Position numbers and translations under genes: made by a program
DNA from: Escherichia phage JM17
Strand: one strand, 5' to 3'
DNA length: 64,000 nt
Sequence record: PP400779
Shown here: positions 1 to 64,000 of the stretch, piece by piece
How positions within the stretch are numbered: position 1 is the stretch's first letter
How the letters are laid out: each line of letters starts with the position of its first letter
Notes under the pieces: generated by a model
What the model saw: only the letters and a program-made list of their open reading frames with translations
Databases searched by the model: none
Told to the model about the DNA's origin: nothing

Positions 1-12
1 TCATAAAACCAG

Positions 13-41
13 TTTACATCCTCGATAGATATGTTAAGATT
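13..41 (+). promoter_or_regulatory. early-type promoter candidate (GTTTAC -35, TAAGAT -10)
   Basis: gtttac at 13-18, 17-nt spacer, taagat; same tgttaagat -10 context recurs at 29691-29700; lies at window edge. Confidence 0.3.
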
Positions 42-252
42 AACACCATCTACTATAGAGGAAAATAAAATGACAATTGAAGATAAAGAAATTAAGGTTG
101 ACCAGTACTATTCGGTCAACGGTAATGCAGTACAGATAACCAAAGTTTCAAGCCTGGATGTTTGGTACCGTTCAATCAAATATCCAGAAATTGGTGAAAT
201 GATTTGTGACCGTGGTATCTTCTGTTCAATTGCGAAGGAAATTAAGTCATGA
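31..252 (+). CDS. hypothetical protein (73 aa)
   Basis: ORF in compact same-strand early gene array; no recognisable motif. Confidence 0.3.
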   Translation: MLRLTPSTIEENKMTIEDKEIKVDQYYSVNGNAVQITKVSSLDVWYRSIKYPEIGEMICDRGIFCSIAKEIKS

Positions 253-497
253 TTAGTTTAGATTCAAAGAAAGTTGTTCTAACCCTTAAAGTTAATGACG
301 AACGTCCGGTATTCGTTACCATTTCCGATTTGCATGTTGAAATTGCTAATGACGTTCGTACTTATCAAGCAAATAAAACTCATTGGGATTATATCCCGAT
401 GTTGACGCTTACTCAGCGTTTAGAATCAATCGGTCTTAAAGACCTTTCAGTAAGTGAAGTGAATTTTATCAAACGCGTTGTATCAATCAACCTCTGA
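249..497 (+). CDS. hypothetical protein (82 aa)
   Basis: ORF overlapping upstream stop (ATGA), typical T4-like translational coupling. Confidence 0.3.
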   Translation: MISLDSKKVVLTLKVNDERPVFVTISDLHVEIANDVRTYQANKTHWDYIPMLTLTQRLESIGLKDLSVSEVNFIKRVVSINL

Positions 498-504
498 GGT
501 ACTT

Positions 505-798
505 ATGGGTAAAACATATCGTCGTAAAGATTTGAAAGTTCGCGATTACGACTATTTTGGTAAGCGTAAAGCTCCTGACGGTGTTAGCCACAAAGACATG
601 GTTGAAAACATTTTCCGCTCAGATAAATGGAAACGTATGAAAGGCATTGATTCTGAAGTCAAGAATGAAATGAATCGACAACTCCGCAAAGAAGTTCGTA
701 AGTTGAAAAAAGATGTTTACAGTAAAGAAGAGTATGATTATAATACTTCTCATACTGAAGCCAAACGTAAAGCTAACGAATGTTATCGTTACAGTTGA
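505..798 (+). CDS. hypothetical basic protein (98 aa)
   Basis: ATG at 505 preceded by gaggt RBS; K/R-rich product. Confidence 0.35.
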   Translation: MGKTYRRKDLKVRDYDYFGKRKAPDGVSHKDMVENIFRSDKWKRMKGIDSEVKNEMNRQLRKEVRKLKKDVYSKEEYDYNTSHTEAKRKANECYRYS

Positions 799-805
799 GG
801 AAATT

Positions 806-940
806 ATGAATATCAAACGAATGCTTTTTAAGCAGGGATTATATACTTTAAATGTTAATCCAAAGGGTGATACAACTAAATGGTCTGTAAATGACTGGAT
901 TAAGTTCATCGATGAAAATGGGGCGTGGAACACAAAATGA
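806..940 (+). CDS. hypothetical small protein (44 aa)
   Basis: ATG 806 with gagg RBS 6 nt upstream; short. Confidence 0.25.
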   Translation: MNIKRMLFKQGLYTLNVNPKGDTTKWSVNDWIKFIDENGAWNTK

Positions 941-1137
941 ATCCTGAAAATATTGTGTCATGGCAACTTCGTGAAGAACGTGCCGAATTCTTTGCCAATA
1001 TGAAACTCAACGGCGTTGAGGATGAAGACTTCTTACGCTGGTTCTGGATTTACAAATACAAAGAATGCCAGTACGCTGTACTACTGACTTGTGCAGTTAT
1101 GTACGAAGGCTGGAAAGGCGCTAAAAAGTTCGGATAA
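937..1137 (+). CDS. hypothetical protein (66 aa)
   Basis: ATG 937 overlaps upstream stop (ATGA). Confidence 0.3.
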   Translation: MNPENIVSWQLREERAEFFANMKLNGVEDEDFLRWFWIYKYKECQYAVLLTCAVMYEGWKGAKKFG

Positions 1138-1138
1138 C

Positions 1139-1177
1139 GATTTACAAACTCTTGAGAGCAGAGTATAATGCTCTCAT
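1139..1177 (+). promoter_or_regulatory. early-type promoter with -10 embedded in an 8-bp inverted repeat
   Basis: atttac -35, tataat 1164-1169; arms tgagagca/tgctctca flank -10; 34-nt core identical to 46602-46635. Confidence 0.45.
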
Positions 1178-1206
1178 TGGATAATAAAATAACCGAGGAA
1201 AATAAT

Positions 1207-1539
1207 ATGTCTACTAAAATCAAAAACGTAGTTAATTCTTTCGCTTTCGATAAAGTTGTTGCTCTTCTGGAATCCGGCAATATTGTTACTCCTCAAGTTC
1301 TTGACGCATGGGAATTCCGTCTTTATGAAATCATGCAAAAACACGACCAGAAAATTGGACGTAATTCTATTCGCGAAATTCTAGTACAATATATTCTTTC
1401 TGAATTTGACGTTGCTGCATTTGGTGTTGAATCTAAAGCTTATCAGAAACATGAAATCTCTGAAAAGACTATCCGTCGTATGAAAAATCAGCGTAAGAAA
1501 AAATTCGTTGACCTGAAAATTGTTAAGGCGGCAAAATGA
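1207..1539 (+). CDS. hypothetical protein (110 aa)
   Basis: ATG 1207 with gaggaaaataat RBS context. Confidence 0.4.
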   Translation: MSTKIKNVVNSFAFDKVVALLESGNIVTPQVLDAWEFRLYEIMQKHDQKIGRNSIREILVQYILSEFDVAAFGVESKAYQKHEISEKTIRRMKNQRKKKFVDLKIVKAAK

Positions 1540-1763
1540 GCGTATTAACAGAAACCTTTATTAATGACCTGCGTCTAGCTGGTTACGAAGTTGGTACAAA
1601 TAGCCTAGGTCTTCCTCAGATTGAAGGTCCTGGATTTATTCTAGAATACGAATTCAAACAATGGTGGTTATATGCTACGGTTGACGATGCGTTAAATATT
1701 GATTTTGTTGACCAATTTGATTCGTTGGATGCCGCCTTATTTGCAGCAAAGGAAATAGAATGA
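1536..1763 (+). CDS. hypothetical acidic protein (75 aa)
   Basis: start overlaps upstream stop. Confidence 0.35.
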   Translation: MSVLTETFINDLRLAGYEVGTNSLGLPQIEGPGFILEYEFKQWWLYATVDDALNIDFVDQFDSLDAALFAAKEIE

Positions 1764-1850
1764 AACTATCTTGAATCGCTATAACCGAAGAAAAGTTTGG
1801 TGAATTTTAAGTCGATAACTTTATGAAAGTTACGTATCTTTGATAGTATC

Positions 1851-1889
1851 TCGTGCTTTAAGATAGGTCTCTAAATATTATGATATAAT
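1851..1889 (+). promoter_or_regulatory. middle-type promoter candidate (MotA-box-like TGCTTTA + -10)
   Basis: tcgtgcttta 1851-1860, about 15 nt, tattat 1876-1881, then tataat 1884-1889; upstream of gene 55. Confidence 0.35.
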
Positions 1890-1918
1890 AGACCTATGAA
1901 TTGAGCCAAGAGGTACTT

Positions 1919-2476
1919 ATGACTGAACAAAAACCTAAAAATAACTATGTGAATAATAAAGAGCTTCTCGCCGCTATAATCGAGTGGAAAAAGGAGCTCT
2001 TAAATAATAAAGACCCAAACAAAATTATTCGTCAGAATGATACCATCGGTTTAGCAATTATGCTTATCGCCGAAGGCCTGTCCAAACGTTTCAACTTTTC
2101 AGGATATACCCAGTCTTGGAAGCAGGAGATGATTGCAGATGGGATTGAAGCCTCTATTAAGGGACTTCATAATTTCGACGAAACTAAGTACAATAACCCA
2201 CATGCATACATAACTCGAGCTTGTTTTAATGCTTTTGTCCAACGTATCAAAAAAGAACGTAAGGAAGTTGCAAAGAAATATAGTTACTTCGTTCATAATG
2301 TCTATGACAGTCATGACGATGATATGGTAGCGTTGGTAGATGAAACGTTTATTCAAGACATCTACGATAAAATGACGCATTATGAAGAATCCGCTTATAA
2401 AGCTCCTGGGGCTGAAAAGAAGGAAGTTGTTAGCGATTCGCCTAGTTTGGATTTTTTATATGAGGATGACAATTGA
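1919..2476 (+). CDS. 55: late-transcription sigma factor gp55
   Basis: 185 aa from ATG 1919 ([17 protein letters not shown]...); close match to remembered T4 gp55 sequence and length. Confidence 0.9.
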
Positions 2477-2675
2477 CATCTCTAACTACTTAGAAGAACC
2501 TTTTGACGAAGCAATCCCTTATTTGGTAAAACTGTTGGGTCGTGAATTTAAAATTAATTTTGACATCGACCCTTTGAACCCACATGACGTGTCATTTTCG
2601 ATAAATGGGACTCCGGTTGAGTATGAGTTCTGTATTGAAGAGGGTGGACGTTTTTATTTTAATTTAATGAGATAA
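2460..2675 (+). CDS. hypothetical protein (about 71 aa)
   Basis: ATG 2460 or 2466 overlapping gene 55 end; start uncertain. Confidence 0.35.
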
Positions 2676-2676
2676 T

Positions 2677-3000
2677 ATGACTACCGAGATTATTGAAAAT
2701 AAAGAAGCAGAAGATGCAGTAGCTAAAATGCTACAAGAAATCCAAAAGAAAAATGAAGCTGAAGCACGTAAAAAATCAGAAAAGATTCTTAAAAAGAATC
2801 GTTTTGAACTAAACCGTCTTTATGCTCATGCTCAAGAAGCAGCAATTCAAAACAACTTCGAAGCTTACGAATATGCTATTAAGAAATCTCGGGATATTCT
2901 ACGACAACCATATAATGACAAGTTAATTAAAATCCAGTGGGTTACTACTCGTCAGGCTATTGAGGACATCATTAATGGCGCTAGTTCAAACAAAGTTTAA
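2677..3000 (+). CDS. hypothetical coiled-coil protein (107 aa)
   Basis: ORF begins 2 nt after upstream stop; charged helical composition. Confidence 0.4.
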   Translation: MTTEIIENKEAEDAVAKMLQEIQKKNEAEARKKSEKILKKNRFELNRLYAHAQEAAIQNNFEAYEYAIKKSRDILRQPYNDKLIKIQWVTTRQAIEDIINGASSNKV

Positions 3001-3181
3001 ACGTCTGAAGCTGAACGCAGGGTTCACCCTTAAATTGGGAGGTCCTCTTTGTGTTAAAATTTCTGAAAAGGAATATCACGACGGTTCTATTACAGAAATT
3101 TGTCCGCCTATTGTAAAGGCAGACCCAAAACAACTCGTGTGGGCTGATTCATTTCAAGTTAAGAAATGGTGGAAACGATGA
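2975..3181 (+). CDS. hypothetical protein (68 aa)
   Basis: ATG 2975 with gagga RBS about 8 nt upstream. Confidence 0.3.
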   Translation: MALVQTKFKRLKLNAGFTLKLGGPLCVKISEKEYHDGSITEICPPIVKADPKQLVWADSFQVKKWWKR

Positions 3182-3220
3182 GAGAAATCGGTTTAGGTAT
3201 TTTCTGAGAGATGATTATGC

Positions 3221-3394
3221 ATGACGAACGACCTGACCTCTGAAAATTTCGATAAAATCCGTAAAGGCAAAGCAGAAAGAATGAGACGTTTTAAAGAGTC
3301 TTACGATAAAGCTAAAGCCGAAGGAACTATTACATACAAGCCCATTCGATTTAAAAGTTCAAATGAGCCTCTGTACGGTGTACTATGTGGATAG
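3221..3394 (+). CDS. hypothetical small protein (57 aa)
   Basis: ORF below track cutoff; ends exactly at a UUCG hairpin terminator. Confidence 0.3.
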   Translation: MTNDLTSENFDKIRKGKAERMRRFKESYDKAKAEGTITYKPIRFKSSNEPLYGVLCG

Positions 3395-3418
3395 GAACTC
3401 TTCGGAGTTCCTTTTTTG
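3394..3418 (+). terminator. intrinsic terminator (UUCG tetraloop hairpin + T-run)
   Basis: ggaactc-ttcg-gagttcc followed by tttttt. Confidence 0.6.
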
Positions 3419-3463
3419 CTTTATAAACGGATGATAGAATGAATTAACTAATGAGGAAATAAT

Positions 3464-4483
3464 ATGAAAATTTTGCACTTAGGCGACTTCCATATCGGAG
3501 TCAAACAAGACGACCCATGGGTTCAAGATATTCAACGTGATGGTATTCGTCAAGCAATTGAATACTCTAAGAAACACGGGATTAAAACTTGGATTCAGTA
3601 CGGTGATTGGTTTGACGTCCGTAAAGCAATAACACATCGTACAATGGAATTCAATCGTGAAATCGTTGATATGATTTCTAAAGCAGGCATTCACGTTCAT
3701 GTCACGATAGGAAACCATGACATGGCGTTTAAGAATACAATAACACCTAACACTGTTTCTGAATTGTTAACTCAATTTGAAAACTTTACTATTTACGAGC
3801 ATCCGACTACTGTAGATTTTGACGGATGTCTGATTGATATCGTTCCATGGATGTGTGAAGAAAATACAGGTGAAATCTTAGAGCACATCAAGACTTCTTC
3901 TGCCGCGTATTGTGTTGGGCACTGGGAACTGAACGGCTTTTATTTCTATAAAGGGATGAAGTCTCATGGGCTTGAACCTGATTTCTTAAAGACCTATAAA
4001 CAAGTCTGGTCTGGCCACTTCCACACAATCTCTGAAGCTGCTAACGTCAAATATATTGGGACACCATGGACCCTTACTGCAGGTGATGAGAACGACCCGC
4101 GCGGATTCTGGGTATTTGACACTGATGTTGAACGTATGGAATTTATTCCTAATGAAACAACATGGCATCGACGAATCACTTATCCATTTAAAGGCAAAAT
4201 CAATTATTCTGATTATACTAATCTAGCCGTACGTGTTATAGTATCAGAAATTGATTCAGAGTTGACTAAGTTTGAATCTGAACTTGAAAAAGTAGTTCAC
4301 TCTCTTCGTATGGTTTCTAAAGTTGATAACAGTGTTGAATCTGATGACGACCAGGAAATCGAGATTAAATCACTTCAAGATATCATTAAAGAATATATTG
4401 ACGCGATTCCAGATATCTCAGACGAAGACAGAGAAGCGCTGGTCAAATATTCCAACGAACTTTATATTGAGGCGACACAATGA
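3464..4483 (+). CDS. 47: recombination/repair nuclease subunit gp47 (Mre11/SbcD-like)
   Basis: 339 aa; N-terminal LHLGDFHIG and later GNHD phosphoesterase motifs; synteny 55-47-46. Confidence 0.9.
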   Translation: MKILHLGDFHIGVKQDDPWVQDIQRDGIRQAIEYSKKHGIKTWIQYGDWFDVRKAITHRTMEFNREIVDMISKAGIHVHVTIGNHDMAFKNTITPNTVSELLTQFENFTIYEHPTTVDFDGCLIDIVPWMCEENTGEILEHIKTSSAAYCVGHWELNGFYFYKGMKSHGLEPDFLKTYKQVWSGHFHTISEAANVKYIGTPWTLTAGDENDPRGFWVFDTDVERMEFIPNETTWHRRITYPFKGKINYSDYTNLAVRVIVSEIDSELTKFESELEKVVHSLRMVSKVDNSVESDDDQEIEIKSLQDIIKEYIDAIPDISDEDREALVKYSNELYIEATQ

Positions 4484-4737
4484 CTTTAGATGAATTTAAT
4501 AATGCTGGTCTTGGGCTTGAAGTTGAAATAGACGTTAAAGATGATGATGGATTCGAGAACACTATCAAGTATTGGATTGAACCATTACGTGTTGAAGGCA
4601 ATGAAGTTAAAGCAGTTCATGTCTGCACCGACTGGGCTATTGAATTTAGCTTTAATATAATGGACAACGATACTCCCGGCTCTATTCTTAAAATGGCTGA
4701 AGCGTGTATTGAGGATGCGTATAATGACGAAGACTGA
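4480..4737 (+). CDS. hypothetical acidic protein (85 aa)
   Basis: occupies the interval where T4 carries alpha-gt. Confidence 0.4.
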   Translation: MTLDEFNNAGLGLEVEIDVKDDDGFENTIKYWIEPLRVEGNEVKAVHVCTDWAIEFSFNIMDNDTPGSILKMAEACIEDAYNDED

Positions 4738-4963
4738 TTATGAAATCCATCGTCATGAATTTAGTATTGGTGACGGTTATATTGGTATCGTTGAATGGAC
4801 TGAGAATTACGAGGAATCAACTCCTCGTTTCTTTGGAACAATGTATGTTACCTGTGAGTACGCACCAGGTGTTGTTATGTATGCAGAACTAGATGAATAT
4901 TTTGCTGATAGGGATGACATGTTAAAATATGTAGAGGACTTCATTCGAAGAGAATACATATGA
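4724..4963 (+). CDS. hypothetical protein (79 aa)
   Basis: ATG 4724 with gagga RBS; ends overlapping gene 46 start. Confidence 0.4.
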   Translation: MTKTDYEIHRHEFSIGDGYIGIVEWTENYEESTPRFFGTMYVTCEYAPGVVMYAELDEYFADRDDMLKYVEDFIRREYI

Positions 4964-6648
4964 AATCATTTAAATTAAATCGTGTTCGTTATCAAAACAT
5001 CATGTCGGTAGGTGGGAATCCTATTGATATCCAATTAGATAAAGTCCAAAAGACATTAATCACTGGTAAAAATGGTGGCGGTAAATCTACGATGTTAGAA
5101 GCCATTACTTTCGGACTTTTCGGTAAACCATTTCGTGATGTTAAGAAAGGACAAATCATTAATAGCACGAACAAGAAAGAGCTCTTAGTTGAGCTTTGGA
5201 TGGAATTCGATGATAAAAAATACTTCATTAAACGTGGCCAAAAGCCCAATATTTTCGAAATCTCCGTTGACGGTGTTCGTCTTGATGAATCTGCCAGCAG
5301 TCGCGACTTCCAAGAAGAATTTGAACGTAGCATCGGAATGTCATACGCGTCTTTTAAACAAATCGTTGTGCTTGGGACGGCAGGATATACCCCTTTCATG
5401 GCTCTTAGCACCCCTGCTCGTAGAAAACTTGTCGAAGACCTTTTAGAAGTCGGCACACTCGCTGAAATGGATAAAATCAATAAGTCTCAAGTTCGCGAAC
5501 TTAATTCTCAGGGACAAGTTCTTGATGCCAAGAAAGATGGTGTTATCCAACAAATTAAGATTTATAACGAGAATATCGAACGTCAAAAGAAATTATCTGG
5601 TGATAATGTAGCGCGTCTACAGAATATGTATGACGACCTAGCCAAAGAAGCTCGTTCATTAAAAGCAGAAATTGAAGAAGCTAATGAGCGACTACTTAAT
5701 ATCGTTCTTGATGAAGACCCTACTGAGGCATTCAACAAGATAGGACAAGAAGCATTCTTGATTAAATCTAAAATCGACTCATATAACAAAGTTATTAAGA
5801 TGTATCATGATGGCGGTACATGTCCTACTTGTGCATCACAGTTGCACCAGGGTGACCCTATTGTCTCTAAGATTACCGATAAGCTTCATGAATGTAATCA
5901 CTCATTCGAGCAACTTACCTGTCACAGAGATAATCTGAGTGTCCTAGTGGACGAATATCGAGCTAATGTTAAGACTAAACAGGACCTTGCATCCGATATT
6001 CGTACCAAGAAACAAGCAATGATTGCCACTATTGATAAAGCTAAGAAAGTTAAAGCTGCAATAGAACAAGCCTCGGCGGAATTTATCGACCATGCTGATG
6101 AGATAGCTTTGCTTCAAAAAGAACTTGATAAAATCATTAAAACAAAATCAGATATCGTTCTTGAAAAATATCATCGTGGTATTATCACAGATATGTTAAA
6201 AGATTCTGGTATTAAAGGTGCTATCATTAAAAAATATGTGCCTCTGTTTAATAAGCAGATTAACCATTATCTTAAAATCATGGAAGCCGATTACGTGTTT
6301 TCTATTGACGAAGAATTCAATGAATCTATAAAATCACGTGGCCGTGAAGAGTTCAGTTATGCTTCATTTAGTCAAGGTGAAAAGGCACGTATCGATATCG
6401 CATTGTTGTTTACATGGCGAGATATTGCTGAAAAGGTTTCTGGTGTTAAAATCAACACTCTAATTCTTGATGAGGTTTTTGATGGTGCTGTCGATTCTGA
6501 GGCTGTTAAGGCTATAGATACCATCCTTGGTAGTTTACAAAATACTAACGTGTTCATTATCTCTCATCGAGACCATGACCCTCAACGTTATGGACAACAT
6601 CTTCAAATGAGCAAAGTTGGACGATTTACTGTGATGACTGTCTCATAA
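4960..6648 (+). CDS. 46: recombination/repair ATPase gp46 (Rad50/SbcC-like)
   Basis: 562 aa; Walker A GKNGGGKST, long coiled coil with CPTC zinc hook, C-terminal LILDEVFDG. Confidence 0.9.
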   Translation: MKSFKLNRVRYQNIMSVGGNPIDIQLDKVQKTLITGKNGGGKSTMLEAITFGLFGKPFRDVKKGQIINSTNKKELLVELWMEFDDKKYFIKRGQKPNIFEISVDGVRLDESASSRDFQEEFERSIGMSYASFKQIVVLGTAGYTPFMALSTPARRKLVEDLLEVGTLAEMDKINKSQVRELNSQGQVLDAKKDGVIQQIKIYNENIERQKKLSGDNVARLQNMYDDLAKEARSLKAEIEEANERLLNIVLDEDPTEAFNKIGQEAFLIKSKIDSYNKVIKMYHDGGTCPTCASQLHQGDPIVSKITDKLHECNHSFEQLTCHRDNLSVLVDEYRANVKTKQDLASDIRTKKQAMIATIDKAKKVKAAIEQASAEFIDHADEIALLQKELDKIIKTKSDIVLEKYHRGIITDMLKDSGIKGAIIKKYVPLFNKQINHYLKIMEADYVFSIDEEFNESIKSRGREEFSYASFSQGEKARIDIALLFTWRDIAEKVSGVKINTLILDEVFDGAVDSEAVKAIDTILGSLQNTNVFIISHRDHDPQRYGQHLQMSKVGRFTVMTVS

Positions 6649-6649
6649 A

Positions 6650-6684
6650 CGCTTTAACATGATGTGGTTATAATGACCACATCA
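6650..6684 (+). promoter_or_regulatory. promoter candidate with TATAAT inside a 9-bp perfect inverted repeat
   Basis: cgctttaa box-like element, then tgatgtggt-tataatg-accacatca (6660-6684). Confidence 0.35.
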
Positions 6685-6702
6685 AATTAAATGGAGAACA
6701 AC

Positions 6703-6891
6703 ATGGAGTATTCAACCGGTCAACATCTTCTTGTTGTCCCTGAAATTAAAAAATATGTTTTGACCAATACGTTTTCAGGTGAAGAACATATTGTTACTGA
6801 ACAAATGCTCAAATCTGCTTTTAAAGATGAGTATAATAAAATAATGTCTAATCGCAATTCCGCATGGACAGTTACCGACTTCTACGAATAA
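6703..6891 (+). CDS. hypothetical protein (62 aa; T4 45.2 position)
   Basis: ATG 6703 with ggaga RBS; position between 46 and rpbA. Confidence 0.4.
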   Translation: MEYSTGQHLLVVPEIKKYVLTNTFSGEEHIVTEQMLKSAFKDEYNKIMSNRNSAWTVTDFYE

Positions 6892-6903
6892 GAGAGAAAT
6901 AAT

Positions 6904-7320
6904 ATGTTTACTACTGTTAAAGGTTTCACTGCTGCTGATCTGAAAGTTACTTCTATCCGTACTGACGCTAACCCACATAACCATAATCGTGTTCGTAAAG
7001 CATGGGTCCTGCATTGTGATGAAGCAAGTGCTAAAAAACTCCAATCTTTGCCACAAGAAACTCGTTTTATGATTTATGGTTTTATTGATAACGATGTATC
7101 TGATATGTGGATTCATCTGATGCGTAAGCACTATAAAGATTCTATCGAAGCAGGTGCTAAAATCGTTCTTGATAAAGACGGTTCTGAGCGTCTGGAAGAT
7201 TTCTACTGTGTTGATGCCGACGAACAACTAATTGCAGCTGGCGAAATTGTTGCTTCTAAAATTCCAGAATATATTGAATCACTGCCTGAAGCTATTAAAA
7301 AGCAGATGGTTGCTGCTTGA
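6904..7320 (+). CDS. rpbA: RNA polymerase-binding protein RpbA-like (138 aa)
   Basis: size and position immediately upstream of the gene 45 region as in T4; sequence only weakly recognised. Confidence 0.5.
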   Translation: MFTTVKGFTAADLKVTSIRTDANPHNHNRVRKAWVLHCDEASAKKLQSLPQETRFMIYGFIDNDVSDMWIHLMRKHYKDSIEAGAKIVLDKDGSERLEDFYCVDADEQLIAAGEIVASKIPEYIESLPEAIKKQMVAA

Positions 7321-7325
7321 TAATT

Positions 7326-7850
7326 ATGAATTTAATATATCTTATAACCTTTTATAATCGTGAGATTAAAAATGAATACCCGTGTTATTATATAGGTTCT
7401 AAAGTTTCGTGTCATTTTAATGGAAAGGATATTATTGAAGATTCTACCGGTAAAATATATACCGGTAGTGTTAATTCCTCGTATTCTCCTTTATATAACA
7501 GATTAATAGACCAAGGCGAATATTCTGTAAAAATTTTAGGCGAAACCACATTAGACCCTAGAAGAATAGAAAGACTATTCCAACTCAATGTTAAAGCCGT
7601 TTCAAATGAAAAATATTTTAATAAGGCTTATGCTAACGAGAAGTCTAGAATATCAGCTAAAGGATATGCACCGTATAAAAATTTAAAAACAGGCAAAATA
7701 GTAAAACTTTCTAAAAACGAAATAAACGAAGATTACGTCGGTGTTAGAAAAAATTGCAAATTGTCGGAGAATCATTTAAACGCAATTAGAGAATTTCAAA
7801 AAAACATATTGGACCAAAGAACGAAGAGAGAAAGTTTCTATTCGTTCTAA
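7326..7850 (+). CDS. GIY-YIG homing endonuclease, N-terminal catalytic part (seg-like)
   Basis: IYLITFYNREIKNEYPCYYIGSK matches GIY-(x10)-YIG; AT-rich codon usage unlike flanking genes. Confidence 0.55.
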   Translation: MNLIYLITFYNREIKNEYPCYYIGSKVSCHFNGKDIIEDSTGKIYTGSVNSSYSPLYNRLIDQGEYSVKILGETTLDPRRIERLFQLNVKAVSNEKYFNKAYANEKSRISAKGYAPYKNLKTGKIVKLSKNEINEDYVGVRKNCKLSENHLNAIREFQKNILDQRTKRESFYSF

Positions 7851-7854
7851 AAAA

Positions 7855-8217
7855 ATGTTTAACGATAGAGATTTTGCTTTAAAATTTAAAGATATAATGA
7901 ATTCTCCTAATGTTAAAGATAAAATAAAAATATCTAAAACATTGTATTGGTCTAAACCTGAAAATAGAGCAAAGGCCTCTATCGCAGCTTCGAAAAGAAA
8001 TGCAACCAAAGAATTTAAGGATAAATTCAGAAAATCTAAAGCTAGAGGTACATGGATATTTCATGAACAAAAATTAAAGGAATTGTGGATTGCTTTAGGA
8101 AAACCAAGTTATATTACATTTAGAAAACATGCAATTCAGCATGGTTTTAATGATGAATCATACCAAGGTGCTATCCGGTCTTGGACAAATTATTATGCTA
8201 ATAGGAAACCTAAATGA
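7855..8217 (+). CDS. basic protein, possibly the detached C-terminal DNA-binding part of the GIY-YIG endonuclease
   Basis: starts 4 nt after upstream stop in another frame; same AT-rich codon usage; K/R-rich. Confidence 0.35.
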   Translation: MFNDRDFALKFKDIMNSPNVKDKIKISKTLYWSKPENRAKASIAASKRNATKEFKDKFRKSKARGTWIFHEQKLKELWIALGKPSYITFRKHAIQHGFNDESYQGAIRSWTNYYANRKPK

Positions 8218-8900
8218 AACTTAGCCGTGAAACCGTAAATATTCTGAAAAACTTCGCTTCTATTAACTCTGGCATTCTGCTGAGTCAAGGTAAATTTATT
8301 ATGACTCGTGCAGTTAATGGCACCACTTATGCGGAAGCAAATATCTCTGATGAAATTGATTTTGACGTAGCACTTTATGATTTGAATAGCTTCTTAAGCA
8401 TTTTGAGTCTAGTGTCTGATGATGCTGAAATTTCAATGCACACTGATGGCAATATTAAAATTGCAGATACACGTTCCACAGTTTATTGGCCTGCCGCTGA
8501 CAAGAGCACCATTGTTTTTCCTAATAAGCCAATTCAATTCCCAGTGGCTTCTGTGATTACTGAAATTAAAGCTGAAGACCTTCAACAATTGCTTCGAGTT
8601 TCACGTGGACTTCAGATTGATACAATTGCTATTACAAATAAAGATGGTAAAATTGTTATCAATGGCTATAATAAAGTTGAAGATTCCGGACTAACTCGTC
8701 CTAAGTATTCTTTGACTCTTACTGATTATGACGGTTCTAATAACTTTAACTTCGTAATCAATATGGCTAATATGAAAATCCAGCCAGGTAACTATAAAGT
8801 AATGTTGTGGGGAGCTGGTGATAAAGTTGCAGCTAAGTTTGAAAGCTCTCAAGTAAGTTATGTTATTGCGATGGAAGCCGATTCTACTCACGACTTCTAA
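8214..8900 (+). CDS. 45: sliding clamp gp45
   Basis: 228 aa, same length as T4 gp45; synteny 45-44-62. Confidence 0.9.
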   Translation: MKLSRETVNILKNFASINSGILLSQGKFIMTRAVNGTTYAEANISDEIDFDVALYDLNSFLSILSLVSDDAEISMHTDGNIKIADTRSTVYWPAADKSTIVFPNKPIQFPVASVITEIKAEDLQQLLRVSRGLQIDTIAITNKDGKIVINGYNKVEDSGLTRPKYSLTLTDYDGSNNFNFVINMANMKIQPGNYKVMLWGAGDKVAAKFESSQVSYVIAMEADSTHDF

Positions 8901-8932
8901 GTCAAAGCTTTACGTTTATTGTGATACGATTA

Positions 8933-8950
8933 TGGAGGAGAAATCCTCCA
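8933..8950 (+). promoter_or_regulatory. stem-loop with GAAA tetraloop in 45-44 intergenic region
   Basis: tggagga-gaaa-tcctcca; no T-run; possible translational control or processing element. Confidence 0.35.
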
Positions 8951-8975
8951 GTTTAATGATAATGAGGAAAATTAC

Positions 8976-9938
8976 ATGATTACTATCAATTCCAAAGAAC
9001 ACATTCTAGAACAGAAATATCGTCCTTCTTCCATTGACGAATGTATTCTGCCTGCGTATGACCATGAAACATTCAAGTCTTTAGTATCTAAAGGAAAACT
9101 TCCTCATATTATTTTGCACTCTCCATCTCCTGGTACCGGTAAAACAACCGTAGCAAAAGCATTATGTAATGATATCAATGCCGAAATGATGTTCGTCAAC
9201 GGTTCTGATTGTAAGATTGATTTTGTGCGTGGTCCATTAACTGCATTCGCTCGTTCAGTCTCAATGGAAGGCAAGCCTAAAGTTATTGTTATTGATGAAT
9301 TTGACCGTAGTGGCCTCGCCGAATCACAACGGCACCTTCGTACATTCATGGAAGAATTCTCTAGTAACTGTTCTATTATTATTACTGCCAACAACATCGA
9401 TGGAATTATCGAACCGTTACGTAGTCGTTGTCGAGTTATCGAATTCGGACGTCCAACCGAAGAAGATAAAATCTCGATGATGAAGAAAATGATTCATCGT
9501 ATGGTTGAAATCTGTAAGAATGAAAATATCGAAATCGCGGATATGAAAGTTGTTGCAGCTCTGGTTAAAAAGAACTTCCCAGACTTTCGTCGTACAATTG
9601 GTCAATTAGACCAGTACTCGTCTAAAGGTGTTCTTGATGCGGGTATTTTGTCTATCGTAACTAATGACCGTGGCACAGTCTCTGATGTTATCGAAGCAAT
9701 GAAGAACAAAGATATCAAACAGCTTCGTGCATTAGCTCCAAAATATGCCGCTGATTATTCATGGTTCATCGATAAATTAGTTTCAGAATGTTATGACCAA
9801 GTTGCACCTGGTAAAAGTATTATTTCGCTTTACGAAATTGCAGGTGAAAATAATAAGTTTCATGGACTAGCTAGTAATATTGAATTACATGTTATGTATA
9901 TGCTTCTTCAACTGACTTGTGAATTGACTTGGAAATAA
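8976..9938 (+). CDS. 44: clamp-loader large subunit gp44 (AAA+)
   Basis: 320 aa; Walker [15 protein letters not shown] Walker B, SRC motif. Confidence 0.9.
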
Positions 9939-9939
9939 T

Positions 9940-10503
9940 ATGAACTTATTTGATGATGACGTCCAGCTTAACGAGCACCAAATTGCATGGAAGTCTAACG
10001 ACGCTGATGCGATTCAAAAATGTGCTGACATGTTTAAAGAAAAACCTGAGAATGAATTCTTTAAAATCATTAATGCTATTAATGAAAAGAAATCTATGTC
10101 AATTGCTCAGGTCGACTACTCAAAATTTATGGTTGAGAACTCATTATCCCAGTTCCCAGAATGTATGCCAGCCGTTTACATGATGAACTTAGTCGGTTCT
10201 GAATTAAGTGATGAAGCGCACTTCAACTATATGATGGCGGCAATTCCACGTGGTCGTCGATTCTCTAAATGGGCTAAACTAGTCGAAGACACTTCAGAGT
10301 TACTAGTTATCAAACTGTTGATGAAACATTACACAATCAACATGAATGATGCTACCGAGTATAAGCGGCTCCTTGAAAAAAATAACAAGTTGCCAATAGT
10401 CCTTAAAGAACTGAAGGCCATGGTCACTGATGAGTTTCTCAAAGAAGTTACAAAAAATGTGAAAGAACAAAAACAATTTAAAAAATTAGCATTGGAATGG
10501 TAA
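9940..10503 (+). CDS. 62: clamp-loader small subunit gp62
   Basis: 187 aa as in T4; starts 2 nt after gene 44. Confidence 0.8.
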
Positions 10504-10505
10504 AA

Positions 10506-10874
10506 ATGATCGAAATTAAATTGAAGAACCCCGAAGATTTTCTGAAAGTCAAAGAGACTCTGACCCGTATGGGCATCGCTAATAACAAGGATAAAGTTCT
10601 TTATCAGTCCTGTCATATCCTCCAAAAGCAAGGTAAATATTACATCGTCCACTTTAAAGAAATGCTGCGTATGGACGGACGTCAGGTTGATATTGATGGT
10701 GAAGACTATCAGCGACGTGATTCGATTGCTCAGTTGCTTGAAGACTGGGGCTTGATTGTTATTGAAGACTCTGCTCGTGAAGATCTGTTTGGCCTGACTA
10801 ATAACTTCCGTGTTATCTCTTTTAAACAGAAAGATGACTGGACTTTGAAAGCAAAATATACAATTGGTAATTAA
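10506..10874 (+). CDS. regA: translational repressor RegA
   Basis: 122 aa from ATG 10506 (MIEIKLKNPEDFLKVKETLTRMGIANNKDKVLYQSCHILQK...) nearly identical to remembered T4 RegA. Confidence 0.85.
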   Translation: MIEIKLKNPEDFLKVKETLTRMGIANNKDKVLYQSCHILQKQGKYYIVHFKEMLRMDGRQVDIDGEDYQRRDSIAQLLEDWGLIVIEDSAREDLFGLTNNFRVISFKQKDDWTLKAKYTIGN

Positions 10875-10877
10875 AGC

Positions 10878-10897
10878 AATGGGACTTCGGTCCCATT
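10878..10897 (+). promoter_or_regulatory. UUCG-tetraloop hairpin between regA and gene 43
   Basis: aatgggac-ttcg-gtcccatt, no T-run; terminator or gene 43 translational-operator-like element. Confidence 0.4.
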
Positions 10898-10955
10898 TGG
10901 AGTATAATAAGTTCATCAACAAACAAAAGACAATAACTCGTCTAAAGGAAATTAA

Positions 10956-13667
10956 ATGAAAGAATTTTACTTAACGGTTGAACAGATTGGTGATTCAATT
11001 TTTGAACGTTACATCGATTCTAATGGCCGTGAACGTACTCGTGAAGTAGAATATAAACCATCACTGTTTGCTCATTGTCCAGAAAGTCAGGCTACGAAAT
11101 ATTTCGATATCTACGGTAAGCCGTGTACTCGTAAGTTGTTCGCTAATATGCGTGATGCCTCCCAATGGATTAAACGCATGGAAGATATCGGACTTGAAGC
11201 ACTTGGCATGGACGATTTCAAATTGGCGTATTTGTCTGACACTTATAACTATGAAATCAAATACGACCATACAAAAATTCGTGTGGCTAACTTCGACATC
11301 GAAGTAACATCTCCGGATGGGTTCCCTGAGCCATCACAAGCAAAACATCCGATTGATGCTATCACCCATTATGACTCAATTGACGACAGGTTCTACGTAT
11401 TTGATCTATTGAATTCTCCATATGGTAATGTAGAAGAATGGTCTATTGAAATCGCTGCTAAGCTTCAAGAACAAGGCGGTGATGAAGTTCCATCTGAAAT
11501 TATCGATAAAATCATTTATATGCCGTTCGATAACGAAAAAGAATTGTTGATGGAATATCTCAACTTCTGGCAACAGAAAACTCCTGTCATTTTGACTGGA
11601 TGGAACGTTGAGTCATTCGATATTCCATATGTGTATAACCGAATCAAGAATATTTTTGGCGAATCTACTGCGAAACGTTTATCACCACATCGTAAAACTC
11701 GTGTTAAAGTTATCGAAAACATGTATGGTTCTCGTGAAATCATTACATTGTTCGGTATCTCTGTTCTTGATTACATTGACCTTTACAAAAAATTCTCTTT
11801 TACCAATCAACCGTCGTATTCTCTGGATTACATTTCAGAATTTGAATTGAACGTTGGTAAACTGAAATATGATGGCCCTATTTCTAAGCTTCGTGAAAGC
11901 AATCACCAACGATATATTTCTTATAACATTATCGACGTGTATCGTGTATTGCAAATTGATGCTAAGCGTCAGTTCATCAACTTGAGCTTGGACATGGGTT
12001 ATTATGCTAAGATACAGATTCAATCTGTGTTTAGCCCAATTAAAACATGGGATGCTATTATTTTTAATAGCCTTAAAGAGCAGAACAAGGTGATTCCACA
12101 AGGTCGTTCTCACCCGGTTCAACCTTATCCCGGCGCTTTTGTTAAGGAACCTATTCCAAATCGATACAAATATGTAATGAGTTTCGACCTTACATCTCTG
12201 TATCCAAGTATTATTCGCCAAGTGAATATTAGCCCGGAAACAATAGCAGGAACGTTTAAAGTAGCTCCATTGCATGATTATATTAACGCAATCGCTGAAC
12301 GTCCTTCAGATGTGTACAGTTGCTCTCCTAACGGCATGATGTATTATAAAGACCGTGATGGTGTAGTTCCAACTGAAATCACTAAGGTCTTTAATCAACG
12401 TAAAGAACATAAAGGTTACATGCTTGCAGCTCAACGTAATGGTGAAATAATTAAAGAGGCATTGCATAATCCTAATCTTTCTGTTGACGAACCATTAGAT
12501 GTTGATTATCGTTTCGACTTCAGTGATGAGATTAAAGAAAAGATTAAAAAGTTGTCTGCTAAATCTCTTAATGAAATGTTGTTTAGAGCTCAACGTACTG
12601 AAGTTGCAGGTATGACCGCACAAATTAACCGTAAATTGCTCATCAACTCACTTTATGGTGCACTTGGAAACGTTTGGTTCCGTTATTATGATTTGCGTAA
12701 TGCTACTGCAATCACAACATTCGGGCAAATGGCTTTACAGTGGATTGAACGTAAAGTTAATGAATATCTGAATGAAGTTTGTGGTACAGAAGGTGAAGCT
12801 TTCGTTCTTTATGGTGATACGGACTCTATTTACGTATCTGCTGATAAAATTATCGATAAGGTTGGTGAATCTAAATTCCGTGATACTAACCATTGGGTAG
12901 ACTTCTTAGATAAGTTTGCACGTGAACGTATGGAACCTGCTATTGATAGAGGTTTCCGTGAAATGTGCGAATACATGAACAATAAACAACACTTAATGTT
13001 CATGGACCGAGAAGCTATCGCTGGGCCTCCGCTTGGTTCTAAAGGTATTGGCGGATTTTGGACTGGTAAGAAACGTTATGCATTAAACGTGTGGGATATG
13101 GAAGGTACTCGTTACGCTGAGCCTAAACTCAAAATCATGGGTCTAGAAACTCAGAAATCTTCGACCCCTAAAGCAGTACAGAAAGCTCTTAAAGAATGTA
13201 TTCGTCGTATGCTTCAAGAAGGTGAAGAATCATTACAAGAATATTTTAAAGAGTTTGAAAAAGAATTCCGTCAATTGAATTATATTAGCATCGCGTCGGT
13301 ATCTTCTGCGAATAACATTGCTAAATATGACGTCGGTGGATTCCCTGGTCCTAAATGCCCGTTCCATATTCGTGGAATTCTGACATATAACCGAGCTATC
13401 AAAGGTAATATCGATGCACCACAAGTTGTAGAAGGTGAAAAAGTATATGTTCTGCCTTTACGTGAAGGAAACCCATTCGGTGATAAATGTATCGCATGGC
13501 CTTCTGGTACTGAAATCACAGATTTAATTAAAGACGATGTACTTCATTGGATGGACTACACTGTTCTCCTTGAGAAGACATTTATTAAACCACTTGAAGG
13601 ATTCACATCAGCAGCGAAACTCGATTATGAGAAGAAAGCATCTCTGTTCGATATGTTCGATTTTTGA
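10956..13667 (+). CDS. 43: DNA polymerase gp43 (family B), RB69-type
   Basis: 903 aa; N-terminus MKEFYLTVEQIGDSIFERYIDSNGRERTREVEYKPSLFAHCPESQ and exo/pol motifs (FDIE, YGDTDS) match remembered RB69 gp43. Confidence 0.97.
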   Translation: MKEFYLTVEQIGDSIFERYIDSNGRERTREVEYKPSLFAHCPESQATKYFDIYGKPCTRKLFANMRDASQWIKRMEDIGLEALGMDDFKLAYLSDTYNYEIKYDHTKIRVANFDIEVTSPDGFPEPSQAKHPIDAITHYDSIDDRFYVFDLLNSPYGNVEEWSIEIAAKLQEQGGDEVPSEIIDKIIYMPFDNEKELLMEYLNFWQQKTPVILTGWNVESFDIPYVYNRIKNIFGESTAKRLSPHRKTRVKVIENMYGSREIITLFGISVLDYIDLYKKFSFTNQPSYSLDYISEFELNVGKLKYDGPISKLRESNHQRYISYNIIDVYRVLQIDAKRQFINLSLDMGYYAKIQIQSVFSPIKTWDAIIFNSLKEQNKVIPQGRSHPVQPYPGAFVKEPIPNRYKYVMSFDLTSLYPSIIRQVNISPETIAGTFKVAPLHDYINAIAERPSDVYSCSPNGMMYYKDRDGVVPTEITKVFNQRKEHKGYMLAAQRNGEIIKEALHNPNLSVDEPLDVDYRFDFSDEIKEKIKKLSAKSLNEMLFRAQRTEVAGMTAQINRKLLINSLYGALGNVWFRYYDLRNATAITTFGQMALQWIERKVNEYLNEVCGTEGEAFVLYGDTDSIYVSADKIIDKVGESKFRDTNHWVDFLDKFARERMEPAIDRGFREMCEYMNNKQHLMFMDREAIAGPPLGSKGIGGFWTGKKRYALNVWDMEGTRYAEPKLKIMGLETQKSSTPKAVQKALKECIRRMLQEGEESLQEYFKEFEKEFRQLNYISIASVSSANNIAKYDVGGFPGPKCPFHIRGILTYNRAIKGNIDAPQVVEGEKVYVLPLREGNPFGDKCIAWPSGTEITDLIKDDVLHWMDYTVLLEKTFIKPLEGFTSAAKLDYEKKASLFDMFDF

Positions 13668-13707
13668 TATAATGTCATGGACGGTAAACTAATTAAATGA
13701 GAGAAAT

Positions 13708-14343
13708 ATGAAAACTACTCCTATTACTATCGCTATTGACGCAATCATAAAACAAGCTTCTTCTTTGGCCGCTATGGCCAAAGTAATTAGTCAAAACCCT
13801 GCTCGTTATAATGCTATTCTAGAAACTCTTCGACGCCCTGGACTTAGTAATTATGAAAGCCGGGTAATTATTACAGGTGTTGGTAAGAATGCTAATATCG
13901 CAACTAAAGCTTCCGAGACATTTGCTTCACTAGGTATTCCTAGCATGTATTTGAACACTGGGCATTATTCTCACGGTGATGCAGGATTCATTGCGCCTAA
14001 TGATGTGTTGATTCATATTAGTCGTTCTGGTAAGACTGAAGAAATGATAGGTGTTGCTAAACATCTTCGTATGATTCGTCCTCAGGTTAAACAGATTCTG
14101 TTACATTGTAACCCAGACATTCCACAAGAATACGAAGCTCTTTTTGATTATACGTTCTGTACTGGCATCGCGGTAGAGGTTGATGAGAATTCTCTGGCTC
14201 CGACTATGTCCACTACATTGTTGTTAGCGCTTATCGATACGTTTGCTATCAACCTTTCGTCTGAACGTGGATTTACCTCTAATGATTTCCTTAAGTTCCA
14301 TCCAGGCGGTGCACTAGGTGCCATGTTACGAGGCGAACAATGA
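13708..14343 (+). CDS. SIS-domain sugar-phosphate isomerase (KdsD/GutQ-like; candidate D-arabinose-5-phosphate isomerase)
   Basis: 211 aa; VIITGVGKN...SLGIPSMYLN...HGD...HISRSGKTEE...FLKFHPGGALGAMLRG parallels KdsD SIS core; no CBS domains. Confidence 0.75.
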   Translation: MKTTPITIAIDAIIKQASSLAAMAKVISQNPARYNAILETLRRPGLSNYESRVIITGVGKNANIATKASETFASLGIPSMYLNTGHYSHGDAGFIAPNDVLIHISRSGKTEEMIGVAKHLRMIRPQVKQILLHCNPDIPQEYEALFDYTFCTGIAVEVDENSLAPTMSTTLLLALIDTFAINLSSERGFTSNDFLKFHPGGALGAMLRGEQ

Positions 14344-14483
14344 AAGCAATAACAATAGGACTTTTACTATTGATGCTTGTCATGACTATCTACTGGAGCT
14401 TAACGGCTCCGGTAATGATTCCAACACTTGTAATTGGATGGATTATGATTGGACTACAAGCAAAGTATGAATGCTTTAACTAG
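14340..14483 (+). CDS. small hydrophobic protein (47 aa, two predicted TM segments)
   Basis: ATG overlaps upstream stop (ATGA); below ORF-track cutoff; lies where T4 has imm. Confidence 0.3.
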   Translation: MKAITIGLLLLMLVMTIYWSLTAPVMIPTLVIGWIMIGLQAKYECFN

Positions 14484-14524
14484 AATAGTGTACAATACTC
14501 CTACTTACCAATGAGGACTTTAAC

Positions 14525-16210
14525 ATGAAAAAAGCTGTTATTCTTGGTGCTGGACTGGCAACTCGTTTGTATCCAATAACGCATCATATTCCTAAGGTGC
14601 TTGTTAACTATAAACAAGATACTATTCTGAGCAATTTGTATACAATTTATTCTGACCTTGGCGCAGATGAAATTATTGTAGTAGTTCATTCAAAATTTGC
14701 TGAAACTGTTCGAGCTTATTGTGAACAAGAAGGGTTCAATGTGACTATTCGTACAGTTGATGAAGCGTATGGTTCTGCTTATGCTCTTGCTAAATTACAC
14801 AAAGATTTAGACGGCCATAATGTAATTGTTAACTGGTGTGATATTATTCCTGATTTTGGTTCATGGTCTTGGAATGTTAACGCAATCTATGTTAAGGGTG
14901 ACGAATGTCGATATAATTTCGACGGTGAAAATATCACTAACGTAGGTTCAACAGGTGGTAATGTTGTAGGAATTTATCAGTTCAAAGACTGGGAATTCTA
15001 TATGGGTTCTACTGATGAGGAAATTCATGAATACTGCAAAGGACGTGATTTCGTAGAATTCCTTTACGGCAGCGCATTCAATAAATCAGAGCTTATGAAT
15101 CTAATTGATTTAGGTGATATGCCTAAACTTGAAAAAGCTCATGAAGTTCGTGAACTTAATCGTAGTTTTAATGCAGTTGAAATTGGTGAAGAAACTGTAA
15201 CTAAATTCGCATTAACCGAACAGGGTCGAGCTCTTCAGAAAGATGAGATTTCGTGGTATCTTAAAGTGAAATCAGATTCAGTTCCTCAGTTAGTTTCTGT
15301 TAATGAAAATAACTTTGAAATGGAACGCATTAAAGGTAAGCCTGCATTTGAATATATTAAATCCAAATCAAGTCTTGCTCGTCCACAAATTGTTGATGCA
15401 ATTTTAGATGCACTGAAATTCAGCACAGACACTTATTTTGTAAGTCCTGAAACTGTTCGTCGTGATTTCACTAAAGAATTCTATACGAAAGTTATTGATC
15501 GTTGTGAAAGCATTCAACCATTGATTGATTCATTTGGTAAAATCACACATGTGAACTACACTAAGATTGGACGTCTGAAGCCAATGCTGAAACAAGCTTT
15601 AGAACACCTCATTCGTTATCATAACCGTTCTCAGGGACAGTACTCTGTTATTCACGGTGACCCGAACTTCAGTAATACTATGATTACTGATAATGGCGAA
15701 GTCAAGTTTATCGACCCTCGTGGATATTTTGGTGAAACCAAGATTTACGGGCCAAAATTGTACGATGAAGCTAAAGTGCTTTACGCTGTTTCAGGTTATG
15801 ATGAATTCAATGCTAATCCGACTTGGGGACAGTTTACTATTGATGAAACAACTTGTAATGTGACTATTAACATCAATCCATTAGTTTACAAATATGGAAA
15901 GATGAGTTCGTTTAACGAGTATCATCATTTGGCAGTGGCAATTATCTGGATTGCATTAGGTGGTTATTTCAAGAATAATCCACTTAAAGCGGTAGCCGCA
16001 TATTATAAAGGTATGGAACTTCTGACTAAGCAATTACGTAACATGGGCCGTGTACTTCAGGACGGCTCTATTAGTTATGACGTAGCAGAACCTGTAACGG
16101 CTACTCTGATTACAAAAAATCCTGGTAAATGGGTACTAACTGATAAAGAAACTGGTGTTTCCTATCGTCCAATCGGTGGCGATATCACTCATCAATGGGA
16201 ACGAATTTGA
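14525..16210 (+). CDS. bifunctional sugar-1-phosphate nucleotidyltransferase / APH-fold sugar kinase
   Basis: 561 aa; N-term AVILGAGLATRLYPIT...PKVLV (NTP-transferase G-loop); C-term VIHGDPNFSN...FIDPRG (Brenner HGDxxxxN and DxxG kinase motifs). Confidence 0.7.
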   Translation: MKKAVILGAGLATRLYPITHHIPKVLVNYKQDTILSNLYTIYSDLGADEIIVVVHSKFAETVRAYCEQEGFNVTIRTVDEAYGSAYALAKLHKDLDGHNVIVNWCDIIPDFGSWSWNVNAIYVKGDECRYNFDGENITNVGSTGGNVVGIYQFKDWEFYMGSTDEEIHEYCKGRDFVEFLYGSAFNKSELMNLIDLGDMPKLEKAHEVRELNRSFNAVEIGEETVTKFALTEQGRALQKDEISWYLKVKSDSVPQLVSVNENNFEMERIKGKPAFEYIKSKSSLARPQIVDAILDALKFSTDTYFVSPETVRRDFTKEFYTKVIDRCESIQPLIDSFGKITHVNYTKIGRLKPMLKQALEHLIRYHNRSQGQYSVIHGDPNFSNTMITDNGEVKFIDPRGYFGETKIYGPKLYDEAKVLYAVSGYDEFNANPTWGQFTIDETTCNVTININPLVYKYGKMSSFNEYHHLAVAIIWIALGGYFKNNPLKAVAAYYKGMELLTKQLRNMGRVLQDGSISYDVAEPVTATLITKNPGKWVLTDKETGVSYRPIGGDITHQWERI

Positions 16211-16956
16211 TACATTATCTCTACAAAACTACTAATCTTATAAACGGTAAAGTTTATTTAGGAATGCACTCGGCTGAAGAAGCCGAGCCTTTAGATTTAT
16301 ATAAAGGTTCTGGTAAATTATATAAAAAGGCTGAAAGGAAATATGGGAAGGAAAATTTTCTTAAAGAAATCATTTCCTACCATAGCTCAAGAGAAGAATT
16401 AAAAATAGCTGAAAAGGCTCTAATAACATTAGACATAGTTAAAGACCCAAATTATTACAATCTTAAAACTGGTGGCGAAGGTGGTTCTGACGGGTTATCC
16501 CAAAGGTCCAAGGATAAAATTTCTAAGGCAAATAAAGGACGTTTAGTTGGTGATAAAAACCCAAGATGGGGTAAAACTTTGTCAGCTGAATCTATAGCTA
16601 GGGGTAAAGAAAAGCACAGGAGGTATGGTAAACCTGCATTACATGGTCTAAAGATTAATGTAGATGGCAAATATTATGAATCCTGTCGGGAAGCGGCTAA
16701 AGATTTAGGTATATCTTCTGCCACGATTCAAAAGAGAGTAAAATCGCCTAAATATCTTAATTATCGGTATCAGGACGAAAGCAAAAATGCTCACAAGTCT
16801 CAAAAATTTGTTAAAATAAACGAAAATTACTATGAATCTCTTAGGATAGCTGAAAAGAAAACGGGTATTCCTAGAAAGCGTATAGCTGATAATATTAAAA
16901 ATTCTATTGAAGGATATTGCTATGAAACCATTACATCTTTGCGTGGACGTCGATGA
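16195..16956 (+). CDS. GIY-YIG homing endonuclease (freestanding, seg-like)
   Basis: 253 aa; HYLYKTTNLINGKVYLGMH = GIY-YIG module; AT-rich codons; overlaps both flanking genes. Confidence 0.7.
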   Translation: MGTNLIHYLYKTTNLINGKVYLGMHSAEEAEPLDLYKGSGKLYKKAERKYGKENFLKEIISYHSSREELKIAEKALITLDIVKDPNYYNLKTGGEGGSDGLSQRSKDKISKANKGRLVGDKNPRWGKTLSAESIARGKEKHRRYGKPALHGLKINVDGKYYESCREAAKDLGISSATIQKRVKSPKYLNYRYQDESKNAHKSQKFVKINENYYESLRIAEKKTGIPRKRIADNIKNSIEGYCYETITSLRGRR

Positions 16957-17296
16957 TTGTATAACAGAGTGGAATAACAATCGTGATTACGTGAACTTCA
17001 AACCAGACGTCGAAATGGTGTCTGCCATTAATGCCCTGTATGATGCAGGGCATACAATAACGCTTTACACTGCTCGAGGTATGAAGTCAGTAGGTCCTGG
17101 TCGTATAGCAATTGACATTCTCCCAAGTCTGATTCAGAACTTGGCAAACATTGGCTTGAAGTACCATAATTTGCTAACACATAAACCAGTATATGATTGG
17201 ATTATCGACGACAAAGCTATGCGTCCTGACGAATTCAAAGCTCTTATGAATAAAGGCGAATTCGAAACATTTAAATCATATAAACCGAATCTATAA
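16922..17296 (+). CDS. HAD-like phosphatase (candidate sugar-phosphate phosphatase)
   Basis: 124 aa from ATG 16922; N-terminal hhhhDxDx motif-like LCVDVDDCIT; small size typical of capless HAD. Confidence 0.45.
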   Translation: MKPLHLCVDVDDCITEWNNNRDYVNFKPDVEMVSAINALYDAGHTITLYTARGMKSVGPGRIAIDILPSLIQNLANIGLKYHNLLTHKPVYDWIIDDKAMRPDEFKALMNKGEFETFKSYKPNL

Positions 17297-17353
17297 TAAT
17301 TTAAGTAAGACCTGCAAAAACCATCGCATCAATTAACGTGAGATGCAAAAAAA

Positions 17354-18514
17354 ATGAATACTTTTAAAATTGGAACGAATTTTGATTTAGCTCTTCTTGA
17401 TAAAATCGTAGAGCTCAATAAAACTTATCCTAATAGCTTGATAAACGAAGTATACGGCTCTACAAGAGAAATGGCTTTTGTAGCAGCCAGACCTGATTTT
17501 AGGCTTCCTGACGTTGACAAAAAGATGTTAGAAGATTACGTTAAACGTTGTAACGAATTAGGTATTTGCTTTAACTATACACTCAACACGATAAATCCTG
17601 GTTCAAAAAGAGAACTAGTTGAGTGGAAGAAGAAAGCTATTCAGGATTATGTTCAGTATCTTTGGTCAATAGGCGTATGGCGTATTACTATCGCTAACCC
17701 TGTTGTTATGGAAATTGTTCGTGAAGTCAATAAAGACATTGAGATTGAAGTTTCAACAATTCTACATGTCGATGCTGTAACTCAAATCAAATACTTGCAT
17801 GACCAGTATAATATCAAAAAGGTCTGCTGTGGAATTCATAAGAACCGTTCAGTTTCTTTCCTGAAGCGTGCAGCAGAGTTTTGCAATAAGAACAATATAA
17901 TATTTGAAGTTCTTGTAAATGAGTTCTGTTCTAATGCCGGTAAAGGGTATACAACACATTGTAGCTATCGTGACTCTTGCTATATTTTCCATAGTACTGA
18001 TGTTACAGCTGATGATGCTAAATCCTTAAACGGATATCCTATGCAGCACTGTATTAAAGCTCGTGATACAGACCCATTTAACTGGTTGAGAACTCGTTTT
18101 GTTCGTCCTCAAGATTTGAAACTTTATAATGATATTGGTATCACTCAATTCAAAGTTTCAGGACGTACAGGTAGCACAGACTACATTTTGAAAGTTCTTG
18201 AAGCATACGCTTCTGAAAAGTTTGAAGGTAATTTGTTAGAACTGTGGAAGCCTTTAGAGACTATTTTCACTCTTGAAAATGAGACCGAGTTTTCACATAC
18301 GGTAAATATTGAAACCTCTTTGTTAGATGGCTTTTTAGAAAAAAGGTGGTTCAGACATCCAGATTTCGATTGTGCTAATGAGATCTGCGGGACGACGTGT
18401 ACATATTGTGAAAGATATTATAAACGTCAGTTATCTAAAAATGGGTTAGCAGAAAACTCTATATCTATTATTGATATAACTAACTCTGATGACGCTTTGA
18501 GGTACCCGGAATGA
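17354..18514 (+). CDS. peptidase-U32-family-like protein (PrtC/RlhA/UbiU-like fold), function unknown
   Basis: 386 aa; IGTNFD...VYGS...CFNYTLNT...IEIEVSTILHV...FEVLVNEFCSNAGKGYTTHCSYRDSCYIFHS resembles U32 core incl. Cys cluster; extra CxxxCxxxCxxC near C-terminus. Confidence 0.45.
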   Translation: MNTFKIGTNFDLALLDKIVELNKTYPNSLINEVYGSTREMAFVAARPDFRLPDVDKKMLEDYVKRCNELGICFNYTLNTINPGSKRELVEWKKKAIQDYVQYLWSIGVWRITIANPVVMEIVREVNKDIEIEVSTILHVDAVTQIKYLHDQYNIKKVCCGIHKNRSVSFLKRAAEFCNKNNIIFEVLVNEFCSNAGKGYTTHCSYRDSCYIFHSTDVTADDAKSLNGYPMQHCIKARDTDPFNWLRTRFVRPQDLKLYNDIGITQFKVSGRTGSTDYILKVLEAYASEKFEGNLLELWKPLETIFTLENETEFSHTVNIETSLLDGFLEKRWFRHPDFDCANEICGTTCTYCERYYKRQLSKNGLAENSISIIDITNSDDALRYPE

Positions 18515-18750
18515 TTTCTAGAAAAACTTTTAATCACCAACTTAATGAAGAGATTTTGACTACGAAACTGAACACTAACGAACAAATTCTTAAAAAGGCC
18601 CTTATGGGCCTGTTTGAAACCAAAGCGGCTAAAGTGATTAAAGGACCTGTTCAATTAGAATATTACGCTGATACATTTCTTCATAGTGTTCTTGGAAGTA
18701 TCGATGCTGAAGCTTTACGTTATATCAACATTGCCAAGAAATTCAAATAA
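18511..18750 (+). CDS. hypothetical protein (79 aa)
   Basis: ORF overlapping upstream stop; contains internal hairpin aggccc-ttat-gggcct (18597-18612). Confidence 0.3.
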   Translation: MISRKTFNHQLNEEILTTKLNTNEQILKKALMGLFETKAAKVIKGPVQLEYYADTFLHSVLGSIDAEALRYINIAKKFK

Positions 18751-18792
18751 GCTTTACGAATTGAGTATATAATAAATTGTATTGAGGTAAAC

Positions 18793-19509
18793 ATGGGAAA
18801 ACATAACACAATGAAATATATCAAAGCCGCAGATTTTCAAACCGCATTTAAAGCAGTCAATCGTGAAATTTTAGAAAACCCGGAATTCGTAACTGATTCT
18901 CGTATTGGACGTTGTAATGAAATTGGGTCTATGACAGTAGTTGTTGACACTCCATCATCATTCAAAATGACTGACCCACGTATTAACCGCATCTCTTATG
19001 AATATGCCGAAGACTTCTGGAAGTTTATGATTTCTGGTGGTACCAACGCAGAAGAAGCGTTTAAGGCATATCCTAATGTCGCTAAATTTATTTCTAAACC
19101 AAAATCAGATGTTTTGCCGGCGAACTTCAATACTTTCTATGGTCCTCGCATTGCGGCCCAATTACCAGCTCTTCTAAAAGAACTTAAAGAGAAGCCTAAC
19201 TCTCGAAGAGTTGTGTTCCAAATTCTAGAAAGTTCTGATCAGGCTTTGCTTGATTCGGATGAAACGCTTGAATATCCATGTACTGACTCAGTGACTTATT
19301 ATATTCGTGATGGTAAGCTTTATACCCACTGTCATATGCGTTCTCAGAACTGTGCTGTTGTTATGCAGTTGGATTTTTATCTCCAAGGAAAATTACTTCA
19401 TTATATCGCTAACGAATGCGGTGTAGAAGTTGGTGATTATACTCATACCATGGTAAGTGCCCATGTGTTTGAACGTGATTTTGATTATGTTAAAGGATTC
19501 CTTGACTAA
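18793..19509 (+). CDS. 42: dCMP hydroxymethylase gp42 (thymidylate-synthase fold)
   Basis: 238 aa; TS-family core (NSRRVVFQI, PCTDSVTYYIRDGKLY..MRSQN....LD...GV.VGDY) with Asp at the base-specificity position; synteny 43..42..uvsX. Confidence 0.75.
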   Translation: MGKHNTMKYIKAADFQTAFKAVNREILENPEFVTDSRIGRCNEIGSMTVVVDTPSSFKMTDPRINRISYEYAEDFWKFMISGGTNAEEAFKAYPNVAKFISKPKSDVLPANFNTFYGPRIAAQLPALLKELKEKPNSRRVVFQILESSDQALLDSDETLEYPCTDSVTYYIRDGKLYTHCHMRSQNCAVVMQLDFYLQGKLLHYIANECGVEVGDYTHTMVSAHVFERDFDYVKGFLD

Positions 19510-20408
19510 TGGCTATTTTCCGCGTACCAATCTTGAGTATGCGGTCTTATGAAACTGGACAGTATGCTATCCTTAAGGATGGCAACTTCCAACTTCATTT
19601 GCACCGTGCTAATCCGGGTGATGTGATTACATATCCACGTAATGCATCTGATATTAAAGAATGCGAACGTCTTTTCCCAGAATTTAAGTTTGTTCCATTA
19701 TGGTATAAAGATAACGCTTATAACACTCGTAAATATTTCTGGTCTGAAAATGAATTTGTGGTTGATTCATTAATTGCTTATTATGATTGCGATTTTCTAA
19801 TCACAGATATAACTGGATATGACGGCGCTTTTGATGTAGAATTCAATTTCAATATCACTGCAGACCCTAATAAACCACGTTTTTATATTGACGAATTCTT
19901 AAAAACCGACATGTTGTCGGTTAATCGTTCAATCCAAACAACTGTGTTGAATGAACGTCAAAAAGAAGTGCTGGTTAACGCAGGTGCAGATGGTAATAAG
20001 ATTATCGTAACGCAGAAAGTTATACGTCCTTCCATCATGCAGCGTCTTGTAGGTGATTTGGCTCCTATTTATCTAGATGGTATTTTTCATCCATTTCGAA
20101 TTAGTGACCCGTGCTATCGTTTTGAACAAGTGGTTGAATGTGCAATTCAATTAGGTCAACCGCTTTATATAACCGATCCAAATAATAGCTTTGACAGAAA
20201 TAAGTATCCTGAAGAAGCGTTGATTCGAATTTTTAAACCAACTAAAACTGAGTACTATCAAATTCTTAAAGGACGTCCGAAGATTCAATATTTCGAAAAT
20301 CCTGAAGAAGTATTTCATCCAGGTCTTGGTGAGTTCATCTACTTTAATGCTTTAATTTCTTCACCGTATAATATACCTAAATATGAAGATGTCGTAATCG
20401 AGGAATAA
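19509..20408 (+). CDS. hypothetical protein in the T4 beta-gt slot (candidate DNA-modification transferase)
   Basis: 299 aa; start overlaps gene 42 stop (TAATG); not recognisable as T4 beta-glucosyltransferase. Confidence 0.4.
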   Translation: MAIFRVPILSMRSYETGQYAILKDGNFQLHLHRANPGDVITYPRNASDIKECERLFPEFKFVPLWYKDNAYNTRKYFWSENEFVVDSLIAYYDCDFLITDITGYDGAFDVEFNFNITADPNKPRFYIDEFLKTDMLSVNRSIQTTVLNERQKEVLVNAGADGNKIIVTQKVIRPSIMQRLVGDLAPIYLDGIFHPFRISDPCYRFEQVVECAIQLGQPLYITDPNNSFDRNKYPEEALIRIFKPTKTEYYQILKGRPKIQYFENPEEVFHPGLGEFIYFNALISSPYNIPKYEDVVIEE

Positions 20409-20409
20409 A

Positions 20410-20958
20410 ATGGCTAAAATTATTTTAGTAGATGGCCCGGATAATGCTGGTAAAACAACTTTCATTAATGACATAATGGAAATTAGTGAAAGATATGTAA
20501 AAATTGATTTCCCTAAACGAACAGTTGATGGACGTTTCGATGTTAAGTCTCGAAATGAAGTTGGCTGTTTTGAAACGATGTTGAATTATTTAGACCCTAC
20601 TAAGATTTATCTGTTAGACCGTGGATATATTAGTAACTGGGTTTACGGACGTATTCGACAAGATGCGGACTCGGTTCTTGACGTTTATGAACAGGATTAT
20701 ATTCGTCTTTGCCAAAACCATGATGTGTTCACAATTATTTTAACACGTAACGAAATGACTGAAAGTTTTGAAGATGACCTTATTACTTTGTCTTCATTAG
20801 GTTTTAATACAGTCATTTCACATTTTGAAGAGTTTGCAATTCATAACAAAATCCAAACGTATCAATTACTTAATCATGATGGTGCTAACAAAGTTATAGG
20901 ATTTAATGCAAGCGAACGTAATGATTTGATTACAGAAATCATCAAATGGGCTCGTTAA
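20410..20958 (+). CDS. P-loop kinase, thymidylate-kinase-like
   Basis: 182 aa; Walker A VDGPDNAGKTT and DRGYISNWVYG (DR-Y/F motif of dNMP kinases). Confidence 0.55.
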   Translation: MAKIILVDGPDNAGKTTFINDIMEISERYVKIDFPKRTVDGRFDVKSRNEVGCFETMLNYLDPTKIYLLDRGYISNWVYGRIRQDADSVLDVYEQDYIRLCQNHDVFTIILTRNEMTESFEDDLITLSSLGFNTVISHFEEFAIHNKIQTYQLLNHDGANKVIGFNASERNDLITEIIKWAR

Positions 20959-20978
20959 GAGCCATTTAAAGTTTTAAA

Positions 20979-21003
20979 TGCTGTATAACCCTTAGTATAT
21001 AAT
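20979..21003 (+). promoter_or_regulatory. middle-type promoter candidate upstream of uvsX
   Basis: tgctgta (MotA-box-like, one mismatch), 12-nt spacer, tataat 20998-21003. Confidence 0.3.
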
Positions 21004-21056
21004 CATTTTATCTTTTAAACATGAGTAAAATATAATGATGCCTATGGAAAAATACA

Positions 21057-22229
21057 ATGTCTGATTTAAAATCTCGTCTGATTAAAGCTTCTACTTCTAA
21101 AATGACTGCAGACTTGACTAAGTCTAAGCTGTTTAATAATCGTGATGAAGTCCCTACTCGTATTCCGATGTTGAATATTGCACTAGGTGGTGCTCTGAAT
21201 GCAGGATTGCAATCAGGCTTGACTATTTTTGCTGCACCTTCTAAACATTTTAAAACATTGTTTGGACTAACTATGGTCGCAGCGTATATGAAGAAATATA
21301 AAGATGCAATCTGTTTGTTTTATGACTCAGAATTCGGTGCTTCAGAATCTTACTTCCGTTCGATGGGTGTTGATTTAGACCGTGTAGTTCATACTCCGAT
21401 TCAATCTGTCGAACAACTTAAAGTCGATATGACTAATCAGCTTGACGCTATTGAACGCGGTGATAAAGTTATTATCTTTATCGATTCAATCGGTAATACT
21501 GCATCTAAGAAAGAAACCGAAGATGCATTGAACGAGAAAGTTGTAGGTGATATGTCTCGTGCTAAGGCACTTAAATCTCTTTTCCGTATTGTGACTCCTT
21601 ATCTGACTATTAAAGATATTCCATGTGTTGCAATCAACCATACCGCAATGGAAATTGGCGGATTGTACCCTAAAGAGATTATGGGCGGCGGTACAGGTAT
21701 TCTTTATTCTGCTAACACTGTATTCTTTATCTCTAAACGTCAGGTTAAAGAAGGTACAGAATTGACCGGTTATGACTTCACGTTGAAAGCAGAAAAATCT
21801 CGCACAGTTAAAGAGAAATCTACTTTCCCGATCACGGTTAATTTTGATGGCGGTATTGACCCATTCAGTGGCTTGTTAGAAATGGCAACTGAAATTGGTT
21901 TTGTAGTTAAGCCTAAAGCCGGTTGGTATGCTCGCGAATTCCTTGACGAAGAAACAGGTGAAATGATTCGTGAAGAAAAATCATGGCGTGCTAAAGCTAC
22001 TGATTGTGTAGAATTCTGGGGGCCGTTGTTTAAACATAAGCCTTTCCGAGATGCAATTGAAACTAAATATAAACTAGGTGCTATCTCTTCTATTAAAGAA
22101 GTTGATGACGCTGTTAACGACCTTATTAATTGCAAAGCAACAACTAAAGTTCCGGTTAAAACTTCTGATGCTCCGTCTGCAGCAGATATAGAAAACGACC
22201 TTGACGAAATGGAAGATTTCGATGAATAA
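21057..22229 (+). CDS. uvsX: recombinase UvsX (RecA-like)
   Basis: 390 aa; MSDLKSRLIKASTSKMTADL..., Walker A GPSKHFKT; close to remembered T4 UvsX. Confidence 0.9.
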   Translation: MSDLKSRLIKASTSKMTADLTKSKLFNNRDEVPTRIPMLNIALGGALNAGLQSGLTIFAAPSKHFKTLFGLTMVAAYMKKYKDAICLFYDSEFGASESYFRSMGVDLDRVVHTPIQSVEQLKVDMTNQLDAIERGDKVIIFIDSIGNTASKKETEDALNEKVVGDMSRAKALKSLFRIVTPYLTIKDIPCVAINHTAMEIGGLYPKEIMGGGTGILYSANTVFFISKRQVKEGTELTGYDFTLKAEKSRTVKEKSTFPITVNFDGGIDPFSGLLEMATEIGFVVKPKAGWYAREFLDEETGEMIREEKSWRAKATDCVEFWGPLFKHKPFRDAIETKYKLGAISSIKEVDDAVNDLINCKATTKVPVKTSDAPSAADIENDLDEMEDFDE

Positions 22230-22563
22230 TCTCGATGATTTAAATCTAGAAATCGTTGATGAATCCCCTTCTTCGGAAGGGGAAGACATTCGCAAAGAAC
22301 GAGTGTTTAATGAATCTCTTAAAATTATCCGTTCAGCAATGGAAAATGTCATTCAAGAGATTCTGATTACACTTGAAGACGGTTCCCATCATATAGTCTA
22401 TATTACAAAACTAGACTGGGTTGATGGTAAAATCGTAATGGACTTTGCAGTTCTTGACCAGGACAGAAAAGCAGAACTTGCACCACATGTTGAAAAATGT
22501 GTTACAATGCAAGTACAACAAGCTTTTAATGAACGAACCAAGAAAAAATTTAAATTCTTTTAA
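22222..22563 (+). CDS. 40: gp40-like protein (head vertex assembly, by position)
   Basis: 113 aa from ATG 22222; lies between uvsX and 41 as T4 gene 40. Confidence 0.5.
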   Translation: MNNLDDLNLEIVDESPSSEGEDIRKERVFNESLKIIRSAMENVIQEILITLEDGSHHIVYITKLDWVDGKIVMDFAVLDQDRKAELAPHVEKCVTMQVQQAFNERTKKKFKFF

Positions 22564-22572
22564 GGAGTTATC

Positions 22573-24015
22573 GTGGTAGAAATTATTTTGTCTCATCTCG
22601 TATATGACCAGGCTTATTTTTCTAAGGTCTGGCCTTATATGGATTCTGAGTATTTTGAGCGTGGACCGGCAAAAAATGTCTTTAAAATTATAAAGAGCCA
22701 TGTTAACGAATATAATGCAATGCCATCTATCAATGCGTTAAAGGTGGCTTTAGATAACAGTTCTTTAACTGAAGCCGAATATAAAGGAACTTCAGACCTA
22801 ATTGAAAAATTGGCTGATACTCCTGAAGACCATGAATGGTTGGTTAAAGAAACTGAGAAATATGTCCAGCAAAAAGCGATGTATAATGCTACGTCCAAAA
22901 TCATTGAGATTCAGTCTAATGCTGAACTACCTCCAGAACAACGTAACAAGAAAATGCCTGACGTAGGAGCTATTCCTGATATTATGCGTCAAGCACTTTC
23001 AATTTCGTTCGATAGTTATGTTGGACATGACTGGATGGAAGACTACGAAGCACGCTGGCTTTCTTATCTAAATAAAGCACGTAAGGTCCCGTTCAAATTA
23101 AACATTTTGAATAAAATAACCAAAGGCGGTGCAGAAACAGGTACACTAAACGTTTTAATGGCTGGTGTTAACGTCGGTAAATCTTTAGGCCTTTGTTCAC
23201 TTGCTGCAGATTATCTTCAAACAGGTCATAACGTTCTTTATATTTCTATGGAAATGGCTGAAGAAGTTTGCGCTAAGCGTATAGATGCAAACATGCTTGA
23301 CGTATCACTTGATGATATCGATGATGGTAACGTATCTTATGCTGAATATAAAGCCAAGATGGAAAAATGGCGTTCAAAAACAACATTAGGACGTTTAGTA
23401 GTTAAACAGTATCCTACTGGTGGAGCTAATGCTAATACATTTCGTGCATTGCTTAATGAGTTAAAACTTAAGAAGAACTTTGTGCCATCTGTAATCATGG
23501 TTGATTACTTAGGTATTTGTGGGTCTTGTCGTATCAGAGTTTACACTGAAAATAGCTACACATTAGTTAAAGCTATCGCAGAAGAACTTCGTGCATTAGC
23601 AGTAGAATCTGAAACAGTTCTATGGACTGCAGCTCAAGTGGGACGTGCAGCATGGGATGCTTCAGACATGAACATGAGTGATATCGCAGAATCAGCAGGT
23701 TTACCAGCAACGGCAGATTTCATGTTGGCTGTAATTGAAACCGAAGAACTTGCACAAGCTGAACAACAACTTATCAAACAAATCAAATCACGATACGGCG
23801 ATAAGAATAAGTGGAATAAATTCCTGATGGGTGTACGTAAAGGCAATCAGAAATGGGTTGAGATTGAGCAAGAAGGCATGAACACACCTAACACAGTAAA
23901 TGAAAACGCAGGTGCTCAGATGCGTCAGGCAGAGGTGAATCGTACGGAACGCGTAGGTAAAGCCAAAGCAACACGTGCTGACCTAGATAGCTTAGCCAAT
24001 GAGTTAAAATTTTAA
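22573..24015 (+). CDS. 41: replicative DNA helicase gp41 (DnaB-like)
   Basis: 480 aa, GTG start; MVEIILSHL..., Walker A GVNVGKSLG; close to remembered T4 gp41. Confidence 0.9.
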   Translation: MVEIILSHLVYDQAYFSKVWPYMDSEYFERGPAKNVFKIIKSHVNEYNAMPSINALKVALDNSSLTEAEYKGTSDLIEKLADTPEDHEWLVKETEKYVQQKAMYNATSKIIEIQSNAELPPEQRNKKMPDVGAIPDIMRQALSISFDSYVGHDWMEDYEARWLSYLNKARKVPFKLNILNKITKGGAETGTLNVLMAGVNVGKSLGLCSLAADYLQTGHNVLYISMEMAEEVCAKRIDANMLDVSLDDIDDGNVSYAEYKAKMEKWRSKTTLGRLVVKQYPTGGANANTFRALLNELKLKKNFVPSVIMVDYLGICGSCRIRVYTENSYTLVKAIAEELRALAVESETVLWTAAQVGRAAWDASDMNMSDIAESAGLPATADFMLAVIETEELAQAEQQLIKQIKSRYGDKNKWNKFLMGVRKGNQKWVEIEQEGMNTPNTVNENAGAQMRQAEVNRTERVGKAKATRADLDSLANELKF

Positions 24016-24020
24016 TAAAA

Positions 24021-24041
24021 AGGAGACTTCGGTCTCCTTTC
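24021..24041 (+). terminator. UUCG-tetraloop hairpin after gene 41
   Basis: aggagac-ttcg-gtctcct then ttcgggg (weak U-tract). Confidence 0.45.
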
Positions 24042-24044
24042 GGG

Positions 24045-24074
24045 GTTTACATCTTCCTCTAGGCATGATATGAT
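24045..24074 (+). promoter_or_regulatory. early-type promoter
   Basis: gtttac 24045-24050, spacer about 18, tatgat. Confidence 0.45.
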
Positions 24075-24103
24075 GTACTTACACAAACCAAGAGGAAAAC
24101 ATT

Positions 24104-24478
24104 ATGAATATGTCTCAAGCAATTTTTACTGCAATCACCGAAAACACAACTGTTGAAGTAGTTTCTCCGCTGGCAACCTACGTTATTCTTGCTCCTAAAA
24201 CTATTGTATCTCGTATGGAAAACATGGGCAAACGTATCGTACAAATTGTTGGAGCTGGAAATCAAAAACTTGATTATCTACGAACCATCAAAGCTTATGA
24301 ACATTTCCAACTCGAAAAAGGTTCTCCTATCCAGGTAGAACTCGTAAATGGTGATATCGTTCGAGCAATGTTCCATCATTTCTATGCATTGAATGACCCA
24401 TCTAAAGCGGTTCGTTTAATTGCATATGACGCAAACCAAAACGAAATCAACGCAGATGTATCTAAATTACGTTTTTAA
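24104..24478 (+). CDS. hypothetical protein (124 aa)
   Basis: ORF with aagaggaaaacattATG RBS context downstream of early promoter. Confidence 0.4.
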   Translation: MNMSQAIFTAITENTTVEVVSPLATYVILAPKTIVSRMENMGKRIVQIVGAGNQKLDYLRTIKAYEHFQLEKGSPIQVELVNGDIVRAMFHHFYALNDPSKAVRLIAYDANQNEINADVSKLRF

Positions 24479-24507
24479 GTTTACTTCTCCAGTAGTTGTG
24501 TTATTAT
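24479..24507 (+). promoter_or_regulatory. early-type promoter
   Basis: gtttac 24479-24484, 17-nt spacer, tattat 24502-24507. Confidence 0.45.
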
Positions 24508-24533
24508 AGATCTATCAACTACCGGAGAACAAA

Positions 24534-24851
24534 ATGAAAACCATCGATTGTAAAGCAGAATTTAAGATTTTTTATCATGGTTCAAGTAGTTCAGCTAACA
24601 TCGAAAACATGCTTTGTCCTCCTGAAGAAACAGGAGTTCTGTCTGAAACTGGACGTAAGAAAAACTTGGATCGTGTATTCTTTACTGAAGATATCGGTTT
24701 AGCAAAGATTTATGCAGGACGAGCAGCACGCTCTTATGGAGGTGAACCACGTCTCTATCGAGTAATTTCTCCGGTAGATGTAGTTCAAATGAATGATACT
24801 AAAGGTGCTACAGTTTATCACGCTGAATGGGCATTTTGCGAGGAAATATGA
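24534..24851 (+). CDS. hypothetical protein (105 aa)
   Basis: ORF with ggagaacaaaATG RBS; contains YHGSS...Y...E pattern (weak ART-like hint). Confidence 0.4.
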   Translation: MKTIDCKAEFKIFYHGSSSSANIENMLCPPEETGVLSETGRKKNLDRVFFTEDIGLAKIYAGRAARSYGGEPRLYRVISPVDVVQMNDTKGATVYHAEWAFCEEI

Positions 24852-25036
24852 GCAAATTAACTAAAGTTACTTTTATCGGTTGGTTTAAAAGCGGTGAGAT
24901 GTTCACTAAAGATATCATGTTATCAGGTGATCGCGAAGAAATCGAGTGGGTTACGGTACAACTTGCTGAAGTGAACAACGCATTAGTTAAAGCATTTGTT
25001 AATGACGAGAAAGTTTTCGAAGCAGATTTTCGATAA
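24848..25036 (+). CDS. hypothetical protein (62 aa)
   Basis: ATG 24848 with gaggaaat RBS, overlapping upstream stop. Confidence 0.35.
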   Translation: MSKLTKVTFIGWFKSGEMFTKDIMLSGDREEIEWVTVQLAEVNNALVKAFVNDEKVFEADFR

Positions 25037-25049
25037 TTTTAAAATAACT

Positions 25050-25079
25050 GTTTACAAGCCCCACATACTGTGTTACTAT
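25050..25079 (+). promoter_or_regulatory. early-type promoter
   Basis: gtttac 25050-25055, spacer 18, tgttactat extended -10. Confidence 0.45.
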
Positions 25080-25107
25080 CTTTCTATCAACTACAGAGGA
25101 AATTGAA

Positions 25108-25476
25108 ATGAAAAAATTAATCGCTTTAGCAATGGTATTTGGATTAACCGGATGTGGTGCTCATGGCTTTATCCCTAATAACGTCGGCCAACTGATTTAC
25201 AATCCGAATGTTAAACAATATGAACAACCTAAAGTTGAAGTGGAAGACCCGGTTACTGTAGGTAATCGAATGATTCAAGCTGATGCCCATGCTCAACGTT
25301 ATCGTGACTCTGATACCGTAGCATTGTCAAAAGAACAACGCGTTAAAGAACATTGTCTACAGGCTACTGAAATCGCATTCATTCGCTATGTTGAAACAAC
25401 TGGTAAAGAGCCTACCCAGAAACAAATCGCGAATAACTACGTCCAGTGTATTGAACGTTTAAACAAATTTAATTAA
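25108..25476 (+). CDS. predicted lipoprotein (122 aa)
   Basis: signal peptide MKKLIALAMVFGLTGC with lipobox LTGC. Confidence 0.5.
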   Translation: MKKLIALAMVFGLTGCGAHGFIPNNVGQLIYNPNVKQYEQPKVEVEDPVTVGNRMIQADAHAQRYRDSDTVALSKEQRVKEHCLQATEIAFIRYVETTGKEPTQKQIANNYVQCIERLNKFN

Positions 25477-25479
25477 TTG

Positions 25480-25509
25480 GTTTACACCAAAGTTAAAACA
25501 AGATACTAT
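25480..25509 (+). promoter_or_regulatory. early-type promoter
   Basis: gtttac 25480-25485, spacer 18, tactat (gatactata context). Confidence 0.45.
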
Positions 25510-25537
25510 AAACATAACAAATCAAGAGGAAATTAAC

Positions 25538-25786
25538 ATGGAATTATTCGTAGCTAGTTCAGTAGCAGTTTTAATCGCAGGTATTGGTTCAATCATCATT
25601 TACATGTTGCCTTGGGTAATAGCACTTATTCGTGGCACAAAAAGCACAACAGCAATCTTCTTTGTATCTTTACTCTTTAACTGGACGATGATTGGTTGGA
25701 TTGGAACTTTAATTTGGTCTATCGTTGCCGAAAAGAAATCTGCTCAGCAGCCTCAACAAGTAATTATTATTCGCGAAAAAGAATAA
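25538..25786 (+). CDS. small membrane protein (82 aa, two TM segments)
   Basis: hydrophobic stretches AVLIAGIGSIIIYMLPWVIALI and FFVSLLFNWTMIGWIGTLIWSIV. Confidence 0.45.
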   Translation: MELFVASSVAVLIAGIGSIIIYMLPWVIALIRGTKSTTAIFFVSLLFNWTMIGWIGTLIWSIVAEKKSAQQPQQVIIIREKE

Positions 25787-25790
25787 ACTT

Positions 25791-25822
25791 GTTTACATTA
25801 TAGATGGACTATAGTAGTCCTA
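25791..25822 (+). promoter_or_regulatory. promoter/stem-loop cassette (GTTTAC + ggacta-tag-tagtcc hairpin)
   Basis: gtttac 25791-25796; tatagtagtcct module shared with 45849-45860 and 46361-46372. Confidence 0.35.
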
Positions 25823-25844
25823 TCAAATCAACTAAGGAGTTAAA

Positions 25845-26138
25845 ATGAAAAAGTTATCATTGGCAGCAATCTTACTTGCAGTATCATGTGCACCGTCTCC
25901 AGTTACGGCAGGTTATGATAAAGACCTCTGTGAGTGGTCAATGACTGCAAATCAAGAAGATGTTGAACAACAAATCTTCTCTGATATCATGAACATCACT
26001 AAACGAGACCGTCCTAATATGGTTAATAAAGTTGTTGAACAACTTAAGTCTGGCGGTATCATGCAGTACAATTATGTTTTGTATTGTGACCCTAATTTCG
26101 ATAACAAAGATATCGTAACCGAAATCACAGGTGAATAA
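25845..26138 (+). CDS. predicted lipoprotein (97 aa)
   Basis: MKKLSLAAILLAVSC signal peptide with lipobox. Confidence 0.45.
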   Translation: MKKLSLAAILLAVSCAPSPVTAGYDKDLCEWSMTANQEDVEQQIFSDIMNITKRDRPNMVNKVVEQLKSGGIMQYNYVLYCDPNFDNKDIVTEITGE

Positions 26139-26139
26139 T

Positions 26140-26790
26140 ATGATTTATTATATGCACAAAAATGCGCCATTTAAATATGGTAAATTTCCTAATGCACAAT
26201 GTTATAATATAACGCCGAATGAAAATAATAACGGATACCATCTCGGTGTAATTTTTGTAATTGTTAAAGATAACGAAATCGTTGCCTGGGCAGATTTTAA
26301 AGGTACAACATATGATGTTAATCCTGTGCCTTTCACATATTACAATATAATGGATTTGGCATATGATTATAATTGGTTTACTCATGACACGTTGGCTCAT
26401 ATTGAAGGTGTAGGATTTGACATCTCTTATTCTAGCTATTCATTATGTCCTATGAGCCGATCTCACGGTAAAGATGTATCATATCTTTCAATTCGGAAAC
26501 GTGTAAACTTCAAACGTAGTACAGAGTATGTTGGTGGACTCTTTGTTAAAGATAATAAAATAACCCGTATTAGTTATCCTTTAAGTGTAGGTCAAAAAGA
26601 TGTTGATGTTGATTTAGACTTAACTGAAAGTAACATTAATCGTATTGCTTCTGTATATTTTGATATCGATGAAAAAATTGTAGTGTGTGGATACGAATTA
26701 CCACCTGAAGAAAAGGCTGAAACAATTGAAGTCGAATTAGAAATTTCTGTTGATGACCAAATATTTAACGCATTTATGAATCGAGGTTAA
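26140..26790 (+). CDS. hypothetical protein (216 aa), AT-rich foreign-looking gene
   Basis: ATG 26140; markedly AT-rich codon usage versus neighbours. Confidence 0.4.
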   Translation: MIYYMHKNAPFKYGKFPNAQCYNITPNENNNGYHLGVIFVIVKDNEIVAWADFKGTTYDVNPVPFTYYNIMDLAYDYNWFTHDTLAHIEGVGFDISYSSYSLCPMSRSHGKDVSYLSIRKRVNFKRSTEYVGGLFVKDNKITRISYPLSVGQKDVDVDLDLTESNINRIASVYFDIDEKIVVCGYELPPEEKAETIEVELEISVDDQIFNAFMNRG

Positions 26791-26791
26791 A

Positions 26792-26989
26792 ATGACTACT
26801 GCAATTTGCACTGGTTCTAAAATTAGTGTTTTTACAAGTTTTGAAGATTATGAAGTTGTTTCAAAACACCAATGCCATATTAGCGTAAAAGCTAATGATG
26901 GTGTAATTTGGAATATTCCACACTATGAAGACACTACATATGAAGTCACAGATGCGAACGGTGATAAAGCGATCTTTGTGATTGATTAA
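26792..26989 (+). CDS. hypothetical protein (65 aa)
   Basis: ORF starting 2 nt after upstream stop. Confidence 0.3.
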   Translation: MTTAICTGSKISVFTSFEDYEVVSKHQCHISVKANDGVIWNIPHYEDTTYEVTDANGDKAIFVID

Positions 26990-27008
26990 ATATACTCAGG
27001 AGGTACCT

Positions 27009-27476
27009 ATGGGTATTATTAACACTGCAATAGATTCTGTTTATGCATATAAGTTTATTCGACTAATGCAAAAACCTTTTACCGAATGGAAAGCATACGA
27101 AGCCAAAATCATCGATGAACGTGGAAGTGTTCTTAAACGTCCTTCTACTCCAGAAGAGAAAGCGGCTTATACACCTTTTCATGCTTCAGTTCGTTCAATG
27201 AAGCGAATGATGAGCACTGTTCCAGGTCTTAATGGAATGGCCTCAATGATGTCTGCCTGGAGTGCTGTAGCTTCACGCTATAACATTACAGAAGAACAAC
27301 AGAAAGAAATATTTAAAGAACTCCCTTTATTTGAGGATATGGTTGCTGGTGATTCAGGTGGCAGCCCTCAAGCTATTGCATCAGGAACAACTACAGGTGC
27401 AGTCGTAAATAAAGGCCCCGAACAAATTCCTTCCAAGAAAAGAAAGCGAATTAAAGTAAATATTAATAAGTTGTGA
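27009..27476 (+). CDS. hypothetical protein (155 aa)
   Basis: ATG 27009 with caggaggtacct RBS. Confidence 0.4.
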   Translation: MGIINTAIDSVYAYKFIRLMQKPFTEWKAYEAKIIDERGSVLKRPSTPEEKAAYTPFHASVRSMKRMMSTVPGLNGMASMMSAWSAVASRYNITEEQQKEIFKELPLFEDMVAGDSGGSPQAIASGTTTGAVVNKGPEQIPSKKRKRIKVNINKL

Positions 27477-27515
27477 TAAGATGGCCTTATTAATTTAAGG
27501 CCTCTGGAGAATACT

Positions 27516-28538
27516 ATGGCTGAATGGATAGATAATGAATTTGCTTATCGTGCGTTTTCTCACCTACCTCGTTTTAGACAAATCAATAATTCAAGCACAT
27601 TTAAATTAACATTTCGATGTCCAGTTTGTGGCGACTCCCAGACAGATGCAATGAAAGCTCGCGGATGGTATTACGGTGGTACTCCTGGTAATGTACATTG
27701 CTATAACTGTCAATACCACAATACAATTTCCGGATACTTAAAAGAGTACGATGAAGAGCTTTATCGCGAATATCTAATGGAAGTTCGTAAAGAAAAAGCT
27801 AGAATGGAACCAAAGATTGAAAAGGTTCCTGAAGCTAAGCCGGAGCCAGAGAAAAAGACTATAAATTCTTTGCCGTCTTGTTCTCGTCTGGACAAGTTGC
27901 CTGAAGAGCATCCTATTGTGAAATATGTTAAGTCTCGGTGTATTCCTAAAGAATCATGGAACAGATTATGGTTCACATTAGAATGGCCCAAATTGGTCAA
28001 CAAGATTCAACCTGGTACGTATAAGAAAGAGATTCCCGAACCACGTTTAGTGATTCCTATTTTTAATAAAGACGGGAAGGCCGAGTCATTCCAAGGACGT
28101 GCACTTCGTAAAGATGCTCCTCAGAAATATATCACTATTAAAGCATTTGAGTCTGCAACAAAAATTTATGGTGTTGAACGTGTTAAGGAAGGAGACGTCT
28201 GGGTAATGGAAGGCCCTATTGATAGTTTATTCATACCCAATGCAATCGCTATTACAGGCGGCTCAATAGATTTAGATGTGGTACCATTTAAAGAACGTCG
28301 GGTATGGGTAATGGATAATGAACCTAGGCATCCGGATACTATAGCTCGCATGAAGCGATTAGTTGATGCAGGCGAACGTGTCATGTTCTGGGACCGAGCT
28401 CCATGGAGTTCAAAGGATGTGAATGATATGGTAATGAAAGAAAATGCAACACCACAAGAAATTTTAGAATATATGAAACAGAATATTTCAAGTGGGTTGC
28501 ATGCTAAAATGAGATTATCTCGTTATTCGAAGATTTAA
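27516..28538 (+). CDS. 61: DNA primase gp61
   Basis: 340 aa; N-terminal zinc ribbon CPVCGDS...HCYNCQYH; Toprim-like core; position after 41. Confidence 0.85.
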   Translation: MAEWIDNEFAYRAFSHLPRFRQINNSSTFKLTFRCPVCGDSQTDAMKARGWYYGGTPGNVHCYNCQYHNTISGYLKEYDEELYREYLMEVRKEKARMEPKIEKVPEAKPEPEKKTINSLPSCSRLDKLPEEHPIVKYVKSRCIPKESWNRLWFTLEWPKLVNKIQPGTYKKEIPEPRLVIPIFNKDGKAESFQGRALRKDAPQKYITIKAFESATKIYGVERVKEGDVWVMEGPIDSLFIPNAIAITGGSIDLDVVPFKERRVWVMDNEPRHPDTIARMKRLVDAGERVMFWDRAPWSSKDVNDMVMKENATPQEILEYMKQNISSGLHAKMRLSRYSKI

Positions 28539-28732
28539 ACCAGACCTATAATAGCAAAGGCCAAATCAACTACAGTATCCAATGGAACAGAAGGAACTAT
28601 AATACCATGGGCAACTAACAATGGTGCAATCCCGAAGTTCCATGAAATAATGCCACCTACAACTATTGCAGCGATAGCAGTTTTCTTTTTATTGCCTTTA
28701 ATAGCGTTGATTAACGATGGAAGTTTAAACAT
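28535..28732 (-). CDS. small membrane protein (65 aa) encoded antisense to the early array
   Basis: minus-strand ORF with aaggag RBS 6 nt before ATG; two hydrophobic segments. Confidence 0.45.
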   Translation of the reverse strand: MFKLPSLINAIKGNKKKTAIAAIVVGGIISWNFGIAPLLVAHGIIVPSVPLDTVVDLAFAIIGLV

Positions 28733-28821
28733 AATATCTCCTTAGTTACCTTATTATTTATTACGCTTTATAAAATTAATGTTAGAATTAACTCTCTTAT
28801 ACTGAATTGAAAGGAAAAATA

Positions 28822-29343
28822 ATGGCACACTTTAACGAATGTTCACAACTTATTTCTGGTGTTGATAAAGCAGAAGAAGCTTATTTTAATGCTCTGATTC
28901 ACGAAGATAAAGACCCACTGCAGGTAATGCTTGATATGCAGAAATCTTTACAGGTTCGTCTGGCAAATGACAAGCCTGAACATAACAAACATCCTGATGA
29001 ATTGGCTACTGCTGGTGATGTTGTTGATTGGCTGCGTAATCAGAAAGATTATATTGATGATGAATTTCGTGAACTGCTGACTTCACTTGGCGGTATGAGC
29101 AATGGTGAAAAAGCTGCCAGCAGTGTATGGAAGCCGTGGAAGGCACAACACGCTGAATATCGAAATCGTCGTATCGATGAACTGTCTCCTGAAGACCAGC
29201 TTGAAATTAAATTTGAAATGATTGATATTCTGCATTTCGTTCTAAATATGTTCCAAGGTCTAGGACTTTCTGCTGAAGAAATCTTCAAACTGTATTATCT
29301 GAAAAACCAACACAACTTTGAACGTCAGGATAATGGTTACTGA
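28822..29343 (+). CDS. 56: dCTP pyrophosphatase gp56 (MazG-like)
   Basis: 173 aa from ATG 28822 (MAHFNECSQLISGVDKAEEAY...); all-helical MazG-like composition; position 61..56..soc. Confidence 0.7.
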   Translation: MAHFNECSQLISGVDKAEEAYFNALIHEDKDPLQVMLDMQKSLQVRLANDKPEHNKHPDELATAGDVVDWLRNQKDYIDDEFRELLTSLGGMSNGEKAASSVWKPWKAQHAEYRNRRIDELSPEDQLEIKFEMIDILHFVLNMFQGLGLSAEEIFKLYYLKNQHNFERQDNGY

Positions 29344-29349
29344 TTAAGT

Positions 29350-29357
29350 TATAAATA
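29350..29357 (+). promoter_or_regulatory. late promoter (TATAAATA)
   Basis: exact TATAAATA 32 nt upstream of soc start. Confidence 0.65.
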
Positions 29358-29388
29358 CACCTGTAATTAAACAACAAAGGAGTTAATT

Positions 29389-29625
29389 ATGGGTGGTTAT
29401 GTAAACATCAAAACCTTTACGCATCCTGCTGGTGAAGGTAAAGAAGTTAAAGGTATGGAAGTTTCTGTGCCGTTTGAGATTTATTCAAACGAACATCGGA
29501 TTGCAGATTCTCATTACCAAATCTTTCCATCAGAAAAGGCAGCTTATTCTACTGTAGTTTCTGATGCAGCTGACTGGAAAACTAAGAACGCTGCAATGTT
29601 TACCCCTACACCAGTAAGCGGTTAA
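29389..29625 (+). CDS. soc: small outer capsid protein Soc
   Basis: 78 aa; GYVNIKTF...HYQIFPSEKAAYSTV closely matches remembered T4 Soc; late promoter upstream. Confidence 0.85.
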   Translation: MGGYVNIKTFTHPAGEGKEVKGMEVSVPFEIYSNEHRIADSHYQIFPSEKAAYSTVVSDAADWKTKNAAMFTPTPVSG

Positions 29626-29634
29626 ATAATTTAA

Positions 29635-29661
29635 GGAATCCTTCGGGATTCCTTTTTTTTT
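29635..29661 (+). terminator. intrinsic terminator (UUCG hairpin + T9)
   Basis: ggaatcc-ttcg-ggattcc followed by ttttttttt. Confidence 0.7.
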
Positions 29662-29670
29662 GTTTCTACA

Positions 29671-29700
29671 GTTTACAACCACTAAAAACTGTGTTAAGAT
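29671..29700 (+). promoter_or_regulatory. early-type promoter
   Basis: gtttac 29671-29676, spacer 18, tgtgttaagat. Confidence 0.4.
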
Positions 29701-29728
29701 ATTTTTACTTACTCAAGAGGAGAACAAT

Positions 29729-29956
29729 ATGTTAAATCGTTGGATTAAACCTAATAACACATTAGGTGCTTTGATTGCTCAAGAAGTTTCGTTGAAATAC
29801 GGTCTTGGATATTACGATGATGTGGTCGTACACTCATTCATGATGGATGGTGAAGACGTCAAATTTAATGCCGAAATCCGTTGGGATGATGGTGGTGTTC
29901 GTTTTGTTCGAGGAACAATTAATGCTTACGATACTGAAGAAGTTGTTTGCTGTTAA
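29729..29956 (+). CDS. hypothetical protein (75 aa)
   Basis: ATG 29729 with caagaggagaacaat RBS. Confidence 0.35.
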   Translation: MLNRWIKPNNTLGALIAQEVSLKYGLGYYDDVVVHSFMMDGEDVKFNAEIRWDDGGVRFVRGTINAYDTEEVVCC

Positions 29957-29969
29957 ACCAGGCGAAGGT

Positions 29970-30158
29970 ATGATGCCTATTCCTGATACACACGAAAAAA
30001 GTTGGGAATATATCGGTGACGGAATGATGGAAGAAGTTGTTCGTCCTAAGTCTGCTTCAAGCTCTTCAAGTTATAATCATTCATACGTATCGTCTTGGCC
30101 TGGTGATTCTGGGTCAAGTTATTCTGATTGTGGTTCAAGCTCAGGGAGCTGCGAATGA
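29970..30158 (+). CDS. hypothetical protein with Ser-rich C-terminal tail (62 aa)
   Basis: ATG 29970 with gaagg RBS; C-terminus SASSSSSYNHSYVSSWPGDSGSSYSDCGSSSGSCE. Confidence 0.3.
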   Translation: MMPIPDTHEKSWEYIGDGMMEEVVRPKSASSSSSYNHSYVSSWPGDSGSSYSDCGSSSGSCE

Positions 30159-30334
30159 ACAGATTGGTAAGATGGTTTAAAAGCTGGGACGATGGTGTCG
30201 GTCCAGAAGATTGGCTGGATGTTCTTGAAGAGAATATGGCTAAAGAATTCCAGAAACACGAAGAAAAGCTCGTCGAAGATGAAGGCGAACGTATTGTAAA
30301 ACTTTATATGGGTGAACCATCGAGGAAATTATAA
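30155..30334 (+). CDS. hypothetical protein (59 aa)
   Basis: ATG 30155 overlapping upstream stop. Confidence 0.35.
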   Translation: MNRLVRWFKSWDDGVGPEDWLDVLEENMAKEFQKHEEKLVEDEGERIVKLYMGEPSRKL

Positions 30335-30798
30335 TGGATGCTATGTTATTTAAAATGTATTTGCTTGAAGCCAAGTCGTTTAAACATATACCAGTAGAAG
30401 ATAAGACTCCACTAGAAATAGCTATTCTCATTAACAAAAGTCTAAATAATCCGCAATATATCGTAGAAGAATTCTGCAAATTGCAGATTCCTAAAGGTTA
30501 CAAAATTCGTGTAGATCGAGTTGGAGCTATTACTCATTCTAAAAATTCTCCGTTTAGTCTTGAAGAAGGCATAAAGGACTTAGGTTATGAATCTACGGAA
30601 AATGCCGTTTATGTGAATCCTGAAAAGCGTTTAGACTTGTTTGAAAAGCGAGACCATAAGTATTTTGCCAAAAAATACTTTATTACATCATTAGCAGATT
30701 TAATCCATTTGCAACGAGCTATTTGGAAATTTTTTAAGACAAAAGGTGTAGCACTAGAAACATTCTCTGAACCTGCTAGTTTTTATTTAGGTGAATAA
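30334..30798 (+). CDS. hypothetical protein (154 aa; T4 mrh position)
   Basis: ORF; position between soc and Mod-like genes. Confidence 0.4.
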   Translation: MDAMLFKMYLLEAKSFKHIPVEDKTPLEIAILINKSLNNPQYIVEEFCKLQIPKGYKIRVDRVGAITHSKNSPFSLEEGIKDLGYESTENAVYVNPEKRLDLFEKRDHKYFAKKYFITSLADLIHLQRAIWKFFKTKGVALETFSEPASFYLGE

Positions 30799-30799
30799 T

Positions 30800-30988
30800 A
30801 TGGACCTTATGAGTATGTTTGACGAGCCTGAAGTTGAGGCTCCTAAAGTGCATCGTAGTGAACTTGTTGATGAACTAGATAGTATTATACAGCGTCATGG
30901 CTTTAGTTTACCATTAGATGTCCTGAAAGACCTCGCCTCTTATTATGATGACCCTCCACCATGGAGTCCTTGGAGTCCTTGGAAATGA
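30800..30988 (+). CDS. hypothetical acidic protein (62 aa) ending PPPWSPWSPWK
   Basis: ATG 30800; C-terminus encoded by 9-nt tandem repeat. Confidence 0.35.
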   Translation: MDLMSMFDEPEVEAPKVHRSELVDELDSIIQRHGFSLPLDVLKDLASYYDDPPPWSPWSPWK

Positions 30989-31148
30989 AAGAGAAATTGA
31001 AAGAGAAATTCTTACTAGAAATCAAGGAAAAAGACTTTGAGACATGGTATCGAATGGTGAAAGGGTTGACATTGCTTTTTAAAACATCCTTATTCATGTT
31101 AGAACAACCTGGTCCTGATGGACCTTTAGTAGGAAAGCTTAAAAAGTA

Positions 31149-31177
31149 GTTTACATTCCCTCCTCTCGTGTTATGAT
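31149..31177 (+). promoter_or_regulatory. early-type promoter
   Basis: gtttac 31149-31154, 17-nt spacer, tatgat 31172-31177. Confidence 0.5.
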
Positions 31178-31204
31178 AGGCTTATCTTTAAATGGAGGTC
31201 TATC

Positions 31205-31786
31205 ATGACATGTCAATCTGAACTTCAAGAACGTGAATACCTAACAAATCTGATTGATAGCAAATTCACCCGCCAAGAACAAAACATTCTCTGGGCTTGC
31301 ACCGATTCTAAGGAAGACCCGGATTTTCACTATGAATTAGACCATCTTGTTCGTAAGCATATGACTTCTACAGTACCAGTAGAACTCTACCGCGGTGTAA
31401 CTCCAGAAGAAGTAGAACGTCTTTCCCTTCTTTCTGTTGGATGCCATTGGTCTCCTGGACGAGTAACATCGTTCACAACTGATTTCAGTACAGCTCGTCA
31501 ATTCTCTGGGAGATGGGAATATCAGACGTACACTATTCTTAGTCTCAGGAATGCTCCATTCATTTTTGATTACTACCAAAACATGATTAACATTGTACTC
31601 GCCGGAAAGAACCCTAAGCATGTTATGGAAGAAACGCGTGTTGACGTCCTAGATATGATTGAATCTGAACAAGAGTACATGGTCTCAAGTATCTCTAGAT
31701 TTGAGATTGTGGAAATTGAAGAGTTAGAGTATGACCCTTTGTCTCGAGTATACAAAATCATTCATTTGAAAATGTTGAATTTTTAG
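31205..31786 (+). CDS. modB: ADP-ribosyltransferase, ModB-like
   Basis: 193 aa; R-S-ExE signature (LYRGV, SFTT, ESEQEYMV); paralogous to next gene; position as T4 modB. Confidence 0.6.
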   Translation: MTCQSELQEREYLTNLIDSKFTRQEQNILWACTDSKEDPDFHYELDHLVRKHMTSTVPVELYRGVTPEEVERLSLLSVGCHWSPGRVTSFTTDFSTARQFSGRWEYQTYTILSLRNAPFIFDYYQNMINIVLAGKNPKHVMEETRVDVLDMIESEQEYMVSSISRFEIVEIEELEYDPLSRVYKIIHLKMLNF

Positions 31787-31815
31787 TGTACAAACTCTAC
31801 AGACGATGATACTAT
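31786..31815 (+). promoter_or_regulatory. early-type promoter
   Basis: gtgtac(a) -35 variant, spacer 18, gatactata. Confidence 0.4.
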
Positions 31816-31843
31816 ACCTTTATCAACCAGAGGAGAAACCAAA

Positions 31844-32452
31844 ATGTTTATGCCGTATAACGAGTGTGAAATTGAAGAAATGGTTCGTCGTGCTCAAAAC
31901 CCTGAATATCAAGATGAATTGCAGTATGAAATTGATAGTCAATTCAGCGACATTGAACAAAGTGTCCTGTGGCAGTGTATGGAAAACAAGCCAGACTGTA
32001 TTCAACAGGAGTTAAGTTCAATCGTTCGTAGAAATTGGACGTCTTCTGTTCCTGAGACAATGTATCGTGGAATCTCTAAGAAAACTATGGCCACACTTGA
32101 TGATAAAGGCATTGGTAGTATTATTAAATTTGACAGAGTAATGAGCTTCAGCCCAGTGTTCGGTGTAGCACGTAACTTTGCTTCGTATAATTTTTACGGA
32201 ACATTTAATATGTTCTGCATCAAAGATGCACCATTTGCTTTCAACTTCCGTGAACATATGCTTAACATGATTCTGGCTGCGCCATCTTGTGAGTTCAATG
32301 GAGCTTTCCCTGAAGCGACAAGACGGTCTAATGCCAGACTTATATCCGACGAATGTGAATTTATGCTCCCTATAGGGACTACACTGCGTGTAGATTCTAT
32401 TATTCAAGATGGACGGTATACAATCTGGAATCTGTCTATTCTCGGTTACTGA
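31844..32452 (+). CDS. modA: ADP-ribosyltransferase, ModA-like
   Basis: 202 aa; MYRGI, SFSP, DECEFML (R-S-ExE); tandem paralog of 31205-31786. Confidence 0.6.
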   Translation: MFMPYNECEIEEMVRRAQNPEYQDELQYEIDSQFSDIEQSVLWQCMENKPDCIQQELSSIVRRNWTSSVPETMYRGISKKTMATLDDKGIGSIIKFDRVMSFSPVFGVARNFASYNFYGTFNMFCIKDAPFAFNFREHMLNMILAAPSCEFNGAFPEATRRSNARLISDECEFMLPIGTTLRVDSIIQDGRYTIWNLSILGY

Positions 32453-32605
32453 CTGAATTGGAATAACCGGATGGAACTCAGAACCATTATAACACATAAA
32501 AAATTAAAGCATTTTACGAAAAAAGAGTGTACACTACCTGAGGGCATGTTATTATAAGCTTATCAGCTAAATGACCTTAACGTCCGTAAGACAGAGGAAA
32601 ATATT

Positions 32606-33343
32606 ATGTTATCAAATAACAAAATCAATCGTCGTCTTGACCACACCAGAGCTTCTGCGAAGAGACGCTCTAAGGATTTTAACTTAGACTTTAATTACCT
32701 TAAAAACATTCTTGATCAAAAGGTCTGCGCTTACTCAGGTGAATCTTTTAATAACTCTGTTGAAGGTGAGAAATTATCCTTAGAACGTTTTAATAATGAT
32801 ATAGGCTACATTAAAGGTAATGTTATCCCAGTTAAGAAAAAATATAACACGGCTCGTTCTGATTTAACATTAGAAGAACTTATTGAGAAACGTGATGCCA
32901 TTGCAAGACGTATCGCTAATCCTTCTGCCCGTAAAGTAGAGAAACTTAATCTCGACGAGAAGAAATGGGCCCAAATTAAAAAGGTTTATGGTACTATTTT
33001 AAAAATCCGAGCAAAACGTGAAAATCGTGTTAAGCATATGGCGAACATGATGAAAAATCAACCTTTATCTAACGAATCTAAACTTAGAATTGTTGCTTTG
33101 AAAGCACGCATTAATGGCTCACATCAAGCAGAAGGCCATGAACTTACTAAACTCAACGTTCTTCTTAAAGGCTCTGACTGGAAAACTAAAACTAAATTAA
33201 CTGACGCTGAATCGCTTTTCGATACATATGATAAAGTTATCCAAGGTCTGCAACGTTTTGAAAAGATTAGTTTCATTGGTAAATTAAAATTGAAACGTGG
33301 CTTACCACTTAGCGCATCATTATTCCAACTGATTAAAGGTTAA
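32606..33343 (+). CDS. HNH_3-like domain protein (T4 srd position); endonuclease activity uncertain
   Basis: 245 aa; CAYSGESF...LSLERFNNDIGYIKGNVIPV resembles HNH_3 core but D-H replaced by E-R; K/R-rich C-term; native-like codon usage. Confidence 0.4.
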   Translation: MLSNNKINRRLDHTRASAKRRSKDFNLDFNYLKNILDQKVCAYSGESFNNSVEGEKLSLERFNNDIGYIKGNVIPVKKKYNTARSDLTLEELIEKRDAIARRIANPSARKVEKLNLDEKKWAQIKKVYGTILKIRAKRENRVKHMANMMKNQPLSNESKLRIVALKARINGSHQAEGHELTKLNVLLKGSDWKTKTKLTDAESLFDTYDKVIQGLQRFEKISFIGKLKLKRGLPLSASLFQLIKG

Positions 33344-33345
33344 TT

Positions 33346-33657
33346 ATGGTTTATGTATATGCAATAGTTTATCGAGATATGGAAGGATTTACTGTCCCGG
33401 TTCCACTTGATGAGCATCGTCCTGCAGTATTTTTTAGAAAGGATATTGCAGATAAAGTTTTCGATACTTTGAAAACACAGTATAAAACAGATTTAAAAAT
33501 GGGAGTTCTAAGAATGGTCGAAACTCCGCGTAAGTTCTGGTTTAATAAGCTTGAAATGAAACACGTTAAACTAGATGCGGAGACGCAAAGATTGTATCAA
33601 CGAATCCTGGACACAGGCCGTATTGTTAGTATTCCAATTGCAGGGACTTTACGATGA
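33346..33657 (+). CDS. hypothetical protein (103 aa)
   Basis: ORF immediately upstream of dda, overlapping its start. Confidence 0.4.
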   Translation: MVYVYAIVYRDMEGFTVPVPLDEHRPAVFFRKDIADKVFDTLKTQYKTDLKMGVLRMVETPRKFWFNKLEMKHVKLDAETQRLYQRILDTGRIVSIPIAGTLR

Positions 33658-34967
33658 CATTTGATGATTTGACTGAAGGCCAGAAAAACGCCTTCAACGT
33701 TGTTATGAACGCTATTAAAGAAAAGAAACATCACGTAACTATTAATGGGCCTGCTGGTACAGGTAAAACAACCCTTACTAGATTCATCGTTGAAGCCCTT
33801 ATTTCTTCCGGAGAATCAGGTATTATTTTAGCAGCCCCTACACATGCTGCTAAAAAGGTTCTAAGCAAACTTGCTGGTCAAGAAGCATCGACTATTCATA
33901 GCATTCTTAAAATCAACCCAACTACATACGAAGAAAATGTATTGTTTGAACAGAAAAAGGTTCCCGACTTAGCCTTGTGTCGTGTACTGTTATTTGATGA
34001 AGCGTCAATGTGCGACCGTTCTCTGTTTAAAATAATGTTAGCTAGTATCCCTAAATGGTGCACAGTAATTGGAATCGGCGACCGATGCCAGATTCGTCCG
34101 GTAGACCCAGGCGAATCAACTGCGTATCTAAGTCCTTTCTTCACTCACAAAGACTTCGTGCAATGCAACCTTACAGAAGTTAAACGTAGCAATGCACCAA
34201 TTATTGATGTTGCGACTGACATTCGTAATGGCAAATGGATTTACGATAAAGTAGTTGACGGGCATGGTGTTCATGGATATACAGACCTTAAATCGTATAT
34301 GACGAACTATTTTAACGTCGTTAAAACTCCTGAAGACCTTTTTGAAAATCGAATGATGGCATTCACAAATAAGTCGGTGGACAAGTTAAATTCAATTATT
34401 CGCCGAAAACTTCTTGAAACAGAAAAACCATTTATTAAAGACGAAGTCATTGTTCTACAAGAGCCATTTACTAAGACATATAAGCTAGATGGTAAAAATA
34501 TGACCGAAATGCTTTTCAATAACGGGCAATTCGTTCGTATTCGAGATGCTGTAGAAACGTCTACATTCGTTAAAGCACGTGGTGTTTCAGGCGAATATAT
34601 GATACGATACTGGAATCTTACAGTAGAAACATATGGGGATGATGAAGAATACATCCGCGAAGATATAAAGGTTATTTCTTCTGAAGAAGAGCTTTATAAA
34701 TTCAATTTGTTTTTGGCTAAGACCGCAGAAACATACAAATTTTGGAATAAAGGTGGTAAAGCTCCGTGGAGCGAATTCTGGGATGCTAAACGTATGTTCA
34801 CTAAGGTGAAGGCACTACCGGTATCAACCTTCCATAAGGCCCAGGGTATGTCTGTTGACACGGCCTTTGTTTATACACCGTGTATCCATTATGCTGATTC
34901 AGAATTAGCTAAACAGTTATTGTATGTCGGCACGACTCGTGGTCGGTTTGACGTCCATTTTATTTGA
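33654..34967 (+). CDS. dda: Dda DNA helicase (SF1B)
   Basis: 437 aa; Walker A GPAGTGKTT, LLFDEASM Walker B; length as T4 Dda. Confidence 0.85.
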   Translation: MTFDDLTEGQKNAFNVVMNAIKEKKHHVTINGPAGTGKTTLTRFIVEALISSGESGIILAAPTHAAKKVLSKLAGQEASTIHSILKINPTTYEENVLFEQKKVPDLALCRVLLFDEASMCDRSLFKIMLASIPKWCTVIGIGDRCQIRPVDPGESTAYLSPFFTHKDFVQCNLTEVKRSNAPIIDVATDIRNGKWIYDKVVDGHGVHGYTDLKSYMTNYFNVVKTPEDLFENRMMAFTNKSVDKLNSIIRRKLLETEKPFIKDEVIVLQEPFTKTYKLDGKNMTEMLFNNGQFVRIRDAVETSTFVKARGVSGEYMIRYWNLTVETYGDDEEYIREDIKVISSEEELYKFNLFLAKTAETYKFWNKGGKAPWSEFWDAKRMFTKVKALPVSTFHKAQGMSVDTAFVYTPCIHYADSELAKQLLYVGTTRGRFDVHFI

Positions 34968-34976
34968 GAGAAAATT

Positions 34977-35654
34977 ATGAGCACTGATGTTATTATAGAT
35001 TTTGAAACATTCGGCAATACATCAAAAGCGGCTGTTATTGACCTTGCGGTTATTGCATATAATTCCGACCCTGAAGTTGTTGAATCATTTGAAGAACTTG
35101 TTCAACGAGGTAAGCGAATTAAATTTAATTTAGCTTCTCAGAAAGGGAAGCGAGTTTTCGCTAAATCCACTATGAAATGGTGGAAAGAACAATCGGCTGA
35201 AGCGCGTAAAAACCTGGCTCCGTCTGAAGACGATGTCACTACGCTTGAAGGCATTAAAATCTTTTTAGATTATTGTCGAGCTAATAAAGTTGACCAATGG
35301 AAATCACAGATGTGGTGCCGTGGTATGAGCTTTGACTTCCCGATCTTGGTCGATTTGATTCGTGACCTCTATCGTGATGAAGGTGTTCTTGAACCAGATA
35401 TTGATACTGATAAATTAGAACCTGTTAAATTCTGGGCTCAACGTGATATTCGTACGGCAATCGAAGCTTACTCGTTGACACGAGGATTAAGTATGTGTCC
35501 ATTACCGATGGGTACGCTAAAAGGATTCGTTGCCCATGATAGTATTCATGATTGTGCTAAAGATATTTTGATGTTAAAATATGCTCAGCGTTATGCGCTT
35601 GGCCTTGAAGATGTCCCTGAGAATCCTGACCCGTTAAGTGTAAAACAGCGATAA
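34977..35654 (+). CDS. dexA: exonuclease A DexA (DEDD family)
   Basis: 225 aa; N-terminal IIDFETFG exo I motif; position after dda. Confidence 0.8.
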   Translation: MSTDVIIDFETFGNTSKAAVIDLAVIAYNSDPEVVESFEELVQRGKRIKFNLASQKGKRVFAKSTMKWWKEQSAEARKNLAPSEDDVTTLEGIKIFLDYCRANKVDQWKSQMWCRGMSFDFPILVDLIRDLYRDEGVLEPDIDTDKLEPVKFWAQRDIRTAIEAYSLTRGLSMCPLPMGTLKGFVAHDSIHDCAKDILMLKYAQRYALGLEDVPENPDPLSVKQR

Positions 35655-35659
35655 AACCA

Positions 35660-35689
35660 GTTTACAACCAAGGATGGTTGGAGTATAAT
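35660..35689 (+). promoter_or_regulatory. early-type promoter
   Basis: gtttac 35660-35665, spacer 18, tataat 35684-35689. Confidence 0.5.
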
Positions 35690-35719
35690 GAATCTATCTT
35701 AAACAAAGAGAGAAAAAAT

Positions 35720-36184
35720 ATGATTAATATTGGTGAAATTAAACGTGTATCGACAGCGTCTCGTTCTAAAGCTGCAGGAAAGCTGGTTGAAGTAGTAGGA
35801 CTTCGTACTAATGGCATGGGCCGTATTAAAGAAGTTAAAGTTCGAATCATTCCTAGTTCTGGAAAAACTGAAACTCAGTTCGCCTATGTAAGTCCTAAAT
35901 TCTTGGAAACTCGTGTACGTGTCCAATTTGCTTCAAGCGATATCGTTGAGCCTACTACACAGTTCAAATGGGCCCTTTGCAAAGGCGTTGAATTTATAAC
36001 CGATAAAGAATTTGATTACATCGACGAATACGGTTATCCAAGCAAAACTGATACTATGTGCGGCTTCATCAGCGACCAATGGGTTGAAGATGGTAAAAAG
36101 CTATACAATATTGTATTCTTAGGTGACTTCCGAGTTGTTGAAGAATCTGAAATCACTCGCTATGTGTCTCCTCGTAAAGCTTAA
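35720..36184 (+). CDS. hypothetical protein, paralog A of a tandem pair (MotB position)
   Basis: 154 aa from ATG 35720; shares SRSKAAGKLVEV..VKVR..G..YV...F.E...QFKW.LC..V core with next ORF. Confidence 0.45.
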   Translation: MINIGEIKRVSTASRSKAAGKLVEVVGLRTNGMGRIKEVKVRIIPSSGKTETQFAYVSPKFLETRVRVQFASSDIVEPTTQFKWALCKGVEFITDKEFDYIDEYGYPSKTDTMCGFISDQWVEDGKKLYNIVFLGDFRVVEESEITRYVSPRKA

Positions 36185-36193
36185 GGAATTATT

Positions 36194-36613
36194 ATGAATA
36201 TTGCAAATCTCTCTATTGGTGATTATGTACACGTATCGGATGCTTCTCGCTCTAAAGTTGCTGGGAAGTTGGTTGAAGTTCTTTCTGTGAGTGATCCGGT
36301 TTTTGGACGTAACGAAGTTAAAGTTCGTGACTCCGATGGTAACATTGGTTACGTTAAAAGCCAATTCATTGAACCAGAAGAAAAAGCGTTCAAATGGGGA
36401 CTATGCAGATCAGTTTCTGTTGAAAAAGACCATGAATTCACTATTGCTGCGGCAACTGATGGAACACCGTGGAAAACTAAGCAAATCGCCGGATTTATTA
36501 GCGACCGTTGGGTAGAAGATGGTGTTAAGCTTTATAACATCGTTTTCGCTGGTCAGTTCATGGTAGTTCCTGAATTCCAAATTAAAAAATATAGCCCAGC
36601 TGCTTTCGCATAA
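36194..36613 (+). CDS. hypothetical protein, paralog B of tandem pair
   Basis: 139 aa; DASRSKVAGKLVEV...FKWGLC...GFISDRWVEDGVKLYNIVF parallels paralog A. Confidence 0.45.
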   Translation: MNIANLSIGDYVHVSDASRSKVAGKLVEVLSVSDPVFGRNEVKVRDSDGNIGYVKSQFIEPEEKAFKWGLCRSVSVEKDHEFTIAAATDGTPWKTKQIAGFISDRWVEDGVKLYNIVFAGQFMVVPEFQIKKYSPAAFA

Positions 36614-36617
36614 AATT

Positions 36618-36646
36618 GTTTACTTCTCCTCTGGTTTTGATATTAT
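36618..36646 (+). promoter_or_regulatory. early-type promoter
   Basis: gtttac 36618-36623, 17-nt spacer, tattat. Confidence 0.45.
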
Positions 36647-36672
36647 AACCATATCAACCAGAGGAGAATAAT

Positions 36673-37197
36673 ATGTTAGTTTACCGCGTAGAACGTAGTT
36701 TTTGTACTCAACGTGAATCATTACCAGGAATTGCTATCGAAGACGGTAAAGCCGTCAGAATTTGGGAAACCTCTTGGAATAAAGAACCTCGCTCGCCATA
36801 CGGTTGGTCGGGCACCGACAACTCTGAAGAAACATGGGAGTTCCTTGATAAGCATGGAATACTCTCAGGTAACTTCTACCATCACGGCGACAACTATAAT
36901 GTCCCTAATCGTCCTACAGTAAATGAAGACAAACTCCTTGAACAAAATATCTTAAGATACTATAGAATTGAGCACGCATTTGAATTGAGTGAAGATTGGG
37001 CTCAAGGGTTCTATTTTGGATTTGAAAGTGTTGACGCGGTTTATGCATGGTTTGATGACCAGGTGGATGTTGAACTCTTGAAAGCTAAAGGATACTACAT
37101 CGCGGTCTATGAAGCACCTGATTTCATCCTCGGAAGTTGTCAATTAATGTTTAGACGTTCATTGGCAGAACAAGTTGATTTTATTTTGCTAAAATGA
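36673..37197 (+). CDS. hypothetical protein (174 aa)
   Basis: ORF with accagaggagaataat RBS. Confidence 0.4.
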   Translation: MLVYRVERSFCTQRESLPGIAIEDGKAVRIWETSWNKEPRSPYGWSGTDNSEETWEFLDKHGILSGNFYHHGDNYNVPNRPTVNEDKLLEQNILRYYRIEHAFELSEDWAQGFYFGFESVDAVYAWFDDQVDVELLKAKGYYIAVYEAPDFILGSCQLMFRRSLAEQVDFILLK

Positions 37198-37226
37198 TGT
37201 ACAACAACTATGGTCTATGATACTAT
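37198..37226 (+). promoter_or_regulatory. early-type promoter
   Basis: tgtaca -35 variant, 17-nt spacer, gatactata. Confidence 0.4.
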
Positions 37227-37254
37227 AGATCTATCAAAACAAGAGGAGAATATT

Positions 37255-37482
37255 ATGAAACGTCAAATCATTAAAAACGTAACTACTGATTCAAACATCG
37301 ATGAGTTTGAAGATGTTCTGTTTAATCCTGATTTAGTTGTTGTACAGAAAAACTGGACCGAATTTTTATGCTACACCGAAGTGGTTTACGTTTACGAAAA
37401 ACTCGGCGATGAAATGCCTATCTATGGTATCTTCCGTGAAATCACTGAAAATGGTACAACTTATTGGAAGGAAACTTACTAA
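37255..37482 (+). CDS. hypothetical protein (75 aa)
   Basis: ATG 37255 with aagaggagaatatt RBS. Confidence 0.35.
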
Positions 37483-37892
37483 TGGCTAATAAATTCCGCG
37501 TTAACTCATGGTACCAATTTATAGATAAACGTGCCCAAGAAGAGTTTATTAAAGACCACACTGATAATGGGATTTATGCACGACGTCTTGGCATGGAACC
37601 ATTTAAAGTATTAGATGTTGACCATCTTGGACGTCCTACTAAAATTGTGACATCTGCTGGCACGGTTGGATATGCATCAGGCGGTGATATCCTTGATGAA
37701 AACTTTATCTGGCTTTCCACGAATGAAGCAGAGTTCTTTGACGAAGTTGAAAATCCGTATCAAGCGTCCGAAGAGCAAGATTCTGGTGAACTTGATGAAT
37801 TGTCTGAATTTCCGGCGATGACGATTACTATCGAAAATAACGACCAGGCATGGTCTTTGTATCAAATGTTGAAAGCACATTTTAAGGAATAA
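37482..37892 (+). CDS. hypothetical acidic protein (136 aa)
   Basis: ATG overlaps upstream stop (TAATG). Confidence 0.4.
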
Positions 37893-37894
37893 TA

Positions 37895-38074
37895 ATGCCG
37901 TTATACGACTATAAATGCCAATCTGAAGATTGTGGACATGAATATGAAAAAATTAAAAGGATTTCTGAACGAGAAAACGATGTTTGCCCTGAATGTCATC
38001 GTCTGTCTACTCGTCGGGTTTCTGCTCCTAAACATGTGAACGGTGGTTTTTACGACTTACTTAAGAAGGGTTAA
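37895..38074 (+). CDS. small zinc-ribbon protein (59 aa, FmdB-like CxxC...CxxC)
   Basis: MPLYDYKCQSEDCGHEYEK...DVCPECHRLSTRR; below ORF-track cutoff. Confidence 0.4.
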   Translation: MPLYDYKCQSEDCGHEYEKIKRISERENDVCPECHRLSTRRVSAPKHVNGGFYDLLKKG

Positions 38075-38076
38075 TT

Positions 38077-38502
38077 ATGGCTTTTAAAGGTTTTGAAGTT
38101 GGTAAGAAATATCGTATTATCAAAGGACAGGAAGATAATTTCTTGAGAATTCTTAATACGACTGGTAAACGTCTTAATACTAATCTGCATACTACTTTAT
38201 TGTCCAAAGATTTTATTGTGGAAGAGATGATTGGTTACGGTGTTTCGGTTATTGCTGTAGAAGCCGTAGGCGATTATGGCCGAACTATTCATAGTATGCA
38301 AGGTGATATTCTGCTTTATGGTGCAGAATTTAAATTCTTTGAAGAAGTTCCGGAACCAGATACAGCTGTCGATTTCAAAAAAGGCTCTATAGAATTTGTT
38401 GATGGTTCGGTGATCGTATCAGGCGATGTGGTCATTACAGTTAAAAGTGAACAAGGGCGTTTGGCTGCAATCGATACACTTCAGAAAATTAAATTTAAAT
38501 AA
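38077..38502 (+). CDS. hypothetical protein (141 aa)
   Basis: ORF followed directly by intrinsic terminator. Confidence 0.4.
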   Translation: MAFKGFEVGKKYRIIKGQEDNFLRILNTTGKRLNTNLHTTLLSKDFIVEEMIGYGVSVIAVEAVGDYGRTIHSMQGDILLYGAEFKFFEEVPEPDTAVDFKKGSIEFVDGSVIVSGDVVITVKSEQGRLAAIDTLQKIKFK

Positions 38503-38520
38503 GGGCTTCGGCCCTTTTTG
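38502..38520 (+). terminator. intrinsic terminator (UUCG hairpin + T-run)
   Basis: agggc-ttcg-gccct followed by ttttt. Confidence 0.6.
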
Positions 38521-38565
38521 CTTTAGATTTCGGATGATAGAATACCTTCATAACGAGGAGACAAC

Positions 38566-40383
38566 ATGATTAAAAATGAAATTAAGGTATTGACAGATGT
38601 AGAACATATTAAGAAACGTAGTGGTATGTATATTGGTTCTTCGGCTAAAGAAGCACATGAGCGTTTTTTGTTTGGTAAATATCAACAAGTTGAATATGTT
38701 CCTGGTCTGGTTAAATTAATCGATGAGATTATTGACAACTCGGTTGATGAAGCTATTCGTACATCATTTAAGTTTGCAAATAAAATTGATGTGCAAATTA
38801 AAAATAATCAAGTTTCGGTGGAAGATAACGGACGCGGTATTCCTCAAGGTTTAGTTACTGACCAAACAGGTGAACAAATTCCTGGTCCTGTAGCGGCCTG
38901 GACTATTCCAAAGGCTGGTGGTAACTTTGGTGATGATTCTGAACGCAAGACTGGTGGTATGAACGGCGTCGGGAGTAGTTTAACTAATATCTTCTCTACG
39001 TTGTTTACAGGCATCACGTCAGATGGCGAAAACGAAATCACTGTTAACTGTTCAAACGGAATGGAAAACAAATCATGGTCTTCTAAGAAATCTAAAGGTA
39101 AAGGCACTAAAGTAATCTTCACTCCTGATTTCTCTTCATTTGAAGAGCATAATTTATCTCAAATTTATTTAGATATTACTTTAGACCGACTTCAAACATT
39201 GGCAGTCGTTTATCCTGATATCAAGTTCACATTTAATGGTAAAAAGGTTGATGGTAATTTTAAACGATTTGCTAAACAATTTGGTGAAGATAACATCATT
39301 CAAGAAAATGATAAAGTCTCTATAGCATTCACAACATCACCAGATGGCTTCCGTCATTTAACTTATGTGAATAACATCCATACTAAAAATGGTGGTCATC
39401 ATGTTGAATGCGTAATGGATGATATCTGCGAACATCTTTTGCCGGGTATTAAAAAGAAATATAAGGGTATTGAAGTCACTAAAGCTCGTGTTAAAGAATG
39501 CCTCACAATGTTGATGTTTATTAGAGACATGAGCAACATGCGTTTTGATTCTCAGACTAAAGAACGTTTAACGTCAACGTATGGTGATATTCGTAATCAT
39601 ATCCAATTAGATGCTAAGAAAATTGCTCAGGCACTTCTTAAAAACGAAGCCTTGATTATGCCTATTGTTGAAGCAGCATTAGCTCGTAAATTGGCAGCAG
39701 AAAAGGCTGCAGAAACTAAAGCAGCTAAAAAGGCAACTAAAGCTAAGGTTCATAAGCATATTAAAGCTAACCAATGTGGTAAAGATGCAGATACGACATT
39801 GTTTTTAACAGAAGGTGATTCGGCAATTGGTTATCTCATTGATGTTCGTGACCGTGAACTACACGGCGGATTCCCATTACGTGGTAAGGTGATGAATAGC
39901 TGGGGTATGTCATATGCTGATATGATGAAGAACAAAGAGCTCTTTGATATCTGTGCTATCACAGGTCTTATTCTTGGTGAAAAGGCAGAGAATACGAACT
40001 ATCGTAATATTGCAATTATGACCGATGCCGATCACGACGGTCTTGGAAGTATTTATCCTGCTTTGCTTGCTTTCTTTAGTAATTGGCCCGAATTGTTTGA
40101 ACAAGGACGTATTCGCTTTGTTAAAACACCTGTAATTATTGCACAAATTGGCAAAACTCAAAAATGGTTTTATACTGTAGCTGAGTATGAAGAAGTTAAA
40201 GATACACTGCCTAAGCATAGTATTCGATACATCAAGGGATTGGGCTCACTTCAGCGGGATGAATATAAAGAAATGATTCAAAACCCTGTGTACGACGTAG
40301 TTAAACTTCCTGAAAATTGGAAAGAACTCTTTGAAATGTTGTTGGGTGATGATTCAGAACTTCGTAAAGAATGGATGTCCTAA
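38566..40383 (+). CDS. 39: DNA topoisomerase II large subunit gp39 (GyrB-like), fused 39+60 form
   Basis: 605 aa; GHKL ATPase motifs (DNSVDEAI, EDNGRGIP), Toprim region; length equals T4 gp39+gp60. Confidence 0.9.
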   Translation: MIKNEIKVLTDVEHIKKRSGMYIGSSAKEAHERFLFGKYQQVEYVPGLVKLIDEIIDNSVDEAIRTSFKFANKIDVQIKNNQVSVEDNGRGIPQGLVTDQTGEQIPGPVAAWTIPKAGGNFGDDSERKTGGMNGVGSSLTNIFSTLFTGITSDGENEITVNCSNGMENKSWSSKKSKGKGTKVIFTPDFSSFEEHNLSQIYLDITLDRLQTLAVVYPDIKFTFNGKKVDGNFKRFAKQFGEDNIIQENDKVSIAFTTSPDGFRHLTYVNNIHTKNGGHHVECVMDDICEHLLPGIKKKYKGIEVTKARVKECLTMLMFIRDMSNMRFDSQTKERLTSTYGDIRNHIQLDAKKIAQALLKNEALIMPIVEAALARKLAAEKAAETKAAKKATKAKVHKHIKANQCGKDADTTLFLTEGDSAIGYLIDVRDRELHGGFPLRGKVMNSWGMSYADMMKNKELFDICAITGLILGEKAENTNYRNIAIMTDADHDGLGSIYPALLAFFSNWPELFEQGRIRFVKTPVIIAQIGKTQKWFYTVAEYEEVKDTLPKHSIRYIKGLGSLQRDEYKEMIQNPVYDVVKLPENWKELFEMLLGDDSELRKEWMS

Positions 40384-40404
40384 GCTCCTTCGGGAGCTTC
40401 ATTT
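40383..40404 (+). terminator. UUCG hairpin after gene 39 (weak terminator)
   Basis: agctcc-ttcg-ggagct then tcatttt. Confidence 0.4.
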
Positions 40405-40425
40405 TAATTTTAATAAGGCTTAATT

Positions 40426-41526
40426 ATGAAAGTTATGTTTATCCCATCTCGCGCAGTCCCATTTAACCCAGAACGTGTACAAGGTGGTCTTGAAGCAGTA
40501 CATTTAAATGTGTTGAAATATCTTGTGTCCATCGGTGCTGATATTGATTATATCGGCTTTGATAATGACACGTTTGGTGACTGGAAGGTTAATCATCATC
40601 CTGTTGGTCATCTGACTAAATTCAGTCTAGGTATGAGTTATACTATGGCTCGTAAGATTGTTGAACTAGCCGGCATTAATGAGTACGATTTCGTTGTTAC
40701 AATGGAACCGACCAAACTAACCGTTCAGGCAATTAAAGACGCAGGTCTCTCTAAAGTTCATAAGAATTTTATGGCAACACCATTTGAACCAGTATCTCGT
40801 GGCATTGTTCAAATTTGGGACCAGACTATTCAAATTCGTAAGAATGGTGGTAAGAGTTATGCTCCTACTAAAGCCTTCCGTGAATTTGAACGCAAATATT
40901 GTTATATGACTTCAGGTCTGACTGACAAAATTGATTATGATTATTGGCGAGCAAATCCGTTGTTTGAAGCCGAAGATTATCCGGTTATTTGTTTGAATGA
41001 GAAACCTGAAGTTCTTCCGGCGACGGATCTGATTATTAGTGCACAACGTTATGACACTAAAATGCGTCGTACTGATGTTGCTCTTGAAGCGATTAAAGCA
41101 CTAGGCGAAAATGGTGTAGGATACTGTCCTAGTAAATGGGCACCACCGGCTAAGTATCCTGTTATTATTGATGCTCCACACAGTGAAATCATGGAACGTC
41201 TTAAAACAGCTAAAGCACTTATCAATACGTGTCCTGACACGGGTACGGTAGAGAATAGTTCTATTGAAGCCATCTCTAAAGGTGTCCCTGTGATTCAGTT
41301 AGTTTTTAAGGATTATCCGCACGCGACATTCGAATATGACCCAGATACTGTGCGTGTAGAAATTGATTCCTCTACTCCTAAGAAAGAAGTAGTTGCGCTT
41401 TACACAAAAGCTGTATTAGAATTCACTGACACATACGAAGCTCGAGTTAAACGTGCTGAAGCAGTATGGAAGAAGTATAATCGAGATGCAGTTGTTGCGA
41501 TGTGGGATAAAATCTTCACAGCGTAA
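40426..41526 (+). CDS. GT-B-like glycosyltransferase (candidate hmC-DNA glycosyl/arabinosyl-transferase)
   Basis: 366 aa; C-terminal TGTVENSSIEAISKGVPVI resembles GT4 ExnE donor-binding motif; location between 39 and rIIA. Confidence 0.5.
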   Translation: MKVMFIPSRAVPFNPERVQGGLEAVHLNVLKYLVSIGADIDYIGFDNDTFGDWKVNHHPVGHLTKFSLGMSYTMARKIVELAGINEYDFVVTMEPTKLTVQAIKDAGLSKVHKNFMATPFEPVSRGIVQIWDQTIQIRKNGGKSYAPTKAFREFERKYCYMTSGLTDKIDYDYWRANPLFEAEDYPVICLNEKPEVLPATDLIISAQRYDTKMRRTDVALEAIKALGENGVGYCPSKWAPPAKYPVIIDAPHSEIMERLKTAKALINTCPDTGTVENSSIEAISKGVPVIQLVFKDYPHATFEYDPDTVRVEIDSSTPKKEVVALYTKAVLEFTDTYEARVKRAEAVWKKYNRDAVVAMWDKIFTA

Positions 41527-41618
41527 ATCCTGAATAGCCTGAGGCACTATTACACATAAGATGATAGATTATATGGTCTTTAGTAATAGTGCCCTAGGAA
41601 TCTACTGAAGAGAATATT

Positions 41619-41819
41619 ATGAGAACATATAACGTGGACTTGGAACTTTTTGATAAAGCAGTGCTCCGGGAATTCCGGCTTATCCAAAGATTTTTTGATA
41701 TCGAGTCAGCAGAGTCCTTTAAAGAACGCTTTAAAGAAATTCGATATAAAATACAAACCGATACAGCTACTAAAGAAGAACTTCTCGAAGTGGCAGAAAT
41801 TTTTAAACGTAACTTGTGA
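41619..41819 (+). CDS. hypothetical protein (66 aa; rIIA.1 position)
   Basis: ORF immediately upstream of rIIA. Confidence 0.35.
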   Translation: MRTYNVDLELFDKAVLREFRLIQRFFDIESAESFKERFKEIRYKIQTDTATKEELLEVAEIFKRNL

Positions 41820-41831
41820 TGAGAGAAAAAT

Positions 41832-44045
41832 ATGATTATTGAAACGGCTAAAGAAACGATTATTGGTTCTGGTGGTAAAAGCACAGCATTTACTATTCAA
41901 GGCAATAGCAAAGTTTATAAGATTTTGTCTAATGACCTTTATACAAACAAAGAATTGGCTTGTGTACGTGAATTAATCACAAACTGTATCGATGGACAAA
42001 TTCTTAATGGTTGCACTGATAAGTTTATTGTTCAGGCTCCAGGTCGTTTAGACCCACGTTTTGTAGTTCGAGACTTTGGTCCTGGTATGAGTGATTTCAC
42101 CATTCGAGGTAATGACGAAGAGCCAGGAATCTATAACTCATATTTTGCTTCAACTAAAACATCGAGTAACGATTTCATTGGTGGATTCGGACTCGGTTCT
42201 AAAGCTCCACTAGCATATACCGATACGTTTAACCTTACGTCTTATCACAACGGTGAAGTTCGTGGTTACGTAATCTACCAAGATGACACGGGTCCACAAA
42301 TTAAGCCAACCTTTGTAGATAAGATGGGCCCCGATGACCGTACGGGTGTAGAAGTAGTTGTACCGGTTAACCCAGAAGATTTTGAAAAGTTCGCATCTGA
42401 AATTGCATATGTTATGCGTCCTCTAGGTGATATTGCAGAAGTTCGTGGTGTTAAAGATATTAAATACTTCCCTGAATTTGACGATGTATATTTGGCCAAG
42501 GAAGCTCCATGGGGTGAACGCGGTAATATCATGGCTGTTTACGGTGGTATTGTATATCCAATCGGAAGTGTTATTAAAGAACAAACATGGATGATGACGC
42601 GATGCACTACAGCTTATATTAAATTCCCTATGGGTGAACTAGATGTAGCCCCGTCTCGTGAAGCATTGTCATTTGATAAACGTACAGTAGCAAATATCCA
42701 TAAACGTGTTGCAGAAATCGATGCTAAATTGTTCGCTGAAGATTCTAAGAAATGGATTGATTGTAAATACCCACGTCATGTGTTCCGTGAAATTGATTCT
42801 CTTGGCTATACCGCTCGTAAATACATGGAAAAGGCCGGGTCTAATATTGAATCACTGAAATACTCTAAAGAACAACTAACTTATTCCGAGTTGTACAAAC
42901 GTTTTAAAATGGGGCCTGAGTGGTGTAATCTTGGCGTCGTATACGATATCGTTGAATCCCCTCGTCTTCGTCGTATTCGTGAAAGTGGTAGCTCATCAAC
43001 AACCATTTCAATTAATAGCCTGATTGGCATTAACATTAAAAACGTTGAAATTGTTATTGACGACGTTAAGGGACGCGTTCCATTAATGCGAGCTCTTAAT
43101 TCAATTGAAATGTCTAAAGACGAGGTTAAATTAACCGGTAAAGTTCCACGCGGTTTTGGTAAAAGCGTACTATTCGTTGACCCTACAGACGAAGATGCAA
43201 TGAAACTTCTGGAACGCCTTAAAGTTATCTTTGATGGCGACAACATTAACATGTACAAGACTTCAGAGCTTTTACAAATCGTTAAGCCATGGATTGAAGT
43301 CAAGACTCGTTCTAATGGGCCTCGCCCTAAATCACCGAGTGCCCATCGTTTCTTCAAGAACGAAAACGATGTTTGGGTATCGGAAGATCTCTTTATTCCG
43401 GCAAGTGAAGCAGATGAAATCCAAGGTTATGCTATAGTTCGTAATCGTTCTAATGCTGAATGTCTTGACTCAGATAAAGGTTGGTTGAACTATGACTCCA
43501 ATTTCTTGACCCGTATTGCTGATTTGTCAGGTATTAAAGAGTTCACTGTAGTCCGTCCACAGATTGCTAAGAAAGTTCGTAAACTTGGTGAAGTAGAATG
43601 CTTGTTCGAAAAATCAATTAATGACTATATTACGCTAATTGATAAAGTGGATTATGATGAGTATGTATCACCAAGTCGTAGAGCACAGCCTTATTTGAAT
43701 CATATTACTCGTAATGAAGAGCTTAACTTCCTTAGTAAGTATTTTAGCTCTAAGAACAAAGAAATCAGTAAAGATTTTGCAAAACTTTCAACAGTAAATA
43801 ATCGTTGGGGATGGAATCGATTCGCAGGTGCTGATAACAGAGACCTGAACACGAAGTTAGAATTGTGTGCTAAAATTTTCGATAAGCTTAAAGATAATGC
43901 TTACGATAATGATGATAAAATGGTTATTGAATTCGAAACCAATTATCATATTGTGTCAGAATACATGGGACGACGTGGTACTCTTTCCAAAGAACAGGTC
44001 GCTCAAATCGTTAAATTCATGAAGGCCGTGGAAGCGGCCAAATAA
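41832..44045 (+). CDS. rIIA: rIIA protein
   Basis: 737 aa; MIIETAKETIIGSGGKSTAFTI...ELITNCIDG...GFGLGSK close to remembered T4 rIIA. Confidence 0.85.
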   Translation: MIIETAKETIIGSGGKSTAFTIQGNSKVYKILSNDLYTNKELACVRELITNCIDGQILNGCTDKFIVQAPGRLDPRFVVRDFGPGMSDFTIRGNDEEPGIYNSYFASTKTSSNDFIGGFGLGSKAPLAYTDTFNLTSYHNGEVRGYVIYQDDTGPQIKPTFVDKMGPDDRTGVEVVVPVNPEDFEKFASEIAYVMRPLGDIAEVRGVKDIKYFPEFDDVYLAKEAPWGERGNIMAVYGGIVYPIGSVIKEQTWMMTRCTTAYIKFPMGELDVAPSREALSFDKRTVANIHKRVAEIDAKLFAEDSKKWIDCKYPRHVFREIDSLGYTARKYMEKAGSNIESLKYSKEQLTYSELYKRFKMGPEWCNLGVVYDIVESPRLRRIRESGSSSTTISINSLIGINIKNVEIVIDDVKGRVPLMRALNSIEMSKDEVKLTGKVPRGFGKSVLFVDPTDEDAMKLLERLKVIFDGDNINMYKTSELLQIVKPWIEVKTRSNGPRPKSPSAHRFFKNENDVWVSEDLFIPASEADEIQGYAIVRNRSNAECLDSDKGWLNYDSNFLTRIADLSGIKEFTVVRPQIAKKVRKLGEVECLFEKSINDYITLIDKVDYDEYVSPSRRAQPYLNHITRNEELNFLSKYFSSKNKEISKDFAKLSTVNNRWGWNRFAGADNRDLNTKLELCAKIFDKLKDNAYDNDDKMVIEFETNYHIVSEYMGRRGTLSKEQVAQIVKFMKAVEAAK

Positions 44046-44054
44046 GGAAACATT

Positions 44055-44990
44055 ATGTACAATATCAAATGCTTGTCCCAAGAAGAACAGTTAGAAGCTT
44101 ACGGCCTGGTTGAATCAGGCAAATGGACTCGTAAAGAAATTGCCGATTACTTCGACATTTCAACAGATACTCTTCGTAAGATTGTTAAGAATTTTAAAGC
44201 AGAAGAGAAAGCAGCTGAATTTGAAGATGAAGAACAGGTTCCAGAAAATGATGAACCTATTATCGGCGGACATCGTCCTGAAATCGTATGGAACGCGTCA
44301 TCTAAATTTATTTCAATTATTGAAGGACGCGTAGCATACAATGCGACTCCATCAAGTCATGCAAATTTTGAAGAAATTAAAGCTAATCTGGTCGCAGGAA
44401 ACCTTAGTAAAGCTGTCGAACTTATTAACATCAAGAAAGCTATTACTAAGTTTGTTGATGGTAATGTTACTATTGAAGGTGGTAGTTTATTTTATCAAGG
44501 TATAGAGATTCGTTCAGGGCTGGTTAACCGTATTATTGATTCTATGGAAAAAGGTGAAGACTTTAAATTCTATCTGCCATTCCTTGAAAACCTGTTAGAA
44601 AACCCAAGTGAAAAAGCTGTACAACGTTTATTCGACTTCTTGGTTGCAAACGATATTGAAATCACTGAAGATGGTCATTTCTATGCGTGGAAAGTAGTTC
44701 GTAAGGACTATTTAGACTGCTATAGTGGTACATTTGATAACTCGCCTGGTAAAGTTGTTTCAATGCCTCGTACTCGTGTTAACGATGATGATACTCAAAC
44801 CTGCTCCCGTGGTCTACATGTTTGTGCTAAATCATATATTCGTTACTTTGGTTCAAGCTCAGATAAAGTTGTTAAAGTTAAAGTTCATCCACGTGATGTT
44901 GTATCTATCCCAGTTGACTATGGCGATGCTAAGATGCGTACTTGTCGTTACGAAGTAATTTCAGACGTTACTGAATTATTTGCAGAATAA
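44055..44990 (+). CDS. rIIB: rIIB protein
   Basis: 311 aa; MYNIKCLSQEEQ...FLVANDIEITEDGHFYAWKVV...TCSRGLHVC close to remembered T4 rIIB. Confidence 0.85.
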   Translation: MYNIKCLSQEEQLEAYGLVESGKWTRKEIADYFDISTDTLRKIVKNFKAEEKAAEFEDEEQVPENDEPIIGGHRPEIVWNASSKFISIIEGRVAYNATPSSHANFEEIKANLVAGNLSKAVELINIKKAITKFVDGNVTIEGGSLFYQGIEIRSGLVNRIIDSMEKGEDFKFYLPFLENLLENPSEKAVQRLFDFLVANDIEITEDGHFYAWKVVRKDYLDCYSGTFDNSPGKVVSMPRTRVNDDDTQTCSRGLHVCAKSYIRYFGSSSDKVVKVKVHPRDVVSIPVDYGDAKMRTCRYEVISDVTELFAE

Positions 44991-44995
44991 TAATT

Positions 44996-45018
44996 GGGGA
45001 CTTCGGTCCCCTTTTTTC
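44996..45018 (+). terminator. intrinsic terminator (UUCG hairpin + T-run)
   Basis: ggggac-ttcg-gtcccc followed by tttttt. Confidence 0.7.
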
Positions 45019-45031
45019 TTTAGGGGTAATT

Positions 45032-45319
45032 ATGATTCATCCATTTGACGTATCAGAATCCAAAATTGCTAATCTTCGTGGTCATCATAAGTGTAAATCA
45101 GTTTATTGCGCTAAATTGGTAAAACATCCTGGTGATGCACACTACGGCTGGTTAGAATGCGACGAAGTTGTTATTGAAATCCCACCGGTAGATGCAGAAT
45201 ATCTTGAAGAAGGTGACCGCATTTATTTTGGCGAACTACACATCAGAGGTATCTATGGTAAAGACGAACTTGGGGCTGTTGAGGCTGAAGAGTCTTCCGA
45301 CATTTATCCTGTCGAATGA
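45032..45319 (+). CDS. hypothetical protein (95 aa)
   Basis: ORF downstream of rIIB terminator. Confidence 0.35.
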   Translation: MIHPFDVSESKIANLRGHHKCKSVYCAKLVKHPGDAHYGWLECDEVVIEIPPVDAEYLEEGDRIYFGELHIRGIYGKDELGAVEAEESSDIYPVE

Positions 45320-45335
45320 GTTTTTGACTAGCGAA

Positions 45336-45812
45336 ATGAAGGTTAAGATCGCTGATACTGCTCGGTACTCGTTGAAACAAGATCCAGGTCAAATAAAAGA
45401 AGACGTTGTTCGACGTTGTAAGGTTGCAGTCTTTGCAGAGTATGTAGTAGCAAATTGGCTAGACGGATATGTTAATAAAGGTAATGAAGACGTAGAAGAC
45501 CCGTACACGTATGCATGGGACGTTTTAGCTCATCCTAAGTACTGTGGTCTACGCGTAGAAGTAAAGACCCATCAGATGGATTCGAAATGGATTTCGGTTA
45601 CCACAGGATACAGTGGTGATTATCCGGGTGGCAACGGAATCAACATAGGGCCCTTCCTTAATCATCGAGTCGCTGACTGTATTATTATATTGAATGTCAA
45701 AGAAACCTCACCTGACGTCTTCTCTTATTCTATAAAGTTCGTGGGAGACCATGAAGACCTAAAGAAAATCGTCCGCAAGAGCAACTACAACGGGTGGTAT
45801 CTTCATCTTTAA
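45336..45812 (+). CDS. hypothetical protein (about 158 aa)
   Basis: first in-frame ATG after upstream stop; start uncertain. Confidence 0.35.
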   Translation: MKVKIADTARYSLKQDPGQIKEDVVRRCKVAVFAEYVVANWLDGYVNKGNEDVEDPYTYAWDVLAHPKYCGLRVEVKTHQMDSKWISVTTGYSGDYPGGNGINIGPFLNHRVADCIIILNVKETSPDVFSYSIKFVGDHEDLKKIVRKSNYNGWYLHL

Positions 45813-45824
45813 TTTCATAAAAGT

Positions 45825-45860
45825 GTTTACAACTAAGTAGGACTATGATATAGTAGTCCT
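45825..45860 (+). promoter_or_regulatory. promoter/stem-loop cassette (early promoter + IR aggacta/tagtcct)
   Basis: gtttac 45825-45830, spacer 18, tatagt 45849-45854; 7-bp inverted repeat spans the -10. Confidence 0.45.
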
Positions 45861-45880
45861 ATCTAAAAGAGGATAACATC

Positions 45881-46144
45881 ATGAAATTTAAATTTTTCTA
45901 CGCAAAACATAAAGTAACAGGCGAATTTGTTTCAATGTACAACACCGCAGATGACGAAGGGATGATTTATACCCATTTGGGACTATCTCATTGGGACTCA
46001 GACGTGCCTTATATGTCATCTGAAGCCGAAATAACTCGTTTAGTTAATGGACATATGAACGACCATTTTGGTGTTATTCTTTCTAAAGACCTTAAAGAGG
46101 TTATCAACAAAGGATATATGGAACTCGCGGAAGTTGAGATATGA
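45881..46144 (+). CDS. hypothetical protein (87 aa)
   Basis: ORF with aagaggataacatc RBS after promoter cassette. Confidence 0.35.
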   Translation: MKFKFFYAKHKVTGEFVSMYNTADDEGMIYTHLGLSHWDSDVPYMSSEAEITRLVNGHMNDHFGVILSKDLKEVINKGYMELAEVEI

Positions 46145-46336
46145 GCTCTAAAATGTGGATAGGAATATGGTTGCTTAGTATCCCAATGATTTGTATAATA
46201 TTTTCAATTGTGATGAGGTACTTATGAAAAATGCACTTCTTATTGTACTAAGAACAATTTGTGATGCGTGGTTTTACATCGCATGTTCGTTCACTGGAAC
46301 ATGGTTGGCTTTAACATATTTTAATGTAATTTAATT

Positions 46337-46372
46337 GTTTACATCACGGTAGGATTATGGTATAGTAGTCCT
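46337..46372 (+). promoter_or_regulatory. promoter/stem-loop cassette
   Basis: gtttac 46337-46342, spacer 18, tatagt 46361-46366; tatagtagtcct module. Confidence 0.45.
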
Positions 46373-46394
46373 ACTGAAACATGAGGAACACAAA

Positions 46395-46595
46395 ATGGCT
46401 AAGCTTTTTAAAGATGTTGAAATTGGTGAAAAATTTGTTCTGAATAACGGTCAGCAGCTTATTCGTGTAGCTTCTATCGCCGGACAAACTCATAACTGTA
46501 TCGCCCCAACGTGTTGGACTCGATTCTTTATTGAAGATGACACTGAATGTTTAACTGTTGAAGAGCTTTTTGAACGTTCTGATATGGCCGAATAA
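46395..46595 (+). CDS. hypothetical protein (66 aa)
   Basis: ORF downstream of promoter cassette. Confidence 0.35.
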   Translation: MAKLFKDVEIGEKFVLNNGQQLIRVASIAGQTHNCIAPTCWTRFFIEDDTECLTVEELFERSDMAE

Positions 46596-46597
46596 AA

Positions 46598-46635
46598 TTG
46601 TACAAACTCTTGAGAGCAGAGTATAATGCTCTCAT
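46598..46635 (+). promoter_or_regulatory. early-type promoter with palindromic -10 (duplicate of 1139-1177 element)
   Basis: ttgtac -35, tataat 46622-46627; 34-nt identity with 1144-1177. Confidence 0.45.
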
Positions 46636-46671
46636 GGATTACAAAAACATTAATCAATTGAGGAAATTAGC

Positions 46672-47118
46672 ATGTCCAAATATTTAACTCGTAAAGACCT
46701 TCTGGCAGTTGGCGGTGAAGTTGTTGCAGTAGTTCGTAATGGCGAATACGGTTCTGAAGTTTCTAAAGAGTTTCGTTCTCGTGAAGGTTTTTACTTCTTC
46801 GTTAAAGGTTCATCTGATTGGCGACAAGTAGCAGCACGATTCTTTGTAGGACGTCAACGTTCTAAACAAGGGTTGGATGCAATTCTTTCTCACATTCGTC
46901 AAGGCCGTTCACAACTAGCCCGTACCATGGGCACTAACAATATTGAATATGATGTAATCTTTGTTGCAGCTAAGAACATGAAACCACTGACCACTGGTTA
47001 TGGTAAAGGTCAATTGGCTCTGGCATTCACTCGCAACCATACATCAGAATATCAAACACTCACTGAAATGAACCGTCTTCTGGCAGATAATTTCAAATTC
47101 ATTCTGCAGAGTTACTAA
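46672..47118 (+). CDS. ndd: Ndd-like protein (nucleoid disruption), tentative
   Basis: 148 aa; size and position between rIIB and 52; sequence recollection of T4 Ndd is weak. Confidence 0.4.
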
Positions 47119-47170
47119 TTTATACAGGCCTATTAAGTTGGGCCTTTAATTTATTTTTGAGGTAATTAAA

Positions 47171-47317
47171 ATGGTAGCATGGATTATTGCATTGCTGTGT
47201 TGGTCGTTTTTATTCGTTAACACTTTAGTTACAGGCGAAACAACAGTATTTCAACAGGCCGTATCACAAGGTACCTTAGCGGTCTTAGCTCTTCTTAACG
47301 TGTTAAAAGGCGAGTAA
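47171..47317 (+). CDS. small hydrophobic protein (48 aa)
   Basis: gaggt RBS then ATG 47171; below ORF-track cutoff. Confidence 0.3.
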   Translation: MVAWIIALLCWSFLFVNTLVTGETTVFQQAVSQGTLAVLALLNVLKGE

Positions 47318-47457
47318 TGATTAAGAAAATCTTAGCAGGAGCCTTCGGGCTCTTGTTGTTGCTTACGGTTCTGTACTACGGTGTGATGTTTGGACTAATC
47401 CAAGTAGTGCTTTTCATTTCAGATGTTATAATGGTTATTAGTTCATTAATATGGTGA
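47317..47457 (+). CDS. small hydrophobic protein (46 aa)
   Basis: ATG overlaps upstream stop (TAATG); single TM-like segment. Confidence 0.3.
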   Translation: MIKKILAGAFGLLLLLTVLYYGVMFGLIQVVLFISDVIMVISSLIW

Positions 47458-47461
47458 AAAT

Positions 47462-48787
47462 ATGCAATTGAATTCTCGTAATCTAAAAAGTATTATTGAT
47501 AACGAAGCCTTAGCATATGCGATGTACACCGTTGAAAACCGTGCAATCCCAAACATGATTGATGGATTTAAGCCGGTTCAACGTTTTGTGGTTCATCGTG
47601 CGTTAGATTTGGCTCGTGGTAATAAAGAAAAATTTCATAAACTTGCGTCAATTGCAGGCGGTGTTGCAGATTTAGGTTATCACCATGGTGAATCTTCTGC
47701 ACAAGATGCAGGTGCATTGATGGCTAACACATGGAACAACAACTATCCACTGTTAGATGGCCAAGGCAACTTTGGTTCTCGAACAGTCCAAAAAGCTGCA
47801 GCATCTCGTTATATTTTTGCTCGTGTAAGTAAAAATTTCTATAACGTATATAAAGATACTGAATATGCTCCAGCTCATGAAGATAAAGAACACATTCCAC
47901 CAAAATTCTATCTTCCTATTATTCCGACAGTTCTTTTGAATGGTGTCTCTGGTATTGCAACCGGTTACGCAACAAATATTCTGCCTCATAGTTTTAAATC
48001 AGTCAAAAAGGCTGTATTACAAGCTCTTCAAGGTAAAAATGTCACTAAGCCAAAAGTTGAATTCCCGGAATTCCGTGGTGAAGTACATGAAGTTGATGGG
48101 CGTTATGAGATCCACGGAACATATAAGTTCACATCTCGCACTCAAATGCAGATAACTGAAATCCCATATAAATTCGACCGTGAAACGTATGTGAGTAAGG
48201 TTCTTGACCCGTTGGAAGACAAAGGTCTAATCTCATGGGAAGATGATTGTGGTGAACACGGCTTTGGGTTTAAGGTGAAGTTCCGTAAAGAGTACTCGCT
48301 TCCTGATGATGAAGAGCTACGTCATGAAAAAATCATGAAAGATTTTAGTCTCATCGAACGTCGTTCACAAAACATCACAGTGATTAATGAAAAGGGTAAA
48401 TTAGCTGTCTACGATAACGTAGTGGACTTAATCAAAGATTTTGTTGAAGTCCGTAAGACTTACGTTCAGAAACGTATTGACAACAAAATCCTTGAATCTG
48501 AAAAAGCATTTAAACTGGCTTTTGCTAAGGCACACTTCATCAAAAAAGTTATCAACGGTGAAATTGTGATTCAGGGCAAGACTCGTAAAGCTTTGACTGA
48601 AGAGCTAGCACAAATCGAAATGTATAAAGAACATGTCGATAAACTGGTAGGTCTTAACATCTTCCATATCACTTCCGATGAAGCACGTAAACTAGCAGAA
48701 GAAGCTAAAGCTAAGAAAGAAGAAAATGAGTATTGGAAGTCTACTGATGTTGTGACAGAGTACACTAAAGACTTGGAGGCACTTTGA
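47462..48787 (+). CDS. 52: DNA topoisomerase II medium subunit gp52 (GyrA-like)
   Basis: 441 aa; MQLNSRNLKSIIDNEALAYAMYTVENRAIPNMIDGFKPVQR close to remembered T4 gp52. Confidence 0.9.
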   Translation: MQLNSRNLKSIIDNEALAYAMYTVENRAIPNMIDGFKPVQRFVVHRALDLARGNKEKFHKLASIAGGVADLGYHHGESSAQDAGALMANTWNNNYPLLDGQGNFGSRTVQKAAASRYIFARVSKNFYNVYKDTEYAPAHEDKEHIPPKFYLPIIPTVLLNGVSGIATGYATNILPHSFKSVKKAVLQALQGKNVTKPKVEFPEFRGEVHEVDGRYEIHGTYKFTSRTQMQITEIPYKFDRETYVSKVLDPLEDKGLISWEDDCGEHGFGFKVKFRKEYSLPDDEELRHEKIMKDFSLIERRSQNITVINEKGKLAVYDNVVDLIKDFVEVRKTYVQKRIDNKILESEKAFKLAFAKAHFIKKVINGEIVIQGKTRKALTEELAQIEMYKEHVDKLVGLNIFHITSDEARKLAEEAKAKKEENEYWKSTDVVTEYTKDLEAL

Positions 48788-48864
48788 GTGCCCTAGCCTT
48801 AGGATTTCTCAGTGCAATAGCTGCACTAGTGATTTGGCTGTATTGGTTGGACAAACATGATTAG

Positions 48865-48884
48865 GGAGCTTCGGCTCCTTTTTG
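48865..48884 (+). terminator. intrinsic terminator (UUCG hairpin + T-run)
   Basis: ggagc-ttcg-gctcc followed by ttttt. Confidence 0.6.
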
Positions 48885-48904
48885 TGCATTTTTCTCACAA
48901 AACA

Positions 48905-48933
48905 GTTTACACGTGCTTCAAACATGATATTAT
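48905..48933 (+). promoter_or_regulatory. early-type promoter upstream of motA
   Basis: gtttac 48905-48910, 17-nt spacer, tattat. Confidence 0.5.
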
Positions 48934-48972
48934 AAACCTATCAAAACAAAACAACCGAATTGGAGAAATAAA

Positions 48973-49605
48973 ATGTCTAAAGTTACTTACATCATCAAAG
49001 CTTCTGAAAACGCTCTGAATGAAAAAACTGCTGCAATAATGGTTTATATCATTAAGAACAACTTCACCACTGTTGCCAATGTCCGTGAAGCTCTGGAAGC
49101 AGAATACAGTGCATCAGTTGTTAACTCTAACATTGGTGTATTGATTAAGAAAGGTTTAGTCGAAAAATCTGGTGATGGACTTATAGCAACAGGCGAAGCA
49201 ATGGATATTATCCAAAAAGCTGCAGACCTCTTTGCCCAAGAAAATGCTCCAGAACTTCTTCAGAAACGTAACACCAGAAAAGCACGTGGAGTTACTCCTG
49301 AAATGCATGAATTAGCAAACTTTGTTTTTGAAAATATTAAAGATAAAGTTGAAGTTAAAGAAATTGGTGAAAACCGTAGTAACTTAGAAGTTCGATTTGC
49401 AAAACGAGTTCTAGGTATTCGTCAGATCGAAATTCGTCGAGATGGCGCTCTTAGAATCTTTGCATACAACATGTCAGAAACTGAATCAAAGCTGTTTACT
49501 TCTCTTGAAAATGATGTTAAGATTAAAATCGGTGGTAAATATACTTACATTGACTTCCCTAATGTGTCCAAAGAAATCATTACCCTTGTAACTAATGTAC
49601 TGTGA
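48973..49605 (+). CDS. motA: middle-transcription activator MotA
   Basis: 210 aa; MSKVTYIIKAS...VNSNIGVLIKKGLVEKSGDGLI..GEA close to remembered T4 MotA. Confidence 0.85.
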   Translation: MSKVTYIIKASENALNEKTAAIMVYIIKNNFTTVANVREALEAEYSASVVNSNIGVLIKKGLVEKSGDGLIATGEAMDIIQKAADLFAQENAPELLQKRNTRKARGVTPEMHELANFVFENIKDKVEVKEIGENRSNLEVRFAKRVLGIRQIEIRRDGALRIFAYNMSETESKLFTSLENDVKIKIGGKYTYIDFPNVSKEIITLVTNVL

Positions 49606-49615
49606 GGAATACATA

Positions 49616-49960
49616 ATGAATAAGCTGAATATTATTAACGAACTTCGTAAATGTGCAGAACCTACTCAGGAAGGATGGGATATTTGGTACCATGGAGCTT
49701 ATCTTGGAACTATCGTTAAAGTTAGAGCTGGGTTATATTTAATTATTCGCGAAAATTCTGAATTCCATAATGGAGTAGCTCCTGGTGGTATACGTAAAAA
49801 CTTTATGGCAGCGATCAGTTCATTTGTTGATGCAGCTTACGAAATCTATAAAGAAGATTATAAAGAATATCAGCAGTCACAACCGGTTATTCGTTCAATT
49901 GGTGTTAACAAAGCTCAGCAGAAAACTTTGTGGCAACGTATTAAAGGATGGTTTAAATGA
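49616..49960 (+). CDS. hypothetical protein (114 aa)
   Basis: ATG 49616 with gagga RBS 8 nt upstream. Confidence 0.4.
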
Positions 49961-50418
49961 AAACTTTTAAAGAACGTTTAGCTCTGTTAGATAAAGCTTT
50001 GTCGCGTGAGACTCCGGAAAGTCTGGCTGCTAAATTAGCTTCTTACGGTGGTGAATATACAGAACAAAATGTTTTAGATGAAGTTCCTGAAATCTGTTGG
50101 CAGACTCTGTATTGGGATGAAAACCAAAAGTATCAACGACGAATTGTCTGCGCAGCCAACCGTTTTAAATTAAAAGATGGACGAACTCTTATTATTCCAG
50201 GTGCTCGTCATTATTCTAAAGATATGGCAGAAGTTTTAGATGTAGTTAAACCTCAATTAGTTACTCAACAAGTTTGTGATGATGACCAAGGGTTTATTGA
50301 CCAATATAGTAATTATTGGACACGTGAAGAAGCAATGATTATTGCAACTTACGCTGGACAAGTACGTATTGAACGTGGTGGTAATGAAAAAGAACTTTAC
50401 TCTGAGGACCTTTACTAA
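49957..50418 (+). CDS. hypothetical protein (153 aa)
   Basis: ORF overlapping upstream stop. Confidence 0.4.
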
Positions 50419-50699
50419 TGAATCTTAAACAACTCCAGATTGATGCTATTGAATCACGTATCCAAGATATCAAACGCCTTAATCATATGATGGAAGAAAA
50501 CTATGGTATGTATGCTAATCAGCCTGGTTGGGATGCTTTAGACCATCCTTATTTGGTTAATTTATGTAAAGGTGATACGTTAGCAATTATTCGTGATGGG
50601 TTAAAACCTTTCTTGCGTGACATGTATATTAAAATGAACGAAGAAATTATTAGCTCGTTGCAATATCAATTAAGGAAATTAGATGATGAGAATAATTGA
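50418..50699 (+). CDS. hypothetical protein (93 aa)
   Basis: ORF overlapping upstream stop. Confidence 0.4.
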   Translation: MNLKQLQIDAIESRIQDIKRLNHMMEENYGMYANQPGWDALDHPYLVNLCKGDTLAIIRDGLKPFLRDMYIKMNEEIISSLQYQLRKLDDENN

Positions 50700-50901
50700 T
50701 TCTAAAGCAGATTATTTTAATTCTGTTAATGATAAGAATAAAGCTTTAATTCGCCACTTTATTACTGAGATGGGATATACCGACTCTAAAGATTTGAAAG
50801 AGCACATTGTCGAATGTTCTGTGGCTAAAAAGTTTTCTTTCACAGACAAATGTTTAAACGAGGTTATAAATCATTATGAACAATCTTGTAGCAAAACATG
50901 A
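50683..50901 (+). CDS. hypothetical protein (72 aa)
   Basis: ORF overlapping upstream gene end. Confidence 0.3.
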   Translation: MMRIIDSKADYFNSVNDKNKALIRHFITEMGYTDSKDLKEHIVECSVAKKFSFTDKCLNEVINHYEQSCSKT

Positions 50902-50984
50902 TTTCAATAAGGCTTCCGTCCATAAGGACAAGAAGAAATCAGAACTTCAATCTAAACGTAAACAAAAACATAAGGGTAAAGACT

Positions 50985-51284
50985 ATGCTTACTAAAATCA
51001 AAGAAAATCCTGCCACTGAACTTGTTATTCGATGTGAAGAACTTGCAGAGCTTTATCAGGTTAACCGAGAAGTGTGTCGTAGTGTTATCATAGATATGGC
51101 AGACGAAGTATGTTCTCGTATTCCTTTTAGTGTCGATTTCAATCATATGAAGCCTGGTGAAATCACCATCGTCTTTGGTTCTGACTATACTGAAGAACGG
51201 GCTCTTAATGTCCTAGAATATGAAATGTCATTCTTTGACATACAGGACTACATTGATAGTTATAAGGAACAATATGAGTCATAA
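50985..51284 (+). CDS. hypothetical protein (about 100 aa)
   Basis: ATG 50985 after aaggg RBS; alternative start at 50898. Confidence 0.35.
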   Translation: MLTKIKENPATELVIRCEELAELYQVNREVCRSVIIDMADEVCSRIPFSVDFNHMKPGEITIVFGSDYTEERALNVLEYEMSFFDIQDYIDSYKEQYES

Positions 51285-51435
51285 TCTTCAGAACGTAGTA
51301 GAGGCCGAACGTGAGCGTGAGGCTTTAATCTATAATGAACTATTGGCCTCGTTCTTAGCCTTACACTCGTACGAACAGGAAGACTACATTGATTACGTTA
51401 AAAGCGTAGAAAAAGCCGTTTACAATCAACACTGA
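51274..51435 (+). CDS. hypothetical protein (53 aa)
   Basis: ATG 51274 with taaggaacaat RBS; below ORF-track cutoff. Confidence 0.3.
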   Translation: MSHNLQNVVEAEREREALIYNELLASFLALHSYEQEDYIDYVKSVEKAVYNQH

Positions 51436-51481
51436 TAATGGTACTATACTCCTATCAATTAAGTGGAATGAATAAAACGTT

Positions 51482-51754
51482 ATGAATAAAGACATTGAAA
51501 TCGTACGTGAAATTATTACTATTGCTTCTATTTTGATTAAATTCTCGAGGGAAGATATTGTTGAAGACAGAGCAAGTTTCATCGGATTCTTGAATGAGAT
51601 TGGAATTAAAAAAGATGGTCGGCAGCTAAATCAGAATTCGTTCAGAAAACTAATTACAAATTTAACTGCCGAAGAAAAGAAAACACTGATTAGTGAATTC
51701 AATGAAGGTTTTGAAAATATTTATCGTCATTTAGCGATGTATTCTAACAACTAA
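51482..51754 (+). CDS. asiA: anti-sigma-70 factor AsiA
   Basis: 90 aa; MNKDIEIVREIITIASILIKFSREDIVE...NQNSFRK closely matches remembered T4 AsiA. Confidence 0.9.
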   Translation: MNKDIEIVREIITIASILIKFSREDIVEDRASFIGFLNEIGIKKDGRQLNQNSFRKLITNLTAEEKKTLISEFNEGFENIYRHLAMYSNN

Positions 51755-52414
51755 TTATTTAGCCCTTCCTAGTATTCGGATCGCTTGGTTGCATATAGCC
51801 GCTAAGCGATCTTCCTCAAGTATATTATTCCCCTTATACCAATACATCGTCACAGTTCCAGCATAGATGTTATCCAAATTAAAATATGGACAACTATACA
51901 TATAAGAAAGTTCGGCAGTCTTAGATTTTGTAGGCAAAAATGCAAATTCTGTTTTAGATGAGAAATGACGGCCACTTAAATGAATTATATATTCATTAGC
52001 CGTTTTATCCACTGGGAATCCGCCAAGGGACTTTTCAGAAATTGTGCTAGGTAGTTTGCCTTCATAAGCTATAAGGTCGACAAAATAATTTAAGTTTTTA
52101 GGTCTGAAAGAATACACAGCACTAAAATCTGCACCAGATGAGATATGAACTATTTGCAGTTGTTCTAGAGCCGCAGATTCAAAACGTAAAGCTCGTTCTT
52201 TTTGGATTATTTCAGTATAAGTATCATACTTAGCTCTTACATAATAATCCAGCAAAATACTTCCTTTGTACCATATTAGTGCCATTAGGAACAAAAGAAT
52301 AATTACCGCTACTCGGGACATTAAAACCTTTCCAGTAGCGTTATCTTTGAAAATACGATCTAGCAACCCAAATAGAATATCACTAGGCGAAAATGATACT
52401 TTTGGTGTTGCCAT
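51755..52414 (-). CDS. t: holin T
   Basis: 219 aa; MATPKVSFSPSDILFGLLDRIFKDNATGKVL...CPYFNLDNIYAGT closely matches remembered T4 holin. Confidence 0.9.
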   Translation of the reverse strand: MATPKVSFSPSDILFGLLDRIFKDNATGKVLMSRVAVIILLFLMALIWYKGSILLDYYVRAKYDTYTEIIQKERALRFESAALEQLQIVHISSGADFSAVYSFRPKNLNYFVDLIAYEGKLPSTISEKSLGGFPVDKTANEYIIHLSGRHFSSKTEFAFLPTKSKTAELSYMYSCPYFNLDNIYAGTVTMYWYKGNNILEEDRLAAICNQAIRILGRAK

Positions 52415-52423
52415 AATACCTCC

Positions 52424-52975
52424 TTACTTAAAGATATTTATAATCGCTTTGATAATAGATTTGTTTTCAAGGTCAGGGAATTTAGGGAATTCGCCGCCAA
52501 GATGTTCATGTTTTTCTAAAAGGGCAAAGAATTTTTTGAGCTCTTTAAATTTTCGTTTTTCTTCTCTATTAGCAACCTCTGCGTCAATAAGAGAACTTAA
52601 AACACTGAATAATTTATAGAGTTCATGAATTTTCTTATCACGTTGAACTACGCGTTTATATGCTTCATCTTCCTTCCACCCGTCGTCGGTCCAAATGTCA
52701 AATTCACCAGGTTCTTCTGTAGTAACATTTTGAAGAGCACCTGGAGTGTCAATAACAATTTTTTGCTTATCATAAGTCCATACTGTTTTTCCACGATGGT
52801 CTTCAACATATACCCATTCTTTTTCGCGTTCATCAAATACAACAGCATAGCCTTCTTTAGGGTCTAAAGGTTTTTTAGATGTCGAGTGAGCCGGAAGACC
52901 GAGGCCTTTAACCGGTTTGTAATTTTCTTCTTTGTAAAATTCTTTAGTGTCAAAATAATAATGATATATTTTCAT
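52424..52975 (-). CDS. 38: gp38 (T4-type tail-fibre assembly protein)
   Basis: 183 aa, same length as T4 gp38; follows gene 37; split-SD hairpin in its initiation region. Confidence 0.7.
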   Translation of the reverse strand: MKIYHYYFDTKEFYKEENYKPVKGLGLPAHSTSKKPLDPKEGYAVVFDEREKEWVYVEDHRGKTVWTYDKQKIVIDTPGALQNVTTEEPGEFDIWTDDGWKEDEAYKRVVQRDKKIHELYKLFSVLSSLIDAEVANREEKRKFKELKKFFALLEKHEHLGGEFPKFPDLENKSIIKAIINIFK

Positions 52976-53005
52976 ATTTAGAAGGGGCCGAAGCCCCTCT
53001 CCTTA
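52976..53005 (-). promoter_or_regulatory. translation initiation region of gene 38 with UUCG hairpin between SD and AUG
   Basis: minus strand reads taaggaga-ggggc-ttcg-gcccc-ttctaaat-ATG; SD about 23 nt from AUG unless hairpin forms. Confidence 0.55.
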
Positions 53006-56000
53006 TGCTAAACGAACGATATAGTTAAAAGCAATGTTTTTAACCGTGTTTTCTGTATTACCTGTACTATTTACAGTGATAGTATGACCATGCGAGCCAA
53101 TTGCTACCGAGTGAGTATGAGCACCAATACCTACAGTATGTGTATGGGCACCAATACCTACAGTATGCGCGTGGTTACCCGTAGAGCTAGTAGTACCAGA
53201 CCAAGAGTGTGTATGGTTACCTTCTGTAGATGACTTTGCAATATATTGGCTTGAACCAGGCACGACACCGTTGCTTAGGCCAAAACCAACAACCTGGTTT
53301 CCACTAATTAGAGTAGACCCATTAGGAAATATCCCTGTTGGTTGATTATTAGGACCCCTTGGACCGGTTTGTGAGTGCTGGTGGTTACCTGCTGCACCAG
53401 TAGTACCGCTTACTGTATGGTTATGGTTACCTGTTGTATTGCTAGTCTTCGTACCATAATCAAAGCTTGAAGAGGTTTTAGTACCATAATCAAAACTTGA
53501 TGTGTTTTTAGTACCCAAATCTGTGCTTGATGCACTTGCACTATGGCTATGTGACTTAACACCATCTGCTTCTGTACTTAATACAGCACGCCCAGATGGT
53601 TTACCCTTGATAGTTTGACCACGCATATCCGGAATAGTACCAGTAGGATATGCAACAGCCAATTTTGGGTATGCAGACTTATCAAAAGTCTGTCCTTCCA
53701 TAATAGCGTAACCTTCAGGAGGTGTATCAGTAGGCCAAGGAATCGGAGCACCAATTGGGTAACTCGACACAATATCTGTCTTAAGGTTATTTATTGTGGT
53801 ATTCAAGTTAGCAAAATTACCAGTGCCGCCAGTGATGTTACCATCAGTACCGAATTGAGCATTACCAACTTTTAATGGTTTTGAAAAAAGAACATCGTCG
53901 GTTCTAAATGCAACCCCATGACCTAATGCATTACTATATAAGTTAAGTTCATCTGAACTACCACTCCCATTACCAACGAACCATTTAACCGTATTAGCTT
54001 TTTTACCCTGAATATAAACAGGGTTGGTCGATGAAACCGAGTTAATAATAAGCGCGGCGTTATTAGCGTTAATTGTGATAGCTTGCCCTGATGTTGTTCT
54101 ACTAGTTTCTACTTTAAATCTTCCACCGCCGATATCAACATCATGATCCATGGAAACTTTACCATCACTTAATGTAATATAGAACGGACGTAAATTAGAA
54201 ATACCACCTGATTCACCAGCATTCTGTGGAGTTGGAATAATATAAAGCTTATCTTCAGAACGACGGAAAATAGCCCCGTATTCAGCATTCCAAATTCTTA
54301 ATGCATCAGCTGTTCCGCCGATTTTAACTTGCCCGGTAATAGAAGAACCACCTTGGACAAACAAACCGTTAGACATAGTAACATTGCCACCAAAAGAACC
54401 TGTACCGGAGGCACTTATATTACCAAGGCCTATGATATGGCCTGTTTCGACAGTTCCGTTAAATTTAAAGTTAACCGGACCTACTGTTTCACCAGAAGCC
54501 GGGTTGGTACGTTGAGCATAAAAATAATAACCATGCCCGTCAGCTAATTCAAAAACTGTTTCACGAGTACGATCGCCAGATGCGTTAAATGAATTACCCC
54601 ACGCTTTAATAGATACATAACTTTTATTCTGACCTGCGCGAGTACCACCAGCCCACAGTATAGTTTTAGTGCCATCTGTTGTTGTAGGAGCGTCAAGTTG
54701 AATACCGTCGGGTCTAGCACCAGTAAGAACTAATCCATTATCAAATTTAATTCTTTGTATTGAAGATACTGTTCCGTCGGCATAAAACTGTACATTATTA
54801 GAACCAGTTACCAGTTTCAAAATACCCGGGTTAACTTCCATACCTTCTTGTGTATTAATGTTGGTTTGGCCTTTACCGCGGAAATAGTGGGACATTTTCC
54901 CGCCTGAGTTATAGCCAATATGCGTCTGGCCGTCTCCAGCAGTGTTTTCATCAGCTTGTGTTTGAACCGATAAAAACGCGGCGTTGGTTCCAGGCATAAT
55001 CCATGTTGTACCTTGGTCCTCGGAACGACCAAAAATCGCTTTACGGGTACTACGGAAACTATAAGGAGTAATAGATGCGACAGAATTCCCTGAACCAACT
55101 AAATCATAAACACCGGTTTTTTTGTATGATAGCCCCGTCCCGTTATCGCCTAGAGCTAAATAAACACCGAATCCTAAAGCGGCACCATTACCATAGTCGC
55201 TTGACGGGTATCCTGCAGTCACGGTCCCGATGGCTATGCTATTGCGGACGATCATTCGGCCGTCATTACGAATACCATATAATTTAAATGATGGTGTATT
55301 ACCAGTCCACCAAGAAACTTCATCAGCCTGGTCTGTTTGTGCAGTAACAATTTCATGATACATTGTACCACCGGATTTAGCTCGCACTTTACGAAGATAG
55401 TTTACACCATTCGTTTCACCGGTTCCAGGATAAACATAGTTAACCAAAGATTGTGAATCATATTGTCCAAATGATTTAGAATCATGATTAATTAAATTAA
55501 CACTAATAGTTGGTGTACTAATAGAAGTTAAAGCAGTTAATTTGCGTGCCTGGAAGATACCGCCATCAGTAGAAATGAAATGAAATTCTGAATTTTGAGC
55601 TTCCGCAGCGGTTCCTTGACGAACACGCATTGTAATTACGCCTTCATTTTCAGACTGCGGGTTTGAATATAAAACGCCACGTTCTGAGCCATTTGTATTT
55701 TCAAACCAAAGATGGGCCTTTGCAGTATCATTTATTGCTCTTGTATAAAATGAACCGGATGTTGATCTGAATACTGTAGCAGAAACAATATTACTTGCCG
55801 TAATAGTACCACTTGTAGAAAAATTTCCAAAGTTGTTTATTGGTCCATTGACGCGTAAAGTTCCATCAATAGTTACATTTCCATCAATTTGACCGCCTTT
55901 AGCAATACCTAGATCAATGATATTTCCTGTATCATCTTTAGTAAAAATTGTTCTATCTTTTAAGTTTATAGCCAATTCACCTTCGGCTAATACTGAAGCA

Positions 56001-56059
56001 GCAGGACGTGCACCTGCGGTTTTGCTTCTTTTAAATTGTATTTGTTTTAAAGTAGCCAT
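53003..56059 (-). CDS. 37: distal long tail fibre subunit gp37 (receptor-binding)
   Basis: 1018 aa; Gly/Ser/Thr-rich beta composition; C-terminal His-box repeats (GAHTHT); synteny 34-35-36-37-38. Confidence 0.85.
53093..53174 (-). repeat. tandem 27-nt repeats encoding His-box units near the gp37 C-terminus
   Basis: units gcaccaatacctacagtatgtgtatgg / gcaccaatacctacagtatgcgcgtgg plus a degenerate copy; encode VGIGAHTHT-type repeats. Confidence 0.7.
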
Positions 56060-56067
56060 AAGTCCTC

Positions 56068-56733
56068 TTAATAATAGCCGAAATCTTGAACAGAATCCTT
56101 AATTACGATTTGGTCGAAACGAGGAACGTGATTAGCCTCAGACGCCGGATTCTGTGAGAAAAAGTTTGGTGCTGTTAAAGTACCAGTCATGGTATCGCCT
56201 TTACGCAATACACGGGAATTTGCGTTATCCGTAACAATATTTATTCGTCCATCAACATAGTCCTTTCTAGTAAGGTCATTCGCTGCTATAGGAGCAGACA
56301 TATCGCTTCTTACTTGTCCTGAAGCAGATACAACGCCTTTTGTATTAATATCACCATTACGTGTATTGATTACTACAGTTCTACCCGCTGTTCCTTGTGA
56401 TGATTTAAAACCAATACCATACCATGAAACAATATCAATATTTGCTGTAACAAAAGTAGCTGCATCACCATTACCTGGATAAATACCAGATTGATTTGTA
56501 TTGTTTATAGCATATGGTATTTGAACACCGCCGTTAAATGTTACCTTTGATGCATAAGTACCACCATTAGCTTTAGAAACGAAATCGTTATCAGCAGCTT
56601 GTGGTTTATTATATTCTGAATAGAGTTTAAACGTTTTATACAGGACGTCATCACCTGCTGGCATTAAAGGGAAATTACCTTGATGCCATATAACAGCACC
56701 GCCAGTTGTACTACCAGCTTTTAAATCGGCCAT
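56068..56733 (-). CDS. 36: tail fibre protein gp36
   Basis: 221 aa, same length as T4 gp36; late promoter upstream. Confidence 0.75.
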
Positions 56734-56757
56734 AGTTGTCTCCTTATATGTATACCA

Positions 56758-56765
56758 TATTTATA
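56758..56765 (-). promoter_or_regulatory. late promoter (TATAAATA) for gene 36
   Basis: plus-strand tatttata = minus TATAAATA about 25 nt upstream of gene 36 ATG. Confidence 0.6.
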
Positions 56766-56772
56766 CAAAAAT

Positions 56773-56790
56773 GGGAGACCGAAGTCTCCC
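56773..56790 (-). terminator. UUCG hairpin terminator after gene 35
   Basis: minus strand gggagac-ttcg-gtctccc followed by auuuuug. Confidence 0.55.
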
Positions 56791-56795
56791 TAAAT

Positions 56796-57923
56796 TTATT
56801 CTGATGCTTCTTTAAATTCTTGTCCAAATACCTTACCAGTATCAGTTGAAGATTGAGTAGGTAGTGTCATTATGTCTGGAGTATTTAAAGATTCTGAAAC
56901 ATAATTTACACGAATACCATTTATACCAAACTCAGCAGGTTTTGAAACGCTTCCATTACATGATACTTCAGTGAATATAACGTTTCTTAATCCGCCTTGC
57001 CCGACTGGGGCCGTACGATAACAATAAATCGTGAACCCGTCAGCACCGGCAGGAATTTCTATGTAGTCTTCATATATCTTCCATTCACCTGCAGCCCCAT
57101 CAAAGTTTGTATCCTTAAATGAAATAGGTGAAGTAGAAGGAGATTTAAAGAAACGAATAGAAAGTCGTGTCGTCCCTTGTGCTAACAAATCGGCATCGGC
57201 CATTAGTTGGAATTTCATATAAAGGAAATCTCCAGGCTTCAATTTATACCCAGCGAGAGGTGTAATAACGGACGTTGTAGGCATCCTTTTAATTTCATTA
57301 TTAGTACCTCCAACAACAGATAAAAATGTGTCTGTCGATTCGTACGTACGACTAGGGAAGCCGGTAGCACCAATATCATCGATCGTGTCGTACACAACAT
57401 CAAGTGGTGTACTATAGTCGGTTGAAGTTTTCTTATTACTATACTTAATATGTTCTAGTGCTATAGCATTCTTACCAGAAATATAAAATGCCGAATAAGA
57501 AATGTCCACTATATTTAAAACTTGTTGAGCTAATGGAATAGAAGAACTTCCGGCTTTATTAAACCATGCAAGAACTTCTGGCGGAAAGTTTGTTTTAGCG
57601 TTAGTAACAAGAGCAAATATAAAATTTGAAGCATATGTGTCCATGAAAGTAACAAATGCACTTGACGTGGCGTCGTTTTCAGTAGAGAAATTATATGTCT
57701 TAGATTCAACTACTGCACCCGTTGTAGGATTTATTACACGAACGTTTAATCCAACGGAAAAAACCTGGGACCCAAGTGGATTATCCTGGAACTTAATATA
57801 AGCAGGAGATGTTGATAGCGGGCAAGAGCCCGCTATGCTTAATTTAAATCGTACTGAATTGCTTTCCGATAAAAATGGCGTTTGGACGTATCCTTGTCCA
57901 AACTTAGCCATAAATTTTTCCAT
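56796..57923 (-). CDS. 35: tail fibre hinge protein gp35
   Basis: 375 aa (T4 gp35 is about 372 aa); position between 34 and 36. Confidence 0.75.
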   Translation of the reverse strand: MEKFMAKFGQGYVQTPFLSESNSVRFKLSIAGSCPLSTSPAYIKFQDNPLGSQVFSVGLNVRVINPTTGAVVESKTYNFSTENDATSSAFVTFMDTYASNFIFALVTNAKTNFPPEVLAWFNKAGSSSIPLAQQVLNIVDISYSAFYISGKNAIALEHIKYSNKKTSTDYSTPLDVVYDTIDDIGATGFPSRTYESTDTFLSVVGGTNNEIKRMPTTSVITPLAGYKLKPGDFLYMKFQLMADADLLAQGTTRLSIRFFKSPSTSPISFKDTNFDGAAGEWKIYEDYIEIPAGADGFTIYCYRTAPVGQGGLRNVIFTEVSCNGSVSKPAEFGINGIRVNYVSESLNTPDIMTLPTQSSTDTGKVFGQEFKEASE

Positions 57924-57931
57924 AATACCTC

Positions 57932-60900
57932 TTATTCAATCCACTCGAATTTAACAGATTTATTCACAGGGTCTGGAATAATGCGGACATTACCAATCCT
58001 TAAGAAATCCCTTATTGTCAAGTTTCCGATTGTTGCATTATCAGAAGGTAAAGCACCAATATCAGATGGCTGAGGAGGGTTACCCCCATCAAATACTTGA
58101 ACAAAACTTGACCAAGAATTTTTAGTTTTCTGCCATGTACGAGTCCAACGGGTTGTACGTGCTTCTGGAGTTGTTGGATAAGTAATCCAATCTTGGTAAA
58201 GTGAATCAAGTGTGTTACCAAACTGAGTCAATGTACCAGGAGATTTAACTTCTTCGCCACGTTCTAAGTATGGAAGCCCAGTCACTTCATTAGTTTTTTC
58301 AACCATTTTAAAATAACCTGGGAACTGGTTATAAGTGGCTGAATCGTTAATATCAATTGACCAGAATCCTACATTATCAGATGTTGGCGCACGGGTATAT
58401 AAATCGGATGTTTTAGTACCCTGAGAACGAATTCTCGAGTTAACAGTCAAACCGCCAGAATTTATAGTAGCACCATTGGCAATGATTAAGCCTTCACCAA
58501 TTGTAATCTGACCGGATTGGTTATTAATTGATAATGGACGTAATCCATTAAATCCACCGGTCTGATCACCTGATGCAGTAAGCATAAAATATGTGCTGCC
58601 TCCATCATTGCGAATAAAGAATCCGTAATCACCACTAATTGCTCTGAAAGCATTTGCAGACTTGCTAATGAATTCGCCATTGGCTGTAACTGAACGACCA
58701 AATGTTGCAACGCCATTCGCATTTAACGTGCCTGAAGCGTTAACATTTATTGGCATCACAGTACCATTGATACTAAACGTTATATTCCCGGCTTTATTAC
58801 GTTGAGAATAAAAGTGATTAGATGTTTCATCGCCAACTTCAAATACAGTAGAACGTGTTGTATCTGAACCATCACCAAATTCATTTCCACAAACTCTGAT
58901 AGTCATCGTCTGTGCCGGGTTAGTTCCAGTTTGAGGTCCTTTCTCAAAAATCAGACGAGTTGCCGTTCCAGTATTAGAAATAGTTAATGTACTATTTGCC
59001 GAAACTGAACCACCAAACGTAGCAGTACTAGTTGATACAAGAGGGGCACTCAGATTCGTTTGTTGGGTTAAGGTTAGTGAACCATTAACCGTCTGTGCAA
59101 TGTCCCTACGAATGAACTGAGATGAATCTAGGCCATCTAATAAATTTGCGTCAGCAGCTTTTGCTTTTAATGGCAAATAGTTAGCAAGTACACGGTTTAA
59201 TTCATATGGAGAAATAGCATAACTATTTTTTTCATATGATTCTAAAGGTTGTGTTGAACCAACTGTATCATTACCAACGAATGTAATTGAACCAGATGAA
59301 GTTTTAACAAAACCTCTTATTGCAGTAGTAGCAGCCCATGTCGGTTCATTCTGGACAATCCATTTTAAATTCTTAGGAGATACAGCAGTATTAGCAGAAG
59401 TTCCTGTTACAGTTTCAGCCTGAGTAGCAACCTTAATTACGCCTTCAGACGTTTCAGTGGACTTAGTCCCTAAAAGCTTTTTAGGAGTAATAAGAACATC
59501 ATCTAAAGTTCCTGCATTAGATTCTGCTTGGGTCGCTACACGAAGTGTACCACGTTGTGTTTCATTTGCTTTAGAAATATCAAGAGTATAATGGTTCCAC
59601 AAGGTTCCTTCTTCAATAAGTCCGGAATCAGAATTAACACTGGTACGGTCAGAAGAATCAAAATGAGTTTTAATTTTCAGTGGAGTTGAGATACGAGTAT
59701 CGTCAGTTCCAGTATCAAATTCAACTTGCGTAGCAAGTTCGGCTATGCCGGATAATCCTTCCGTAGCTTTCCTATCATTTAACGTCTTAGGCGTTACTGC
59801 ACGTGTATAATCAGTCCCAGCATTAGTTTCTGTTTGCGTAGCAATTTCAATTAAACCAATACGTCCATCAGTAGAAGTTTTCTTATGTAGTGTTTCAGGA
59901 GTTACTACAGCGTGAGAATAACCTGCTTGTGATTGACCAGCAATTACTTCACTATCAACAGCTAAAATTACTGCACCTTGTTGAGCATAAGTTGCTTTAT
60001 ATTGGTCAAGGGCTTTAGGAGAAATAGTTAAATTATTTACGGTTTTATTATAAACGTTAGTGCCTGCAGCACCACGAGTTTCAGCAGGAGTAGCAGAAGT
60101 AGTTGATACATATTTAACTATACCTGATAGTGTTTCAGAACCCTGACGTGCCTGCAATTTCTTAGGTGTAATAATCGTTGTGTCATCAAGACCAGCATCG
60201 GTTTCGGCCTGAGTAGCAATTTCTGCAAGACCGCGACGAGTTTCAGTTGCTGTACGCTCATTTAGTTTTTTAGGCGTAACAATAGTATCGTCCACAAATG
60301 ATGCTGTGGAATTCTGGTTAACTTGTGCTGTTGTAGCAATTTTAGCGATACCACGTCGAGCTTCAGTTGCTGTACGATTTGCCAACGTTTCAGGAGTAAT
60401 AGCCACTTCTTTAGCTGGAGTATTCTCTAAATCAACATTTGCTTGCGCTTGAGTAGCAAGAGCAATAACACCTAAACGAGCTCGTGTAGCATCAGTTCCA
60501 GCATCAACACGTTCTACAGTTGGGACGTTTTGTTGAACAACCCAATAACGTGTACCAGCAACGGTGTCTTCGATATACGCTAATTCTAATACAGGAACAT
60601 ATGAAGTAGTGCCATTGAATTCTAGTTCAGTAACAGAGACCCATTGAGCATCAGGTGGATATTCAGAACGTTTAGGGAACTGAAGCAATGCAACAGAAGA
60701 AGCAATTGTATCACCTTCGGCAGCTTTAATTTTTACTGTTTGGCCTTTACGCATGTAGTTCATTGAAATTTTAACAGTGTCACCACTCAAAATTCCGGAA
60801 GGCAGCGTAAGATTAATAGTTCCGGCTGTACCGTTATTTGTGCCAAAAATAAGAACTTCTTCATTTGGTCGAATATTTGAATCCGCACGGATAATACGAA

Positions 60901-61807
60901 GACGCGATTTCTGGTCGCCTTCCCATATACGCCATAAACTATTTGCAGCATCAAAAACAAAAAACGCGTCAGAGTCATTTCTGCCTTCGGCAATATGAGT
61001 CCCGACTTCACCAATAGACGTTGTATCATCAAATGTTTTAACAATTGTATGATACAGTGGGTTTAATCTATCTAAATCGACTAGGCTGATTATATCACCA
61101 TTGTTAGCATTACGTGGAAGTGTAATGTTGATTGGTGCTGCACTAGTAAAACGACGAACGATAAAATCATTTGCTTGTGCTTGATATGGTGACGCAGGTG
61201 TAACAGTGATTGATTCTTTACCATAATCGGTAATATACATCTGCCACAAACGATTACTAAACACAAACAATAGTTGTGAACGCGGACGCGTCATTAAAAC
61301 CGTACGAACTTGTTCACCTCTAAAGTTTAAAATACTCTGTACAGACGCGTTAATCTGTACTTTAACTGTCCCGGTTCTTCCACCAATATCAGCCAAAACA
61401 ACAGTATCGCCATCAACCGGCGTATTCGGCAACGTGAAAACCATATCATTGCCGGCACCAGTGTTAACCGAAATCGATTCACCTGAAGAAAGTTGATAAG
61501 TCCCAGAAGCGACAGTTATCCATTGCGCGTCGGTACGAACTGCACGCCATTGTAAAAGGTTAAATGCCCCGGAAGGAGACACGATATCATTTATTGCTTG
61601 ATATAAACGGTTGTCATAAAGAACAACAAATCCTTTGTTATATCCACGTGTAGAATCATATACTTGAACGGTGTTTTCTTGTACCAGGAAGTCAACGTTT
61701 ACGCCATCAGTACCTACTGTACGGTCGGCTAATGCTACGTTAACAATCTTGTCGCCACCGGCGTCCAGACCGTCTTCGGCTCTGAACTTACGTTTGATGT
61801 CGGCCAT
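57932..61807 (-). CDS. 34: proximal long tail fibre subunit gp34
   Basis: 1291 aa; N-terminus MADIKRKFRAEDGLDAGGDKIVNVALADRTVGTDGVNVD close to remembered T4 gp34; internal TPKKL..ATE.RRG repeats. Confidence 0.9.
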   Translation of the reverse strand: MADIKRKFRAEDGLDAGGDKIVNVALADRTVGTDGVNVDFLVQENTVQVYDSTRGYNKGFVVLYDNRLYQAINDIVSPSGAFNLLQWRAVRTDAQWITVASGTYQLSSGESISVNTGAGNDMVFTLPNTPVDGDTVVLADIGGRTGTVKVQINASVQSILNFRGEQVRTVLMTRPRSQLLFVFSNRLWQMYITDYGKESITVTPASPYQAQANDFIVRRFTSAAPINITLPRNANNGDIISLVDLDRLNPLYHTIVKTFDDTTSIGEVGTHIAEGRNDSDAFFVFDAANSLWRIWEGDQKSRLRIIRADSNIRPNEEVLIFGTNNGTAGTINLTLPSGILSGDTVKISMNYMRKGQTVKIKAAEGDTIASSVALLQFPKRSEYPPDAQWVSVTELEFNGTTSYVPVLELAYIEDTVAGTRYWVVQQNVPTVERVDAGTDATRARLGVIALATQAQANVDLENTPAKEVAITPETLANRTATEARRGIAKIATTAQVNQNSTASFVDDTIVTPKKLNERTATETRRGLAEIATQAETDAGLDDTTIITPKKLQARQGSETLSGIVKYVSTTSATPAETRGAAGTNVYNKTVNNLTISPKALDQYKATYAQQGAVILAVDSEVIAGQSQAGYSHAVVTPETLHKKTSTDGRIGLIEIATQTETNAGTDYTRAVTPKTLNDRKATEGLSGIAELATQVEFDTGTDDTRISTPLKIKTHFDSSDRTSVNSDSGLIEEGTLWNHYTLDISKANETQRGTLRVATQAESNAGTLDDVLITPKKLLGTKSTETSEGVIKVATQAETVTGTSANTAVSPKNLKWIVQNEPTWAATTAIRGFVKTSSGSITFVGNDTVGSTQPLESYEKNSYAISPYELNRVLANYLPLKAKAADANLLDGLDSSQFIRRDIAQTVNGSLTLTQQTNLSAPLVSTSTATFGGSVSANSTLTISNTGTATRLIFEKGPQTGTNPAQTMTIRVCGNEFGDGSDTTRSTVFEVGDETSNHFYSQRNKAGNITFSINGTVMPINVNASGTLNANGVATFGRSVTANGEFISKSANAFRAISGDYGFFIRNDGGSTYFMLTASGDQTGGFNGLRPLSINNQSGQITIGEGLIIANGATINSGGLTVNSRIRSQGTKTSDLYTRAPTSDNVGFWSIDINDSATYNQFPGYFKMVEKTNEVTGLPYLERGEEVKSPGTLTQFGNTLDSLYQDWITYPTTPEARTTRWTRTWQKTKNSWSSFVQVFDGGNPPQPSDIGALPSDNATIGNLTIRDFLRIGNVRIIPDPVNKSVKFEWIE

Positions 61808-61837
61808 TCGTTTTTCCTTTATTGTTTCAATAATACT

Positions 61838-61845
61838 TATTTATA
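61838..61845 (-). promoter_or_regulatory. late promoter (TATAAATA) for gene 34
   Basis: plus tatttata = minus TATAAATA about 30 nt upstream of gene 34 ATG. Confidence 0.6.
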
Positions 61846-61847
61846 CC

Positions 61848-61878
61848 AGTTTACGCTTTCAAATGAGTGTGTTACTAT
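61848..61878 (+). promoter_or_regulatory. early-type promoter for rnh (divergent from gene 34 late promoter)
   Basis: gtttac 61848-61853, spacer about 19, tgtgttactat. Confidence 0.4.
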
Positions 61879-61910
61879 AGACAAGTTGACTAACTGAACA
61901 AGAGGTTCAT

Positions 61911-62828
61911 ATGGATTTAGAAATGATGTTGGATGAAGATTACAAAGAAGGTATTGCACTTGCTGACTTTAGTAACATTGCATTGGCAGCCGCATTAAAC
62001 AACTTTGAAGACGGCGATAAAATTACCGTTCCGATGGTTCGCCATGTAATCTTGAATTCAATTCGTAAAAACGTAGTGATGTTCCGTAAGCAAGGCTATA
62101 CAAAATTTGTATTGTGTATGGATAATGCTACTTCGGGTTATTGGCGTCGTGACTTTGCTTACTATTACAAGAAAAATCGTAAAACCGATCGTGAAGCTTC
62201 AAAGTGGGATTGGGAAGGATATTTTACTGCACTCCATCAAGTTGTTGATGAGATTAAGAAATACATGCCATACGTTGTAATGGATATTGACAAGTATGAA
62301 GCGGATGACCATATCGGTGTATTAACTAAATATTTGTCATTAGCTGGACATAAAGTATGTATTGTTGCATCGGATGGCGACTTTACACAATTACACAAAT
62401 ATCCTAACGTTAAACAGTGGTCGCCACCACAGAAAAAATGGGTTAAAATTAAGAATGGTTCTGCTGAAATTGATTGCATGACTAAAATTCTTAAAGGTGA
62501 CCGTAAGGATGGTGTTGCATCTGTTCGAGTTCGTGGCGACTTCTGGTTTACCAGAGTTGATGGTGAACGAACTCCGAGTATGAAAACATCGATTATTGAA
62601 GCAATTGCCAACGACCGTTCTCAAGCTGAAGTATTATTAAGTGCAGAAGAATATAAACGGTATCAAGAAAATTTGGTTCTCATTGATTTTGATTATATCC
62701 CTGATAATATTGCTTCAACCATTATAGAGTATTATAACTCATATAAACAACAACCTAAAGGCAAGATTTATTCATACTTTGTAAAATCTGGTCTTTCTAA
62801 ATTATCAAGTGTAATTAATGAATTCTGA
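61911..62828 (+). CDS. rnh: RNase H (5'-3' exonuclease, FEN-family)
   Basis: 305 aa; MDLEMMLDEDYKEG...YWRRDFAYYYKKNR...SDGDFTQL closely matches remembered T4 RNase H. Confidence 0.9.
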   Translation: MDLEMMLDEDYKEGIALADFSNIALAAALNNFEDGDKITVPMVRHVILNSIRKNVVMFRKQGYTKFVLCMDNATSGYWRRDFAYYYKKNRKTDREASKWDWEGYFTALHQVVDEIKKYMPYVVMDIDKYEADDHIGVLTKYLSLAGHKVCIVASDGDFTQLHKYPNVKQWSPPQKKWVKIKNGSAEIDCMTKILKGDRKDGVASVRVRGDFWFTRVDGERTPSMKTSIIEAIANDRSQAEVLLSAEEYKRYQENLVLIDFDYIPDNIASTIIEYYNSYKQQPKGKIYSYFVKSGLSKLSSVINEF

Positions 62829-62835
62829 GGTAAAC

Positions 62836-63105
62836 ATGGCTAAGAAAGAAGCAGTTGAATTTAATCAAGATGTGCACGGTGAAGAACTGGCTAAACTAGT
62901 CAAGGAAGCTTCCGATAACAAACTTAAAATTTCTGGTTATAATGAACTGATTAAAGACATTCGTACTCGTGCTAAAGAAGAGCTTGGTGTCGATGGAAAA
63001 ATGTTTAATCGTTTGTTAGCTCTTTATCATAAAGACGCTCGTGATCAATTTGAAGCTGAAAACGAAGAGGTAGTCGAGCTTTATGACACAGTTTTCACTA
63101 AGTGA
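62836..63105 (+). CDS. dsbA: late-transcription dsDNA-binding protein DsbA
   Basis: 89 aa from ATG 62836 (RBS ctgaggtaaac); position between rnh and 33. Confidence 0.7.
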   Translation: MAKKEAVEFNQDVHGEELAKLVKEASDNKLKISGYNELIKDIRTRAKEELGVDGKMFNRLLALYHKDARDQFEAENEEVVELYDTVFTK

Positions 63106-63421
63106 TATTAAACCGGTTGATGAGGCCGATTTATCTGAACAAGAATTAGCAGTAAAACACGATAAAGATGATATCGCTAAATTGCTTGACCGACAAGAAA
63201 ACGGATTCATTATCGAATCCATGGTTGAACAATTTGGTATGTCTTATTTAGAAGCAACAACTGCTTTCTTGGAAGAAAATTCTATTCCAGAAACACAATT
63301 TGCTAAATTTATTCCTACAGGAATTGTTGAAAAAATTACAAGCGAAGCAATTGACGAAAACATGCTTCGCCCATCAGTTGCTCGTGGTGAAAAAACTAAT
63401 ACGTTAGATTTCTTATTATGA
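63083..63421 (+). CDS. 33: late-transcription co-activator gp33
   Basis: 112 aa; MTQFSLSDIKPVDE...ETQFAKFIP...KTNTLDFLL closely matches remembered T4 gp33. Confidence 0.85.
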   Translation: MTQFSLSDIKPVDEADLSEQELAVKHDKDDIAKLLDRQENGFIIESMVEQFGMSYLEATTAFLEENSIPETQFAKFIPTGIVEKITSEAIDENMLRPSVARGEKTNTLDFLL

Positions 63422-64000
63422 TTAAAATACGCATGCCTCCTGATGGAGAACGTTATATTAACGGAAAATCGGTATACAAACTATACTTGATGTGCAAACA
63501 ACATTTTAATGGTCGGTATGACGTAATCAAATATAACTGGTGCATGCGTGTTTCGGATAATGCGTATCAAAAACGCCGAGATAAATATTTCTTTGAAAAA
63601 CTAGCAGAGAAATATAAATTGAAGGAACTCACCTTGATATTCATAAGCAACTTAGTTGCTAACCAAGACGCATGGATTGGTGAGATATCAGACGCTGATG
63701 CATTAGTTTTCTATAGGGAATATATTGGACGTCTCAAACAAGCCAAGGAGACGTTTGCTGAAGACGTACGTAACATCTACTATTTCAGTAAGAAAGTTGA
63801 AGTTAGTGCGCTTCAAGAGATATTTGATTATAATAACAACGTTCAGTCGAGCTACATATTTAAATTGCTACAAAGCAATATAATTTCATTTGAAACTTTC
63901 TTATTGTTGGACTCGTTTTTGAATATTATAGATAAGCACGACGAACTCACTGATAACTTAGTCTGGCAAAATTATTCTACCAAATTAAAGGCATATCGAA
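63418..64000 (+). CDS. 59: helicase loader gp59 (5' part; runs off window end)
   Basis: ATG 63418 overlapping gene 33 stop; MIKIRMPPDGERYINGKSVYKLYLMCKQHFNGRYDVIKYNWCMRV matches remembered T4 gp59. Confidence 0.85.
   Translation, partial: MIKIRMPPDGERYINGKSVYKLYLMCKQHFNGRYDVIKYNWCMRVSDNAYQKRRDKYFFEKLAEKYKLKELTLIFISNLVANQDAWIGEISDADALVFYREYIGRLKQAKETFAEDVRNIYYFSKKVEVSALQEIFDYNNNVQSSYIFKLLQSNIISFETFLLLDSFLNIIDKHDELTDNLVWQNYSTKLKAYR

Follow-up and report, generated by a model that had tools for sequence, protein, structure and literature searches.

A U32-family protein in the DNA-modification module of RB69-type phages as a candidate oxygen-independent pyrimidine hydroxylase

The catalytic mechanism of the U32 "peptidases" has never been established, and those members that have been characterized act as hydroxylation factors. 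Hydroxylation by U32 proteins is independent of O2 and requires prephenate, and in vitro reconstitution has so far been reported for no U32 enzyme. RlhA (YdcP), the 5-hydroxycytidine-2501 synthase of Escherichia coli 23S rRNA, is required for the C5 hydroxylation of cytosine at one rRNA residue, for which both Fe-S biogenesis and the synthesis of prephenate are needed; its 653 residues include a U32 TIM-barrel domain, DUF3656 and the essential C-terminal cysteines 580 and 611. E161, C169 and C176 of RlhA, and the equivalent E162, C170 and C177 of TrhP, are essential (PMC5727448, PMC6599085). TrhP (453 aa), which carries an additional C-terminal domain, is the prephenate-dependent one of two redundant routes to 5-hydroxyuridine at tRNA U34, the other being the O2-dependent rhodanese-family protein TrhO, a redundancy useful to organisms that live both with and without O2. 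UbiU and UbiV, the O2-independent ubiquinone hydroxylases that act with UbiT, form a heterodimer with a lipid substrate and an SCP2 accessory protein; each binds a [4Fe-4S] cluster via four cysteines at the canonical spacing, 18O labeling proved prephenate to be their oxygen donor, and their activity is recovered when a chorismate mutase domain is expressed. A comparable pairing exists in phage T4, which has both the NrdAB and the NrdDG ribonucleotide reductases, one requiring O2 and one independent of it, a precedent for two such enzymes serving one step of nucleotide metabolism in a phage whose host is a facultative anaerobe.

Pyrimidine hypermodification of phage DNA has been described as starting with a thymidylate-synthase homologue (PMC13326640). 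In RB69 the product of the module is arabinosyl-5-hydroxycytosine, not hmC. The thymidylate-synthase (ThyA)-like protein gp48 was established in 2026 as a 5-hydroxy-dCMP synthase dependent on flavin and O2, on the evidence of 5hodC formation in vivo, labeling with 18O2 and bound FMN, which is held only loosely; gp48 and a kinase alone make 5hodC in E. coli (PMC13326640). The same study assigns gp52:53 to UDP-arabinose synthesis, identifies gp51 as an AfhF-like arabinose-1,5-bisphosphate 5-phosphatase and gives the 5-hydroxyl as the acceptor of the Aat1-type glycosyltransferase. Its Table 1 lists RB69p050, the U32 protein considered here, as "Sugar or heterocycle reductase", a label based on fold matches alone. 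Acinetobacter phage DLP3, whose 5-hydroxy-dCMP synthase is gp80, has no U32 gene and still makes arabinosylated 5-hydroxycytosine (PMC13326640).

In this study we analyzed a 64-kb window of Escherichia phage JM17 (PP400779) and propose, at a probability of roughly 0.55, that its U32 protein acts as a pyrimidine C5-hydroxylase that depends on prephenate but not on O2 and would provide an anaerobic route to the base of arabinosyl-5-hydroxycytosine. The initial annotation had placed the gene in a DNA-modification module, and the gene context bears this out (Table 1); the neighbor that it took for gene 42 is instead the counterpart of RB69 gp48. It also knew of no part played by U32 proteins in modifying phage DNA, and none is described in the accessible literature.

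Table 1. The modification module of the window, with the two cysteine motifs of the U32 protein (positions are those of the window)
Feature	Position	Strand	Basis
SIS-domain arabinose-5-phosphate isomerase (RB69 gp55)	13708..14343	+	Pfam SIS, NCBIfam KpsF/KdsD, phrog_5670
Bifunctional nucleotidyltransferase and kinase (RB69 gp52:53; AfhE-like)	14525..16210	+	Pfam NTP_transferase, kinase-like C-terminus; PMC13326640
HAD-type phosphatase (RB69 gp51; AfhF-like)	16907..17296	+	NCBIfam TIGR01689, phrog_1238; PMC13326640
U32-family protein, 386 aa, RB69p050 (gp50) orthologue	17354..18514	+	
U32 core motif, aa 185-233: E190, C192, C203, C209, C233	17906..18052	+	translation
C-terminal four-Cys motif C340-x4-C345-x3-C349-x2-C352	18371..18409	+	translation
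orf79 (RB69p049, phrog_8601), 79 aa	18511..18750	+	start overlaps U32 stop (ATGA)
Thymidylate-synthase homologue, RB69 gp48	18793..19509	+	Pfam Thymidylat_synt; RB69p048 in the same position
Aat1-type DNA glycosyltransferase (RB69 gp46:47)	19509..20408	+	position, RB69 correspondence; PMC13326640 Table 1
Thymidylate-kinase-like nucleotide kinase (RB69 gp45)	20410..20958	+	phrog_761; PMC13326640 Table 1

The profile comparison asked for in the initial annotation confirms its assignment of the protein to the U32 family: residues 94-286 match positions 2-192 of the 233 in Pfam PF01136 (Peptidase U32) with 42.2 bits and an E value of 7.3e-11, above the gathering cutoff of 22.4, and no other Pfam domain is found in the protein. 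Because a phmmer search of PDB sequences returned zero matches at E<=1, a fold comparison was required, and the protein has the TIM-barrel-type fold of the family (reference Mk0906, PDB 5d88). Among the four E. coli U32 paralogues RlhA is the top match, with a moderate hhalign probability of 83.5% (E 8e-6, 205 columns), followed by TrhP (13%, the alignment spanning only the N-terminal half), UbiU (4.8%) and UbiV (0.3%). By these comparisons the phage protein resembles RlhA, yet is not an RlhA orthologue: at 386 aa it lacks DUF3656, a part of the ~650-residue RlhA architecture with its essential C-terminal cysteines, and has a C-terminal CX4CX3CX2C of its own. Nor does it belong with TrhP, whose second Pfam domain and full-length similarity are absent, or with UbiU and UbiV, since it scores 18.5 bits against an NCBIfam UbiU cutoff of 440 and the module holds neither a second U32 gene nor an SCP2 gene; unlike that heterodimer it consists of one polypeptide, which carries two groups of cysteines. 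Across the module the U32 gene shows the lowest non-synonymous divergence in four of five comparisons.

The catalytic residues of the family are retained. E190, C203 and C209 align by hhalign with RlhA E161, C169 and C176, and these three residues of the core motif, which follows the pattern NEFC-x10-C-x5-C-x23-C, are invariant across 65 sequences. The extra C-terminal cysteine cluster pointed out in the initial annotation is equally constant: C340, C345, C349 and C352 are each invariant in 65/65 sequences (consensus C-x2-E-[IVL]-C-G-x-[TS]-C-x-[YHL]-C) and make up a candidate second metal or Fe-S site. The phage protein is probably an Fe-S enzyme, judging by its nine invariant cysteines, which are enough for one or two clusters and of which two align with known ligands. 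How these would ligate a cluster is uncertain, because the core spacing C192-x10-C203-x5-C209-x23-C233 does not reproduce the canonical U32 [4Fe-4S] spacing CX6CX15CX3/4C, the CX3/4C pair being absent, and because the CX4CX3CX2C motif is separate. C345-x3-C349-x2-C352 also brought radical SAM enzymes to mind; this identity was rejected, as the motif sits in the C-terminal tail and not near the N-terminus of a partial TIM barrel, a fourth invariant cysteine (C340) is present where the radical SAM motif leaves one Fe site open, and a Radical_SAM Pfam match is absent at E<=1.

The U32 gene occurs in 221 phage records, and the sampled hosts all belong to the Enterobacterales or Shewanella; the ThyA-like gene extends further, to 57 records of Acinetobacter phages and about 20 of Rhizobium phages. 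U32 lies directly upstream of the ThyA-like gene in every one of the 17 T4-like loci, and the cassette of U32 and chorismate mutase (CM) is absent from the syntenic modules that phages of Pseudomonas, Acinetobacter and Rhizobium carry. This correlation with host lifestyle has few independent phage lineages behind it. The Dhakaviruses, for example Bp7, have neither U32 nor CM yet infect E. coli, and the gene is therefore not required on that host. More distant homologues are encoded in 30 divergent viral loci and 11 genome loci, the genome matches being mostly strict anaerobes (Erysipelotrichales, Oscillospiraceae, Romboutsia, Tannerella, Phocaeicola, Gastranaerophilaceae and similar lineages). 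A homologue of the Aat1-type glycosyltransferase (hhalign 99.8%) accompanies U32 in 21/30 divergent loci, and the nucleotide kinase of the module (RB69 gp45) has a homologue in divergent U32 modules (hhalign 98.1%). SIS and nucleotidyltransferase/kinase genes are present in 9-15 of the 30; half of the loci have glycosyltransferase, kinase and dNTPase-like genes without sugar-activation genes, and some have nucleotide genes only. Linkage of U32 to glycosyltransferase, dNMP-kinase-like, dCMP deaminase, dUTPase-family, UDG and ThyA-like genes recurs across unrelated phages. A ThyA-like ORF was found in 0/30 divergent loci (within 10 kb on either side, E<=10) and near none of the 11 genome loci, and a contig scan with two peptide patterns found no divergent U32 contig among 54 viral contigs bearing a ThyA-like gene; conversely, 39 ThyA-like loci lack U32. 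In one unrelated PolA-type phage contig U32 again adjoins a thymidylate-synthase homologue. An ORF of ~200 aa (cluster C3) often stands just upstream of U32 in the divergent phages and has zero matches to Pfam or to the Tmk, HAD and glycosyltransferase profiles of the module. In the window itself, promoter, terminator and Rfam scans over 13-22 kb gave nothing beyond chance.

In 15 of the 17 T4-like loci U32 is overlapped or immediately followed by a true CM, which scores 41-45 bits against Pfam CM_2 (cutoff 27). This phage CM family is present in 51 of 50,697 phage records. All of these come from T4-like phages that infect Enterobacterales or Shewanella, and in every record with informative annotation the gene lies at the junction of U32 and the ThyA-like gene. 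The association recurs in the divergent viral contigs, where U32 adjoins either a fusion of DAHP synthase to CM (89 + 72 bits) or a CM on its own in 10/30 loci, with two further weak CM matches, and in genomes and MAGs, where CM or DAHP-synthase-CM is adjacent to U32 in 4/11 loci. The RB69 lineage, to which the window belongs, has no CM; the slot that CM holds in other genera is filled by orf79. This small protein is not a degenerate CM: it has no CM_2 match (Pfam E<=10; the CM proteins of Entb_45 and LC53 scored 40.9 and 44.6 bits), hhalign gives 0.2% against the phage CM family, and a PDB search returned matches at chance level only. Its homologues stand before a CM in four loci (L009, L014, L017 and L022), and its sequence is under weak constraint.

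We propose that the phage U32 protein would convert dCMP to 5-hydroxy-dCMP, drawing the oxygen atom not from O2 but from prephenate, which lies on the pathway to the aromatic amino acids, as RlhA, TrhP and UbiU/UbiV do. Action on cytosine already within DNA would be less likely than action on dCMP; the RNA-modifying relatives RlhA and TrhP act on polymers and not on nucleotides, an observation that speaks against a nucleotide substrate. The product would be that of the experimentally established synthase two genes downstream, which has an unrelated fold and uses FMN and molecular oxygen, and the pair would allow cytosine to be replaced by arabinosyl-5-hydroxycytosine in air and in the anoxic gut alike, as suits a facultatively anaerobic host. 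Unlike RlhA, the phage enzyme would need stoichiometric turnover on a genome scale, acting on a deoxynucleotide or DNA, with a demand for prephenate of roughly 60,000 molecules per genome copy. In most related phages the CM encoded over or directly after the end of U32 would supply it; in the RB69 lineage, which has lost the CM gene, prephenate would come from host PheA/TyrA. The logic is that of TrhP and TrhO, although there the substrate is tRNA and the O2-dependent enzyme is no thymidylate-synthase homologue, and it also parallels UbiI-H-F with UbiU-V and phage NrdAB with NrdDG, the last pair differing in reaction and enzyme families. The gene nrdD is a landmark of RB69-type genomes (PMC13390438). 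It is absent from the window, where a 605-aa ORF considered as this anaerobic marker proved to be the gp39 topoisomerase subunit.

The initial annotation had likened the protein to O2-independent hydroxylases, and the literature on RlhA, TrhP and UbiU/UbiV agrees; the extra step on the sugar or the base that it went on to suggest is not favored by the evidence. U32 is not needed for the sugar, because DLP3 makes arabinosyl-5-hydroxycytosine without it, and a second, O2-independent route is the better reading because the reaction of RlhA, cytosine C5 hydroxylation, is one that the pathway already requires. It is also unlikely that U32 works as a reductase, or in some other redox capacity, on a sugar or heterocycle, for example by tailoring the pentose. 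The published label for RB69p050 and the SIS and nucleotidyltransferase/kinase genes of some divergent loci would suit such a role, as would Shewanella phage Thanatos, which has a U32 orthologue and for which a deoxypentose is reported. However, NMR finds arabinose in both RB69 and DLP3 (PMC13326640), half of the divergent loci have no sugar-activation genes, activity of this kind is found in no characterized U32 member, and the CM linkage would be left unaccounted for.

That linkage is equally unexplained if U32 were an electron-transfer or cofactor partner of the ThyA-like synthase, such as an Fe-S flavin reductase regenerating FMNH2, and not itself a hydroxylase. The unvarying position before the ThyA-like gene in T4-like phages, the renewed pairing in the PolA-type contig, the two invariant cysteine groups and the loose hold of gp48 on FMN are what one would expect of a partner; we nevertheless consider the idea quite improbable, since gp48 and a kinase suffice for 5hodC in E. 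coli, U32 occurs without a nearby ThyA-like gene in the 30 divergent and 11 genome loci, and 39 ThyA-like loci manage without U32. Hydroxylation of host or phage tRNA or rRNA, tuning translation during infection from an incidental position in the module, is suggested by the fact that the characterized pyrimidine-hydroxylating U32 enzymes all act on RNA and that RlhA is the closest paralogue. It is very unlikely in view of the missing extra domains of RlhA and TrhP, the zero tRNA genes in the window and the recurrent linkage to glycosyltransferase and nucleotide-metabolism genes. Least credible is the collagenase-like peptidase of most GenBank annotations ("peptidase", "collagenase-like protease", "U32 family peptidase"): these names are carried over from the family label, its characterized members are hydroxylation factors, and a peptidase fits poorly with the invariant Fe-S-type cysteines, the intracellular nucleotide-metabolism context and the CM linkage.

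Returning to the hydroxylase reading, we advance more tentatively a wider form of it, in which U32 is a second, O2-independent maker of 5-hydroxypyrimidine DNA nucleotides and, together with CM or DAHP-synthase-CM, an Aat1-type glycosyltransferase and a Tmk-like kinase, may constitute a complete ThyA-independent hypermodification pathway in phages of anaerobes. The phages concerned form a large and mostly uncultured set, with contigs of 200-470 kb among them. If this wider form holds, DNA with glycosylated 5-hydroxycytosine (or 5-hydroxyuracil) would be widespread across anoxic environments, genome synthesis would draw oxygen stoichiometrically from prephenate, and the U32 family would have its first DNA-directed role, within the first hypermodified pyrimidine pathway that does not have a thymidylate-synthase homologue as its base.

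As described, the 5-hydroxycytosine branch relies on O2, yet gut bacteria are the hosts of many of these phages. Should the phage U32 protein be the proposed hydroxylase, it would explain how such phages shield their DNA against restriction and CRISPR where oxygen is absent, and prephenate-dependent hydroxylation would extend beyond RNA and quinones to DNA precursors. The phages would also offer a high-flux, genetically simple system for reconstituting a U32 hydroxylase. For phage therapy and engineering, DNA modification and with it sensitivity to defense systems could differ between aerobic production and anaerobic use. Hundreds of metagenomic phage lineages, several of them binned with strict anaerobes, would then be likely to carry glycosylated 5-hydroxypyrimidine DNA.

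U32 (the orthologue of RB69p050, that is, RB69 gp50, with 99.5% identity) lies in a 7.4-kb module that is 98% identical to that of many RB69-like (Mosigvirus) coliphages. Its genes are, in order, gp43 polymerase, SIS arabinose-5-P isomerase, nucleotidyltransferase/kinase, GIY-YIG/NUMOD homing endonuclease, HAD phosphatase, U32, a 79-aa ORF (orf79), a thymidylate-synthase homologue (the ThyA-like gene, RB69 gp48), glycosyltransferase (GT), Tmk-like kinase and UvsX. The homing-endonuclease gene is inserted between the nucleotidyltransferase/kinase and phosphatase genes, overlaps each at its ends and is not in RB69 or most relatives; coverage of the module is 100% in only 3 of the best 30 matching records and ~90% in the others. 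Nothing on the minus strand, and no structured RNA or above-chance transcription signal (13-22 kb scanned), complicates this picture. The rest of the plus strand carries Dda helicase, two topoisomerase subunits (gp39 and gp52) and ORFs as large as rIIA/rIIB, and at ~51700-61800 coding strand and GC skew switch to minus, with large ORFs including ones of 1018 and 1291 aa.

Features of the module and of the compared U32 loci (L-numbers)
Feature	Position or occurrence	Strand	Remarks
GIY-YIG/NUMOD homing endonuclease	16195-16956	+	I-TevI DNA-binding, NUMOD1/3, SegE-like domains
U32 ORF	17354..18514	+	386 aa
U32 C-terminal Cys motif	18371-18409		C340-x4-C345-x3-C349-x2-C352
orf79 (RB69p049, phrog_8601)	18511-18750	+	start overlaps U32 stop (ATGA)
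L008 (IMG/VR 2974546015), Klebsiella-type T4-like	10001-11920		U32, then ThyA-like gene directly; no orf79, no chorismate mutase
L113 (GCA_004196315.1), PolA-type phage-like	7622-10440		TSCPD - U32 (30% identical) - 173-aa ORF - thymidylate-synthase homologue - UDG
L005/L006, L109-L112	~5200-9100		GP88 (PF17338) - guanylate-kinase/methyltransferase fusion - ~260-aa ORF - U32
Second U32 paralogue, L005	13227-14360		six genes downstream of first
Second U32 paralogue, L006	8422-9555		six genes downstream of first
Aat1-type glycosyltransferase	21/30 divergent loci		hhalign 99.8% to module GT
Nucleotidyltransferase/kinase	15/30 divergent loci
SIS	9/30 divergent loci
Tmk-like kinase	6/30 divergent loci		hhalign 98.1%
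dCMP deaminase	5/30 divergent loci
dUTPase_2-family protein	4/30 divergent loci

The ORF stands where the initial annotation placed it, with the quoted peptides in its translation, and the proposed family membership is borne out by Pfam PF01136 (Peptidase_U32; 42.2 bits, E 7.3e-11, gathering cutoff 22.4); the sole NCBIfam match, below threshold, is UbiU. Nine Cys are invariant in an alignment reaching down to 46% identity (C158, C192, C203, C209, C233, C340, C345, C349 and C352), among them the extra C-terminal cluster that had been noticed. The core spacing of this phage family, C192-x10-C203-x5-C209-x23-C233, does not match the canonical CX6CX15CX3/4C (UbiU/UbiV work). The last three C-terminal Cys have a radical-SAM-like spacing (C-x3-C-x-Y-C), with the fourth, also invariant, five residues upstream; despite this the protein has no radical SAM domain, and the motif could hold zinc or an auxiliary cluster whose ligands are all in place. 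Among the four E. coli U32 paralogues, hhalign matches the phage family profile to RlhA with 83.5% probability (E 8e-6, 205 columns), to TrhP with 13% (N-terminal half only), to UbiU with 5% and to UbiV with 0.3%, and aligns E161, C169 and C176 of RlhA with E190, C203 and C209. Judged by sequence, phage U32 is a subfamily of its own, nearest to the cytidine hydroxylase RlhA, because its Cys spacing differs, it has none of the additional RlhA and TrhP domains (Pfam) and RlhA is the best match. In an exhaustive search 114 representatives pass E<=1e-30 and 720 pass E<=1e-10; most have 350-390 aa.

RlhA is required for 5-hydroxycytidine at 23S rRNA position 2501, depends on prephenate synthesis and Fe-S biogenesis, and has E161, C169, C176 and two C-terminal Cys as essential residues (PMC5727448). 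TrhP makes tRNA ho5U in an O2-independent, prephenate-dependent manner, whereas TrhO makes the same product with O2, and dual pathways were argued to fit organisms living with and without O2 (PMC6599085). UbiU and UbiV each bind one [4Fe-4S] cluster, 18O labelling proved that their oxygen is donated by prephenate, and activity returns when a chorismate mutase (CM) domain is supplied; in vitro reconstitution has so far been achieved for no U32 enzyme (UbiU/UbiV work). In RB69 and Acinetobacter phage DLP3 the DNA contains arabinosylated 5-hydroxycytosine, not hmC, and 5-hydroxy-dCMP is made by gp48, which carries FMN and takes its oxygen from O2, as seen by 18O2 labelling (Lee et al., NAR 2026, PMC13326640). 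The same paper notes two RNA pyrimidine-hydroxylation pathways, draws no connection to gp50, and mentions neither U32, RlhA, TrhP nor prephenate; it cites He et al. 2026 and Mahler et al. 2025, yet its label for gp50 stays tentative. In the Thanatos paper the orthologue TH1_065 was modelled but left unassigned, and the authors say that hydroxyl attachment lacks any hypothesis. Nothing relevant came up when full texts were searched for U32, prephenate or CM together with phage and either 5-hydroxycytosine or hypermodification (the scope did not include He et al. 2026 or Mahler et al. 2025), in agreement with the earlier remark that no role of this family in phage DNA modification had been described.

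The Enterobacter phage Entb_45 and the Serratia phage LC53 each carry an annotated CM that overlaps or directly follows U32 (Pfam CM_2, 40.9 and 44.6 bits; cutoff 27). Prephenate is the product of CM. With an HMM built in this analysis, CM was found between U32 and the ThyA-like gene at 15 of 17 T4-like loci, only the RB69 type and a single locus of Klebsiella type lacking it; in L008, of Klebsiella type, the Tmk-like gene is shifted to upstream of U32. Phage CM occurs in 51 of 50,697 phage records, all from T4-like phages whose hosts are Enterobacterales or Shewanella, and sits at the U32/ThyA-like junction wherever flanking annotation is informative. Among 30 divergent viral or metagenomic loci (U32 44-58% identical), U32 adjoins either a DAHP-synthase-CM fusion (Pfam 88.7 + 71.8 bits) or, directly 3', a stand-alone CM in 10, with two further weak matches; the same holds for 4 of 11 genome or MAG loci.

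In the window this slot holds orf79, a small protein that contains no Cys, is coupled to U32 in translation and has the conserved motif YY-x-DAF-x-HS...RHIN-x-AKRY. We rejected it as a CM (no CM_2 match; hhalign 0.2% to the phage CM family). In four genera (L009, L014, L017, L022, ~11150-11400) a separate CM comes after an orf79 homologue, its N-terminal segment is fused to CM in LC53-type phages, and in Mosigviruses it is variable and often truncated, with U32 at least 99% identical. Since orf79 is not a CM, loss of CM has left the RB69 lineage with host PheA/TyrA as its would-be source of prephenate, which weakens, without removing, the prephenate argument for the phage studied here.

No ThyA-family ORF could be detected within +/-10 kb of U32 in the 30 divergent loci, even at E<=10, and none of these contigs is among 54 viral contigs carrying the ThyA-like gene; neither U32 nor CM accompanies that gene at 39 of the latter loci, and both do at 15, all T4-like. 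The GT using the 5-hydroxyl therefore goes with the ThyA-like enzyme, U32 or both, as expected of two non-homologous enzymes at one step. A recurrent ~200-aa ORF (C3; L029-L033, L035-L036, L038-L044, L046), at -1 or +3 and usually immediately upstream of U32, occurs in 15 of the 30; neither Pfam nor the profiles of the module Tmk, HAD and GT match it, and it is a candidate partner in ThyA-less modules. More distant members (30-39% identity) lie beside a thymidylate-synthase homologue and UDG in L113, an independent second case of U32 adjoining a ThyA-family gene, or end a conserved four-gene GP88/guanylate-kinase-methyltransferase cassette, which may be a different nucleotide-modification system with the same subfamily. 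Some of the latter contigs also carry, close to this cassette, a 770-aa dCMP-deaminase-domain protein, SAM synthetase, radical SAM/SPASM genes and conflict-system domains (SMEK_N, CTD10, MC6, DUF2326). The second, divergent U32 of L005/L006 adjoins a radical SAM/SPASM gene and a nucleoside deoxyribosyltransferase-like gene, and the pairing recalls the two-subunit systems UbiU/UbiV and TrhP1/TrhP2.

U32 occurs in 221 phage records, each at least 80% identical, and in an even sample of 60 from top to bottom of the ranking every host is Enterobacterales or Shewanella. The ThyA-like synthase occurs in 373, including 57 Acinetobacter and ~20 Rhizobium phages; Pseudomonas phage PspYZU05 and Acinetobacter phage Konradin keep this order of module genes, the ThyA-like gene coming directly after HAD, and neither Rhizobium RL38J1 nor the DLP3 cluster (PMC13326640) has a U32-type gene. 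Dhakavirus Bp7, an E. coli phage, has neither U32 nor CM, which shows that a phage can do without the cassette on E. coli and that its two genes come and go as a pair. In a species-representative genome collection, subfamily contigs were assigned to Erysipelotrichales, Oscillospiraceae, a Bacillota MAG, Gastranaerophilaceae, Romboutsia (two), Tannerella, Phocaeicola faecalis, Woesearchaeota, Planctomycetota and BRC1, most of which are strict anaerobes. Among seven module genes U32 has the lowest non-synonymous divergence in 4 of 5 between-genus comparisons (pN 0.107-0.128, against 0.123-0.191 for the ThyA-like gene and 0.22-0.36 for GT; synonymous sites saturated).

Other functions have been or could be assigned to U32. 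Table 1 of Lee et al. (PMC13326640), the only place where RB69p050 appears there, lists a 'Sugar or heterocycle reductase' from fold hits to 5d88, and a protease is suggested by the 'peptidase' label of its PHROGs family (phrog_5757); a 2021 survey lists RB69p050 as 'homologs among peptidases'. U32 might also be a redox partner of gp48 or, like RlhA, an RNA hydroxylase. Each of these explains less, leaving both the CM linkage and the ThyA-less U32 modules unaccounted for. The family membership, motif conservation, linkage and distribution of U32, all established here, are most economically explained by an O2-independent, prephenate-dependent C5-hydroxylase, a reading that we put slightly above even odds (about 0.55). 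On substrate, product, cofactors and physiological role, we infer that U32 would hydroxylate C5 to give 5-hydroxy-dCMP without O2 and at the expense of prephenate. We favour action on the nucleotide rather than on DNA because dNTPase, kinase and deaminase genes surround U32. By our arithmetic a ~168-kb genome of 37% GC holds ~60,000 cytosines and a burst therefore takes millions of hydroxylations, a demand that may be the rationale for phage-encoded prephenate-supply genes. For these phages, U32 would probably provide an anaerobic route to 5-hydroxy-dCMP.

Follow-up and report, generated by a model that had tools for sequence, protein, structure and literature searches.

A predicted arabinosyltransferase and nucleotide kinase at the T4 beta-glucosyltransferase position of Escherichia phage JM17

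We analysed a 64,000-nt stretch of Escherichia phage JM17 DNA (PP400779; hereafter the window) and find that the 299-aa and 182-aa proteins encoded between the T4 gene 42 position and uvsX are best explained, with a probability of about 0.6, as the transferase and nucleotide kinase of the published arabinosyl-5-hydroxycytosine module, 5-hydroxy-dCMP being the likeliest substrate of the kinase. The locus itself is a rediscovery of a published system and holds modest residual interest, which lies in the predicted activities, the stage of the first glycosylation and fusions between transferase and kinase. Our additions, new here, are that a synthase–transferase–kinase trio travels together in most related loci and that natural fusions join the kinase to the transferase, on either side of it, and, in one protein cluster, to arabinose-5-phosphate isomerase.

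The ORF listing of the window places the genes for the 238-aa, 299-aa and 182-aa proteins and uvsX in this order on the + strand (Table 1). The synthase and 299-aa genes meet at GACTAATGGC, where a TAA stop and an ATG start overlap in one common A at 19509, and a 1-nt gap separates the stop codon of the 299-aa gene from the ATG of the 182-aa gene, with a GAGGA Shine-Dalgarno sequence directly 5′ of that stop codon (GAGGAATAAAATGG). An earlier note on this DNA had described the TAATG coupling of the 299-aa ORF to its upstream neighbor and, behind it, a 182-aa P-loop protein with the Walker A motif VDGPDNAGKTT and a DR(G)Y motif, and the ORF coordinates, junction sequence and translation bear it out on both counts. 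Co-expression of the three genes is probable, as is their translational coupling. A promoter and terminator scan of positions 13500–22400 returned sites no more often than it did in shuffled DNA and placed none between the genes of this trio; as the scan used no T4 middle or late promoter models, it does not define operon boundaries. Of 350 matching phage records, 340 contain full-length homologs of the 299-aa protein, and this breadth, together with the many protein clusters with long lists of invariant residues described below, identifies both ORFs as real genes.

Table 1. Coordinates and assignments of module genes and neighboring features in the window
Feature	Position	Strand	Assignment and support
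Arabinose-5-phosphate isomerase	13708..14343	+	RB69 gp55 ortholog; NCBIfam KpsF/GutQ, E 5e-32
Bifunctional sugar-1-P nucleotidyltransferase and kinase, 561 aa	14525..16210	+	RB69 gp52:53/AfhE-like; RB69 synteny
HAD-type phosphatase	16907..17296	+	RB69 gp51/AfhF-like; phrog_1238; NCBIfam capsule biosynthesis phosphatase, E 2e-13
U32-family protein	17354..18514	+	RB69 gp50 ortholog; Pfam Peptidase_U32, E 7e-11; phrog_5757
Conserved 79-aa ORF	18511..18750	+	RB69 gp49 position; phrog_8601, E 3e-49; RB69 synteny
Thymidylate-synthase homolog, 238 aa	18793..19509	+	5-hydroxy-dCMP synthase, RB69 gp48 ortholog
GT-B fold protein, 299 aa	19509..20408	+	RB69 gp47+gp46; predicted 'arabinosyltransferase 1' (base-proximal arabinose)
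Thymidylate-kinase-like P-loop nucleotide kinase, 182 aa	20410..20958	+	RB69 gp45
uvsX	21057..22229	+	ORF listing
Predicted second arabinosyltransferase, 366 aa	40426..41526	+	RB69 gp3 ortholog; outside cluster, rIIA-type region

Nucleotide matches place the window among the RB69-like Mosigvirus phages. A megablast search with positions 16900–21060 matched 227 phage records, more than 150 of them at 95–99% identity, and the best matches were all Mosigvirus coliphages, for example NRG-P0074, FL18, phiC120 and phiE142. The 238-aa and 182-aa proteins are 99.2% and 98.4% identical to RB69 gp48 and gp45, and residues 1–181 and 184–299 of the 299-aa protein are 98.3% and 99.1% identical to RB69 gp47 and gp46. 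Across 2.17 kb there is a single indel: at window position 20052 the RB69 record has an additional T, which breaks one gene, intact in the window, into ORF047c and ORF046c; the RB69 reference record thus carries the same gene frameshifted by one base, in agreement with Lee et al. (NAR 2026), who describe the two as a single ORF split by sequencing error (PMC13326640). The same paper already labels the two products 'arabinosyltransferase 1' and 'nucleotide kinase', with no further discussion of the kinase (PMC13326640). Whereas beta-gt and segA fill the interval between gene 42 and uvsX in T4, the polymerase–uvsX interval of RB69 holds at that place eight genes that form a module absent from T4, and Thomas et al. 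detected arabinose in RB69 DNA in 2018 (PMC6024577).

Experiments by others define the chemistry into which the two proteins would fit. RB69 gp48 was established experimentally, in vivo and with 18O2, as a flavin- and O2-dependent synthase that turns dCMP into 5-hydroxy-dCMP, and the modified base is a 5-hydroxycytosine that bears one or two arabinofuranoses, joined directly via the ring oxygen (PMC13326640). The 238-aa protein of the window matches Pfam Thymidylat_synt and is near-identical to PDB entries 9iqc, 9ir2 and 9iqu (E 8e-161), which are titled only 'Thymidylate synthase'. The earlier note had called this gene gene 42; it does sit at the gene 42 position of T4, but its identity to gp48 makes it a 5-hydroxy-dCMP synthase and not a dCMP hydroxymethylase. 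The note's broader suggestion, a DNA-modification role coupled to this gene, holds insofar as the neighbors are assigned to the transferase and nucleotide kinase of such a pathway, although the pathway is 5-hydroxycytosine arabinosylation and not one of hydroxymethylcytosine. RB69 gp159, a T4-gp1-type kinase, phosphorylates 5-hydroxy-dCMP in vitro, and expression of the synthase and gp159 alone brings 5-hydroxy-dC into DNA (PMC13326640).

Genes upstream of the synthase account for the activated sugar. The isomerase, bifunctional kinase/uridylyltransferase and HAD phosphatase of phage HY126 are reported to make UDP-D-arabinofuranose, which derives from ribulose-5-phosphate through the upstream cluster enzymes, and enzymes of the AfhE-like type, here the 561-aa protein, act in UDP-arabinose formation (PMC13326640). 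In the window, NCBIfam nucleotidyltransferase models match the N-terminus of the 561-aa protein, and the isomerase carries that name in the NRG-P0074 and RB69 annotations. The mechanically called HAD phosphatase ORF starts at TTG 16907, and the start annotated in NRG-P0074 corresponds by position to about 16922. The U32-family protein, 79% identical to Thanatos TH1_065 and found in most related loci, is a conserved module member, and the 79-aa ORF occurs in several related loci. The 366-aa protein is near-identical to PDB entries 9iqz and 9ir0, 'phage HY126 glycosyltransferase' (E 8.5e-248); the 605-aa and 737-aa ORFs beside its gene would, to judge by their lengths, be gene 39 and rIIA.

We examined the 299-aa protein by sequence search and structure prediction. 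Its only match is phrog_3891 ('unknown function', E 1e-155); it has no Pfam or NCBIfam family, its profile matched no PDB sequence, and hhalign gave a probability of 0.3% for a relationship with the GT4-like 366-aa transferase of the window. This lack of a Pfam, NCBIfam or PDB sequence family counts against the preferred reading. The family comprises 138 protein clusters with 34 invariant residues, and an AlphaFold2 model built from a 42-sequence alignment (pLDDT 94.5) reveals two Rossmann-like domains with a cleft between them. Searched against viral models with Foldseek, it retrieved the RB69 halves first and then GT1-family transferases. We therefore read the model as a compact GT-B enzyme of the GT4-like kind; since the sequence-family and profile searches were null, the fold is assigned from structure prediction alone. 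Invariant FxPFRxSD (193–200), TDPN (222–225) and HPG (270–272) motifs fall at the starts of beta-alpha units of the C-domain, the domain in which GT4-like enzymes would carry their donor-binding residues (a phosphate-binding Arg/Lys loop and an acidic/His ribose-binding motif). The gene lies directly downstream of the 5-hydroxy-dCMP synthase in the window, in RB69, in Thanatos and in most of 59 IMG/VR loci. Its 350 records in the phage collection almost always read 'hypothetical protein' among those listed, and we found no demonstration of transferase activity for the family in the literature outside He et al. 2026 and Mahler et al. 2025. The first of these (Nat Chem Biol) is reportedly concerned with HY126 and the Afh genes.

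The 182-aa protein (MAKIILVDGPDNAGKTT), which also carries the motif LLDRGYISN, matches phrog_761 'thymidylate kinase' (E 4e-45), and its model (pLDDT 87.3) has an NMP-kinase fold whose nearest folds are dTMP kinases. Across the 27 protein clusters of the family, G9-P-D11-N-A-G14-K15-T16-T, F34-P35-K36-R and D70-R71-G-Y show little or no variation, an invariant Arg113 opens a LID-like loop, and the P-loop and FPK(R) motifs align by HMMER with vaccinia and yeast TMPK. The closest folds and the conserved TMPK motifs agree with the earlier note, which had likened the protein to dNMP/dTMP kinases. Against the dTMP-kinase model TIGR00041 the protein scores 16.3 bits, far under the cut-off of 83.25, which counts against the preferred reading, and PF02223 was not reported at E ≤ 1. 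We rejected a sugar or DNA-base kinase as the main reading because the TMPK motifs are conserved and an AfhE-type protein supplies the sugar kinase; a DNA-base kinase is further disfavored by retention of the 5-oxygen in the product, since with the bridging oxygen retained the base hydroxyl need not be turned into a leaving group by phosphorylation (PMC13326640).

A back-translated scan of IMG/VR yielded the 59 related loci, about 40 of which keep the synthase–transferase–kinase order, including contigs at 33–38% identity that show no T4-like flanking genes. An iterated profile located the kinase in 52 of the 59; of the seven remaining loci, three stop at a contig edge. Several Enterobacteria-phage lineages carry a relocated kinase gene, after the HAD phosphatase yet within the cluster. 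The Shewanella phage Thanatos carries a matching trio, TH1_062, TH1_063 and TH1_064, the last two 49% and 44% identical to the 299-aa and 182-aa proteins. At one IMG/VR locus (L058) a TMPK-like domain follows the transferase domain within the same protein, and a search with this protein recovered transferase-then-kinase fusions in 17 clusters at 90% identity (342–574 aa, the two shortest of which look like fragments), one cluster with the reverse order (P0172) and one in which the kinase precedes a SIS/arabinose-5-phosphate isomerase domain (P0192). Three more clusters of 519–572 aa cover 97–100% of the fused query with the kinase part under thresholds, and at another locus (L050) HAD-like and transferase domains share one stop-to-stop frame. 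Fused kinases carry GFDR[IV]GKD[ST], whose arginine we take to be the P-loop Arg of type-I TMPKs, and TRLF[VL]SD replaces DRGYISN. We found no mention of these fusions in the literature, He et al. 2026 and Mahler et al. 2025 aside. The natural fusions show the kinase to be an integral component of the pathway, but they do not settle in which order the reactions run, given that the kinase has more than one fusion partner.

Together with the published chemistry, these observations suggest a pathway in which the 299-aa GT-B enzyme would move arabinofuranose from UDP-arabinose to the 5-hydroxyl of 5-hydroxycytosine, leaving a base-proximal alpha-linked sugar to which the 366-aa enzyme would add the second arabinose, and in which the 182-aa ATP-dependent, thymidylate-kinase-type enzyme would convert the module's 5-substituted dCMP to the diphosphate. 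We favor 5-hydroxy-dCMP as the kinase substrate because a cassette that moves horizontally must bring along an NMP kinase of its own, much as T4 relies on gp1 for hydroxymethyl-dCMP; so equipped, a synthase–transferase–kinase cassette could function in any phage background. In T4-like phages the cassette kinase would partly overlap with the gp1-type dNMP kinase, and since gp159 already phosphorylates 5-hydroxy-dCMP in vitro, a second kinase for this substrate looks redundant, a point that we count against the preferred reading.

The main rival, which we consider unlikely, places glycosylation before replication: the 299-aa transferase would arabinosylate free 5-hydroxy-dCMP, the 182-aa protein would be a dedicated arabinosyl-5-hydroxy-dCMP kinase and the polymerase would incorporate the sugar-bearing triphosphate. 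Such a scheme gives the second kinase a non-redundant task, gp159 already covering 5-hydroxy-dCMP, and supposes that a gp1-type kinase cannot stand in for the dedicated enzyme. To our knowledge phage DNA glycosylation is regarded as post-replicative, and a first arabinosylation at the nucleotide level would be without precedent. The rival draws on the tight stop/start coupling of the genes, on transferase–kinase fusions in both orders and in independent lineages, and on the acidity of the transferase family (pI 5.06, family median net charge −10.5) beside the nearly neutral 366-aa second transferase. Against this, net charge is too weak a test of DNA binding to decide the substrate, kinase–isomerase and HAD–transferase fusions also occur, so that fusion may stem from gene adjacency alone, not from successive reactions, and T4-type glycosylation is post-replicative. 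Published experiments bear on both sides. Assayed one at a time, DLP3 transferases left 5-hydroxycytosine DNA unarabinosylated, which favors the rival and counts against the preferred reading, and Lee et al. state that their own experiments cannot separate the mononucleotide from DNA as the site of the first arabinosylation; yet the second and third arabinosyltransferases of DLP3, gp76 and gp77, work on DNA, and unglycosylated 5-hydroxy-dC enters DNA if no pathway gene besides those for the synthase and gp159 is expressed (PMC13326640).

Less probable still is a reading of the 182-aa protein as an ordinary dTMP kinase (or a kinase of sugars or DNA bases) left beside the transferase by historical accident. 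The 'thymidylate kinase' annotation and the nearest modeled folds point in that direction, the region between polymerase and uvsX is known to be plastic (PMC6024577), and in some phages the gene lies elsewhere within the cluster. However, homologs were found only in module-carrying phages, relocated copies remain inside the cluster, fusions join the kinase to module enzymes, T4-like phages already own a dTMP-competent gp1 kinase, and the score lies under the dTMP-kinase model thresholds. Least probable of all is that the 299-aa protein forms UDP-pentose, either as a pyrophosphorylase or as a GT running in reverse, and so provides or recovers activated sugar in place of transferring it: the Thanatos paper does report TH1_063 as a UDP-xylose pyrophosphorylase and not a transferase, having found that in vitro it turned UTP and xylose-1-phosphate into UDP-xylose and left DNA, dCMP, dCTP and cytosine unglycosylated, a result counted against the preferred reading, but the modeled fold is GT-B and not that of a nucleotidyltransferase, the 561-aa protein already supplies the nucleotidyltransferase domain of the cluster, and Thanatos DNA is mono-arabinosylated with TH1_063 as its only GT-fold candidate (PMC13326640). 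Because the acceptors tested had no 5-hydroxyl, the negative transfer result is expected, and the TH1_063 activity suggests that the 299-aa family binds UDP-pentose.

Arabinosylated 5-hydroxycytosine allows common T4-like phages, therapy candidates included, to evade restriction enzymes and CRISPR, and also exposes them to modification-dependent defenses. Within the pathway, the predicted base-proximal transferase and the second nucleotide kinase are the least characterized steps. The recurrent synthase–transferase–kinase cassette and the natural fusions point to a self-contained, transferable module and give a concrete reason to ask whether glycosylation can start at the nucleotide level.

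The 299-aa protein has no detectable sequence similarity to T4 beta-glucosyltransferase (GT63) or alpha-glucosyltransferase (GT72), is shorter than these enzymes of about 350–400 aa (PMC6024577), and differs from them in its predicted sugar, arabinofuranose, and predicted acceptor, 5-hydroxycytosine; T4 beta-gt is also missing from the top 60 structural matches of the model. The protein, which the earlier note had called unrelated to beta-gt, nevertheless has by its model the GT-B superfold of the T4 enzymes. With bacterial and eukaryotic thymidylate kinases (PF02223/TIGR00041) the 182-aa protein shares the fold, the P-loop Asp and the FPxR and DR[YH]-type motifs, whereas it is shorter, falls below the curated thresholds, is confined to arabinosyl-hydroxycytosine modules and occurs fused to transferase or isomerase. 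T4 gp1, the dNMP kinase whose RB69 ortholog is gp159, has an analogous pathway role in phosphorylating a modified dCMP, and we found no structural or sequence similarity between it and the 182-aa protein. The 299-aa protein shows no material difference from RB69 gp46:47, DLP3 gp79 and Thanatos TH1_063 (phrog_3891), and the 182-aa protein none from the 'nucleotide kinase' of RB69 (gp45), DLP3 (gp78) and RL38J1 (gp214), whose roles are likewise predicted. Since both the locus and the roles predicted for its two genes appeared in print between 2018 and 2026, the system is already known.

Comparison with the RB69 reference (NC_004928) explained the two-gene annotation of its transferase. The reference carries an extra T (near 24947-24949) relative to window position 20052 that breaks the gene into ORF047c and ORF046c, and the ~299-aa reading frame is unbroken in the window and in 340 other phage records. 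A further 366-aa ORF in the window is nearly identical to the crystallized "phage HY126 glycosyltransferase" and is assigned as a second arabinosyltransferase of the RB69 gp3 type, with no match to this ORF in NCBIfam. From their lengths, we presume that the flanking 605-aa and 737-aa ORFs are gene 39 and rIIA.

Module enzymes are also naturally fused to one another. Among protein clusters defined at 90% identity, 17 join transferase to kinase, P0172 joins the same enzymes in reverse order, and P0192 joins the kinase to an arabinose-5-P isomerase; in the related IMG/VR locus L050, the transferase and a HAD-like domain share one frame. In the fused kinases the Walker A motif is unusual: it reads GFDR[IV]GKD[ST], and Asp follows the Lys at a position normally occupied by Ser or Thr.

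Features in the window and in related IMG/VR loci (L handles)
Feature	Location	Remark
GIY-YIG/NUMOD homing endonuclease	window 16195-16956	253 aa
U32-family protein	window 17354-18514	RB69 gp50 orthologue, cluster member
79-aa conserved ORF	window 18511-18750	phrog_8601, function not assigned
366-aa ORF	window 40426-41526	near-identity to 9iqz/9ir0
Split uvsX	L016 6241-8816; L025 4950-7277; L027 5469-8112	
Fused module enzymes	L058 3851-5668; L064 7001-8257; L050 3443-5104	proteins P0150-P0167, P0172, P0192
U32 / DAHP-synthase observation	window 17354-18514; L062 36927-38060; L064 10573-11706 and 15020-15257	

The homing endonuclease ORF is flanked by the bifunctional UDP-arabinose gene and that of the HAD phosphatase, with an overlap at each end. 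This insertion is probably absent from most relatives, because among the 30 best relatives listed only three (NRG-P0074, a20 and BEU50) match from query base 1 and the rest begin at base 32. In several related phages uvsX is found as two pieces, and their separation by ~0.8-1 kb suggests that uvsX of L016, L025 and L027 carries a mobile insertion, for example an intron or a homing endonuclease. The 79-aa ORF, present in several related phages and missing from others, is followed directly by the synthase gene; on its other side it overlaps the U32-like gene at that gene's stop codon.

Lee et al. (PMC13326640) entered the U32-family protein as a "sugar or heterocycle reductase". At the sequence level this protein is conserved far above its cluster neighbors, with 79% identity to its Shewanella phage Thanatos counterpart compared to only 44-49% for the kinase and transferase, and it still accompanies the module in the most distant loci. 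On L064, a 91-kb metagenomic contig carrying the module, a DAHP-synthase/chorismate-mutase protein is encoded a few genes downstream of the U32-like gene. U32 proteins, among them TrhP, RlhA and UbiU/V, are hydroxylases that depend on prephenate and not on O2, and this analogy, together with the DAHP-synthase/chorismate-mutase gene, suggests that 5-hydroxycytosine may arise by an anaerobic route involving the U32-family protein.

Follow-up and report, generated by a model that had tools for sequence, protein, structure and literature searches.

T-even phages carry a variable block of early genes between the replicative helicase gene 41 and the primase gene 61, which in T4 reads 41-dmd-61.4-sp-61.2-61.1-61. 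T4 Dmd neutralizes the RnlA/LsoA toxins (cited in PMC9391042), and dmd forms an early operon with tifA (61.4) (PMC9391042). The product of sp, gp61.3, inhibits the lysozyme domain of gp5; N-terminal sequencing of the periplasmic protein shows that residues 1 to 22 are removed by signal peptidase I and that the mature form starts at residue 23 (PMC7650644). Gene 61.2 encodes anti-DarT factor A (AdfA), of which the H164 variant binds and neutralizes Escherichia coli DarT1, whereas R164 AdfA does not associate with it; deletion of adfA in T4 gave no DarTG1 phenotype (PMC11257639). In RB69 (NC_004928), the order is RB69ORF041c, ORF040c, dmd, 61.4, imm.1, imm, sp, 61.2, ORF033c, and ORF032c/61.1. 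Finally, promoter-early/stem-loop (PeSL) cassettes are a concept drawn from the hyperplastic regions of T4-type phages (PMC2839356, PMC4122927).

Judged by its sequence, the window (the whole 64-kb stretch of DNA analyzed) is that of a Mosigvirus, an RB69-type T-even phage. Nine ORFs fill positions 24104 to 27476 between gene 41 (22573 to 24015; 86% identity to T4 gp41 and annotated in relatives) and gene 61 (27516 to 28538; 74% identity to T4 gp61), all on the plus strand, as are the promoters and hairpins mapped below. With starts refined against the annotation of RB69 and O157tp3, they take up about 92% of the 3373 nt, and each has a GAGG/GGAG-type ribosome-binding site 5 to 10 nt on its 5' side, in agreement with the initial annotation, which had counted nine small ORFs between helicase and primase. 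Over its full length, the region shares 97.6 to 98.9% identity with RB69 and a further 150 Mosigvirus records, while matches outside this genus cover only pieces of it. From gene 41 to gene 61, RB69 resembles the window in genes, order, and strand, the proteins being 95 to 99% identical, with 1 to 7 substitutions each. We thus read the region as the Mosigvirus (RB69-type) version of the T-even block, with a probability of about 0.9. The cluster is already known, since RB69 annotates the same early genes, including those for anti-toxin (Dmd and AdfA) and superinfection exclusion (Imm and Spackle) functions.

T4 and the window agree in how dmd, sp, 61.2, and the 61.1 motif are ordered. Unlike the window, T4 lacks ORF1, ORF2, and ORF8, has the imm.1-imm pair at another site, between genes 43 and 42 instead of 41 and 61, and possesses both tifA and an H164-type AdfA (PMC11257639). 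RB69 also has 61.4/tifA, which is absent from the window through a clean 207-bp indel relative to mar005P1 and RB69; records with an RB69-type TifA number 69, versus 132 Mosigvirus records with ORF1. The earlier description of these genes as lineage-specific does not hold for most of them: T4 has dmd, sp, adfA, and the 61.1 motif in the same order, ORF2 is present in 609 records of phages with hosts of many genera, and only ORF1 is restricted to the genus.

Toxin inhibitors and superinfection exclusion genes

Five of the ORFs score above Pfam gathering thresholds, as Dmd, DUF5481/Imm.1, Imm, Spackle, and AdfA. Four of the nine (Dmd, Imm, Spackle, and AdfA) belong by sequence to families experimentally characterized in exclusion or anti-defense, so the early proposal of such a role for the region is right. 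We infer their functions here from orthologues that are 55 to 66% (T4) and 97 to 99% (RB69) identical.

The product of dmd (61.5; 24848 to 25036) is about 60 residues long, is encoded just downstream of gene 41, and matches PF17587 (72.2 bits; cut-off, 27; E 4.5e-20), as well as the PDB sequences 5i8j (E 2.5e-37) and 5hy3 (E 4.6e-17). It is 55% identical to T4 Dmd and, by homology to the T4 and RB69 proteins, would be an antitoxin-like inhibitor that acts by binding to the endoribonuclease toxins RnlA/LsoA. The adfA gene (61.2; 26140 to 26790) encodes a protein that matches PF23813 with 390 bits over residues 4 to 219 (E 2e-117). It is 64% identical to T4 61.2 and identical to RB69 AdfA at 205 of 212 positions, and its gene is syntenic with T4 61.2 and RB69 adfA. 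By the same homology, AdfA would bind the DarT1 DNA ADP-ribosyltransferase toxin where the allele fits. At position 164, it has the Arg of wild-type RB69 rather than His; since this is the allele that fails against E. coli DarT1, another DarT variant is presumably targeted.

The imm gene (25538 to 25786) encodes the superinfection immunity protein, 65% identical to T4 Imm, with 57.2 bits to Imm_superinfect (PF14373; cut-off, 27.9; E 1.5e-15). Its hydropathy profile has two hydrophobic segments (residues ~1 to 34 and 40 to 59), and the initial annotation had rightly seen here a membrane protein with two transmembrane segments. Located in the inner membrane, Imm would stop DNA entry by superinfecting T-even phages, as expected from its T4 and RB69 orthologues. 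Directly 5' of imm, in RB69 and the window as in T4, lies imm.1 (25108 to 25476; 122 aa), also annotated in RB69. Its product scores 38.2 bits to DUF5481 (PF17578; cut-off, 27) and is 33% identical to T4 Imm.1 (E 7e-19). Our literature search found no published function for Imm.1. The promoter and leader of imm.1 can be aligned with their T4 counterparts, even though the T4 cassette sits elsewhere. That imm.1, imm, and their own promoter move as one cassette points to a possible role of Imm.1 in the same envelope-level exclusion.

Imm.1 and Spackle were the two lipoproteins proposed at the outset, and both have a lipobox-like motif (LTGC and AVSC) after a hydrophobic N terminus. Under the pattern [LVI][ASTVI][GAS]C following a signal peptide, Imm.1 has a canonical lipobox (MKKLIALAMVFG-LTGC, residues 13 to 16, with Cys16; LAGC in T4) and is a straightforward lipoprotein candidate, that is, an exported and probably lipid-anchored protein. 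One relative with 47% identity has LAGF...AHA|S in place of the lipobox, so not every member of the family is lipidated. For Spackle, encoded by sp (61.3; 25845 to 26138), the proposal fares less well. The protein matches T4_Spackle (PF25676) with 144 bits over residues 1 to 96 (E 2.1e-42) and the PDB sequences 6x6o (E 1e-39) and 7cn6, is 66% identical to T4 Sp, and conserves Cys29 and Cys81 in its mature part. Its signal peptide spans residues 1 to 22, and the V-T-A|G site at which signal peptidase I cuts T4 Sp (PMC7650644) is kept, giving the same mature N terminus as in T4 (GYDKDLCEW). Nonetheless, a [LVA][AVS]SC motif ending at Cys15, here AVSC at residues 12 to 15, is present without exception in the 17 distinct Sp sequences compared; this conserved, lipobox-like Cys of the signal peptide could mean that a fraction of Spackle carries a lipid anchor. 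By homology to the T4 and RB69 proteins, Spackle exported to the periplasm would allosterically inhibit the gp5 tail lysozyme.

Early promoters and module exchange

The composite T4 early-promoter pattern (GTTTACW-N15-18-TAnnnT), scanned on both strands of the 64-kb window, gave 16 matches on the plus strand versus 1 on the minus strand. Four fall in intergenic gaps of the region, where about 0.8 would be expected if sites were evenly spread: GTTTACA/17-nt spacer/TATGAT (24045 to 24074), GTTTACT/16-nt spacer/TATTAT with TG upstream (24479 to 24507), and two with GTTTACA/17-nt spacer/TACTAT (25050 to 25079, the promoter of the imm.1-imm cassette, and 25480 to 25509). All four fit the published consensus TTTACW-N17-TAYWAT (PMC4122927), and the claim that several of the ORFs have their own early promoter is borne out at the level of consensus. 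By itself, a generic sigma-70 scan was weakly above shuffled sequences (24 sites versus 16.4 ± 4.1). T4 shares early promoters upstream of dmd and sp (PMC9391042); upstream of sp, the window retains a GTTTACA -35 box (25791 to 25797) lacking a -10 at the right distance; this promoter has probably been weakened or is a relic. Host sigma-70 RNA polymerase would start at the four close promoters just after infection and read rightward, so that the small proteins would be made in the first minutes.

A GC-rich hairpin follows gene 41 (24019 to 24040; ΔG -12.8 kcal/mol, z -2.95) and, together with the next promoter, forms a predicted terminator-plus-early-promoter cassette of the PeSL type. The likeness to PeSL cassettes lies in this stem-loop followed by a TTTACW-N17-TAYWAT promoter and in the promoter/leader repeats between small variable ORFs, where modules are gained and lost; the region contains a 33-nt -10/leader repeat. 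The difference is that the stem-loop occurs in the first gap only, whereas the other gaps have a promoter alone, right after the preceding stop codon. Another hairpin (27479 to 27505; ΔG -13.6 kcal/mol, z -2.1) immediately precedes the ribosome-binding site of gene 61. Gene content would change as repeated promoter/leader cassettes recombine, and tifA may have been lost here in that way.

Could the cluster instead be a foreign island (a moron cluster) recently acquired by horizontal transfer? We consider this improbable. The initial annotation had described 26140 to 26790, that is, adfA, as strongly AT-rich and apparently acquired. The gene is indeed AT-rich, but moderately so: its G+C content is 31.8%, against 37.4 ± 2.3% for 651-nt windows, among which it falls in the lowest 1.3%. 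Restriction of the full region to Mosigvirus and the different locations of the imm.1-imm cassette and ORF2 in other phages also speak for import. Yet T4 61.2, the syntenic orthologue of adfA, does not stand out in AT content from the T4 sequence around it, the eight remaining ORFs have 33 to 39% G+C, near the window mean, and identity to T4 is uniform (66% for sp and 64% for adfA). Moreover, T4 has the dmd-sp-61.2-61.1 backbone in the same order and with the same core genes on either side. This variable block is old and exchanges modules among T4-like phages; it is not a recent outside import, and the suggestion that adfA was acquired is not upheld.

ORF1, ORF8, and ORF9

ORF1 (24104 to 24478; 124 aa; phrog_10668; RB69ORF041c) is represented by just 2 clusters among 5.8 billion proteins and occurs in 134 phage records, 132 of them at at least 95% identity; on this distribution of its sequence, it is a Mosigvirus ORFan. 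ORF8 (26792 to 26989; 65 aa; phrog_3249; RB69ORF033c) is shorter still. A Pfam search matched neither. ORF9 (27009 to 27476; 155 aa) is a long form of gp61.1, with a helical N-terminal domain, an MVAGDSGG...IASG.TTG motif, and a basic tail. Over its C-terminal 48 residues, it shares 69% identity with T4 gp61.1, which consists of the 54-aa C-terminal motif only, and its family comprises 1095 representative clusters. In the RB69 reference, a 1-nt deletion splits this gene in two, whereas it is intact in the window. A fold search with the ORF9 AlphaFold2 model (pLDDT 79) gave no match.

The near absence of relatives of ORF1, the size of ORF8, and their lack of Pfam matches could suggest that not all nine ORFs are real genes, some being fortuitous reading frames of an AT-rich spacer. 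This is very hard to reconcile with their ribosome-binding sites, tight spacing or overlaps, and common strand, and with the full-length matches of all nine to PHROG families. Moreover, the length and frame of ORF1 are kept in relatives of 52% and 36% identity, and ORF8 is retained in 265 phage records with identity down to 32%. ORF1, ORF8, and ORF9 would thus be expressed accessory proteins.

A predicted Arr-like fold encoded upstream of dmd

ORF2 (24534 to 24851; 105 aa; RB69ORF040c) overlaps the dmd start with its stop codon (ATGA). The members of its family, 62 to 100% identical, come exclusively from T4-like phages, of Escherichia, Klebsiella, Acinetobacter, Aeromonas, and Vibrio, and the gene is placed elsewhere in the genomes of other phages. 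The AlphaFold2 model (pLDDT 85) has as its top Foldseek match in the PDB the Arr structure 9iaf (probability 0.99, TM 0.59, with a weak E of 0.044), followed by pertussis-like toxin A subunits; a structural match in BFVD is a phage protein annotated as "Rifampin ADP-ribosyl transferase" (E 2e-8). Arr (PF12120; PDB 2hw2 and 9iaf) is thus the best structural match, and the two share the motifs F-Y-H-G-[ST], L-x-P, E-x-G-R, and [YF]-[IF]-T with the helix after it. H15, F49, Y60, and E103 are invariant across 36 diverse members, and hhalign (P 9e-4) pairs H15 with Arr H19, the catalytic His of the H-Y-[E/D] triad. ORF2 therefore models as an Arr-like ADP-ribosyltransferase core. It is about 40 aa shorter than Arr and stops where the Arr helical domain starts, so that the rifampicin-binding C-terminal helices are absent.

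We tentatively propose that ORF2 is an active minimal ADP-ribosyltransferase of 96 to 105 aa, smaller than Arr, made early, and coupled in translation to dmd. As its fold model suggests, it would most likely use NAD+ to modify a small molecule or a conserved host target. A protein that keeps an ADP-ribosyltransferase-like fold and acts by binding, for instance to NAD+/ADP-ribose or, as an inhibitory decoy, to a host factor, seems rather unlikely. Such a role would fit the small size and the missing substrate-binding domain, as well as the invariant Phe49 in place of the triad residue Arr Tyr49 and the ambiguous alignment at Arr Asp84, for which no confident counterpart was found. It would also fit the Pfam results: the window protein has no match to PF12120, and Arr-ms is matched by 3 of the 36 members, at best with E 0.026, below the gathering score. 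On the other hand, strict conservation of His15 in HG[ST], of the E-x-G-R loop shared with Arr, and of the C-terminal Glu103 is typical of a retained active site, and a Phe could still stack on nicotinamide.

The region is otherwise ordinary and already annotated, and ORF2 is the one lead in it that goes beyond the literature searched. If ORF2 is indeed an active ADP-ribosyltransferase, its activity would represent an unstudied step of host takeover or counter-defense.

Layout and predicted early promoters of the gene 41-61 block

The initial annotation had placed nine ORFs at 24104-27476, and both the count and the coordinates proved correct, with starts refined against annotated relatives. 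All nine lie on the + strand, head to tail, running from the gene 41 helicase (22573-24015) to the gene 61 primase (27516-28538): ORF1 (24104-24478), ORF2 (24534-24851), dmd (61.5; 24848-25036), imm.1 (25108-25476), imm (25538-25786), sp (61.3, encoding Spackle; 25845-26138), adfA (61.2; 26140-26790), ORF8 (26792-26989) and ORF9 (27009-27476). A GAGG/GGAG-type ribosome-binding site precedes each of them, an ATGA overlap joins ORF2 and dmd, and the coding density is about 92%. No RNA family was found in the cluster region with Rfam. Directly 3' of gene 61, a 65-aa hydrophobic ORF on the - strand (28535-28732), equivalent to RB69ORF029w, is predicted to encode a small membrane protein.

This 3.6-kb stretch aligns over its full length with about 150 Mosigvirus genomes at 98-99% identity (FL18, JK45, O157 typing phage 3 and mobillu among them) and with RB69 at 97.6%. 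The RB69 block reads RB69ORF041c, ORF040c, dmd, 61.4, imm.1, imm, sp, 61.2, ORF033c, ORF032c plus 61.1, and 61, while in T4 the order is 41-dmd-61.4-sp-61.2-61.1-61, with the orientation unchanged. Because these orders match, the cluster corresponds by synteny to a T4 region that has been known for a long time; taken whole, it is the 41-61 block already annotated in RB69 and holds nothing new. The suggestion that its genes are lineage-specific is contradicted by dmd, sp, 61.2 and 61.1, which are shared with T4 in the same order. From its database distribution, ORF1 is classed as a genus-level ORFan: a set of 5.8 billion proteins contains only 2 clusters of it, and of its 134 phage matches, 132 are at least 95% identical.

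The region had also been called promoter-rich, which stands as a statement about sequence. Matches to GTTTACW-N15-18-TAnnnT across the window number 16 on the + strand and 1 on the - strand, and four lie in cluster gaps, at 24045, 24479, 25050 and 25480, upstream of ORF1, ORF2, imm.1 and imm, respectively. These four agree with the T4-type early consensus TTTACW-N17-TAYWAT (PMC4122927). Counted over both strands of the window, plain GTTTACW is no commoner than chance (28 versus 26 expected); only their strand, their position and the accompanying -10 box give the matches meaning. A stable hairpin (24019-24040, z -2.95) lies 5' of the first promoter, at 24045, and the two together resemble a terminator-plus-promoter cassette of the PeSL (promoter-early/stem-loop) kind (PMC2839356). 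Upstream of sp, the only -10-like hexamer stands 12 nt from the -35 box at 25791, an arrangement resembling the T4 dmd promoter minus 5 nt; given this improper spacing, transcription of sp probably starts at the imm promoter.

Three further elements were noted. A 33-nt direct repeat with 79% identity (24497-24529 and 25069-25101) takes in the -10 box and leader of the predicted ORF2 and imm.1 promoters together with the ribosome-binding site, and is a possible recombination site, as in the PeSL model. The hairpin at 27479-27505 (dG -13.6 kcal/mol, z -2.1), in the gap that separates the ORF9 stop codon from the ribosome-binding site of gene 61, could stabilize upstream mRNA or attenuate read-through. 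A terminator-like site within ORF2 (24619-24636) was dropped, its folding being no better than that of shuffled sequences (z -0.85).

Counter-defense and self-protection genes

Five products were assigned by Pfam matches above the gathering scores, with PHROGs in agreement: Dmd (72 bits; PDB 5i8j and 5hy3; 55% identity to T4), Imm.1 (DUF5481; 38 bits; 33%), Imm (57 bits; 65%), Spackle (144 bits; PDB 6x6o and 7cn6; 66%) and AdfA (390 bits; 64% identity to T4 61.2). NCBIfam gave no significant match for any of the nine ORFs, nor did PDB sequence searches with ORF1, ORF2 and Imm.1. The DUF5481 ORF (25108-25476) was also considered as a 61.4/TifA homolog and ruled out by BLASTP (E 7e-19 to Imm.1 versus 2.5 to 61.4). 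By homology, the proposed reading of the cluster as host-takeover, exclusion or anti-defense genes was right in kind, though wrong in three details.

The mechanisms of Dmd, Imm, Spackle and AdfA are already published for the T4 or RB69 orthologs. That T4 Imm stops the DNA entry of superinfecting phage is textbook biology, which the T4 record also notes; the two hydrophobic segments of the JM17 protein fit the membrane protein originally predicted. Dmd acts as an inhibitor of RnlA, and its gene makes up an early operon with 61.4 (PMC9391042). Exported Spackle, from which residues 1 to 22 are removed, is an allosteric inhibitor of the gp5 lysozyme (PMC7650644). AdfA was found in RB69 as an anti-DarT1 factor; DarT1 is bound by AdfA R164H and by the T4-type allele but not by wild-type R164 (PMC11257639). 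Residue 164 is Arg in JM17. The block is a compact case of T-even gene stacking, in which counter-defense (anti-RnlA/LsoA and anti-DarT) sits beside self-protection (Imm and Spackle) under multiple predicted early promoters.

Two lipoproteins had been proposed, and only one, Imm.1, is a clear candidate. It has a canonical lipoprotein signal (MKKLIALAMVFG-LTGC; LAGC in T4 Imm.1). A relative at 47% identity instead carries a signal of the signal peptidase I type (LAGF..AHA|S), and the family is therefore predicted to be exported, with lipidation not in every member. A literature search on Imm.1 function returned nothing relevant. The second candidate, Spackle, carries AVSC at residues 12 to 15 (signal peptide, 25845-25910). 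T4 Spackle recovered from the periplasm was found by N-terminal sequencing to start at residue 23 (PMC7650644), and hence Spackle should probably not be called a lipoprotein. A P-x-x-A|[GN] site at 22/23 is kept in 17 of 17 distinct Spackle sequences from several genera (loci L011-L029). The same 17 all keep a lipobox-like [LVA][AVS]SC ending in Cys15 amid variable neighboring signal-peptide residues, even though T4 Spackle is reportedly cleaved at 22/23.

ORF8 has 265 database records. ORF9 belongs to a family of 1,095 representative clusters. Its N-terminal domain is helical and confidently modeled, and is followed by an MVAGDSGG...IASG.TSG motif and then a basic tail; its last 48 residues are 69% identical to T4 gp61.1. 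Its model gave no fold match in the PDB, and longer relatives contain no Pfam domains. In the RB69 reference, a 1-nt deletion splits the ORF9 counterpart into ORF032c and gp61.1 (positions 1318-1784 of L006, our RB69 record), whereas in JM17 and most relatives the 155-aa ORF is intact.

Probable gain, loss and movement of modules

The block also exemplifies module gain and loss in T-even phages. The AT-rich adfA was originally thought to look acquired. Its composition is indeed low in G+C (31.8%, against 37.4 ± 2.3% for 651-nt windows; lowest 1.3%), but it is syntenic with T4 61.2, it has diverged from T4 as much as its neighbor sp, and T4 61.2 itself has 32.9% G+C, matching its surroundings (33.7%). 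We saw no evidence of recent acquisition in synteny, T4 divergence or G+C. AdfA differs from RB69 at 7 of 212 residues, compared with 1 to 3 residues for the other genes and 1 or 2 for the proteins next to it, a pattern consistent with faster evolution of a counter-defense protein. Across the window, G+C reaches its minimum elsewhere, at 7150-7800 (28-31%), inside the gene 46 (SbcC-like) region by correspondence with O157 typing phage 3.

T4 carries its imm.1-imm pair between genes 43 and 42, a position occupied in Mosigvirus by sugar-modification genes. Since the imm.1 promoter and leader (25037-25107) align with T4 (11515-11697 of L002, the T4 record) despite the different genome regions, the imm.1-imm cassette seems to have carried its own promoter along when it moved. 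At 14400-18800 (corresponding to 14442-18783 in the relative L005), where T4 has imm.1-imm and beta-glucosyltransferase, the window has sugar-nucleotide genes, namely, arabinose-5-phosphate isomerase, GlmU-like and phosphoheptose isomerase genes. These fit the arabinosyl-hydroxymethylcytosine DNA modification of RB69-like phages.

By contrast with T4 and RB69, JM17 has no tifA (61.4) at 25036-25050; alignment with mar005P1 reveals a clean 207-bp indel that starts at the dmd stop codon and ends just short of the imm.1 promoter. RB69-type TifA occurs in 69 phage records versus 132 with the Mosigvirus-specific ORF1, and therefore about half of Mosigvirus lack it. Since T4 carries tifA in this position, the indel more likely reflects loss than gain. 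As TifA is a ToxN inhibitor, this predicts that JM17 would be more sensitive to ToxIN than RB69 (PMC9391042).

A predicted Arr-like fold in ORF2

ORF2 is found in 609 phage records from T4-like phages of Escherichia, Klebsiella, Acinetobacter, Aeromonas and Vibrio, mostly at 62-100% identity; from hit counts, Tequatrovirus (T4-type) genomes appear to lack it. It lies at a different locus in Aeromonas phage 44RR2.8t and again adjoins dmd in Gaprivervirus VR25. The family alignment has 25 invariant positions, including H15 (in FYHGS), F49, Y60 and E103, and the AlphaFold model built from it has a pLDDT of 85. Against the PDB, Foldseek placed the Arr rifampicin ADP-ribosyltransferase 9iaf first (probability 0.99, E 0.044, TM 0.59) and ranked pertussis-like toxin A subunits next. 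Among viral models, a phage protein named "Ms Rifampin ADP-ribosyl transferase" matched at E 2e-8 and 37% identity, along with ART-bearing polyvalent, Tpt1 and PARP proteins.

Could ORF2 simply be an Arr enzyme? When hhalign compares the family with Arr (P 9e-4), H15 falls opposite Arr H19 and F49 opposite Arr Y49, the E-x-G-R stretches of the two line up, and Pfam Arr-ms matches 3 of 36 family members weakly. However, ORF2 stays below the Pfam threshold, has Phe in place of Tyr and lacks the C-terminal domain, which sets it outside the Arr family proper; a profile search of PDB sequences with its alignment found nothing significant. We therefore describe ORF2 as a predicted Arr-like ART-fold protein. 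That it is a minimal, so far unstudied ADP-ribosyltransferase of T4-like phages is a tentative proposal, to which we give roughly one chance in three. A few GenBank records already name its relatives "ADP-ribosyl transferase," and our literature search on RB69 ORF names and Arr-like enzymes in T4-like phages turned up nothing relevant and no paper on the family. Where Arr-family enzymes are listed in a survey of viral NAD+/ADPr systems (PMC9503650), the only carriers are actinophages and a single Sinorhizobium phage.

ORF2 is the one part of the cluster that could repay work. Alt, ModA and ModB are well-known ADP-ribosyltransferases of T4-like phages. If the proposal is true, ORF2 would be a fourth type, Arr-like, unrelated to these three and as conserved as replication genes, and its absence from T4 itself may be why the family has been overlooked.
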